Below are positions 1 to 32,000 of a DNA stretch of 32,000 bases, in pieces (positions within the stretch are counted from its first letter, which is position 1; each line of letters opens with the position of its first letter). The position numbers and the translations under genes are program-made. The notes under the pieces were generated by a model. The model was not told where the DNA came from and did not search any database. It saw only the letters and a list, made by a program, of their open reading frames with translations. The DNA is taken from the NCBI GenBank assembly GCA_008080745.1, contig SHMX01000003.1, forward strand, positions 60,001 through 92,000, read 5' to 3'. This DNA is from Candidatus Thorarchaeota archaeon. Lineage in GTDB: Archaea; Asgardarchaeota; Thorarchaeia; Thorarchaeales; Thorarchaeaceae.

Positions 1-1
1 A

Positions 2-400
2 GAGATACGACCATATTTCAATGCGGGATGTCTGGTTACAAGGCCGGAATCGGGTATATTCCAAAAATACTTGAACAATTTTCAGCGAGAATATTTGCGA
101 GATGATTTCAAAAGATTCTACCAGAAGAATGAACTATACATGATATTTATTCACCAAGCAATTCTCTCTGGAACGATAATATCAACCGTTCAGAAAGATA
201 TGATGGTAGAGTTACCTAGCTCATACAATTACCCAGTTCATTTACACAATGATGACAGGACGGAAAACCGTCCCAGAGTTCTTGACGATATTGTAACATT
301 CCGACATGAAGGATTTCATCAAGAAAGTGATTGGATGGATAAGATGCCAGCTTCAAGAGGATTAAAGAAATGGTTGAGTGATAGTCTAGTTCATAGATAA
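2..400 (+). CDS. Glycosyltransferase family 8-like protein, C-terminal part (5' end outside window)
   Basis: The frame of ORF 71..400 stays open to the window edge and reads EIRPYFNAGCLVTRPESGIF, resembling the GT8 YFN(S/A)G(V)LV..P motif. It is followed by HQAIL (DQ.IL-like) and YNYP.H. Confidence 0.5.
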   Translation, partial: EIRPYFNAGCLVTRPESGIFQKYLNNFQREYLRDDFKRFYQKNELYMIFIHQAILSGTIISTVQKDMMVELPSSYNYPVHLHNDDRTENRPRVLDDIVTFRHEGFHQESDWMDKMPASRGLKKWLSDSLVHR

Positions 401-595
401 ATCACATCAGATTCTCGCAAGGTGTAGATAAATTGTTACATTGGAATAGAGTCCGAAGTTTAGACCAGCTACACCTACTCGATTATCCTTTAGTTTGGCA
501 TTAAGTATTCTTTCTGCGACAGAATGATCATCTATGATTAGGAGCTTATTTTCCGATACAAAATCATGGTTGGAATTCTAAAATCTGGAATATGT

Positions 596-973
596 CTAAG
601 AGGTTTCAGATTCCTCTTGCATCTTAGCCCGGACCATATCTATCAGTTCATCAACAGAAGACACGCTGTTCATCTTTTCAGCTGAAATGAAATAGGAAAG
701 CTTTCCATTCTTCAGCAAAAAGGCAGAAGGAAAAGAAGGATTATCAAAGTTGTGTCTATTATTGAACTCGTCCTTATGCAAAATCTCCACAGAGATGTCC
801 AAGGAGTCAAGGAAACTCTTCCATTCACTTATCATACCTGTATTGTTGTAGGTGACTGCACAGAGATTGCACTGATAGGTATCCGGAGAAATTAACCTAT
901 GAAAGAAATCCTTGGTAGCATTCAGAATCCCACTATCAGCGTTATAAACGAAAATGATTTTCGAATTTGGCAT
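596..973 (-). CDS. Conserved hypothetical protein with CxxC motif (IFVYNADSG...YQCNLC family)
   Basis: Start moved to the ATG at 973 (MPNSKIIFVYNADSG). It carries YNADSG, SPDTYQCNLCAVTY and EILHKDEF, a pattern I recognise from a bacterial hypothetical family. No P-loop. Confidence 0.7.
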   Translation of the reverse strand: MPNSKIIFVYNADSGILNATKDFFHRLISPDTYQCNLCAVTYNNTGMISEWKSFLDSLDISVEILHKDEFNNRHNFDNPSFPSAFLLKNGKLSYFISAEKMNSVSSVDELIDMVRAKMQEESETS

Positions 974-1096
974 GGTAAAAGATAGGGAGAAACCTATTTG
1001 AATAAATGCTTTGAAGATATTCCATATAGATAACCTCCATCTTGTAGAAAATGACATCATTAGTTGACATAAAGTTCCAAAGGAAAATGAAATTCT

Positions 1097-2344
1097 ATGG
1101 TAAGAGAACTTCTATGGATAGATAAAGATCGAAGACTCAACGAACTAGAGATTCCAGATACTCTATTAGAACTTGATTTAGAACATATGGAAATCATGGA
1201 GATAGACCTTGAGCCATTGAGAGGTCTAGAAAATCTGGAAATGATCAACCTATCAAATAATCCAATAGAGTATATAGACCTTGAAGCCATAGCAGAATGT
1301 CCCAGCTTAAAAGCGCTAAAGCTCGCATATACCAACCTGGACAAGATTGATCTGTTACCATTTAAAGAAAATACCGAGTTGGAGGTATTTGACATCAAAT
1401 ATACAGATGTCAGCGAATTGGATCTTACCGCATTTTCAAATTGTACAAAACTGAGAGAACTACGTCTTGAATTTACCGAAATTCACAATCTTGATTTAGC
1501 ACCTTTAGTTCATTGTAAAAATTTGGAGTTCTTTTCAATAACATCACCAGAGGTTCTAGATTTTACGGTTTTTGCAGGACGTGATAAGCTGAGCGTTCCT
1601 GACACAGACTTTGTAGGTGACCCTCCGCATCTTGTCACATTTATTGGAGAAGAGCATTATCCCAATCTATCCCGTCGTGATATCAATTCTCATTTTCCAG
1701 TAATTTTTACTAGTCTTGATGTTATTGTAGAGATTCTTCCTCTTATCCAGAACCAAACTGAAACTTGGAAGTATATTCATCTATTTTGGAATATATGCAG
1801 ACTTACGGGTTTGGGTATGCTAGGCTTAGTTGAAGCTGACTTCGAACTGATATCTGATATGATAGGAGCTCGTGATTCACCAGATGCTCTCAGAGAAATT
1901 GTACTAGACAAGGTTCTGAACCATCTTGATAAAGGAGGAACAACATTGGGTTTAGACCTAGATTCTGCTTTGAAATATTCAGAAATCGCAATAAGAACGC
2001 CTCAAATTCTTGAGCAACGAAATAAAGAAATCAAAGAATTTCTCATCCCACAGAAGCCTAAGTTTCGGGATTTCCTATATTTATGGATTACTTCCTTTGG
2101 ATTCCGTATTCTTACTAAAATCAAACCAGCTAATTGGGATAATATCTCAAAAGAACTAACTAAAGAAATTATAAACGAATTAGAAAAAAATGGAATACCT
2201 ATTCAAAGAGTACCAATAGACGAATTTCAACACTCTCAGATTTCTTGGGGACCAATTCAGGATTACATCAAATTGTTGCTAGAAATGAAATACTATCAAA
2301 ATATGCCGTGGGCTATTTTTGAGATACTTGCGGGATTAAATTAA
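1097..2344 (+). CDS. Leucine-rich repeat protein with uncharacterised C-terminal domain
   Basis: About five 24-aa LRR units (e.g. ENLEMINLSNNPIEYIDLEAIAEC, TKLRELRLEFTEIHNLDLAPLVHC), then a non-repeat region of roughly 260 aa. No signal peptide. Confidence 0.85.
   Translation: MVRELLWIDKDRRLNELEIPDTLLELDLEHMEIMEIDLEPLRGLENLEMINLSNNPIEYIDLEAIAECPSLKALKLAYTNLDKIDLLPFKENTELEVFDIKYTDVSELDLTAFSNCTKLRELRLEFTEIHNLDLAPLVHCKNLEFFSITSPEVLDFTVFAGRDKLSVPDTDFVGDPPHLVTFIGEEHYPNLSRRDINSHFPVIFTSLDVIVEILPLIQNQTETWKYIHLFWNICRLTGLGMLGLVEADFELISDMIGARDSPDALREIVLDKVLNHLDKGGTTLGLDLDSALKYSEIAIRTPQILEQRNKEIKEFLIPQKPKFRDFLYLWITSFGFRILTKIKPANWDNISKELTKEIINELEKNGIPIQRVPIDEFQHSQISWGPIQDYIKLLLEMKYYQNMPWAIFEILAGLN
1163..1540 (+). 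repeat. LRR array, 24-aa period (protein-level repeat)
   Basis: LxxLxLxx(N/T)xIxxIDLxPL pattern repeated in the translation. No obvious DNA-level tandem identity. Confidence 0.8.
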
Positions 2345-2780
2345 TTGGCGGATTATTCATTAAGAGGTCGAGTCGTTTTTCCTCCTCTAGTACAGAGAGC
2401 AGATATAGGATCGGTGAGCAAACACGGTATGCTCATAACACCTGAATATGGACCAAGAGTGATGTTAGCTGCAATTTAATAAGTATCAACAACCTTCCTT
2501 TCACACATGAAAATACACATAACTGGATTTCTGAATACTGTGTTCTATGTCGACGATGATAAAGGAATGTCCATTTCAGGCAATCCTTGAAGAAGCTATT
2601 GTCAACGATTCCAGCCTCATAACAAAATTCAGACAAAACGAATGTTTTGAGTACTTTGTGCAGTATTATGGCTGTTCGACCTATGCTAAGGTCGGTCTGT
2701 TTTCAAAAGGCATGAATGCATTTACTGGATTAATAACGGTCGTGGAAAAAAGAAAAATCAGTGAATTAATGAAATCATAA
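2345..2780 (+). pseudogene. Decayed reductive-dehalogenase/epoxyqueuosine-reductase-like 4Fe-4S dicluster gene fragment
   Basis: Three frames join into one protein. 2345-2476 reads FPPLVQRADIGSVSKHGMLITPEYGPRVMLAAI; 2479-2556 reads ISINNLPFTHENTHNWISEYCVLCRR; 2559-2780 reads IKECPFQAI...ECFEYFVQYYGCSTYAKVGLFSK. Two apparent 1-nt deletions, and the second cluster motif has lost two Cys. Confidence 0.75.
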
Positions 2781-2847
2781 GAATATAACTCGAAAAGTAA
2801 TCATAATACTATTATATCGCCAATAATGCCAAAATTTGTGATTCACA

Positions 2848-3159
2848 TTGTCTCAAGAGCAAAGTACACTTCAGAAATATATTCCACATCTCATTATTCT
2901 CTCTGTTTTATTGGTAATAGAATACTGGGCGTTCATGACACAGATATCATCTTTCACCCTTAGTGGAGACTATGGTCCTATATTGGGAATAATTTCTATG
3001 GTAGGTCTTGTACTATTCACCATTATTGTTTTAGGATTCTACACAATTATCAGTGACTCAGATAAGTATAAGCTAATGGTAAAACTAAGCCTTTTTGTTT
3101 TCCTCATCCAAATGTTCTTGCTGTTCATAGGTTACGTATTCATTGCAACAAACATGTAA
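2848..3159 (+). CDS. Small membrane protein (about 3 TM helices), unknown function
   Basis: 103-aa ORF with TTG start and three hydrophobic segments. TATA-like TTATAT about 30 nt upstream. Confidence 0.65.
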   Translation: MSQEQSTLQKYIPHLIILSVLLVIEYWAFMTQISSFTLSGDYGPILGIISMVGLVLFTIIVLGFYTIISDSDKYKLMVKLSLFVFLIQMFLLFIGYVFIATNM

Positions 3160-3192
3160 TGAAAAGGAAAAGAAGAATAGTATTCTAATTGT

Positions 3193-3224
3193 AAGGGGAG
3201 AGTTTCCAATACTCTCTCCTTTTA
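3193..3224 (+). terminator. Hairpin followed by short T tract
   Basis: AAGGGGAGAGT-TTCCAAT-ACTCTCTCCTT (11-bp stem with one G-U) then TTT, about 33 nt after the stop at 3159. Confidence 0.35.
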
Positions 3225-3318
3225 GTTTTACAAAGTAAAACAGTGTTCATATCAATTTATTTTTTGAAATGTCAAAAATTTTTATCCAAAAGAAAAGGAT
3301 CGGTAGCAGTGAGATATA

Positions 3319-3740
3319 ATGATACGAGAGGCAGTTGGTGCAATTGTCTATAAAGGCGATAAGTTTCTTTTAGTTGGAAAGTAAAAATGATGGATTTACC
3401 TAATGGTCTAACCGATATTCCATTTCAATAGCATATCCCTGGGGGAGAAGTATTGGAAGGGGAAAAACCTCTTGAGGCGATGAAAAGAAAACTTTTAGAA
3501 GAAACAAGTTCAGAACAATTTAAGATTATTAAACAATTAAATAAGAGAACCCAATTCAAATTTCCAAAAGAAATCCAAGAAAAAGTAGGATACGATAAAC
3601 AAGAAACCATTGTGTATTTGGTAGAGTATATGGGAGATGGAGATGCTTTAGTTCCAATTGATGATGAGATAGATAGAATTGAATTTATTACAAAAGATGC
3701 GCTTTTCGAGGGAATATTTGTAGAAGAAACGCGAAAATAG
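3319..3740 (+). pseudogene. NUDIX hydrolase pseudogene
   Basis: ATG at 3319 gives MIREAVGAIVYKGDKFLLVGK then TAA (3382). A -1 shift continues VKMMDLPNGLTDIPFQ*HIPGGEVLEGEKPLEAMKRKLLEETS, with an in-frame TAG at 3429-3431 where NUDIX proteins have W. The Nudix box is degenerate (REL to RKL, EETG to EETS). Confidence 0.8.
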
Positions 3741-3776
3741 CTTGTAGGAAAAATATCTAATGTTCTCGTCTAGTTT

Positions 3777-5222
3777 CTATACTACTATTTTTCTAGCACT
3801 GATGCAATTTAGTATCTCTTCATCAATCACATTAAAAGAAGACTCCGAGTATGAGAGAATATTTTTTTCACAATGATAAGATTCTCCATTTGCATACAAA
3901 AAAGTTGCATCTGGAGATTCATACTCGATTACTCCTTCGACCATAGTCATTAGTACATCCAGGTTTACCAGCTCATTAGCAGGAATCGAAACTGGATTTT
4001 TAGATAATACAACCAAATCAGCTAATTTTCCAACCGTTATACTCCCCTTGATATCTTCTTGAAAAGTACCATATGCAGCATCAATAGTCAGTAAACGAAG
4101 AGCTTGCTCTATTGTGAGTTTCTGATTCAACATCCAGTCTGTAGGTGTTAGGTTATTTATACCAATACGAGTGACTGCCATAGAAAGAATTTTTGGTACA
4201 GAACGAATATCTAGTTGATTCCAGGGATAATCACTGCTTCCAATTGCGGGAGCACCAGATTCTACTACATCTCTCCATCTCGCAACTAGGTTAGAATTTT
4301 GTTCTAAAAGGGGAAAAGAACCGGCCTGTTTCCAGTCTGATGTGAACCAAGTAAGCTGAAATGAAGGGAGAATTTCAAGATTTCTGATTCTATCAATCTG
4401 ATCATCTCGAAGATAGATCAAATGTTCAATTCGATGACGAAATATACTATTTGATTCAGCATTTAAAACGGATTCATAGACATCAAGTACAACATCTGTA
4501 GAGTTGTCCAATACGCTGTGGATAGCAACCTGAAATCCCAAATCATGAGCTTCCTGCACCAAACTTTTCAGTTCAGAGAAATTAAAATAATGAATAGGTC
4601 TTACATATGAACCATCCATGAATAGTTTTACACCTCCGATTCGCAATTTCGAACTGAATTCTTGCCCTGGCTGATACGCTTTGTACCAATCTCCAAAACG
4701 ATCAAATTGCCAACTTAGTGGAAGATACGCATTTACATGTACTCGAAGAGCATTCTCCTGGTCAAGTGCTCGTAATTCATCTAACCGATCTTGATCGACA
4801 AAGAGTTCAGATACACTTGTCCAACCTGATTCAAGTAAATGATTGACAACTTCGTTCATATTATCTATACTAGTAAGAGCCCTATCACCAAAATCATGAG
4901 TATGCGAGTCAATGAAGCCAGGTAGAATGGTCTTTCCACCCATATCAATAAGAGTCGTATTTGCACCCTGCATAGCGAGAATCTCAGAATCGGATCCAAC
5001 AGCAATGATAGAATCATTGTGTATCGCAATCGCCTCGGCTTGAGCAGGAGAACTTTCCATTGTGATTACTTTAGCATTGTATAATATCATATCGGGTTCC
5101 TGTGTCACTAGTGAATCCAATGATATCCGTAAAAAAACAAATCCTATAGAACCTATCAGGATTATAAGAGCAATTACAATCCACATTCTAGATCTTACAG
5201 TAGACATTGTTATCTTCACCAA
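3777..5222 (-). CDS. Metal-dependent amidohydrolase (YtcJ/Amidohydro_3-like) with N-terminal membrane anchor
   Basis: Motifs KTILPGFIDSHTH, GGVKLFMDGS, GFQVAIH, RHRIEH, SSDYP and GSITVGKLADLVVL. N-terminal hydrophobic helix WIVIALIILIGSIGFVFL. The true start may be the ATG at 5207. Confidence 0.9.
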   Translation of the reverse strand: MVKITMSTVRSRMWIVIALIILIGSIGFVFLRISLDSLVTQEPDMILYNAKVITMESSPAQAEAIAIHNDSIIAVGSDSEILAMQGANTTLIDMGGKTILPGFIDSHTHDFGDRALTSIDNMNEVVNHLLESGWTSVSELFVDQDRLDELRALDQENALRVHVNAYLPLSWQFDRFGDWYKAYQPGQEFSSKLRIGGVKLFMDGSYVRPIHYFNFSELKSLVQEAHDLGFQVAIHSVLDNSTDVVLDVYESVLNAESNSIFRHRIEHLIYLRDDQIDRIRNLEILPSFQLTWFTSDWKQAGSFPLLEQNSNLVARWRDVVESGAPAIGSSDYPWNQLDIRSVPKILSMAVTRIGINNLTPTDWMLNQKLTIEQALRLLTIDAAYGTFQEDIKGSITVGKLADLVVLSKNPVSIPANELVNLDVLMTMVEGVIEYESPDATFLYANGESYHCEKNILSYSESSFNVIDEEILNCISARKIVV

Positions 5223-5386
5223 TACAAATGACAGAATATTAGAAAGTCTATTCTAATAATGGTGTAAATCTCGATATATGAATGTATAGTATTATTTCCA
5301 AATAACAAGAACATTCCAACTTGAACTAAAAAAAGCGAAGACTTTTACTAGAATAAAACCATACTATATGCATCATAGATTGGACT

Positions 5387-5824
5387 TTGCATGCGCTGCC
5401 ACCAAGGAGTCCAAATCAAATGGGCACAGTATGGTTTATAGCCAAAGAATACCTGAAACGGCTTGAGGTCGATTTCGAGGAACATGGGAGAAAAACATTT
5501 AGTCTCTATCCTTTTGGGCAGACTAAAACTGAACAAATTGAGATTTTCCCAGGCACACACTGGATTACATTAACTACAAGATTACAGGACATCTCGGATT
5601 TGCCCGAAGATACCAAACAAGATTTTTGTCAGATATTATTGAAAGCAAATGCCAAACTCGCTGAGGTTAGTTTTGGGATTGATAAGAAGGATTGTGTCAT
5701 AATTCGAAATGCAATTCCTGTTGTGGGAATCAGCTATGACTCGTTTAATGCTACATATGAAGCACATAAGAATGGTGTTAAATTCTATCAAAAAAGTCTT
5801 GCACAAAAAGTTGAATCGAAATAA
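5387..5824 (+). CDS. YbjN-like / type III chaperone-fold protein (tentative)
   Basis: 145 aa. The pattern WITLTTRL...FCQILLKANAKLAEVSFGID fits the YbjN LL..N......F..D signature. Confidence 0.55.
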   Translation: MHALPPRSPNQMGTVWFIAKEYLKRLEVDFEEHGRKTFSLYPFGQTKTEQIEIFPGTHWITLTTRLQDISDLPEDTKQDFCQILLKANAKLAEVSFGIDKKDCVIIRNAIPVVGISYDSFNATYEAHKNGVKFYQKSLAQKVESK

Positions 5825-5851
5825 AAGGAGAGAAGAGGGGACAAGCCCCTC
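5821..5851 (-). terminator. Hairpin plus pyrimidine tract after the 1968-aa gene
   Basis: Minus strand GAGGGG-CTTGT-CCCCTC then TTCTCTCCTTTTAT, 7 nt after the TAG. Confidence 0.5.
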
Positions 5852-5858
5852 ATTTATG

Positions 5859-8800
5859 CTATTTCTTCCGTCGAGATGCTAGTATGACTACTAGTATTAC
5901 GACAACACCAGCACCACCAAGCAGAATCAAAAGATCCATTGGTAGTTCGCCACCAGGATTCTCAGGTCCTGTTGGAGAGGTAGTGGTCACGGTTACAACA
6001 CCTTGACCTACAATGTAGGAACCAACCTGTGATGGGTAGTTCTGACCATCAGCTACAACTAGTACTTTGAAGAATACTTGAGTGCCATCTGGGAATGCCT
6101 CAATGATACCGGTCCAGTGAGAACCGTATTCATTGTTCATATCAACCATAGTCCATGTTGATTCATCCGTATTGATTCCGTACAGAAGGTAGACGTCGTA
6201 ATTCTCTACATCAGTAAATATGTCAACACCAATCTCCACATTATCAGTAGAGGTCGGTATGCTTGGACTGACAGAGAAGGTTGAAAACTCAACACCGGTA
6301 ATGGGGCCTCCTTGAGAACCACCATTTGCTGATGTATAACCGACAAAGACTGGGTCCTGATAGACACTATAGCCATCCCACTCAGGGAAGCCAATTGTCA
6401 CATAGAACATGTTACTGCTGAATGACCAACCAGTAGCGCTCTGTCCATTCTGAGATTGGAATGCAGTCTGGAAAGTATTCATGGGAGTAGTATAACTCAA
6501 CACGTCATAGCGTTGAGATGTGTTCTTACCCCAATCATATGCCACACCGCCCATTATCATCTCAGCGAACTTAGCGCCTGATGTAGCAAAGTCAAACGTA
6601 GCAGAAGACACGGTCATATCAGACGTTGCTTCTGTCCCATTAGCATTGACTGTATAATAGTCGCTCATGGTTACGTCGGCAAAGTAGTTCAAAGCTAAGG
6701 ATCGATTAACTAAGTTATCACGTCCACCACTACGATCGACATCCCAGTTTCCAACATAGTTGTCTACTTTGATATCCGCATAGTTATTGATTGCACCTGC
6801 GGTCTCATTAATGTGACCCTGGAAATGTACGAGGAAGGAGAGTTCATCTATTGAAATCTTGGTAGGACGTTCATCAAAGGTTCTCAAGTCAGAACCTTCT
6901 TGAATACCATCGTACCAACCCCAATATCCTCTTAGAGTATATGGAAATACGGTTCCATTGACCTCATTGAATGTTACACCCCATGTGACCTCATCGGTCA
7001 GATTAAGACGCATATAATCACTCTCGTTGGTATTACCATATGCAACACCAGGAGTAACAAATTCGACACTATTAACAGAGTCAGGAATCAAATAGTGAGA
7101 TAGCTCACCACTACCTGGATCTGTAAGGTCGACATCCATTTGGTCGTTCTTGTTCTCATCTTCCCAAATCATTAGACCACTGTATTCATAATGCATGTTG
7201 ATACCAAGCCAGTGCTCAATATCATCTTCTATGTATGAAGTACCATAATCCTGTCCGACACCGAAACTTAGCCAGGTCCATGATTGCTCATTAGAGGTAA
7301 TCCAATCCCAACCATTGGCCTCTGCCTCAGCTACGATATCAGTCCATGTGACATTCTTAGCCATCCATGACAAATCCCAGTAACCTGGTTGTGGATCTCC
7401 TTCTTCAGTTAGGAGAGTAGCAGTCACATCAGCCATCTCGCTCTCGCTAAGTGGACTAAATGTGTTCGCATCATACCAATAGAAGGTCTGATTCCATTCG
7501 TAAGTCCAGGTAAATGTGTCAAGTCCCATCCATGAATGGATGTCCATATTATCACCATATAATGTGGCATTGGGATCCCAATCAATGTGTACCGACATAC
7601 GGTCCCATGTATGGGTCCAACTGTCAGTGGAAGAGTATTCCTCCTTCACAAAGTATTGGTCAGTAGTAGTATCGAGATTACCATCGAGGTCCAGAGCACC
7701 ATTATCAGGGTTGGTTGTCCAACTCTGAACACCCCACATACCCCAACGAGGTACACCGATTACAAGTTCATTGAAGTTCTTGTTTACAGTACTATCGATT
7801 GGCTCAAGTCCGTATACCATTGGGTGACCCCAACGCTGTCGAACTCTCTTGATACTCTCCAAGCTAGCAGCAGCGGTAACCTCTGTTCCATCGTAGGTGA
7901 AGTTAAACATTGGACGAGTACCTCGTTCCATGTTCAAGAAAATGTCACCAGACGCTGTGGCATTAACAAGCCTGAAGGACCAGAAACTGTATCCGTACCA
8001 TAAATGCTCGTAGGTCTCGCCATTGAAGTCAAAGACCCAATCAGCGAGGGTATCGTTGTAGTAGGTGTATGCCATATAGGTAGCAACTCTTGGAAGTTGT
8101 ATCCAATCGGTCAGATTGACCCAAGTACCATTCAAAGCCTTGTAGTAGTAATAGGTGACATTGTCAATGAAGTTTGACTCGGGATATGTCATCTGTGAAT
8201 AGAAGGTTGTTCCATTCAGGTCATATTCATTAATTCTGAAGACATATGTTTCTTGAACTAGCCAGTCAGTATTGTTACTTACTAGATCGAGATAACGGTA
8301 GGTGTCATTGTATTCCTTTGGCCAATTTGAATCGGGCCATATTGGTTCATATTGAATAGACTCCATGACCGTAAATCCAAGATTGTCATTGAAAGTTCCA
8401 ATGTCTCCCGAACGACCCACCATATATGGATTCCATATATCTGTACCATTTGCACTAGTGTAGTGCATGTTTGGATATTCATCCAGATTGTAGGCGGTAC
8501 CACCGACATCTATCCATGCATCGAATTCCGTCATGTTATACACTGGATAGTATGTACCAAGATACTTAGCGAATTTTAGAGTAGGTACCTTTCCACCGTC
8601 AGTATCAACATATTCCATATGACTATGCCATTCTGCGTTAGCACCATCATAAGGCATCTCGTACTGGACAGCATCAATCTCTGTAAACCAAGATCTATGT
8701 ACCCGCCAGCTCTCAAGAACAAATGTTCTCTCAAAACCATCATAATCCATACTATAGTAGTGTAAAGGATAACTGATGTATGTTAGAACTCCATCAATGG

Positions 8801-11765
8801 TAGTTTGGTATCTGTACTGATAATAAATACTATCATAGACCTCCTCGACCTCATAGAGATTTCCATCGAGATCGGTCATGTAATACTTGCTATCTCTACT
8901 TGACCACCACCATTGTGATATTTCCATGGTGCTACTAACACCATAACGAATGAACTTGTCTTGATTATATCGCTCTACTTCTACCTTGTCATAAAATTCA
9001 AAGCTTTGTAGGTTCCATTTCTGGTACTCTGAACCACCTTGGTGAACACCTCCATCGATATCAACCCAATAGAAGTATTCTGTGCTTCCGTGAATCCAAT
9101 ACCGATGCTCTTCCATTGTAGTAAGGAAAGTATCACCAGTGTTAGTAGTCACATTATAGATGTATGCTACATCATCATAGGTCACATAGATCTTTTCAGA
9201 GTCATTTTGACGTTCGTAATAGTAGTAATCCCTATCATTTTGTGGATCCCAGTGATCATAGAAGAAGAACTGTTCCCAAGTGTTTCCACTGCTAGGATCG
9301 AAGTTCTCATAGACTTTGATGGGGATTATTTCACCATTGATTTCAACATAAGGAATCTCTTTACCAGTGAGGTAATCTGAGCCCTCATTTGCATTGAGTG
9401 TATTATTGTAGTAAGCTAGTTGTTGTGTAATTGGTGCTACGTATATCTGATCACCATTGTATTCGAAGCTATTTACCCATTCTCGGTCCCAAGATAGTAT
9501 TTCATGATAACCATAGGGTTGGGAATAGTCTTCATGCCAGGTGTTGTTCATAAAGGCAAAGTTCCACCAGTAACTGGTATCAGCGACAGTTTCACTCATA
9601 TTAACCAAGAAAGAAACAACGAGATCGCCACCATCTGTCCAATTATTGAAACTAGATATCTGACAGAAATCAGCGGTTATAGCAGCCTCGGGGCTTCTTG
9701 GAGGTATGTATTCCTCCTGCCATTTTCCTTCAGCTTGATTATAGTACCACCATTGCCAGTGCCAGCCTTCAACCTCAGTCCACTCCCACTCCCAGTACTC
9801 GCCATAAGCCCAGTCCCAGGTATTGGTAGCTTCATTATATTCATAGTGCCAGCCAGTAGCATTCGTGTAAACAAAATCCCAGTAGGTACCATAAGTGTAG
9901 TTGTATTTCTCTGTTCGATTGAACGCTGTAAAGGTAGGATTGCCGAGCATATCAAGAGTTACTTGATATGTGAGTTGAGAATACCAAGATTCTTCCTCAC
10001 TCCAGTAACCATCATATGCATTTAGAGAGAATCTAGCTCCGTCGATAGAAGCAGCTACTTGTGCACCACCCTGAAGTCTACCGCGAACCATGAAGTTCTC
10101 ACCTTTATCAGTATGGAACATCCAGCTATTGGGTTCAGAACCATCTTCAAAGAGAATCTTTGCAATAGTAACAGGGGTTTCGATTGCGATTTCTTTGGCA
10201 TCTTCATATTCATTCCAAGTCATTGGAGAACCATCTCCACCTGCATTGGGCCAGTATTGATAACCATCTGCACCCATGACGAAATCTTCAAAGTAGAATG
10301 TATGTTGATTAGAAACAGGCATATCTTCTGTGAAATGTCCCACAAAATCAACAACAAGTTCTCCGCGTGCAGTGTAAGCGATACACTCTGATTCATTTAG
10401 CTCAAAGAGGTTTGGAAAATCAGTAGGTATTGATTTTAAAACGAGTTCTTCTTCGTCCCAGATACCCTCAACATAGTGGTCATAAGGATAGACCCATGCT
10501 CTATATCCAACCATTGTATCGAAATTCTCAGTTATGGCATTGTAAATTAGATAGAGGTTCATCTTTTTGGATTCATTCCGGAGAACAACATCATAAGAAC
10601 CAGTCTGAGTGGTTTCATTCCAAATCCATTCAAGGGCATAATATTGTACATCCTCGAATGTGGCGATATCAACATACTCTCGTCGTTGGTATTCACCGAA
10701 TACCTCTCGTTGATATGATACTTCAACAGTTTCATCCCAGACATAGGTCTCCAGAGTGTTGTTGTATATCCAACCACCATTGGTAGTGACGGTTTCCCAG
10801 TGTAATCCAGATTCATTTACCCAAGTTTCAATTGAGTAGGGCATATCAAATACCAGGGAAGCATATTCAATTTCACCAGTGATATTGAAACGCATAGTAA
10901 AGTCAGTTTCACGACTAACAGAGTATAAGGTATCTCCATCTTGGTCAAGCTTCTGAAGTGTGAAGGAACCACCATAAGAGAAGCTCCATGCATCCTCCCA
11001 AGCTATACCAACCGCAATTCCTTGAAACTCGTAACCACTTCCGTAGTTATAGGATCCAATTGAGTTCCAGTTCTTATCCAATACCGTCATGTCTAGTTGG
11101 AAAAGTCCAATTGGAGCACGATTATTGAACTGTACTCTGAATTCTACATAGTATGTATTCGCATCAGAATGATTTGAACAGCTATCGATATCCAAATCCA
11201 TGAAAGGATCAGTTGGATAGGGGTCAGCTAAGCTCATATTTCTAAGATTGGTATAGATCCACCAGGGTTCCCATGTGTACTCCATATCCTCATAAGATAT
11301 GGTAAAGTCAGCACTGAAATTCTCCCAGTCATCTGTCATATACCAACCATGTAGTTCTACACGGCCAAGTTCTCCATTATCGAATACATTCTTTGGAATT
11401 ATCGTTTTGATAGTAATCCATTCATTGATATCTACATACTCATCTTGTTGCATCAGATATCCTGTGGAATTGTATATCTCGAATCGTGGAGATGGACCGA
11501 ATAACCAATTTTTGTTATCCCAAGACCATTCATCGCTTGTCGTGTTTGCATCCTGATGCCATGAAACATATGTACCATTCTCTTCATGGGGCATATATGG
11601 GTCATAAGCAGTGTGGGGTTGAATTGAAGTTACATCTGTTGTATAATCATAAGTAGTAACAGGTACCGCAGAATTCGACCCTACTGCAATCATGGAAACA
11701 AGGAACAACGCAACAGATACAAGTGATAGAATTGTCTTTTGTCTATATCGTCGCATCTTCATCAT
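5859..11765 (-). CDS. Giant secreted, C-terminally membrane-anchored surface glycoprotein (paralog B, 1968 aa)
   Basis: Basic N-terminus plus hydrophobic signal peptide; Trp/Tyr/Asp-rich beta-type sequence; about 40 N-x-S/T sequons by hand count; one Ig-like unit, Thr-rich linker, TM helix and RRKK tail. GGAG RBS upstream. Confidence 0.92.
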   Translation of the reverse strand: MMKMRRYRQKTILSLVSVALFLVSMIAVGSNSAVPVTTYDYTTDVTSIQPHTAYDPYMPHEENGTYVSWHQDANTTSDEWSWDNKNWLFGPSPRFEIYNSTGYLMQQDEYVDINEWITIKTIIPKNVFDNGELGRVELHGWYMTDDWENFSADFTISYEDMEYTWEPWWIYTNLRNMSLADPYPTDPFMDLDIDSCSNHSDANTYYVEFRVQFNNRAPIGLFQLDMTVLDKNWNSIGSYNYGSGYEFQGIAVGIAWEDAWSFSYGGSFTLQKLDQDGDTLYSVSRETDFTMRFNITGEIEYASLVFDMPYSIETWVNESGLHWETVTTNGGWIYNNTLETYVWDETVEVSYQREVFGEYQRREYVDIATFEDVQYYALEWIWNETTQTGSYDVVLRNESKKMNLYLIYNAITENFDTMVGYRAWVYPYDHYVEGIWDEEELVLKSIPTDFPNLFELNESECIAYTARGELVVDFVGHFTEDMPVSNQHTFYFEDFVMGADGYQYWPNAGGDGSPMTWNEYEDAKEIAIETPVTIAKILFEDGSEPNSWMFHTDKGENFMVRGRLQGGAQVAASIDGARFSLNAYDGYWSEEESWYSQLTYQVTLDMLGNPTFTAFNRTEKYNYTYGTYWDFVYTNATGWHYEYNEATNTWDWAYGEYWEWEWTEVEGWHWQWWYYNQAEGKWQEEYIPPRSPEAAITADFCQISSFNNWTDGGDLVVSFLVNMSETVADTSYWWNFAFMNNTWHEDYSQPYGYHEILSWDREWVNSFEYNGDQIYVAPITQQLAYYNNTLNANEGSDYLTGKEIPYVEINGEIIPIKVYENFDPSSGNTWEQFFFYDHWDPQNDRDYYYYERQNDSEKIYVTYDDVAYIYNVTTNTGDTFLTTMEEHRYWIHGSTEYFYWVDIDGGVHQGGSEYQKWNLQSFEFYDKVEVERYNQDKFIRYGVSSTMEISQWWWSSRDSKYYMTDLDGNLYEVEEVYDSIYYQYRYQTTIDGVLTYISYPLHYYSMDYDGFERTFVLESWRVHRSWFTEIDAVQYEMPYDGANAEWHSHMEYVDTDGGKVPTLKFAKYLGTYYPVYNMTEFDAWIDVGGTAYNLDEYPNMHYTSANGTDIWNPYMVGRSGDIGTFNDNLGFTVMESIQYEPIWPDSNWPKEYNDTYRYLDLVSNNTDWLVQETYVFRINEYDLNGTTFYSQMTYPESNFIDNVTYYYYKALNGTWVNLTDWIQLPRVATYMAYTYYNDTLADWVFDFNGETYEHLWYGYSFWSFRLVNATASGDIFLNMERGTRPMFNFTYDGTEVTAAASLESIKRVRQRWGHPMVYGLEPIDSTVNKNFNELVIGVPRWGMWGVQSWTTNPDNGALDLDGNLDTTTDQYFVKEEYSSTDSWTHTWDRMSVHIDWDPNATLYGDNMDIHSWMGLDTFTWTYEWNQTFYWYDANTFSPLSESEMADVTATLLTEEGDPQPGYWDLSWMAKNVTWTDIVAEAEANGWDWITSNEQSWTWLSFGVGQDYGTSYIEDDIEHWLGINMHYEYSGLMIWEDENKNDQMDVDLTDPGSGELSHYLIPDSVNSVEFVTPGVAYGNTNESDYMRLNLTDEVTWGVTFNEVNGTVFPYTLRGYWGWYDGIQEGSDLRTFDERPTKISIDELSFLVHFQGHINETAGAINNYADIKVDNYVGNWDVDRSGGRDNLVNRSLALNYFADVTMSDYYTVNANGTEATSDMTVSSATFDFATSGAKFAEMIMGGVAYDWGKNTSQRYDVLSYTTPMNTFQTAFQSQNGQSATGWSFSSNMFYVTIGFPEWDGYSVYQDPVFVGYTSANGGSQGGPITGVEFSTFSVSPSIPTSTDNVEIGVDIFTDVENYDVYLLYGINTDESTWTMVDMNNEYGSHWTGIIEAFPDGTQVFFKVLVVADGQNYPSQVGSYIVGQGVVTVTTTSPTGPENPGGELPMDLLILLGGAGVVVILVVILASRRKK

Positions 11766-11898
11766 TTCTCCTAGTGCGCCTACCTATCATCCTCACTCCT
11801 GAGTTATCTGTGAGTAATCATCCTTGGAGTAAGGAATCCTCAAGGCAAGTGGCGCGCCTTACAGAGTCTAAGCATACTCCGAAATATCAAAATATAAA
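11766..11898 (-). promoter_or_regulatory. Putative promoter and structured 5' leader of paralog B
   Basis: TTTATA at 11898-11893. The roughly 100-nt leader folds by hand into three stems ending 3 nt before the AGGAGA RBS. Confidence 0.4.
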
Positions 11899-11960
11899 CT
11901 CATACACGATATACCCAATCTCAAAATAGTCTAGTAGTGTTCTATTTTTCGAGAATCAAG

Positions 11961-11997
11961 AAAAAAGAGAGAAAGAAGCAGACTTGCTGTCTGCTTC
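11961..11997 (-). terminator. Intrinsic-terminator-like hairpin after the 2265-aa gene
   Basis: Perfect 9-bp stem GAAGCAGAC-AGCAA-GTCTGCTTC then TTTCTCTCTTTTTT, 8 nt after the TAG. Confidence 0.7.
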
Positions 11998-12005
11998 CGT
12001 ATAAT

Positions 12006-15000
12006 CTATCCGCGTCGCTTGATCAGAACTACAATCAGGAGTATTACAACCACTCCAGCAACTCCAGCAGCAACCATCATGAGTGTTCCCACATCAATGG
12101 GTGTGCTGGGACCAGGTCCGGTCGTTGTTGTGGTAGTATCAGTTGGTTCTTCCTGAACAGTGTAGCTATGAGTGTTACAGACGTTCTCATTGCCTAGGGT
12201 GTCATATGCAACAATGCGATATGTCACAGTAGTGCCCACAGCCTGAGCGGGAATGTCACCAGAGTAGACATCTCCACTTCCAGTCATAGTGACATTGATC
12301 CAATCACCACTTCCAATACGATACTGTAGAATGACATCATCAACACCTGTACTGTCCAATATAGTAGCTGAAACAGTTACCACATCGTCAGGTCGTGGAG
12401 TTGAAGGTTCAATGCTGACATCTAATACGGATGGCCCACTGACATCAGGACCAGAGGCGTAGAAGTGGAAGGTATCGGAATCAGACTCTACTCCATTTCC
12501 AGCACCGTCAATCGCTAGGACGTGGAAGGAAACATAGGAGTCTTCTGGTTGATTAGGAATCGTTCCTTCGTAGGTATCTCCGCTAGTTACAGTCATGGTG
12601 ACATTATGTTCAACAGATTGACTATCCGAATAGGTGAGTATGACCTCTGAGAGACCAGAACCACCAGTATCGGTGACATCTGCGCTGACGATAGCAATCT
12701 CCTTACCTTCAGAATCTGTGCCATTTCTAACACTCTGATTCGTGATTTGGGGATCGATATTATCAGGGAAGGTATAGCTCTGCTGACTTGATACACCCTC
12801 GTTGTCTGCTCCATCAATAGCAACAACTACGTAATTGTAGTCATATTGACCAGCTTGAGACCGAGAGATATCTGCCTCCCATCTGTTACTCGCTGTGTTG
12901 AATGTAGCACTGACATTAGCGTTTGTATCAGTATTCATGACAAGAACATCTGAAACTCCAGAACCAACATCTGAAACCTCGATATCGAGATGCAGATTGT
13001 TAACAGTACCACTTTCAGTGATACTATCCACTGTCGGACTCGTTGCATCGGATGTACCCGAGGATGAGTATCCTACAAAGACGGGATCAACTGTCACCTT
13101 GTATCCATCCCACCACTTGAAGTTAATCAAGGTGTAGAATTGGTTTGAAGACACACTGAAAGTAGTAGCAGTTCCACCAACATCGGACATGTATGTAGCC
13201 TCAAAGGCACTCAGGGGTACCGTCTGAGAATCGACAGTTGCATTGAATGATGCGTTCTTCGCCCATGTATAGGGTGAACCTCCAAGATTCATTGCCGCGA
13301 TTGGTACGCTACCAAACAACTTGGCAGTGAAGTTGGAAGAAGCACTGGTTCCAGTGTTCTCTAACTGTGAATCAAAGTCATCGTGGTATGTTGCATTGTA
13401 AGGTGTATCACCCAATACGATTGACACATCACTGTAAAATGCCAAACCAAGACTGTATCCATCTAGAACGCTTCGCCCACCAGGAGCATCAACATCCCAG
13501 TTACCAACAGTCATGTCGTATTTTATCTCAGCATTGTTAGTAGATTGACCGGTTATTTCACCGCTGAAGTTTACGGTAATGCCTATCTGATCAACCGAGG
13601 CCCCACTTGGACGACTATCAAACGAATTCAAGTCAGTTCCATAGTATTGGCCTTGATACCAGTCCCAATAGGAGTATTCACCAAATGGGAACACAATCCC
13701 TGAAACATTGTTGAAGGTAACACCAAACGTGATGGTCTCATCAACCGCTCTGTAAGCTTCCCCAGTGTCGCTTGAGTTACCCCAAGCCTCACCTGGTCGC
13801 ACGAAGCTGACCGATTCAACATCGACAGGCATCCAATAGTGAGTGATTTCAGAGTCATCCATACTCGCTGTGTTTAGCTCCATAATAGTGCTGTCATCAG
13901 TATCGTTCCAAGCAAACATTCCTGCGTACTCGTACCATATGCTGACATCAGCATATACCGTATCAGAACCGTTCACATATTCAGTCTGGTAATCTTCCGA
14001 TATCTCCCACCAAAGCCAGCTCCACTCCCGACTATCTTCGACAGCCCAAGCCCAGCCCTCCTCAATTGCCTGTTGTTTCAGGTCGGCAGAGGTGAAGTTC
14101 TCAGCCATCCAAGCAACACCCCAATAGCCAGCATTGGGATGTCCCTCAGAATTGAAGACGGTTGTGTTGATGAGATCAAAACGTGAGGAGTTAACAACCT
14201 CGCCAGTTTCGACCTCGTACCAGGTGAAGTTATCCCACCAGTATCCAGTCCAATTGACCGTGTACATTCCCGTATATGAGGACATATAGACCTCGTCCCC
14301 AATCAATGTAGAGTTGGGATCCCAGGTAATATCCACCTTAAGGTACTCCTGTGTGATATTATAGGTCTCAGTGCTATTCCAGGTATTTCTTACAAAGAAC
14401 TGGTCATCAGTGGTGTCTAAATTACCATCTAGGTCAATAGCTCCATTATTTGGATTGGTAGTCCAAGTATCTACACCCCACATGCCAAACTCCGGACTTC
14501 CGGTCACAAAGGACCATTGTTCGCGAACTATGGATATTGGTAGAGGAACATAGTCGAGCTTCTTAGAATGACCCCAGACTTTGTAAGCCTTATAGATCAT
14601 ATCTCTAGATCCTTTGATGACATATTCCTGAGCATTGTGGCTGAAATTGAAACTGGGTAGGTTGTAGTTTCGACCACCTTCAGAGAGACTTACTATCTCA
14701 AAAGTATCAGTCGAATTAACCAGAGCAACATAGTCTTCAATCTCAAGATTCCAGTAGTCAGAATTTGACGTCCAATTTTGGATATCAATATTCCAATAAT
14801 CAACTGTGTAGTTGGTATAGTTATACCAATAACTATTGAACAGAAACTGACCGATATTCGTGGCATTATCGTAGTCGTCTGGCTCCATCACTTCGATTGT
14901 GAATTTTTGCCAGTCATACCATTTGTGCATAGTTCCATTCAGATCATATACATACCAGAACTCAGGTTCGTAGTAGTACCTGTCCGCTTCAATATCATAC

Positions 15001-18000
15001 TTCTCAACAGCTTTGTCAGCAACATATGGATCTCCTGTGTAAATAGAGGTTCCATTCTCAAGGGTGATGTTATAGAAGTAACCACGCTGTAAAGTAGTAT
15101 AATTCAGGTAAGTACCATCTATAGTTTCAACATATTGGTATGCTGGAGCGGCAGTATTATTCCAGTTGTAGATAGCAGCATCATTCTGATTATTCAGGTA
15201 TCCTGAAACCAAATCAAGCCAACCCTGTACCTCGAACTCTCGGGTCTGAGGATTGGTGGTGCCATAAGCTACAGTCCAGTCGTGATGACGAATATCAGGT
15301 ATGAACATACCATCGCGATTGGTAGTCACCCATGGATATTCACTCTCTATTGGATCCCACCGATAATTCTCATTGGTTCCATACCAAGTAAGGTTGTAGT
15401 CAGTCGCTCCAACAGTAGCAATGAAGCCAGAATACTCGTAGCCATATAAAGCGTCAGTATACTTGACTTCTTCCTTGATTGCTTCAACCCATTGCTCTTC
15501 AATGTAGACCCGAGTGTCTGCAGGAGTCTTGTATTTAAGATCCCAGAAGTCCCAAACTTCGGCACCAGGATAGGGTAGCTGTTGGTGATTAGATCCTATT
15601 TCTGTATAAGCATAGAAATCAACAGCATCCTTTGGTAGAGTTATATCATATCCATTCCATGAACCCTGGTACATACGATGCGGCCAAGGACCTCGGAACA
15701 ACCAATTAAGATCTGAGCCATTGTAATAATAATACTCCCAATTATCGGTAAGTGGACAATACATGTCATAAACTTTCAATTCTTCCCAGGTCTGATTCAC
15801 GTAAAGCACATAATGATCAAATTGCCAGAATGGTTCTGTTGCAACGTTTATTGGAATAGTACCATTTGCATATACAACAAGATTGCCTTCCTGTACTGGA
15901 GTAGTATCATTCATGTTCACTATTGTCGCAGTGGCCCAGGTACTCCAATCAGCAAAAATTTTCGTGCCGTTTAGAGCATAGATATACTCTTGCTCACTGA
16001 GTTTCCAATCTGCATAAAACCTCCAATCAGAGGCATTCATAGATGAGAGGAACCAAGTGCCATCAGAGAAGGTGGTATTGAAGATTCTACTCTGATAACC
16101 GGATTCAATGTATATCTTTGTACCGTTCAATAAACGGTAATAGTATATCCAATTACCAGTGTAAGAACCCGTTGACGGGTCATATCCATCATCATCCCAT
16201 TCTTCATAAATGACTGTGTCCCAAGTATAACCGCTCTGATCAGTCTGAGTCAGCGTTCGAACATAGTGTTTTTGCCCATCTATATGAATCCAATGATCCT
16301 TTCGAACCTCATAGAGTTCATCAGTTACATTGTTCCGCATCACAGGTTCTTGATTGGGCGTATCTACAAAGTATCGATCAGTACCGTTCTCATAGCTATA
16401 AACGGAATCTGTGACCCATCCAACAAGAGTATGTTCACCCCACTCCGACTCGTAATCAGTGACCAGACTAAGGTTACCGTAGAAGTAGTCCCATTCCCAT
16501 TCCATATCAGGCATATCAGACTGAACTTCGATATCAAAGATGATACGAAGATCATTTCCAATAGTTGTGTAGGTAAGATTCTCAGCTATTAGAAAGGTTC
16601 CGGGCATCACAGTCGCATTTGACTTACGTGGTACCCACTTGGTTGTCCAATCGTTTGCAGTAAAGTTCCAAATCTTATGTTCCCAATGCCAGCCAGTTAT
16701 TTCAACTAGCTGCCATTCCCAAACGCCAGGTACAATCTCAATTTCTTGCCAATCCCAATAGCTACTATACTCATAGCTTGTACGTTCTGTGAAGTTGTAT
16801 GCTTTAACTTGGAAGTTGCCTTCAGGTGAACCTTTTACATAGATCTCAACCTCAGAGTATTGAGACCAATCAGAGGTTCCATTACTACCCCATTTATGAT
16901 CCCATGCCCGAAGAACGAAGGCTACACCATCAATATCAGAGGCATATTCTGCTCCTCCCTGCAATCGAGATTTGACCTCAAAAGCATCACCATGGTCCAC
17001 CGCAAACATCCAAGAGGGGTCATAAGGTTGACCATCATGTGTCAATCTGACAACAGCAATAGGGCTCTCAACAGATAACTGCCTAAGGGCTTGATATGAA
17101 GACTCATCCGTAGATGAAGCTGTTGGTAAGTAAACAAATGGTGCTAATCTTTTGCCATCGGTACTTAGTACTTTTTCTTCCACCCAGAGTGGATTTGAAT
17201 TATCTCCAGTGGGCAGGATTTCTTCGCTGATATGACCTCGGAATGTAACATAGTCATATCCACCAAGTGTATAGTTTTCGCTTGTTGTTGTGTTTAGTAT
17301 GTAAGGTTTAGGAGCCTCACTGTTTGTTGGCCATGGTTCGTAGATTGTTTCTTGATACCATTGGGGACTGTATCCACTAGGATCATTTGGATCGACAACT
17401 AGAGTTTCATTATCGATTGTGTACGAATACTTGGAACTCCATGTTCCATCACTGAAGTTGAAAATCAAAGCTTGGCGAGCCCAAGCGAAAGATGTCCATT
17501 CATGTTGTATGAACCAATCTGAGCCACTCCACTCATAGTGAACCTGTCGGTATTCCTTACCTGGATCTATCCACTTGGTACGAGTTTCCCAGTGAAACCC
17601 ATTTTTGTATACTGTTGTAGTAACAGAAACGGTATCATTCCAATAATAGGTATCAGTTGTGGAATTGTATTCCCATCCACCAGTAACTTCCTGAGTCTCA
17701 GTATAGGGCCCATAGACCCACTCTTCATCCTCTACAGATTGCGGAAGCTCAATATATACGATAACTGCACCAGGATTATCACTCTTGATTTTGGCAGTCA
17801 TGTTGAAATCTACTCCACGTGTAGCTGAATAGACAGGATTGCCATCATCATCGTAACGATCCCAATAATAGTAACCACCAGCACCTTGCTGAATGACTTC
17901 ATCGAAGGACATACCAACAGCTCTGGCGCTTAGTTCATCGTGCTCACTCTCTGCAAGTGTGCCAAGGTTTTCATCCAAAGCCACTGCTGAAATCTGATAC

Positions 18001-18797
18001 ACTCCTATTGGAGTTGTTGTATTGAATTTCAGTTTGAATGTAGTCCAATAATTTTCAGGTCCTACTTGATAACTAGAATTATCTGCATCCAACTCGACAA
18101 AGGAATCAACTGGTTCACCAAAGGCCATCCAGACAAATTCCTCAAGGCTTCCTGGTTCAGGAGCAAGTTTTGCCTCTGCAAGCTGAGCAATCGGACTTGA
18201 TGTGACTGAATCGGTACCTGTTGGTGGTTTTGGTTCTCCACCACCGCCACCATCATCTCCGCCCGTACCACCTTCCATGGTTGCGTTCTGAGAGGAGTAA
18301 ATCACCCAAGTATCTGTTGGTATCTCATAGATGCCCAAGAACACAATGCCATTTTGGCTAATTGGTCCTTCCTGCATCTGTTCAGATACATTCCAATACA
18401 TTCCCATCAGAGCGATGGAATGAGGAACTTTTCCTTGGAGGGCATTCATTGGTAGTTTAAGTTGGAAGTTAGCCCAACCGTCTACTTCTAACTCATCAGT
18501 AAGAGAGATGAGAGAATTCGAGCTGGCATTTCTAACAGACCAAGTAATCTTTGGCCCGAATTGCCAGTGGCTATGTTGAAATGACTCCTGCCATTCTTCG
18601 CTTATCGTACCCTGATCCCAATTAACATAGGTATAATTGGTTGGTAAAGCAGAAGGACTAGATATTCTAGATTCTGCAAAAGATTCTAAGGAAGTATCAG
18701 CTACACTTGTGTTTGTACCCATAGGCACATACGTGAGTGATACTAAGAATAGTACAATAGCGAACAGTGACAGTATTCTACTGTTCGATGTAATCAT
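12006..18797 (-). CDS. Giant secreted, C-terminally membrane-anchored surface glycoprotein (paralog A, about 2263 aa)
   Basis: Signal peptide; colinear blocks shared with 5859..11765; more than 50 sequons by hand count; three Ig-like repeats, TTTTTT linker, TM helix and KRRG tail. Start set at ATG 18797 after GAGGTG (the ORF track uses GTG 18803). Confidence 0.92.
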   Translation of the reverse strand: MITSNSRILSLFAIVLFLVSLTYVPMGTNTSVADTSLESFAESRISSPSALPTNYTYVNWDQGTISEEWQESFQHSHWQFGPKITWSVRNASSNSLISLTDELEVDGWANFQLKLPMNALQGKVPHSIALMGMYWNVSEQMQEGPISQNGIVFLGIYEIPTDTWVIYSSQNATMEGGTGGDDGGGGGEPKPPTGTDSVTSSPIAQLAEAKLAPEPGSLEEFVWMAFGEPVDSFVELDADNSSYQVGPENYWTTFKLKFNTTTPIGVYQISAVALDENLGTLAESEHDELSARAVGMSFDEVIQQGAGGYYYWDRYDDDGNPVYSATRGVDFNMTAKIKSDNPGAVIVYIELPQSVEDEEWVYGPYTETQEVTGGWEYNSTTDTYYWNDTVSVTTTVYKNGFHWETRTKWIDPGKEYRQVHYEWSGSDWFIQHEWTSFAWARQALIFNFSDGTWSSKYSYTIDNETLVVDPNDPSGYSPQWYQETIYEPWPTNSEAPKPYILNTTTSENYTLGGYDYVTFRGHISEEILPTGDNSNPLWVEEKVLSTDGKRLAPFVYLPTASSTDESSYQALRQLSVESPIAVVRLTHDGQPYDPSWMFAVDHGDAFEVKSRLQGGAEYASDIDGVAFVLRAWDHKWGSNGTSDWSQYSEVEIYVKGSPEGNFQVKAYNFTERTSYEYSSYWDWQEIEIVPGVWEWQLVEITGWHWEHKIWNFTANDWTTKWVPRKSNATVMPGTFLIAENLTYTTIGNDLRIIFDIEVQSDMPDMEWEWDYFYGNLSLVTDYESEWGEHTLVGWVTDSVYSYENGTDRYFVDTPNQEPVMRNNVTDELYEVRKDHWIHIDGQKHYVRTLTQTDQSGYTWDTVIYEEWDDDGYDPSTGSYTGNWIYYYRLLNGTKIYIESGYQSRIFNTTFSDGTWFLSSMNASDWRFYADWKLSEQEYIYALNGTKIFADWSTWATATIVNMNDTTPVQEGNLVVYANGTIPINVATEPFWQFDHYVLYVNQTWEELKVYDMYCPLTDNWEYYYYNGSDLNWLFRGPWPHRMYQGSWNGYDITLPKDAVDFYAYTEIGSNHQQLPYPGAEVWDFWDLKYKTPADTRVYIEEQWVEAIKEEVKYTDALYGYEYSGFIATVGATDYNLTWYGTNENYRWDPIESEYPWVTTNRDGMFIPDIRHHDWTVAYGTTNPQTREFEVQGWLDLVSGYLNNQNDAAIYNWNNTAAPAYQYVETIDGTYLNYTTLQRGYFYNITLENGTSIYTGDPYVADKAVEKYDIEADRYYYEPEFWYVYDLNGTMHKWYDWQKFTIEVMEPDDYDNATNIGQFLFNSYWYNYTNYTVDYWNIDIQNWTSNSDYWNLEIEDYVALVNSTDTFEIVSLSEGGRNYNLPSFNFSHNAQEYVIKGSRDMIYKAYKVWGHSKKLDYVPLPISIVREQWSFVTGSPEFGMWGVDTWTTNPNNGAIDLDGNLDTTDDQFFVRNTWNSTETYNITQEYLKVDITWDPNSTLIGDEVYMSSYTGMYTVNWTGYWWDNFTWYEVETGEVVNSSRFDLINTTVFNSEGHPNAGYWGVAWMAENFTSADLKQQAIEEGWAWAVEDSREWSWLWWEISEDYQTEYVNGSDTVYADVSIWYEYAGMFAWNDTDDSTIMELNTASMDDSEITHYWMPVDVESVSFVRPGEAWGNSSDTGEAYRAVDETITFGVTFNNVSGIVFPFGEYSYWDWYQGQYYGTDLNSFDSRPSGASVDQIGITVNFSGEITGQSTNNAEIKYDMTVGNWDVDAPGGRSVLDGYSLGLAFYSDVSIVLGDTPYNATYHDDFDSQLENTGTSASSNFTAKLFGSVPIAAMNLGGSPYTWAKNASFNATVDSQTVPLSAFEATYMSDVGGTATTFSVSSNQFYTLINFKWWDGYKVTVDPVFVGYSSSGTSDATSPTVDSITESGTVNNLHLDIEVSDVGSGVSDVLVMNTDTNANVSATFNTASNRWEADISRSQAGQYDYNYVVVAIDGADNEGVSSQQSYTFPDNIDPQITNQSVRNGTDSEGKEIAIVSADVTDTGGSGLSEVILTYSDSQSVEHNVTMTVTSGDTYEGTIPNQPEDSYVSFHVLAIDGAGNGVESDSDTFHFYASGPDVSGPSVLDVSIEPSTPRPDDVVTVSATILDSTGVDDVILQYRIGSGDWINVTMTGSGDVYSGDIPAQAVGTTVTYRIVAYDTLGNENVCNTHSYTVQEEPTDTTTTTTGPGPSTPIDVGTLMMVAAGVAGVVVILLIVVLIKRRG
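12148..13049 (-). repeat. Three tandem Ig/FN3-like units (about 100 aa) forming a membrane-proximal stalk
   Basis: Units start DATSPTV (13049), DNIDPQI (12764) and DVSGPSV (12446). They share V.D..GSG(V/L)..V, Y.G.IP (units 2 and 3) and V.A.D..(G/D)N. Confidence 0.75.
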
Positions 18798-18921
18798 AAA
18801 CACCTCATATTTTGAAGTTCGTAATCATCTCAGCGTGCTGGCCATATGTTGCGAAAGATCATATCGCCATAATCCTGATAGATGATATTTACTAATTTCA
18901 ATCTCACAACTCATAATATAA
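18798..18921 (-). promoter_or_regulatory. Putative promoter and structured 5' leader of paralog A
   Basis: TTATAT at 18921-18916; complementary segments 18886-18875 and 18833-18824; GAGGTG RBS before the ATG. Confidence 0.35.
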
Positions 18922-18965
18922 GCCTACTTTGGGTGAAGGTGTGCGATTTTTTGAAGAATAGTCAC

Positions 18966-18999
18966 AAAAAGAAAGAATGGTACCGGATTTCTCCGGTAC
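18966..18999 (-). terminator. Intrinsic-terminator-like hairpin after the SpoIIM-domain gene
   Basis: Perfect 8-bp stem GTACCGGA-GAAA-TCCGGTAC (GNRA loop) then CATTCTTTCTTTTT, 9 nt after the TAA. Confidence 0.7.
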
Positions 19000-19008
19000 A
19001 TCAAACTA

Positions 19009-21669
19009 TTACATGTTCAGAAATAACCAGGCAAGATGTCTAACCAAATGGGATATCTCTGTTTCAACAAGTGCAGCAATTGCGAGGAAGAAAGCACAGA
19101 AGAGATAAGTCCTCCATACCCTACCATCAGTCAGAAGCTTTCTTGTTTCTTCAGGAATCTTCTCAAATTCCTCAGCCATGATACTGGGAGTGAGTTCACG
19201 AGCAATTCTCAATGATGCTGCAGCAACGAAGAGAAATGCTGGAATCTCAATGATAGCATGGGGAAGAATTCCTGCCCAGAATATCAAAGGATCTGGTTGC
19301 ATCATTGCAAGTCCACCAACGGTTAATGCTGTTGAGAGTACTTCAGATATTGCCAAAGCCATTAGACTGAATTTGATGTATAAGAGAAGTGTATCCTGTT
19401 GTTGAACTTCGGGTTTGTTAAAGAACACTGCTTTATACAATAAGGCTATGACCATTGGAAGCACTATCAATGCAATTAGAGTAAATTGGTCGTCATATAC
19501 AAAATACTCTAAGACAAATAGGACTAACAAGGGTGGGAACCACCAACCACCATCGGTTCCACGTATCTTGTTTATCAACCATATCAGGAAATATCCCAAG
19601 AATAAAATTCCCAATAGAATGCCAACTATCATTCCAATAAAAGCCTCGGCTGTCCATGGTGGTGTTAGTGCTACAGTGGAATTCAGGAGTATCAAAGACA
19701 CTATCAAACCTGCAGCCATTGTGAAAATCACAATAAATACAGAGTAGAGTGCATTGGTTTTTTCCTCATGGCCTTGTCTTCTGACGGCAATCAGCCAGAG
19801 AACCAGTGACCAGAAGACAGGTCCGATTAGAAGCATTAGCAATGTTCGTATCAGGTTGTGCTCCAAGATGATAGGGAGTATTGAACCTGTGGCTGCAATA
19901 GTCCATTCTCCAAAGATAAACTCAAGTCCATTCGGGTCGCCTATCTCTGTTAGGACGGTATATACAAGATAGTCCAAAATTCCTGGTGGAATAATATAGG
20001 ATAATAGAGCTATACCGATGGCTGAAATAATTAAACCACCAAAGAACATGTATACAACATCTTTAATGTCGCGCACATGCACATTTACCAAAGGTCCTGA
20101 TTCAATGCCATGTTTTTGACGATATCTATCACTTGAACGGAGATAGTACATGACAAACATGGTTCCAAAGATGTATAATGGAACATTGATCAGAAACTCA
20201 GACATATACCTAAACAATGCATCAGCTTCTGTTGGAAGCGCAATTAATGGTCGAAGGCGAACTATCTCTACTGAAGCATATTCCATTGGTGTAGGCGAAA
20301 TTCCTAAAATGTAGTCCAAGCTTGGAAATACTATCCAAGTTACAACTGCTAATAGAAATCCACCAATAATAGCAAATCCTTCAACACCACCAGAAACACG
20401 TTTTCTACTGAAGTGTCCCACAACCCCCAAGAATAGAATCATCAAGAAGGGTATTGCAAGTATTAGTAATACCCAACGAGTGGCATTTATCAGTGCCATA
20501 TTGCTTGAGGCATTCATTAGTATTGACGCAACAGTAGAATCAACTTGCCCTGGTAAATAGTTGTATGTGAAATTGTTATTGACAGAAAAGTGAAGAGTTG
20601 CTGCCATAATGGATCCTACAAAGGCTGCAATACCGATGGTAGAGATAAGTACAGAAGCGCCATAATTTGCAAGAGCAGCTTTGAAGTCAAACTCTGATGC
20701 TTTAGATCTAAGCTGAGTGAGAGCTTCAAAAGTACGCTTATAGAAAATAACTGCAAAATCTTCAACCAACGGGAATATTATGATAGCAAATAAAACGGGT
20801 GGAAATGCCAAGACAATTCCAACAAAGTATTGGAATAATACTGTGTTCAGACTGGCGGGATCACCAATCAATCCGTAAATGGAAAATCCAATGGTTCCAA
20901 GAGATAAGAGAAGATTCAGCCTGAAGAACCACCCTAGTACACCGCGCATCATTTCTTCGCCAATCTTCTTATTTCCTAAAGTTAGTCCTGCACCTTTTGC
21001 AATCCTATTAGATGCGGGATAACCAAACCGGTATATCCATGTAAGAAATACAATGATACCATATCCATAGAATGACTCATAATACCCCATGTATACACCG
21101 ATAGAGGGTAAGAGAGTAGCAAGTCCGATTATTAGATAATCTTTCCATGCATCACTATAAGCCTTAGAGATTATCTCTGGATTTAGAGGTTCTTTATCAG
21201 GGATATCAAACTGGATATTGTTTAATCGGTCACGGAAACCTGAAAAACCATCGGTCTCGGGCTCATGTCCAATAATCCTTTTAATAAGATTTGAAAAAGT
21301 TCGTTTCATAGGATCTTGTAGAGCCAATTTTATTGCTAATACTAGCATTCCAAACAAAACAGCAAAGAATGCTACCATAACCCACGTTAGAAAGTCTTGC
21401 AGTGCACTAGCAAAATGAAACAGATATTCCAATGCGAAGAGGTTCCAGAAACCACTATCTGAAACGGGGGAAGTGAACCCTCCAACTACTCCAATAGGGT
21501 AGTACCAAATATTCCATATATAGAAGAATATTGCCCGAACATAGAGTACAGCTAGAAAGGCTTCAATGTACCTGTTTCGTTTTGATCTAAATAGAAGTAG
21601 ATAAACTATTGTCGAGATCAAAGCGGGAGCTAATTCAAACAAGACAGTTGCTAAGTTTAGTTCTGCCAT
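19009..21669 (-). CDS. Large polytopic membrane protein (about 20-22 hydrophobic segments) with C-terminal SpoIIM-like domain
   Basis: SpoIIM (PF01944)-type signatures ILEHNLIRTLL, GILPHAIIEIPAFLFVAAASLRIA and FLAIAALVETEIS. ATG 21669 lies 5 nt after GAGGTG. Confidence 0.8.
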   Translation of the reverse strand: MAELNLATVLFELAPALISTIVYLLLFRSKRNRYIEAFLAVLYVRAIFFYIWNIWYYPIGVVGGFTSPVSDSGFWNLFALEYLFHFASALQDFLTWVMVAFFAVLFGMLVLAIKLALQDPMKRTFSNLIKRIIGHEPETDGFSGFRDRLNNIQFDIPDKEPLNPEIISKAYSDAWKDYLIIGLATLLPSIGVYMGYYESFYGYGIIVFLTWIYRFGYPASNRIAKGAGLTLGNKKIGEEMMRGVLGWFFRLNLLLSLGTIGFSIYGLIGDPASLNTVLFQYFVGIVLAFPPVLFAIIIFPLVEDFAVIFYKRTFEALTQLRSKASEFDFKAALANYGASVLISTIGIAAFVGSIMAATLHFSVNNNFTYNYLPGQVDSTVASILMNASSNMALINATRWVLLILAIPFLMILFLGVVGHFSRKRVSGGVEGFAIIGGFLLAVVTWIVFPSLDYILGISPTPMEYASVEIVRLRPLIALPTEADALFRYMSEFLINVPLYIFGTMFVMYYLRSSDRYRQKHGIESGPLVNVHVRDIKDVVYMFFGGLIISAIGIALLSYIIPPGILDYLVYTVLTEIGDPNGLEFIFGEWTIAATGSILPIILEHNLIRTLLMLLIGPVFWSLVLWLIAVRRQGHEEKTNALYSVFIVIFTMAAGLIVSLILLNSTVALTPPWTAEAFIGMIVGILLGILFLGYFLIWLINKIRGTDGGWWFPPLLVLFVLEYFVYDDQFTLIALIVLPMVIALLYKAVFFNKPEVQQQDTLLLYIKFSLMALAISEVLSTALTVGGLAMMQPDPLIFWAGILPHAIIEIPAFLFVAAASLRIARELTPSIMAEEFEKIPEETRKLLTDGRVWRTYLFCAFFLAIAALVETEISHLVRHLAWLFLNM

Positions 21670-21832
21670 AAACACACCTCGGTGTTATCTGAAGAGTACT
21701 TCAGCGTTAGCGGATAGAAAAAGCTTCGTTGGACGAACTACTTTCATCATATTATCGAATCACCGAAAACTTAAAATACTAAACAATAGTTAAATAGACC
21801 AGAGTATTCCTAAAACAGGAGAAATAATACAA

Positions 21833-22360
21833 ATGGAAATTAGTAAAGAATTAGCAGATATGATAAATGACCAACTGAATTTTGAAATCTACAGTGGTTA
21901 CATCTATCTTGCAATGGCGGCTTGGTTCGAGGACCAAAATCTTGCGGGTATTGCACACTGGATGGAAATCCAGTTTGATGAAGAATATGCACATGCAATG
22001 AGGTTTTGGAGACATCTTTACGAACGAGGTGCCAAGGTCGAATTGAAGGCTATTGAAGGCCCAAAGACTGAGTGGGCATCACCTCTAGAGGCATTTGAAG
22101 ATGCCTATGAACATGAGAAATTAGTCACCCAACGAATCTATAAAATTGGAGAACTAGCTGAAGAACAAAAGGACAGGGCAACTCTGTCATTTCTCAATTG
22201 GTTCTATGACGAACAGGTTGAGGAAGAAGACAAGACCATGGAGATTCGAGATCTACTGAAGATGATCGGTGATAGTATCCCGGCGCTTCTACAACTAGAT
22301 GCAAAACTGGGTGCAAGAGGAGAAGCTCCACCGGTACCACAAGAATCGACAGGTCCATAA
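21833..22360 (+). CDS. ftnA: Non-haem ferritin
   Basis: Ferroxidase motifs QLNFEIYSGYIY, EEYAHAMRF, EHEKLVT and WFYDEQVEEE. Confidence 0.95.
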   Translation: MEISKELADMINDQLNFEIYSGYIYLAMAAWFEDQNLAGIAHWMEIQFDEEYAHAMRFWRHLYERGAKVELKAIEGPKTEWASPLEAFEDAYEHEKLVTQRIYKIGELAEEQKDRATLSFLNWFYDEQVEEEDKTMEIRDLLKMIGDSIPALLQLDAKLGARGEAPPVPQESTGP

Positions 22361-22378
22361 AAACATCTTATGTATTGC

Positions 22379-22414
22379 GCGGCTCAGATAGCCGCCACTA
22401 CTTTTTCTTTTTTT
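22379..22414 (+). terminator. Hairpin plus T tract after ferritin
   Basis: GCGGCT-CAGAT-AGCCGC then CACTACTTTTTCTTTTTTT. Confidence 0.6.
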
Positions 22415-22470
22415 GCATTGATGGGAATAACTTATTTCCTACCGTTTCATTCAATTTCTCTGTGTCAGCC

Positions 22471-24465
22471 ATGTTACCAGAGAAAGTAATTGAATCTGTT
22501 AATGAAATTGTTTCAGGAATCCGAGCGAAAGATAACGTCGATAAGATTTCAGGATATCATCGAATACAAGTTACATCGGAGATTGATCAGGCGATAGATT
22601 GGGTAAAAGAAAATATCGATGGATTGGATAATGTCGAAACTAGAATTTTCGAGTACCAGTCAGATGGAAAAACATCTATTGAAACATGGGACTCATTGTA
22701 CTCATGGAGCCCAGATTCAGCTATGCTGAAATTGCTAGAACCAGAAGAAAAGATCCTAGCTGATTTTGGAGCTGAAAAAATATCTTTAGCTGCTCATTCA
22801 ACCACAGCAGATTGTGAGGCGGAGGTGGTTTTTGTAGGAAAAGGTGAAGAGGATGCAGATTATGAATCTAAAGATATCAAGGGTAAAGTCGTTCTCACTA
22901 CTGGTAAAGCAAAAACAGTACATAAGAGAGCGTGCATAGATCGGGAAGCACTTGGTGTTCTTACGTACATCCCCCCCTCTGGAAAGAATGAGTTAGCCGC
23001 AATTAGAAGATATGAAGGTCTCTGGCCCAACTTGGGAGAGGCGGAGAAGACAAAATTTGGCTTTGCACTAACACAGGCTGACGGTATAAAAATAAAAACT
23101 TGGTTGGATGACGGAAAAACTGTCAAAGTTAGAGCCCAGGTAAAAGCCGAGCTAGGTACTGGGAAACAAAGAATTCTCTCAGGATATATCAAGGGAAAAG
23201 ATGACTCAAAGGAAATATGGGCGTTCGCTCATATATGCCACCCACATCCCGGTGCGAACGATAATGCTTCTGGAGCAGGTGCATTAGTGGAGTCAATACG
23301 AGCCATTAATTATCTGATTAATGAAGGAATCATTCAACAACCTGAGTATTCTATTCGATTCCTCTGGGGAGCTGAATGGCATTCAACAATTCATCTCATC
23401 GATCAAGAAACGGACCTCTTAGAGAAATGCGTGGCAATGATAAATATGGATATGGTTGGTGCAAATCCCGCTTTGTCTGGAAGTGTAATGAAATTATATC
23501 GCACACCCTTCTCTTTACCCTCATCCTTGAACAATATTGTCAGATACTGGATGGAACACGAAGGAAAGAAACTACCAAAAGCTGCCAATGGGGGTTCAAT
23601 CACACCACATGTTTACAGATATAGTAGATATGGAGCAGGAAGTGACCACTTCCTCTTTACTGATGCAACAGTTGGAATACCAGCCGTGATGCTCAATCAG
23701 TTTCCGGATAAATTCTATCACACATCTACTGATACTATAGATAAGATAGACCCATCACAAATGGCTTACTCAACCAGAGTACTCAGTCTCTCTCTTCTAT
23801 CAATGGCTCTGAGAAAAACCATGTGCAAGGAGGTCCTATTGACCACTATCAGGAATGAGATGGTCGAACTTTTGCAAGAAATATCAATGAACGCTATAAG
23901 CAAGCTCGGGCAATGTATTGGAGACCCGGAGGATATCTATGCAATGGCGTTTACATTCTTGGGATACGTGAGAAATTTGGGATTTGCCACACTTGAAAAA
24001 GCGAAGACTGAATGGTATCTCATAAGTGAACAAGAGCAGCTAAGACAATCACTCAAGACAAGTATTGAGATGAGTTATACTGCAGAGATGGTGGTTTTGA
24101 GAAGAGCCTATGAGGGTGCATGTGCGGAGGTTGGACTTGAGGCAAAGGAGGAAGGTCTTATCGACTTGGATAAGGTAAGTTTTGAATTAGAGGTCAAAAG
24201 GACCTTTAAGTACGCCCTGAGTCCATCAAAAGTATTTGAGGTTGTAGGAGACGAAGCATCATACTATATTGAGAAAAGAATGAAAGATGAACACTACTTT
24301 GACAGAATAGACGAACTGATGAATCTCTCTGTTGAATGGGCTAATCTTGATAATATATGGAAACATTTAGCCTTCCAGTTCGGTTACTTTGAACAAAAGG
24401 AACTTTCCAAGATTGTAAGAGATTTAGAAGCTGGAGGACTTCTTGAAACTCGGAGTACTAGCTAA
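22471..24465 (+). CDS. M28-family Zn aminopeptidase-like protein (DUF4910-type) with PA domain
   Basis: Start moved to ATG 22471 (MLPEKV) because the upstream extension reads through the ferritin terminator. Motifs HICHP..GANDNASG, GAEW, INMDMVG, GSDH and FYHTSTD. Confidence 0.85.
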   Translation: MLPEKVIESVNEIVSGIRAKDNVDKISGYHRIQVTSEIDQAIDWVKENIDGLDNVETRIFEYQSDGKTSIETWDSLYSWSPDSAMLKLLEPEEKILADFGAEKISLAAHSTTADCEAEVVFVGKGEEDADYESKDIKGKVVLTTGKAKTVHKRACIDREALGVLTYIPPSGKNELAAIRRYEGLWPNLGEAEKTKFGFALTQADGIKIKTWLDDGKTVKVRAQVKAELGTGKQRILSGYIKGKDDSKEIWAFAHICHPHPGANDNASGAGALVESIRAINYLINEGIIQQPEYSIRFLWGAEWHSTIHLIDQETDLLEKCVAMINMDMVGANPALSGSVMKLYRTPFSLPSSLNNIVRYWMEHEGKKLPKAANGGSITPHVYRYSRYGAGSDHFLFTDATVGIPAVMLNQFPDKFYHTSTDTIDKIDPSQMAYSTRVLSLSLLSMALRKTMCKEVLLTTIRNEMVELLQEISMNAISKLGQCIGDPEDIYAMAFTFLGYVRNLGFATLEKAKTEWYLISEQEQLRQSLKTSIEMSYTAEMVVLRRAYEGACAEVGLEAKEEGLIDLDKVSFELEVKRTFKYALSPSKVFEVVGDEASYYIEKRMKDEHYFDRIDELMNLSVEWANLDNIWKHLAFQFGYFEQKELSKIVRDLEAGGLLETRSTS

Positions 24466-24954
24466 ATGTCAAAGAGTAAGAAACCATATTCAAAGGTCAT
24501 CTTTGCAGGAACATTTGATAGATTGCACGAAGGGCATAAACATCTCCTTCGTGTCAGTCTTAGCCTTGGAGACCATCTAGCTATAGGTATGACGACGGAT
24601 AAGATGCTTGAGCAAAAAGCAGATCGGGAATCAATCCAATCATATGAAATGAGATACAACAAGCTGATGGAATTTCTCAGAGAGGAAAATGTAGTTGATA
24701 GATGTGTTATTTTTCCAATCAGCACAATTGAGGGGGGTGCAGATAAGATGGAGGATCTAGATGCATTGATAATCTCTGATGATAGAAAAGTGTTGGAAAA
24801 CGCTTTGAGAATTAATCATCTGAGAGAGAAGAATGGTCTACAGAGATTTCATATTGTGATTGTACCTCTGGTCAAGACAGAGGATGGAAAACCGCTATCA
24901 TCAACACGAAAGAGACACGGAGAAACGTTCAGAGAAGAAGATGTTATTTACTAG
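24466..24954 (+). CDS. coaD: Phosphopantetheine adenylyltransferase (archaeal/eukaryote type)
   Basis: GTFDRLHEGH (HxGH), IGMTTD, ALIIS and LSSTR motifs; 162 aa. Confidence 0.85.
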   Translation: MSKSKKPYSKVIFAGTFDRLHEGHKHLLRVSLSLGDHLAIGMTTDKMLEQKADRESIQSYEMRYNKLMEFLREENVVDRCVIFPISTIEGGADKMEDLDALIISDDRKVLENALRINHLREKNGLQRFHIVIVPLVKTEDGKPLSSTRKRHGETFREEDVIY

Positions 24955-26213
24955 AGTTTAGCGAACCTATGTCCAGTTAGATAGTAACTATCGAAAACCG
25001 AATTATTCTCTAAAGGCACATATTTAATTCGAGTGCATAATTCAGATAGTTCTTTTTCCGAGTCATCCATGCAACTAAGGTTTATAGCTCCCTCCAAAGC
25101 GCCGTGTTTCGCTTGTTCATGATTTGCTTTATCCAGGCTTGGAAATAACCCAATAGTGGTAGCATCAGTGATATCAATATTACTCCCGAAAGACCCAGTT
25201 AAGAAGAGATATTCAATTTCCTCTTGAGGTACATTTGCAGCATCAAGGAGTGTCTTGATAGCCCCAAAGATAGCCGCTTTTGATTGCTGAACCATACGAA
25301 TATCAGGTTGAGATATGTATATTCTTGTACCAATTGATGCATCAGACGCACTAACAAGAGTGTAGCTAAGGATAGAATTTCTCTCTTCAATTTGTGGAAT
25401 TGCAAGTTCCCTACTGATCGAGCCATTTTCATTGATAATGCTGTGTTTCAATAGTTCGGCTATTGCAGAAACAACTCCTGTTCCGCATATACCCATAGGT
25501 TGACCACTACCAATCACAATAAGATGTGGATTGAATATCTCATCTAGCTCAATATTCGTAATAGCACCTTGCTCAGCCATCATGCCGCAGTCCAAACTCA
25601 TGCCTTCAAATGCGGGCCCAGATGGAGCTGAGGTCACAAAATAATCGTCATGTTTTTTGAGGATGATTTCTGTGTTTGTTCCAATATCCAGAAGGAGCTG
25701 GGTATCATAACCCAGCAGTTTTGCAAGATGAGACAAGCATAGAGCATCCGATCCTACAAAGGCATCAATTATTCGAGGTATGAAGATAGGCACATCCTGG
25801 ATGGCATAGAGTTGCACCTCATGACCCTTCACCCATAGCGAATCAAGAAATGAAGGCCGATATGGAGGATATTTGAAACCTGTTACATCATGAGATAAAA
25901 AAATATGATGAAGCACAGGATTACCAATTAGTATGGCTTGACTAATGTTATTTTCAGAGATTGTGTTTTTTATACAAAGCAGTTTAATCTGAGAATCTAT
26001 TTGCTTTCGGATAGTTGTTGTTAGAATCTGTAAGTTACTTGGAGATTTTTGAACGAAATCAACAAGGCTAACAAGCTCAATCCCATATTGAAGCAGGTAG
26101 TTGGGTTGAGTGATGGAAAGTTTTTCATTAGATTTACAGGAGAACAATCGAGTGGATATCTGAGAGGTACCCATATCGATTGCTAACCTGTACTTTCTCT
26201 CACTTCCCACCAA
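24951..26213 (-). CDS. ASKHA ATPase of the DUF4445 / RACo (corrinoid reductive activator) family, lacking an Fe-S domain
   Basis: Motifs AIDMGTS, FVGSDA, LLLDIGTNTEI, GPAFEG, GICGTG, ISQPDIRMVQQSKAAI and LTGSFGS. Confidence 0.85.
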   Translation of the reverse strand: MVGSERKYRLAIDMGTSQISTRLFSCKSNEKLSITQPNYLLQYGIELVSLVDFVQKSPSNLQILTTTIRKQIDSQIKLLCIKNTISENNISQAILIGNPVLHHIFLSHDVTGFKYPPYRPSFLDSLWVKGHEVQLYAIQDVPIFIPRIIDAFVGSDALCLSHLAKLLGYDTQLLLDIGTNTEIILKKHDDYFVTSAPSGPAFEGMSLDCGMMAEQGAITNIELDEIFNPHLIVIGSGQPMGICGTGVVSAIAELLKHSIINENGSISRELAIPQIEERNSILSYTLVSASDASIGTRIYISQPDIRMVQQSKAAIFGAIKTLLDAANVPQEEIEYLFLTGSFGSNIDITDATTIGLFPSLDKANHEQAKHGALEGAINLSCMDDSEKELSELCTRIKYVPLENNSVFDSYYLTGHRFAKL

Positions 26214-26247
26214 ATACCACCAGCAAATGGTATCGTAGCAATGACGA

Positions 26248-26697
26248 TTATCTTACCAACATCACTGGACAGGATGCATGATGGGCTACCTTGTCGCTGA
26301 TTGAACCAACGAATAGGCGTTTTATTCCACTTACACCTCTTGAACCCATGATGATGATATCAGCATCGCGTTCTTCAGCAATCTCAATAATCCGTGATGC
26401 CGGATCCCCGTGGGATATGAGGTCAGTCACAGGACAATTAAGTGAGTTTGCTATCTTCTTTGCGTTTTCCAATATATCCTCACCCAACTTCTGAAGCGCC
26501 AGAAAAGGCTGATCGGAAACCGTATCATGATAAGGAGTGGCAGAAACGAGCATTGGTACAACATTCAACAGAATGACCTCTGCTTCAAGCAATGGCCCCA
26601 TCGAACATGCATACCGAACAGCTTTGTCCGAGTGCTCGGATCCATCAATTGCTACTAAGATGGTTTTAACTTCAACTTTCTCAGATTCTGAACTCAT
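26248..26697 (-). CDS. Universal stress protein (UspA family)
   Basis: ILVAIDGS, GDPA..I, ADIIIMGSRG, GSISDKV and CPVMLVR. Confidence 0.95.
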   Translation of the reverse strand: MSSESEKVEVKTILVAIDGSEHSDKAVRYACSMGPLLEAEVILLNVVPMLVSATPYHDTVSDQPFLALQKLGEDILENAKKIANSLNCPVTDLISHGDPASRIIEIAEERDADIIIMGSRGVSGIKRLFVGSISDKVAHHASCPVMLVR

Positions 26698-26846
26698 ATC
26701 ACACCAACATATGATTCAGGGTAAGCGAGCCTTATCTCTCTTGCGCCAAACAAAGTTTGAATCGTAACAAAAGAATACAGAAACACACAATGAGGTTATA
26801 TTCCAGTTCGTCTCATTATTCACATAAATATTTGGAGCCATTTACA

Positions 26847-27080
26847 ATGCGAATTACAGGCACACGCTATACAATTGATAAGAAACCTAACGTATTAGAG
26901 ATGCGACATCAGGGTAGAGTTGTTGCCAAGTTTGAATATGTCGGCAAGACCCTGAATGACTTATCCGATGAAATTTGGGAGGATTTGAAACGTAAAGGAA
27001 CAACAGTTCTCAAGGGAGCACTAAAGGATGAGCTCGCAACATTGTTCCCCGGAATCCGAGTTACAGGCCCATTGAAATAG
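26847..27080 (+). CDS. Small hypothetical protein (77 aa)
   Basis: ATG 26847 (MRITGTRYTIDKKPNVLEMRHQG...) with an AT-rich TATA-like ATAAAT about 20 nt upstream. Protein-like beta-beta-beta-alpha-alpha composition. Confidence 0.7.
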   Translation: MRITGTRYTIDKKPNVLEMRHQGRVVAKFEYVGKTLNDLSDEIWEDLKRKGTTVLKGALKDELATLFPGIRVTGPLK

Positions 27081-27100
27081 ACAATAATATCTGTAAGAGG

Positions 27101-28606
27101 TCAGAGGTCCGAAAACCTCTTCTCACCTCTTACCAAATTACGTAGGACAACCACTAGATTCTCTCTTTTTACACGCACCTGATCCATACTATCACGGTCA
27201 CGAATGGTGACGGTTGTATCCTCAAGGGTATCATAATCGATTGTAACACAATATGGGGTCCCAACTTCGTCCTGCCTTCGATAACGCCTTCCTATAGAAC
27301 CACTACGGTCATAATAAATTATCAATCCACTTTCAAGAATATCATCGTAGATATCCTTTGCCACAGATTCAAGTTCATCTTTCCCCATAAGAGGGAATAC
27401 AGCAACCTGAATGGGGGCGACACGTGGAGGGAATCGTAGCCAACTTCGTTCCTCATCCTCTTCATAAGCATTATCTATCAGACAGTAGAGGGGGCGTTCA
27501 ACACCAAATGCAATCTCAAGGACATTTGGAACAACAGGTTTTTTGTCAACCTTCACATAGAGCTTTTCTTTGGAGAACTCTTTGTGTCGAGTCAAATCAT
27601 AGTTGCCTCGATCGTGAACGCCGCAGCATTCTACCCAACCAAAGCTCTCAGTGAAGATTTCTACGTCCCAAGCATCCTTTGCATAATGAGCCCGTTCGTT
27701 CATGAGATGTTGACGAAGTCGCATAACTTCATTTGTGAAGCCCATACTCCTGAAAATCTGATAGGCTAGATGCACACACCAAGCATAAGCTTGAGTTGCA
27801 AAATATCCCTTCTCCAGGGCTTCTTTTACAGTGATATTCGAAACCTCATCAGATTCTTCTTCTTGGATTTGATAGGGGAGTAAGGGTAGTTTATCATCTG
27901 CAATATCAGGGAAATATTCCCAGTCCACCTCATCTGCCTTGAGTATGAATATTTGACCTTCAACCTGAGTAAATTCTCTAAGTCTAAGCATACCCTGACG
28001 AGGGGAGATTTCATTACGATATGCCTTTCCAATCTGAAAAACTTGAGCAGGGAGTTTGTTTCTGAAAAACGTAAGGAATCTTTTGAAGAGGAGATAAGTA
28101 GTAGTAGCGGTTTCGGGACGCATATAGGCAACTTGGTCAAGACCTAACTGCGTACGTAGCATGAGATTGTATTGAGTGACAGGTCCGAGTTCACCTTTGC
28201 ATGAAGGACATACTATCCCTAATTCATTTATCTTTTCAGTCAGTTCATCTAAGGATAATCCTTTGATTTTAGCATCTGGAGCCAGTTCTTCAATGAGATC
28301 ATCTGCCCGATAATTCTGGCCACATTTGATACATTCGGTGATGGGATCGATAAATCCATCTAGATGACCAGAAGCTTTCCAAACTATTTCAGGGGAAACT
28401 GTTGGACATTCGACCTCCCAGAAATTGGCCTTGACAAAAGAACTACGTATCTGTCCCTCTAACCGATTCTTGAGTAATTTACCTAATGGGCCCAGATCAT
28501 AAAGACCAGCAGCACCCCCATAAATTTCAGGAGAGGGTCCCCAAAAGAAACCGCGTTTTTTGCAAAGCCCATAAATTATCTCTTGATGGTCTTTATCGTC
28601 ACTCAT
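27101..28606 (-). CDS. glyS: Glycine--tRNA ligase, homodimeric class IIa (archaeal/eukaryote type)
   Basis: EIYGG...YDLGPLG, MRPETA, QIGKAYRNEISPRQG.LRLREFTQ, ERAHYA, and the anticodon domain GSIGRRYRRQDEVGTPYCVTID. Confidence 0.97.
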   Translation of the reverse strand: MSDDKDHQEIIYGLCKKRGFFWGPSPEIYGGAAGLYDLGPLGKLLKNRLEGQIRSSFVKANFWEVECPTVSPEIVWKASGHLDGFIDPITECIKCGQNYRADDLIEELAPDAKIKGLSLDELTEKINELGIVCPSCKGELGPVTQYNLMLRTQLGLDQVAYMRPETATTTYLLFKRFLTFFRNKLPAQVFQIGKAYRNEISPRQGMLRLREFTQVEGQIFILKADEVDWEYFPDIADDKLPLLPYQIQEEESDEVSNITVKEALEKGYFATQAYAWCVHLAYQIFRSMGFTNEVMRLRQHLMNERAHYAKDAWDVEIFTESFGWVECCGVHDRGNYDLTRHKEFSKEKLYVKVDKKPVVPNVLEIAFGVERPLYCLIDNAYEEDEERSWLRFPPRVAPIQVAVFPLMGKDELESVAKDIYDDILESGLIIYYDRSGSIGRRYRRQDEVGTPYCVTIDYDTLEDTTVTIRDRDSMDQVRVKRENLVVVLRNLVRGEKRFSDL

Positions 28607-28744
28607 TGTTAAAACCAATCTTCGTGCTCGTTACCACTTTCTTAAACCTATGGTTGGATGATTTGAAAACAATTTTGTTTCGAGTAAAACATTGGTTCGT
28701 CATTCTTATTAGTAGAACAGAACTCAATTTGAGTGGGTGTGGAA

Positions 28745-30007
28745 ATGGTCGACGATTCACGAATATCAGGTTTTTACAAGTTATCGATAAAAGAGCGTCA
28801 GAAGAAACTGAAAGAACTTACTGGTTTGACTGACGAGGAACTTGCTTCGCTTTTTGACCCTGGAAAAGTAGACATGGAAGTACTAGACCACATGATTGAG
28901 AATGTTGTTGGGTCTATGACGCTTCCTCTTGGAATTGCCACTAACTTCCAAGTTAATGAACAAGACTATCTTGTTCCAATGGCCATTGAAGAGCCATCTG
29001 TAGTAGCTGCAGCGAGTAATGCTGCAAGAATGACTCGACCACATGGAGGATTCTTCGCAACAGACACAGGTCCAGTCATGATAGCTCAGATACAAACTAC
29101 CGAAGTACCAGCACCATTCTCAGCTAAAGTTGATATCCTCCTAAAAAAACAAGAATTGATAGAGTTTGCCAACGAGCAGGACCCTATCCTGGTTAAATTT
29201 GGCGGCGGAGCAAAGGATATTCGTGTAAGAGTGATCGATTCGAAAATTGGTCCCATGCTGATAACCGAGCTAATTGTTGATACACGAGATGCTATGGGTG
29301 CAAATGCAGTCAATACAATGGCCGAGGCATTGGCACCAAAAATCGAGAAAATCACTGGTGGAAAAGTTCTTCTTAGAATCCTTTCGAATCTGGCAGACCT
29401 GCGTCTTGTTCATGTTAGGGCTGTTTTTGATGCAAAGTTGTTAGGAGGAGAAGAAGTTGTGGATGGTATCATCGCTGCATGGGCCTTTGCTGAAGCTGAT
29501 CCATATCGCTGTGCAACACATAACAAGGGAATCATGAATGGTATTGATGCAGTGGTTGTCGCAACTGGTAATGACTTCCGTGCCATTGAGGCGGGCGCTC
29601 ATAGCTATGCTGCACAGAATGGATATAGCTCACTTACAAAATACGAGAAAGACCCAGACGGGAATCTTGTGGGTAGCATCGAGATACCCATGGCAGTAGG
29701 TCTTGTCGGCGGTGCTACAAAAGTTCACCCTGTTGCAAGAGCCAGTGTGAAAATATTGGAGGTTAATACTTCTGTAGAACTTGCCCACGTCATCGCTGCT
29801 GTAGGGCTTGCTCAAAATGCTGCTGCTCTCCGAGCACTTGCTGCTGAAGGAATTCAAAAGGGACACATGGCACTACACGCTCGTAATGTTGCTTCGACTG
29901 CTGGGGCACGTGGCGAAATGATTGAAATCATAGCAGAGAAAATGATCAAAGAGAAGATGATTAAAGTAGAACGAGCAAAGGAGTTGTTAGAGGAGCTTCA
30001 GAAGTAG
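28745..30007 (+). CDS. mvaA: Class II HMG-CoA reductase
   Basis: ENVVG, PMAIEEPSVVAA, DAMGAN, ATHNKGIMNG, GNDFRAIEA and EGIQKGHM.LH. Start at ATG 28745. Confidence 0.95.
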   Translation: MVDDSRISGFYKLSIKERQKKLKELTGLTDEELASLFDPGKVDMEVLDHMIENVVGSMTLPLGIATNFQVNEQDYLVPMAIEEPSVVAAASNAARMTRPHGGFFATDTGPVMIAQIQTTEVPAPFSAKVDILLKKQELIEFANEQDPILVKFGGGAKDIRVRVIDSKIGPMLITELIVDTRDAMGANAVNTMAEALAPKIEKITGGKVLLRILSNLADLRLVHVRAVFDAKLLGGEEVVDGIIAAWAFAEADPYRCATHNKGIMNGIDAVVVATGNDFRAIEAGAHSYAAQNGYSSLTKYEKDPDGNLVGSIEIPMAVGLVGGATKVHPVARASVKILEVNTSVELAHVIAAVGLAQNAAALRALAAEGIQKGHMALHARNVASTAGARGEMIEIIAEKMIKEKMIKVERAKELLEELQK

Positions 30008-30008
30008 A

Positions 30009-32000
30009 TTACTTAACAACATCTCGCTTTGGAATATGAATCAAAAAACTAATCGTCCGAGACTGGTCTAAGTTTATTTTCCATCCATGCGCCTCAATAA
30101 TACGTTTAACGATTCGCAAACCAAGTCCCCCATGTTCCTTAGTACTTACTTGGGAATAGAACAATTTCTCTCGGATACCCTTTGGAATTTCCTCACCATC
30201 ATTTGAGATAATTATTACAACCCTATCTTCACGTTGTTCCGTTCTTATTCTGATTTCCTTTGGTTGACCATGCTCCACTGCATTACTGATAATATTTTGG
30301 AAGACTTGGACAATCTTTGCCGAGTCACATTCCACTAGTGGAAGTTCAGACATTTTTATTTCAATTGATGAGGGAATAGTTGTGTCTATTATGGACTGAA
30401 GAACATCTTGAAGATTACAATGCTCACGTTCACCTATTATTAGACCAGCATCGGCCAGCTGGATAGATTGTTTCAATAAAATCTCCATCTGTTCAACCAT
30501 CATTTTCATTCTTGATAGATGTTCTTGGTTATAGTCATCTTCCAGCAGAGAAATCAGACCCATCATGTTATGCAAAATATTAGTCACATCATGTTTCATT
30601 TGATGCGTAAACTTAGATAGTTCATCTCGTTGTGCTTCTAGAGCAATTTTAGCCTCCATTTCTGCAGTTACATCTCGTGCTGACCCAATTATTCGAATCT
30701 TCTCAGAGTCGGTGTCCACTTCCTGTACTGATCCAAAACCATGAATCCACCGCCAATTTCCATCAGGCATGTGAATTCGATAAATCAAATTCACCACATC
30801 TATGGGGTATTGCAGTTGAAGAAGCTGTATGAAACGCTCTTGATCATCTGGATGTACCACTGATAAAAACCACTCCCATAGTTTTCTTGGGTTCTTGGAA
30901 ATCGTTTCTCTAGTTAGTCCATGAAGTTCACGCCACTGTTTGCTGATATACGCATGACTCAGATCTGACCATAGTTCAAAATATCCGATTCCGGTTGCCT
31001 TCAGAGCGATACTCAATCGCTCCTGACTTTTGTTGAGAGCCTCTTCGGCCTTTACGTGGTCGGTTATATCTGTAGCAATCATTAATAGAATATCATCACT
31101 TACCTTTTTGAATTGCCAGATTAGGTGAAGACTATGGTCTTGTGTTATCATCTGATAGTGCGTATCAAAACGAATTGTATCATCGCTATGCATAGCTTCC
31201 CGTATTTTCTCTATGTATTGAGGACGCTCTTTGTACACCTCACCAAGACTCATTCCAATCAGATATTCCACTTTTCCATTTGACGCCTCGTATAGACTAG
31301 AATTGACTGCAATAAGCCTAATAGTTCCATCATCTTCTCTTTCCCAAACCTGAACATAGTCAGGAATTGAATTGAATAATGCTTTGAAAAATGCCTTTCG
31401 CTCAGATAATTCGGATGAAAGTTTCTCCCGCTCAGTAGTATCTCGAATACTGGTTCTGAATCCTAGCAGTTCACCAAATTCATTTCTCATCGGATTGAAT
31501 GACAGTGCCATCCATCGCTCTTCTCCGCTTTTATTGATGATTCGGAATGGAATGTCATTACCTTGAGAATCCCCTTTGGATGCCTCAGTAAGTATCTGAT
31601 GAATACGACTTCGGTCGTGCGGGTGGATAATAGGTAAGGGGTACTGTTCCATATCCATGCATTCATCTGTACTATAACCGGTGTGATTTTCAACCGCTTC
31701 ATTTACCCAAATCAGCTTGCCATCACAGCCTATCCAGCTTTCCCAATCATAGGTAGAATCTGCAATTATTCGGAAATATTGGTCCTGTATTTGTGTAGCC
31801 AATCCATCCAAATCACTGGTCACATCATGGATTATACAGTGACTCATTTCATAGGTACCATCTTTATTGTAAGATATTCGTCCATAAGCAGCTATATTTC
31901 TAATTTTACCATCCTTTCTAACCATTGAATATCGCACATCATCAGCTTTCCCAGTATCCTTGAAAAGATTGAAGTTTTCTTTGAAGAGTTCTCGATGGAT
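30009..32000 (-). CDS. Multi-PAS sensor histidine kinase (5' end outside window)
   Basis: The frame is open from 32000 (IHRELFKENF...). At least three full PAS/PAC units plus a partial one; H-box KHDVTN; N-box FQNIISNAVEH; SNDG and GGLGL G-boxes. Confidence 0.93.
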   Translation of the reverse strand: MHRELFKENFNLFKDTGKADDVRYSMVRKDGKIRNIAAYGRISYNKDGTYEMSHCIIHDVTSDLDGLATQIQDQYFRIIADSTYDWESWIGCDGKLIWVNEAVENHTGYSTDECMDMEQYPLPIIHPHDRSRIHQILTEASKGDSQGNDIPFRIINKSGEERWMALSFNPMRNEFGELLGFRTSIRDTTEREKLSSELSERKAFFKALFNSIPDYVQVWEREDDGTIRLIAVNSSLYEASNGKVEYLIGMSLGEVYKERPQYIEKIREAMHSDDTIRFDTHYQMITQDHSLHLIWQFKKVSDDILLMIATDITDHVKAEEALNKSQERLSIALKATGIGYFELWSDLSHAYISKQWRELHGLTRETISKNPRKLWEWFLSVVHPDDQERFIQLLQLQYPIDVVNLIYRIHMPDGNWRWIHGFGSVQEVDTDSEKIRIIGSARDVTAEMEAKIALEAQRDELSKFTHQMKHDVTNILHNMMGLISLLEDDYNQEHLSRMKMMVEQMEILLKQSIQLADAGLIIGEREHCNLQDVLQSIIDTTIPSSIEIKMSELPLVECDSAKIVQVFQNIISNAVEHGQPKEIRIRTEQREDRVVIIISNDGEEIPKGIREKLFYSQVSTKEHGGLGLRIVKRIIEAHGWKINLDQSRTISFLIHIPKRDVVK

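Follow-up and report, generated by a model that had tools for sequence, protein, structure and literature searches.

Three genes in the same orientation, here called A, B and C, fill positions 5859-21675 on the minus strand of a 32,000-nucleotide stretch of archaeal DNA (the window). A first-pass annotation of this DNA proposed that they form a system building part of the cell envelope, in which A, a membrane protein with a SpoIIM-like domain, serves as scaffold for the giant surface glycoproteins encoded by B and C. We wanted to know whether the three genes do form such a system, and what the giant proteins may be. The arrangement itself was confirmed, with three adjacent open reading frames covering 15.8 kb, and so was the archaeal source: the host is an Asgard archaeon, a Thorarchaeota MAG that originates from marine sediment and is 98% complete. 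Only two sequencing runs contain the DNA, with no RNA run among those listed; both are marine-sediment metagenomes of one study, from which the genome was probably derived. The features of the locus are listed in Table 1.

Table 1. Features of the A-B-C locus (positions in the window)
Feature	Position	Strand	Description and basis
Gene A, polytopic membrane protein	19009..21675	(-)	888 aa from GTG, or 886 aa from ATG at 21669; ORF/translation, hydropathy, AF2
SpoIIM-like domain of A	19015..19863	(-)	aa ~605-887; Pfam match and AlphaFold-DB alignments
Terminator-like hairpin and T-rich run after A	18980..18999	(-)	10 nt past A stop codon
TATA-like A/T box upstream of B	18913..18921	(-)	~110 nt before start codon; inferred promoter; sequence reading and intergenic alignment
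Gene B, giant type-I surface glycoprotein candidate	12006..18803	(-)	2265 aa, or 2263 aa from ATG at 18797
B module	13029..14723	(-)	aa 1361-1925; alignment A1, AF2 model, VIA-align, conservation profile
B stalk, linker, TM helix and tail	12009..13028	(-)	aa 1926-2215 Ig-like/E-set; aa 2216-2265 Thr-rich linker, TM helix, basic tail; alignment A3, hydropathy
Terminator-like ten-pair hairpin and T-rich run after B	11974..11998	(-)	8 nt past B stop codon
TATA-like box upstream of C	~11889-11898	(-)	Inferred promoter; sequence reading and intergenic alignment
Gene C, B paralogue	5859..11765	(-)	1968 aa; same architecture as B, one stalk domain
C module (supersandwich)	6303..7970	(-)	aa 1266-1821; 37% identity to B module, own-genome search
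Terminator-like hairpin and T-rich run after C	5833..5851	(-)	8 nt past C stop codon; between convergent genes

The annotated start of A is probably the ATG rather than the GTG. A hydropathy scan and the AlphaFold2 model (pLDDT 80.6) gave approximately 18-20 transmembrane (TM) helices, and the C-terminus matches the Pfam SpoIIM profile, which agrees with the earlier description of a protein of about 20 TM helices ending in a SpoIIM-like domain. Residues 1-600 constitute an N-terminal polytopic domain without known family, which is fused to the C-terminal SpoIIM/COG1300-type domain. The Pfam match (PF01944; E 2e-11, 44.5 bits with a cut-off of 26.9) covers residues 771-875 (positions 19051-19365) and spans positions 71-162 only of the profile. 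SpoIIM models of AlphaFold-DB also match the C-terminal ~280 residues (probability 0.91-1.0), with a loose fit (TM by hit 0.36-0.50, high rmsd). An insert of ~150 aa interrupting the SpoIIM domain, which was considered, was not supported, as these loose alignments run from residue 605 to 887 with ~30 extra residues. Screening of NCBIfam did not reveal a match for A; a Foldseek search of the PDB with its model returned nothing at E <= 0.001, and VIA-align produced short helical matches only (Z <= 8). Invariant polar residues of A, among them R216, R224, K227, E305, H606, N607, R610, E723, D729, H806 and E810, are located in or close to membrane helices, which suggests that the protein has an activity. 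In Thorarchaeota records, orthologues are listed as "stage II sporulation protein M". Moreover, A is the only protein of the host genome that matches PF01944, and it is present in all 24 same-family genomes searched, which fits a general housekeeping role.

The first-pass annotation stated that most archaea lack SpoIIM. This does not hold, because the SpoIIM family (COG1300, arCOG01994) has been reported in all major archaeal lineages, whereas SpoIID, SpoIIP and peptidoglycan are absent from archaea; the "membrane remodelling" role of archaeal COG1300 members is a prediction (PMC5898192). SpoIID and SpoIIP, the autolysins of the Bacillus SpoIID/M/P complex, are not encoded by the host either: PF08486 and PF07454, which both detect the B. 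subtilis controls, had no match in its 98%-complete genome. In this respect A resembles the other archaeal SpoIIM/COG1300/arCOG01994 members (PMC5898192). Typical members of the family are stand-alone proteins of ~200-250 aa, to which A adds the N-terminal polytopic region of ~600 aa. Since SpoIIM-AliA operons are known (PMC5898192, PMC12462473), one idea, drawn by analogy, is that this region is a candidate AliA/arCOG02177-like domain.

The products of B and C contain a hydrophobic signal-like segment at their N-terminus and a TM helix followed by a basic tail at their C-terminus, as judged from hydropathy. In B, the predicted signal peptide is followed by beta-rich, aromatic N-terminal domains, a supersandwich module (see below), an Ig-like stalk, a Thr-rich linker, the TM helix and the basic tail. 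The numbers of sequons, 64 in B and 42 in C, are more than twice those expected from composition (24 and 20, respectively). Signal peptide, dense sequons, TM helix and basic tail had all been noticed before, as had the relatedness of the two giants, which is now evident from an identity of 37% over B residues 1361-1923 (E 1e-108) and of 27% over residues 231-942. The proposed Ig-like stalk stands mainly through the orthologues, whose stalks match Pfam DUF7743, CBM_56 and Big-type families; the stalk of B itself produced a sub-threshold Pfam E-set match only. Conservation of the TM helix is limited to its hydrophobicity and a Gly-rich patch.

As the first-pass annotation had supposed, the giants could not be assigned to a named family. 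Neither protein matched an NCBIfam family at E <= 0.1. In Pfam there was no match for C or for ten distant family members, and none above threshold for B. PDB sequence searches started from the stalk, from the N-terminal 1,330 aa or from a profile of the module gave nothing meaningful, a feature search of the ESM Atlas with residues 1-1265 of C returned no usable match, and the AlphaFold-DB matches, to Dictyostelium EGF-like proteins, were weak (TM about 0.2). Among 1.84 billion proteins the B/C family has 157 representatives, which are all named "hypothetical" or "Ig-like". The family is small and undescribed, and it is mostly restricted to Thorarchaeia. The plan of signal peptide, module, TM helix and basic tail recurs across it, and paralogues of the C-type are more widespread than those of the B-type. 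B and its orthologue in a genus-mate share 79% identity, a level similar to that of the neighbouring M28 peptidase gene, which at the sequence level indicates that B is under purifying selection and bears out the view that the giant genes are real and conserved. The host genome, which also encodes STT3/AglB, contains ~20 other ORFs of >1,500 aa in which the N-terminus is signal-like and sequons are dense; giant surface proteins are therefore a general trait of this genome.

The module is the most conserved part of B, and the region between conserved blocks is variable. It consists of an acidic loop of the D-x-D-G-N-x-D type followed by a beta-supersandwich of ~430 aa. Its AlphaFold2 model is of moderate confidence (pLDDT 63.6; residues 1-83 unmodelled), and VIA-align superposed model residues ~121-556 on galactose-mutarotase-like supersandwich domains with Z scores of 9-11.4, 200-238 aligned residues and an rmsd of 3.7-4.9 A. 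In total, 75 chains were found with a Z score of at least 8, and the top matches all belong to one fold class; Foldseek alone yielded nothing against the PDB at E <= 0.001. The conserved core of B and C therefore models as a beta-supersandwich of the galactose-mutarotase-like fold. Domains likened to it include the luminal domain of GLMP, the P1 domain of YidC, the C-terminal domains of polysaccharide lyases, GH38 and copper amine oxidase. The likeness is at the level of the fold only, with 4-10% identity, no profile match to solved structures and no catalytic signature. A specific kinship with GLMP was considered and dropped, because many unrelated supersandwich domains tie with GLMP and the sequences give no signal of such a kinship.

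Among the best structural matches of the module are many beta-domains from lyases and glycosidases, which raises the question whether B and C are surface-anchored enzymes of these kinds, with a catalytic domain within their N-terminal 1,300 residues. We consider this very improbable. The supersandwich is an accessory domain in those enzymes, and searches of Pfam, NCBIfam and PDB sequences over the full length of B and C did not reveal a catalytic domain. Moreover, the N-terminal part appears to consist of repeated beta domains: residues 233-353 resemble residues 498-633, corresponding to one domain duplication (profile comparison, hhalign probability 96%). BLAST detected no internal repeats in B or C.

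Another explanation is that B and C are primarily adhesins that bind glycans or other substrates (partners, particles, polysaccharides) through the supersandwich and CBM-like domains, and are not a structural coat. The supersandwich is a fold typically found in carbohydrate-active enzymes and in mutarotases, the orthologue stalks contain CBM_56 matches, the region between conserved blocks varies, and with so many other giant secreted proteins in the genome no single one needs to be "the" coat. However, no sugar-binding residues were identified, and the fold also occurs in non-binding roles, as in YidC P1 and GLMP. In addition, the module being the best conserved part and B being so similar between genus-mates, diversifying selection is not apparent at this depth. 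We regard a primarily adhesive role as unlikely.

Returning to the question of whether the three genes belong together, we analyzed their flanking signals. Each gene ends in a terminator-like hairpin, as had been reported from the sequence (Table 1). Region-wide, 13 hairpin/T-run sites were detected versus 9.0 +/- 3.2 in shuffles; there is therefore no enrichment, and only the position of the three elements after stop codons is telling. Alignment of the two intergenic regions revealed that the TATA-like boxes of B and C are each preceded by a common upstream element. Judged by these signals, A, B and C look like separate transcription units.

A belongs to a block of eight housekeeping genes, in the order HMGR-GlyRS-USP-RACo-CTP-transferase-M28-ferritin-A, that is collinear in 37 Thorarchaeota loci. 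Because the A-giant adjacency is located inside this collinear block, its conservation in Thorarchaeota says little. A giant gene directly follows A in 20 of the 30 informative Thorarchaeota loci, and the same arrangement occurs in a second family within the order (G025). In eight of the 30, no giant is present and the next conserved gene, a border gene encoding 145 aa, adjoins A. One informative locus contains an unrelated NosD/beta-helix/CARDB giant in the slot beside A, and other large surface-protein genes occupy that slot in some genomes. In one genome (G015), the giant and A are on different contigs. In four other Asgard families, homologous giants occur with no A-like neighbour and no A-like gene detected in the genome. 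A closed genome (G036) encodes an A-like protein with no module found. Thus, the SpoIIM-domain gene and the giants are unlinked in relatives outside Thorarchaeia, and within it in part. A appears to be next to the giants mainly through inherited gene order and is no proven partner of them; adjacency that is kept within one collinear lineage is no evidence for a functional system.

The proposed trio, in which A would insert, anchor or organise the giants as their dedicated scaffold or assembly factor in the membrane, is not supported by these results, and we consider it unlikely. Such a trio would resemble other pairings of a polytopic membrane protein with a heavily glycosylated single-pass subunit, and one of the tied top matches of the module, GLMP, is indeed a glycosylated single-pass protein that partners the transporter MFSD1, although it shares this rank with many unrelated supersandwich domains. 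The co-orientation of the genes, their adjacency in most informative loci and in the second family, the presence of other giant surface-protein genes beside A in some genomes, and the fact that some euryarchaea have COG1300 paralogues in S-layer protein loci (PMC5898192) would also be in line with it. However, the adjacency forms part of a general collinearity, A occurs without giants and giants occur without a detectable A, the genes look separately transcribed, and the TM helix of the giants lacks conserved residues beyond those mentioned above. A complex prediction in which A and the C-terminal 106 residues of B were each entered as an alignment, and which was run without controls, scored 0.00 and carries no weight either way.

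The other large surface-protein genes found in the slot could mean that A serves surface proteins generally. A would then assist the biogenesis or the anchoring of giant single-pass surface glycoproteins in general, and the variable slot beside it would encode its clients; we deem this quite unlikely. If true, this would provide a first function for the ancient archaeal COG1300 family, and a close relative of eukaryotes would possess a polytopic protein that acts together with heavily glycosylated type-I subunits. In most genomes the proposed clients belong to the B/C family; elsewhere they would be NosD/CARDB/DUF4350 or FG-GAP giants.

The explanation we prefer, with a probability of roughly 0.6, is that B and C are ancient tandem paralogues encoding giant type-I anchored surface glycoproteins, and that A has an independent general membrane function and owes its position to inheritance. 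The most likely role of B and C is that of cell-coat or adhesion glycoproteins, with predicted glycosylation and surface exposure and a possible lattice. According to this explanation, a Sec signal peptide would export the chain, AglB/STT3 would N-glycosylate its sequons, and the C-terminal TM helix and basic cytoplasmic tail would anchor it in the membrane. A stalk made of the Thr-rich linker and of one to three Ig-like domains would raise the supersandwich module and ~1,300 residues of beta-rich, aromatic-rich domains off the cell, and the acidic loop ahead of the supersandwich may bind calcium. The proteins would join a glycoprotein coat, which could be either a loose "complex surface protein" coat of the kind seen in cultured Asgards, or a lattice resembling an S-layer, one face of which binds glycans or partners. 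A, the single SpoIIM/COG1300 protein of the lineage fused to a large conserved polytopic domain, would most likely perform its own general task in the membrane, and large surface-protein genes could be gained and lost in the slot next to it.

To our knowledge, no cell-coat protein has been identified so far in Thorarchaeia, for which the B/C family provides concrete candidates whose supersandwich module, stalk and anchor are defined. Cultured Asgards show surface proteins, the "complex surface proteins", and an ordered S-layer is apparently missing (PMC9834061, PMC11284389).

A related plan is known from PySLP of Pyrobaculum arsenaticum (Thermoproteota), a colossal S-layer protein of 292 kDa that forms a membrane-anchored outer coat (bioRxiv 10.64898/2026.08.21.746120). 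PySLP-like proteins and B are single polypeptides of >2,000 aa with a signal peptide and likely N-glycans, and PySLP shares with B and C a stalk of Ig-like domains close to the membrane, a TM helix at the C-terminus and a highly basic cytoplasmic tail, which is a shared plan and not evidence of homology; no PySLP chain was among the matches listed in PDB sequence and fold searches with parts of B and C. The body of PySLP consists almost wholly of 19 Ig-like domains, whereas the core of B and C is a predicted beta-supersandwich and their N-terminal 1,300 aa are without family assignment. The host of PySLP is a hyperthermophile, whereas that of B and C is a mesophilic Asgard archaeon.

The haloarchaeal S-layer glycoprotein (csg) is an acidic protein with a signal peptide, N-glycosylation sequons and a Thr-rich linker beside a C-terminal hydrophobic anchor. 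In contrast to csg, B and C have no NCBIfam match (to the halo surface glycoprotein and PGF-CTERM models, if in that release) and no visible PGF motif in their tail. The exosortase/archaeosortase-type profile PF09721 had no match in the host genome, in a search of doubtful sensitivity, as the control gave a match in only one of 14 genomes. The csg features listed above, including acidity, are all common to B and C, in giants that are three times larger.

The three genes are listed in the table together with the other features of the window discussed here. Frames A and B open with GTG, and in both the first ATG lies two codons within the frame (at 21669 for A and 18797 for B). These ATG starts agree with database records and with the coordinates given for the trio in the first-pass annotation. 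Its description of three co-oriented genes and their architecture was likewise borne out by ORFs, hydropathy, Pfam matches and paralogy, as was the terminator-like element at the end of each gene: a hairpin followed by a T-rich run is present 8-10 nt downstream of all three stop codons. B and C are both preceded by a common short element and a TATA-like box ~100 nt ahead of the start codon. Because each gene has its own hairpin and T-run, and B and C have this shared element and box, the genes look like three transcription units, not one operon. On the minus strand, the order of elements in the two upstream regions is identical (terminator hairpin of the preceding gene, T-run, short A-rich/ACAC element and TATA-like box), and both leaders are ~100 nt. 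Judging from this shared order, the duplication giving rise to B and C evidently took in the control region too.

Coordinates of the window features discussed in the text
Feature	Position	Strand	Description
A	19009-21675	-	ORF, 888 aa
B	12006-18803	-	ORF, 2265 aa
C	5859-11765	-	ORF, 1968 aa
Upstream region of B	18804-19008	-	
Upstream region of C	11766-12005	-	
Border ORF	5387-5824	+	145 aa, no Pfam family; fixed right-hand border of the slot after A in Thorarchaeota loci
LRR protein	1097-2344	+	415 aa; leucine-rich repeats and match to MscS-type channel C-terminal domain
RACo-like protein	24951-26213	-	ASKHA protein, middle and C-terminal domains only

The giant proteins B and C start with a basic N-terminus followed by a hydrophobic, signal-like segment, and end in a Thr-rich stretch, a TM helix and an Arg/Lys tail. 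Both are acidic (~3 Asp+Glu per Lys+Arg), contain 4.5-4.8% Trp, 7-8% Tyr and almost no Cys, and carry more N-x-S/T sequons than expected from composition (64 versus 24 for B, and 42 versus 20 for C). The source genome encodes an STT3/AglB oligosaccharyltransferase, which makes N-glycosylation plausible. B and C share 37% identity over ~565 aa near the C-terminus and 27% over ~710 aa near the N-terminus, the middle aligning poorly; by these alignments they are clear paralogues. Intra-family profile-profile comparison paired aa 233-353 with 498-633 (probability 96%), a single duplicated domain within the N-terminal part. The first-pass annotation recognised no named family for the giants, and searches of Pfam, NCBIfam and PDB sequences likewise gave no match explaining them. 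The Ig-like stalk proposed for them is supported by threshold-level Pfam matches (DUF7743, CBM_56, Big and E-set) in B orthologues, located between the anchor and the best-conserved part of the giants (B aa 1361-1925, hereafter the module). Conservation along the family is highest in the module and intermediate at aa 250-850; aa 900-1360 and the stalk are variable. B and its orthologue in a genus-mate share 79% identity, on par with the neighbouring M28 peptidase gene, so purifying selection acts on the giant genes. Orthologues of the B type (~2.0-2.5 thousand aa) are found in some of the genera, and those of the C type (~1.8-2.1 thousand aa) are more widespread, extending to a second family of the order; this distribution is consistent with an old tandem duplication.

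B and C are not unusual for the source genome (3.16 Mb, 19 contigs, 98% complete): encoding candidate secreted glycoproteins of giant size is one of its general traits. Approximately 20 further ORFs of >1,500 aa have a signal-like N-terminus and at least 2 sequons per 100 aa. By length, B comes 11th and C 15th, and neither stands out in G+C content. Large examples are located at C1:39552-54617 (5021 aa) and C3:378406-387528 (3040 aa).

When a profile of the module (alignment A1) was compared with 1.84 billion proteins, only 157 cluster representatives were obtained. They fall into size classes of 1.9-2.5 thousand aa (the giants), ~1.0-1.25 thousand aa, and 0.4-1.0 thousand aa (weaker matches), and the complete members checked have in common a signal peptide, a sequon-rich body, the module, a TM helix and a basic tail. 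In databases they are called "hypothetical protein" or "Ig-like domain" and come from Thorarchaeota, apart from a few records labelled Bathyarchaeota, Odinarchaeota or Lokiarchaeota. Away from gene A, nearly all of the Thorarchaeia genomes searched have the ~1,000-1,250-aa class, as do several further Asgard families (for example, G001:C46:6406-7878 and G026:C1:527564-528949); in the source genome it went undetected, bar a 33-residue match (C3:211913-212011) in a 458-aa ORF.

AlphaFold2 modelled the module at moderate quality (pLDDT 63.6, residues 1-83 unmodelled); the model consists of very long antiparallel strands. Foldseek found no solved relative, and the neighbours in AlphaFold-DB and the ESM Atlas are uncharacterised archaeal proteins. 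Exhaustive VIA-align searches returned 75 chains at Z >= 8, and the top matches (Z 9.0-11.4, 184-238 aligned residues) are all galactose-mutarotase-like beta-supersandwich domains: the GLMP luminal domain, C-terminal domains of ulvan, alginate and heparin lyases, GH38 and beta-galactosidase domains, copper amine oxidase, aldose epimerases and the YidC P1 domain. On the basis of these results we assign the modelled module to this class at the level of fold only, with neither function nor homology implied. Immediately ahead of the sandwich, alignment A1 contains an acidic loop (D-x-D-G-N-x-D type) that is invariant and whose motif resembles calcium-binding loops.

Protein A is strongly hydrophobic (Leu+Ile+Phe+Val 40%), with ~18 strongly hydrophobic segments. 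Its AlphaFold2 model, built with 20 homologues, is confident (pLDDT 80.6, pTM 0.76) and almost all helical, with ~20 long helices and a single beta-hairpin at aa 456-479. Residues 771-875 match the second half of the Pfam SpoIIM profile (PF01944) above the curated cut-off. The initial view of a ~20-TM protein ending in a SpoIIM-like domain holds. A is the sole PF01944 match in the source genome, where SpoIID and SpoIIP were not found. Orthologues of the same fused length are present in 24 of 24 same-family genomes searched, many annotated "stage II sporulation protein M". Two further Asgard families have remoter relatives that are also fused (808-912 aa, 24-34% identity). A neighbourhood of the archaeal SpoIIM family with aliA was described in a 2025 study (PMC12462473). 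In AlphaFold-DB, SpoIIM models align with aa ~605-887, and all matches to the N-terminal ~520 aa are uncharacterised archaeal models; no solved structure matched A. Twelve polar residues in or near helices (R216, R224, K227, E305, H606, N607, R610, E723, D729, H806, E810 and E871) are invariant over 20 homologues with identity down to 26%; the invariant set includes an E-Y-F-V-Y-D-D-Q-F-T-like motif and the P-H-x3-E-x-P motif of the SpoIIM part. These residues hint at an activity beyond scaffolding and suggest a catalytic or transport site.

The first-pass annotation had proposed that A serves the giants as scaffold or assembly factor. Loci homologous to the trio in named genomes belong nearly all to Candidatus Thorarchaeota / Promethearchaeota MAGs, and the only sequencing runs containing window DNA are marine-sediment metagenomes. 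At first sight synteny bears this out, since relatives carry between one and three giants behind their A orthologue, in the same orientation. However, tblastn with the other window genes against 37 named Thorarchaeota loci revealed that the whole block is collinear (HMG-CoA reductase, GlyRS, USP, RACo-like, cytidylyltransferase, M28 peptidase, ferritin, A, [giants], 145-aa ORF), so adjacency within the lineage is expected from descent alone. Between genus-mates, the RACo-like protein is much less conserved (51% identity) than neighbouring genes (72-91%).

The giants are the variable element of this block. Among the 30 loci with enough downstream sequence, the slot between A and the border gene starts with a B/C-family giant in 20; in eight the border gene follows A directly. 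One of these eight genomes (G015) has a giant and A on different contigs, and another (G010, 93% complete) yielded the ~1,200-aa class alone. In the remaining two loci, A is followed by a non-homologous 1,941-aa NosD/beta-helix/CARDB/DUF4350 protein (L058:13152-18974) or by an inverted 1,856-aa FG-GAP/Big_1 protein (L027:12749-18316), behind which lies a giant, 6 kb away from A. Loci L035 and L047 encode ~760-aa DUF4350 proteins a few kb downstream. Lack of linkage in related genomes, which the first-pass annotation had named as refuting its proposal, is thus seen partly within Thorarchaeia and also outside it: four genomes of three other Asgard families encode giants homologous over the N-terminal region and module among unrelated neighbours, and the gene A profile (A2) detected no A-like gene in them; conversely, no module was found in closed genome G036, which encodes an A-like protein, and no A-like gene was detected in closed genome G026, which encodes a ~1,030-aa module protein. 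Surface-protein genes may have a hot spot in this slot. The recurrence of large genes of this kind beside A, from differing families, could stem from a site permissive to insertion or from A being linked to surface proteins in general, and it keeps the idea of an A-giant connection alive.

Taken together, we consider it reasonably probable (about 60%) that B and C are giant surface proteins, N-glycosylated and anchored at the C-terminus, which belong to the Thorarchaeial cell coat or mediate adhesion, and that A is a SpoIIM-family membrane protein with a general role in the lineage rather than a demonstrated partner of theirs. New here are the assignment of the module to the supersandwich fold, a census of the family and an explicit, largely negative test of SpoIIM linkage. 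Membership of B and C in the PySLP-type or haloarchaeal S-layer glycoprotein families is not supported; in working principle, the PySLP-type colossal S-layer proteins of Thermoproteota (bioRxiv 10.64898/2026.08.21.746120) and the haloarchaeal S-layer glycoprotein are their closest known counterparts.

Follow-up and report, generated by a model that had tools for sequence, protein, structure and literature searches.

Results

The gene and its neighbourhood

The window, the whole 32,000-nt stretch of Thorarchaeota DNA that we analysed, contains an open and intact reading frame that encodes an 888-amino-acid membrane protein (Table 1). The database copy of this protein starts at M3 and has 886 residues, and the ATG at 21669 is likely the true start of the gene. 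Publicly, the protein is annotated as 'stage II sporulation protein M', a name that conceals both its two-module architecture and its Asgard-specific module. The gene is the sole PF01944 gene in its genome (98% complete); across the Asgard archaea, 49 of 201 sampled genomes contained a SpoIIM/DUF95 match above cut-off. A literature search returned no paper on the long Asgard SpoIIM forms.

Table 1. Features of the locus, with window coordinates; residue numbers count from the GTG at 21675.
Feature	Coordinates	Strand	Remarks
Two giant paralogous surface-protein genes (2265 and 1968 aa)	5859..18803	-	Directly downstream; context
Whole gene, 888 aa	19009..21675	-	From GTG 21675; 20 predicted TM helices, N- and C-termini outside
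N-module (residues 3-530), 11 TM helices	20086..21669	-	No Pfam/NCBIfam match
First module helix (540-560) and outer loop with E-I-G-x-P-x-G-L-E (577-585)	19885..20085	-	Protein's best match to SpoIIM TM1
HN helix (598-631)	19783..19884	-	Invariant H606, N607, R610, W622; putative counterpart of SpoIIM helix 2 (NN motif)
Hairpin 1 (632-704), two TM helices	19564..19782	-	Thorarchaeota family only
Hairpin 2 (705-755), two TM helices	19411..19563	-	In all long forms
SpoIIM helix 3 counterpart (762-790)	19291..19410	-	Invariant E778, S781, T782
PF01944-matching stretch (residues 771-875)	19051..19365	-	Profile 70-162 of 163
PH helix (796-830), SpoIIM helix 4	19186..19290	-	P805, H806, E810, P812
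Inner loop (831-852) and last helix (853-877), SpoIIM helix 5	19012..19185	-	Invariant E871

The gene's neighbours encode a ferritin, an M28 peptidase and the giant surface proteins. Within the Thorarchaeota order, we found the giant genes syntenic with the gene at 12 loci. The Jord-, Atabey- and Helarchaeal copies lack them as neighbours; in Jord- and Atabeyarchaeia, relatives of the giant-protein C-terminal region occur only as smaller proteins encoded elsewhere than next to the gene. The intergenic gaps measure about 200-330 nt, so the gene and the giants need not be co-transcribed. No circular-bacteriocin precursor, Yip1 or ABC gene adjoins the gene, and the genome's only Yip1 gene lies on a different contig.

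An 11-helix N-terminal module

The first-pass annotation proposed that some 600 amino acids of unassigned polytopic sequence are fused to a SpoIIM-like domain. The fusion is real, with 11 TM helices before residue 531, and the region is indeed without a Pfam or NCBIfam match; its true size is about 530 amino acids, because the next 70 are the first TM helix and loop of the SpoIIM-like module. Even at E values up to 10, Pfam returned nothing relevant for the N-terminal 559 amino acids; NCBIfam likewise returned nothing, and the protein atlas gave no lead for this part. A separate search of the N-terminal 530 amino acids, as had been suggested, recovered only 23 matches among 1.84 billion representatives, cut copies and variant forms included, and all matches named so far are Asgard. 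Of 43 Thorarchaeota-family genomes sampled, 41 carried the N-module, most of them in single copy. It is nearly always joined to the SpoIIM-like module, in either order; the single exception seen is a 693-aa Thorarchaeota paralogue, which ends in another domain. As judged from sequence matches, the N-module is restricted to Thor-, Jord-, Atabey-, Njord- and Helarchaeota.

Within the N-module, an inner-loop motif (Y215-R216-F217...R224) is invariant, as are N254, P302 and E305. The outer side carries a beta-hairpin at 456-479 and sequons at N368, N388 and N397.

Two enzyme classes were considered for this module. Archaeosortase/exosortase, suggested by neighbours with C-terminal anchors, was rejected: there was no Pfam match at E 10, and PF09721 had no match anywhere in the genome. 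In Euryarchaeota, SpoIIM genes form operons with aliA, the gene of an archaeal lipoprotein enzyme, and these operons led us to consider AliA/Lgt-like lipidation enzymes; we obtained no Pfam match, including to PF01790, and Lgt was not among the listed whole-model structural matches. To our knowledge, the signal peptidase of archaeal lipoprotein biogenesis is still missing.

Core helices of the SpoIIM-like module

The SpoIIM/DUF95 family is ancient, and most archaea and many bacteria have it. Ordinary members (PF01944/COG1300/arCOG01994) are stand-alone, five-helix proteins of 180-250 aa, one quarter the length of the protein described here. A SpoIIM-type domain, as earlier claimed, is present: the full protein scored 44.5 bits against PF01944 (cut-off 26.9; E 2e-11), with residues 771-875 alone matched. 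In all long forms, the match covers profile positions 62-163 only.

Helices 3-5 match those of ordinary SpoIIM, including the P-H-x3-E-x-P signature and the last-helix Glu. The signature lies in G-I-L-P-H-A-I-I-E-I-P (residues 802-812; 19272-19240), and the A-A-L-V-E motif terminates at E871. In helix 3, T782 aligns with the Asn of the SpoIIM N-G motif; thus the family's Asn is a Thr here, and a new Glu lies one turn before it. Further upstream, the motif I-L-E-H-N-L-I-R-T-L-L-M-L-L-I-G (residues 603-618, about 19869-19822) falls in the HN helix, which resembles ordinary helix 2 in having an Asn with a Gly 11 residues on; this Gly, G618, is near-invariant. The HN helix is 60% identical, a conservation equal to that of the PH helix, and the outer-loop motif that precedes it (577-585) is also conserved.

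Among 78 full-length homologues with 25-72% identity, H606, N607, R610, E778, S781, T782, H806, E810, P812 and E871 are invariant, as is P805. Such invariance far exceeds chance expectation for polar residues in membrane helices. Nor do 14 ordinary SpoIIM proteins vary in the columns of P805, H806, E810, P812 and E871. The five assigned core helices (TM1, HN, E-x2-S-T, P-H-x3-E and the E871 helix) appear to keep the order, the topology and most of the polar signature of the family.

Two nested hairpins interrupt the module

Ordinary SpoIIM is a contiguous five-helix domain of about 160-200 aa, whereas the module here is not contiguous: residues 632-755 are extra. In addition, it is joined to the 11-helix module. 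It had been claimed that extra TM helices separate the two main motifs, which lie much closer in stand-alone proteins of about 200 aa. Our measurements agree: N607 and H806 are 199 residues apart, as opposed to 49-53 in the 14 ordinary proteins (180-250 aa; from Asgard and TACK archaea, Bacillota, Chloroflexota and Verrucomicrobiota). The extra stretch between core helices 2 and 3 amounts to about 146-150 aa, with four predicted helices at 636-665, 676-704, 713-726 and 730-750.

The size given earlier for a single insert of about 150 aa was therefore accurate, but the insert is made of two nested TM hairpins, only one of which occurs in all long forms. Hairpin 1 is poorly conserved, with 20% identity within the Thorarchaeota family and 93% gaps in other lineages. 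Hairpin 2 has the invariant residues W712, E723, D729, F731 and P740 and an acidic D-D-Q-F turn at the outer face; being as conserved as the module core, it is probably functional. On this reading, nested TM hairpins expand the inner loop that joins core helix 2 to core helix 3, and their even number of helices preserves the topology of the module.

A predicted outward-facing polar site

Lysine and arginine residues on the predicted loops number 43 on the inner side versus 4 on the outer. With this predicted topology, each polar residue measured in the SpoIIM-like module is 4-12 positions away from the outer end of its helix. Equal membrane depth is the sole support for the spatial convergence suggested earlier for the HN, PHxxxE and AALVE motifs. 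AlphaFold models were confident (pLDDT 92.6 and pTM 0.89; second model 91.5 and 0.86). They had no fold match in PDB or BFVD, and by sequence no member of the SpoIIM family was found in PDB; structural aligner rows fit four-helix bundles at module residues ~70-343, a span that opens with the HN helix and closes with the last one, and they bear on the site indirectly. The predicted location of H606, N607, R610, E723, D728/D729, E778, S781/T782, H806, E810 and E871 is the membrane's outer third, and jointly these residues would line a single polar pocket, open to the outside, for a cation or a substrate. Fusion, the insertion of two hairpins and a swap of domain order (see below) have left four of the family's residues in place: the Asn of helix 2, the His and Glu of helix 4 and the Glu of the last helix. 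Their conservation points to a functional site rather than to packing residues.

What might such a site do? DUF95/SpoIIM is the hallmark of circular-bacteriocin clusters, and leader cleavage and circularisation have been proposed as its role there (10.1101/2025.10.31.685828; PMC13463998). Such a role would make the conserved His/Glu site catalytic, and it lends literature support (PMC13463998) to the catalytic or binding site suggested in the first-pass annotation. The DUF95 proteins of these clusters, which occur with a YIP1-family protein and an ABC transporter, belong to the same family as our module; in other Thorarchaeota the circular-bacteriocin cassette lies beside ordinary SpoIIM copies, not at this gene. 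As DUF95 is proposed to cleave and ligate the bacteriocin precursors, we infer by analogy that the protein may process or bind an envelope component at a site that faces outward, and so serve envelope biogenesis. We give about an even chance to the proposal that the split SpoIIM module, together with the Asgard 11-helix module, processes an envelope component through an outward polar pocket. The pocket would run a peptidase- or transferase-type step at the outer leaflet, the N-module would provide substrate handling or a second activity, and the giant surface proteins of the adjacent genes may serve as substrate in Thorarchaeota. A bolder version holds that the two modules constitute a self-contained, Asgard-specific surface-protein maturation enzyme, with the SpoIIM/DUF95-type pocket as a membrane-embedded (trans)peptidase at the outer leaflet and a lipid- or glycan-handling N-module. 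We consider this version unlikely; if true, it would be the first catalytic assignment for the SpoIIM family, of which we know of no member with demonstrated enzymatic activity.

A somewhat unlikely alternative is that the SpoIIM-like module acts as a membrane scaffold and catalyses nothing, its polar residues serving to stabilise the helix bundle or to dock partners outside the cytoplasm; the Thorarchaeota partners would be the giant surface proteins, anchored or positioned by the module. The only characterised family member, B. subtilis SpoIIM, is a scaffold (PMC5898192), and the synteny with the giant genes in the Thorarchaeota order, as well as the conserved outer loops (E-I-G-x-P-x-G-L-E and the N-module's beta-hairpin) as possible docking surfaces, fit this explanation. 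However, bundle packing does not usually need as many as the ten or so invariant polar or charged residues that lie buried here at a single depth, and the conservation of the neighbours is confined to one order. The likeness to the SpoIIM of the SpoIID/SpoIIM/SpoIIP engulfment complex consists of family membership of the C-terminal helices. In contrast to B. subtilis, the host here is an archaeon without the peptidoglycan partners: SpoIIP and SpoIID (PF07454, PF08486) had no match in the genome (98% complete). The architecture differs as well.

Split domain or C-terminal remnant

Our proposal of a processing site assigns the HN helix to SpoIIM. It could instead be argued that only the last three helices derive from SpoIIM and that the HN and earlier helices are unrelated, leaving a C-terminal remnant and no split domain. 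In accord with this, HMM searches detect only the C-terminal portion of the profile in every long form. For the SpoIIM N-half, a Pfam search of residues 560-700 with E values allowed up to 10 returned nothing relevant, and an HMM of the module N-half scored ordinary SpoIIM no higher than shuffles. A word-based homologue search from an ordinary Asgard SpoIIM recovered only itself, and a search for shorter homologues only cut copies of the long family. The protein atlas offered leads to SpoIIM for the C-part, with scores <=0.85.

In a profile-profile comparison with the insert removed, the alignment to the 14 ordinary SpoIIM proteins spans residue 595 to the end (E 2e-21) and places H606/N607 on n/N and G618 on G. 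For the SpoIIM N-half, the profile-profile comparison with the same 14 sequences gave P 0.0033, although a four-sequence version was not significant (E 0.43). In a scan with 60-aa windows, 7 of the top 8 among 53 windows fell within 496-645, colinear with SpoIIM TM1 and helix 2: the protein's best matches to these two helices lie directly upstream, in the right order. As a control, we fused decoys: the true window was the best of 31, narrowly (146.3 vs 144.4), and decoy helices also lengthened the alignment, which indicates that the extension is partly generic to TM helices. Mean-field co-variation gave suggestive top pairs (L612-I803, L612-F863 and F621-F713), although with 146 sequences (Neff 72) it is too noisy.

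Two other lineages bear on this question. Long SpoIIM proteins of TACK archaea (Desulfurococcales, 509 aa; Brockarchaeota, 542 aa) likewise have a C-terminal SpoIIM after a polytopic region and H-N in helix 2, within an F-H-N-W-R/Q variant. Unlike the protein here, they have an uninterrupted SpoIIM domain, matched over the whole profile (2-163), and an N-terminal region without relation to the N-module of the Asgard proteins (E 0.24). In a Helarchaeota protein, the order of the modules is swapped: residues 19-308 align to the SpoIIM-like module (E 1e-28) and 326-859 to the N-module (E 1e-10). Since the entire 531-888 module, HN/NN helix included, is placed ahead of the N-module there, the alignments show that it moves as one unit; this mobile unit begins at TM1, not at helix 3. 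Together with the N-x10-G spacing and the HN/NN motif shared with ordinary SpoIIM, and with the topology kept by the even-numbered hairpin helices, these data speak against a remnant, which we consider improbable. The evidence that the HN helix corresponds to SpoIIM helix 2 is weak but consistent at the sequence level.

Discussion

We have described a 20-helix protein with a new SpoIIM/DUF95 architecture: a module interrupted by four extra helices, its N-half undetected by HMM, and fused to an 11-helix module. An ion-coupled transporter or flippase, with the His/Glu/Asp/Arg cluster as a cation or proton relay and translocation by the 11-helix module, is quite improbable, even though the protein has twenty helices with buried acidic and basic residues, a weak ABC-2 permease match (residues 728-822, E 0.012) and ordinary relatives whose genes often lie beside ABC transporter genes (PMC5898192), because Foldseek and a wide structural search with the whole protein and the module gave no transporter fold, no internal repeat typical of transporters was noticed, and the ABC-2 match falls under any threshold. 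The proposed outward-facing site for envelope biogenesis is our preferred reading.

For the Asgard archaea, the occurrence of the N-module in nearly every sampled Thorarchaeota genome means that it likely belongs to the basic machinery of the cell envelope in a lineage that stands close to eukaryotes. For the SpoIIM/DUF95 family, which has been called a scaffold in sporulation, a presumed maturation enzyme in circular-bacteriocin production and an operon partner of AliA, the Asgard form offers independent clues.

Match to the SpoIIM family

Databases label the 888-aa protein simply 'stage II sporulation protein M'. It belongs to the SpoIIM/DUF95 family as a novel variant rather than being a new kind of system; a literature search found no description of the long Asgard SpoIIM form. 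The source organism is an Asgard archaeon, uncultured and placed in Thorarchaeota (genome 3.16 Mb, 98% complete), and the protein is encoded by a single open frame of 888 codons from GTG, with no other open frame of comparable size in the same interval. The ORF finder places the start at GTG 21675; the database copy, identical in sequence, and all homologues begin at ATG 21669, two codons later, giving 886 aa. More than 120 full-length homologues (42-72% identity) were found, nearly all from metagenome-assembled Thorarchaeota genomes.

Pfam PF01944 (SpoIIM) matched the protein with an E value of 2e-11 (44.5 bits), but only over residues 771-875, equivalent to profile positions 70-162/163. The motifs picked out in the first-pass annotation, H606-N607, P805-H806...E810 and E871, were all confirmed in position. 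We found that H606, N607, R610, W622, W712, E723, D729, F731, P740, E778, S781, T782, H806, E810, P812 and E871 are invariant among 78 full-length homologues with identity down to 25%, and that the PH helix (62%) and the HN helix (60%) are the best-conserved segments of the whole protein. The architecture proposed from sequence, a split SpoIIM-like domain behind a large N-terminal membrane region, was largely right; we refine the insert to two nested hairpins.

Features of the 888-aa protein (residues) and its neighbourhood (window positions)
Feature	Position	Orientation	Remarks
N-module	residues 3-530		11 TM helices
SpoIIM-like module	residues 531-888		
HN helix	residues 598-631		H606, N607
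Hairpin 1	residues 632-704		Thorarchaeota family only; 20% identity, least conserved part of the protein; 93% gaps in other lineages
Hairpin 2	residues 705-755		all long forms; 55% identity within the family, conserved like the core
PH helix	residues 796-830		P805, H806, E810, P812
Small gene	5387-5824	(+)	133-145 aa
Giant gene, 1968 aa	5859-11765	(-)	co-oriented with 888-aa gene; same flank as next
Giant gene, 2265 aa	12006-18803	(-)	co-oriented with 888-aa gene; flank opposite ferritin
888-aa gene	19009-21675	(-)	
Ferritin gene	21833-22360	divergent	flanks 888-aa gene on one side
Ferritin/M28 peptidase/cytidylyltransferase block	21833-24954	(+)	

The insert and the HN helix

The spacing from the motif Asn to the motif His is 199 residues, compared with 49-53 in 14 ordinary SpoIIM proteins (180-250 aa) from Asgard, Bathyarchaeia, Brockarchaeota, Desulfurococcales, Clostridia, Paenibacillus, Dehalococcoidia and Verrucomicrobiota. 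These ~146 extra residues, which bear out the earlier estimate of about 150, were resolved by cross-lineage comparison into two nested TM hairpins. Hairpin 2 starts with W-W-F-P, carries E723 in its first helix and a Y-D-D-Q-F-T turn, and includes P740.

Does the HN helix correspond to SpoIIM helix 2? No long form in the 201 sampled Asgard genomes matched profile positions below 62 in HMM searches, and against an HMM of residues 534-632 ordinary SpoIIM proteins scored no higher than shuffled sequences. Profile-profile comparison, which is more sensitive, paired residues 596-624 with the N-N helix as the best local alignment of 534-632 to the 14 ordinary sequences (P 0.0033). When residues 632-754 were deleted in silico, everything from residue 595 to the C-terminus aligned in one stretch over 136 columns (E 2e-21), with H606/N607 falling on n/N, G618 matching the family Gly and T782 matching the helix-3 Asn. 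In a decoy control, 5 of 29 decoy windows of 102 residues fused to the C-half also lengthened the alignment, and the true window scored highest by a narrow margin (146.3 versus 144.4). When 53 windows of 60 aa were compared with just the N-half of SpoIIM, seven of the top eight lay within 496-645, in colinear order (537-555 on SpoIIM TM1, 595-620 on the N-N helix). Two independent sequence observations agree with the HN helix being the probable SpoIIM helix 2: Desulfurococcales and Brockarchaeota SpoIIM domains that are contiguous and match the full profile have F-H-N-W-R/Q at the corresponding place, and Helarchaeota have T-N-N at the motif position.

Module boundaries and distribution

In Helarchaeota, a protein of 866 aa, which has relatives of 858 and 874 aa, carries the two modules in reversed order. 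Its residues 19-308 align with 532-884 of the 888-aa protein (probability 99.8, E 1e-28), covering TM1, the outer loop, the N-N helix, hairpin 2, P-H-x3-E and the last Glu with hairpin 1 absent, and its residues 326-859 align with 9-522 (E 1e-10). This swapped order indicates that the SpoIIM-like module begins at TM1 (~residue 531) and is mobile as one unit.

A profile built from the first 530 aa, searched against 1.84 billion representative proteins, returned only 23, all of them family members or fragments thereof; the 866-aa Helarchaeota protein is one of these. Among the 201 Asgard genomes, the N-module and long form occur together in four families, Thorarchaeota (41/43), a sister family (1/1), Jordarchaeia (4/5) and Atabeyarchaeia (2/3), and were found essentially nowhere else; a Njordarchaeota copy was also recorded, and most genomes sampled had one match. 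Two contigs bear titles at odds with their long forms: L124 (JAPDJY010000053.1) is titled Thermoproteota, yet its long form is of Jordarchaeia type, and L081 (JBHLLF010000017.1) is titled Hermodarchaeota, yet its long form is of Thorarchaeota type (43% identity). A 693-aa Thorarchaeota paralogue, P0157 (G087:C10:62600-64261), also has the N-module, but what follows it differs: one additional helix and a soluble, beta-rich terminus, with no SpoIIM match.

In Brockarchaeota (L131:8633-10258, 542 aa) and Desulfurococcales (L137:8732-10258, 509 aa), a complete contiguous C-terminal SpoIIM domain follows a ~330-aa polytopic region without a family. This region and the Asgard N-module are unrelated, so the same domain was fused independently here.

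A few Thorarchaeota have in addition an ordinary 185-220-aa SpoIIM, of which the source genome contains none. At four such loci (L002:1059-2711, L003:1081-2723, L004 and L005) the ordinary gene is followed by a further membrane-protein gene, Yip1 in L002 (PF04893, E 8e-10) and matching no family in L003 and L005; in L004 the two genes after SpoIIM are a 210-aa gene and an ABC ATPase-like gene. A homologous small ORF (117-127 aa, hydrophobic, Gly/Ala-rich) precedes SpoIIM in L002 and L003. Bacterial circular-bacteriocin clusters and the arCOG01996 cassette have this gene set, so these loci may be circular-peptide loci in Asgard archaea.

Topology and structural models

AlphaFold2 gave confident all-helical models of the whole protein (pLDDT 92.6, pTM 0.89) and of residues 531-888 alone (pLDDT 91.5, pTM 0.86). 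Structural searches with both found nothing in PDB or BFVD above generic helical bundles, and sequence searches found no SpoIIM relatives in the PDB. Several four-helix-bundle chains aligned to ~115-123 residues spread across module residues 68-343, a range bounded by the HN helix and the last helix; this is indirectly consistent with these helices sharing one bundle. In the predicted 20-helix topology, inner loops carry 43 Lys/Arg versus 4 on outer loops, and all loop sequons fall outside. H606, N607, R610, E723, E778, S781, T782, H806, E810 and E871 each lie 4-12 residues from the outer helix end, and D728/D729 sit in the outer turn of hairpin 2. The hairpins add helices pairwise, so the core retains SpoIIM topology.

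Genomic neighbourhood and possible function

SpoIIM proteins scaffold sporulation peptidoglycan hydrolases, and a role in membrane remodelling is predicted in archaea (PMC5898192). A SpoIIM family gene lies in an operon with aliA, of archaeal lipoprotein lipidation, a pathway that still lacks an assigned signal peptidase (PMC12462473), and DUF95 is the hallmark of circular-bacteriocin clusters, with proposed roles in leader cleavage and ring closure (10.1101/2025.10.31.685828; PMC13463998). Neither SpoIIP nor SpoIID was found in the genome.

The ferritin block is syntenic with a divergent long SpoIIM gene in 12-14 loci of the order. In 12 loci of the Thorarchaeota order, the gene of 888-aa type is followed by one or two genes for giant surface proteins, which have a signal peptide, a Thr-rich linker, a C-terminal helix and a basic tail. 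The signal peptides, including those of orthologues in L032-L051, share a recurring L-F-[LFM]-[VI]-S-[MLF]-x2-x-[AV]-G-[ST], and the C-termini a common Thr-rich linker, G-P-G, helix and K/R tail. At the far end of the giant genes, the small gene recurs in eight Thorarchaeota-family loci (50-66% identity), with a 23%-identical counterpart at a ninth, in the sister family; it gave only a weak CesT-like chaperone match (E 0.0026).

Given this synteny, these terminal features and the failure to find an archaeosortase (PF09721) in the genome, the giant surface proteins are candidate substrates or partners. The pairing is absent from one Thorarchaeota genus and from Jord-, Atabey- and Helarchaeota, which means that the core function has to be broader. 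We favour a working site, which may be catalytic, because N, H, E and E persist through fusion, insertion and permutation and because hairpin 2 adds acidic residues at the same depth; on the most likely reading, the SpoIIM-like module would form an outward-facing pocket for processing or binding.
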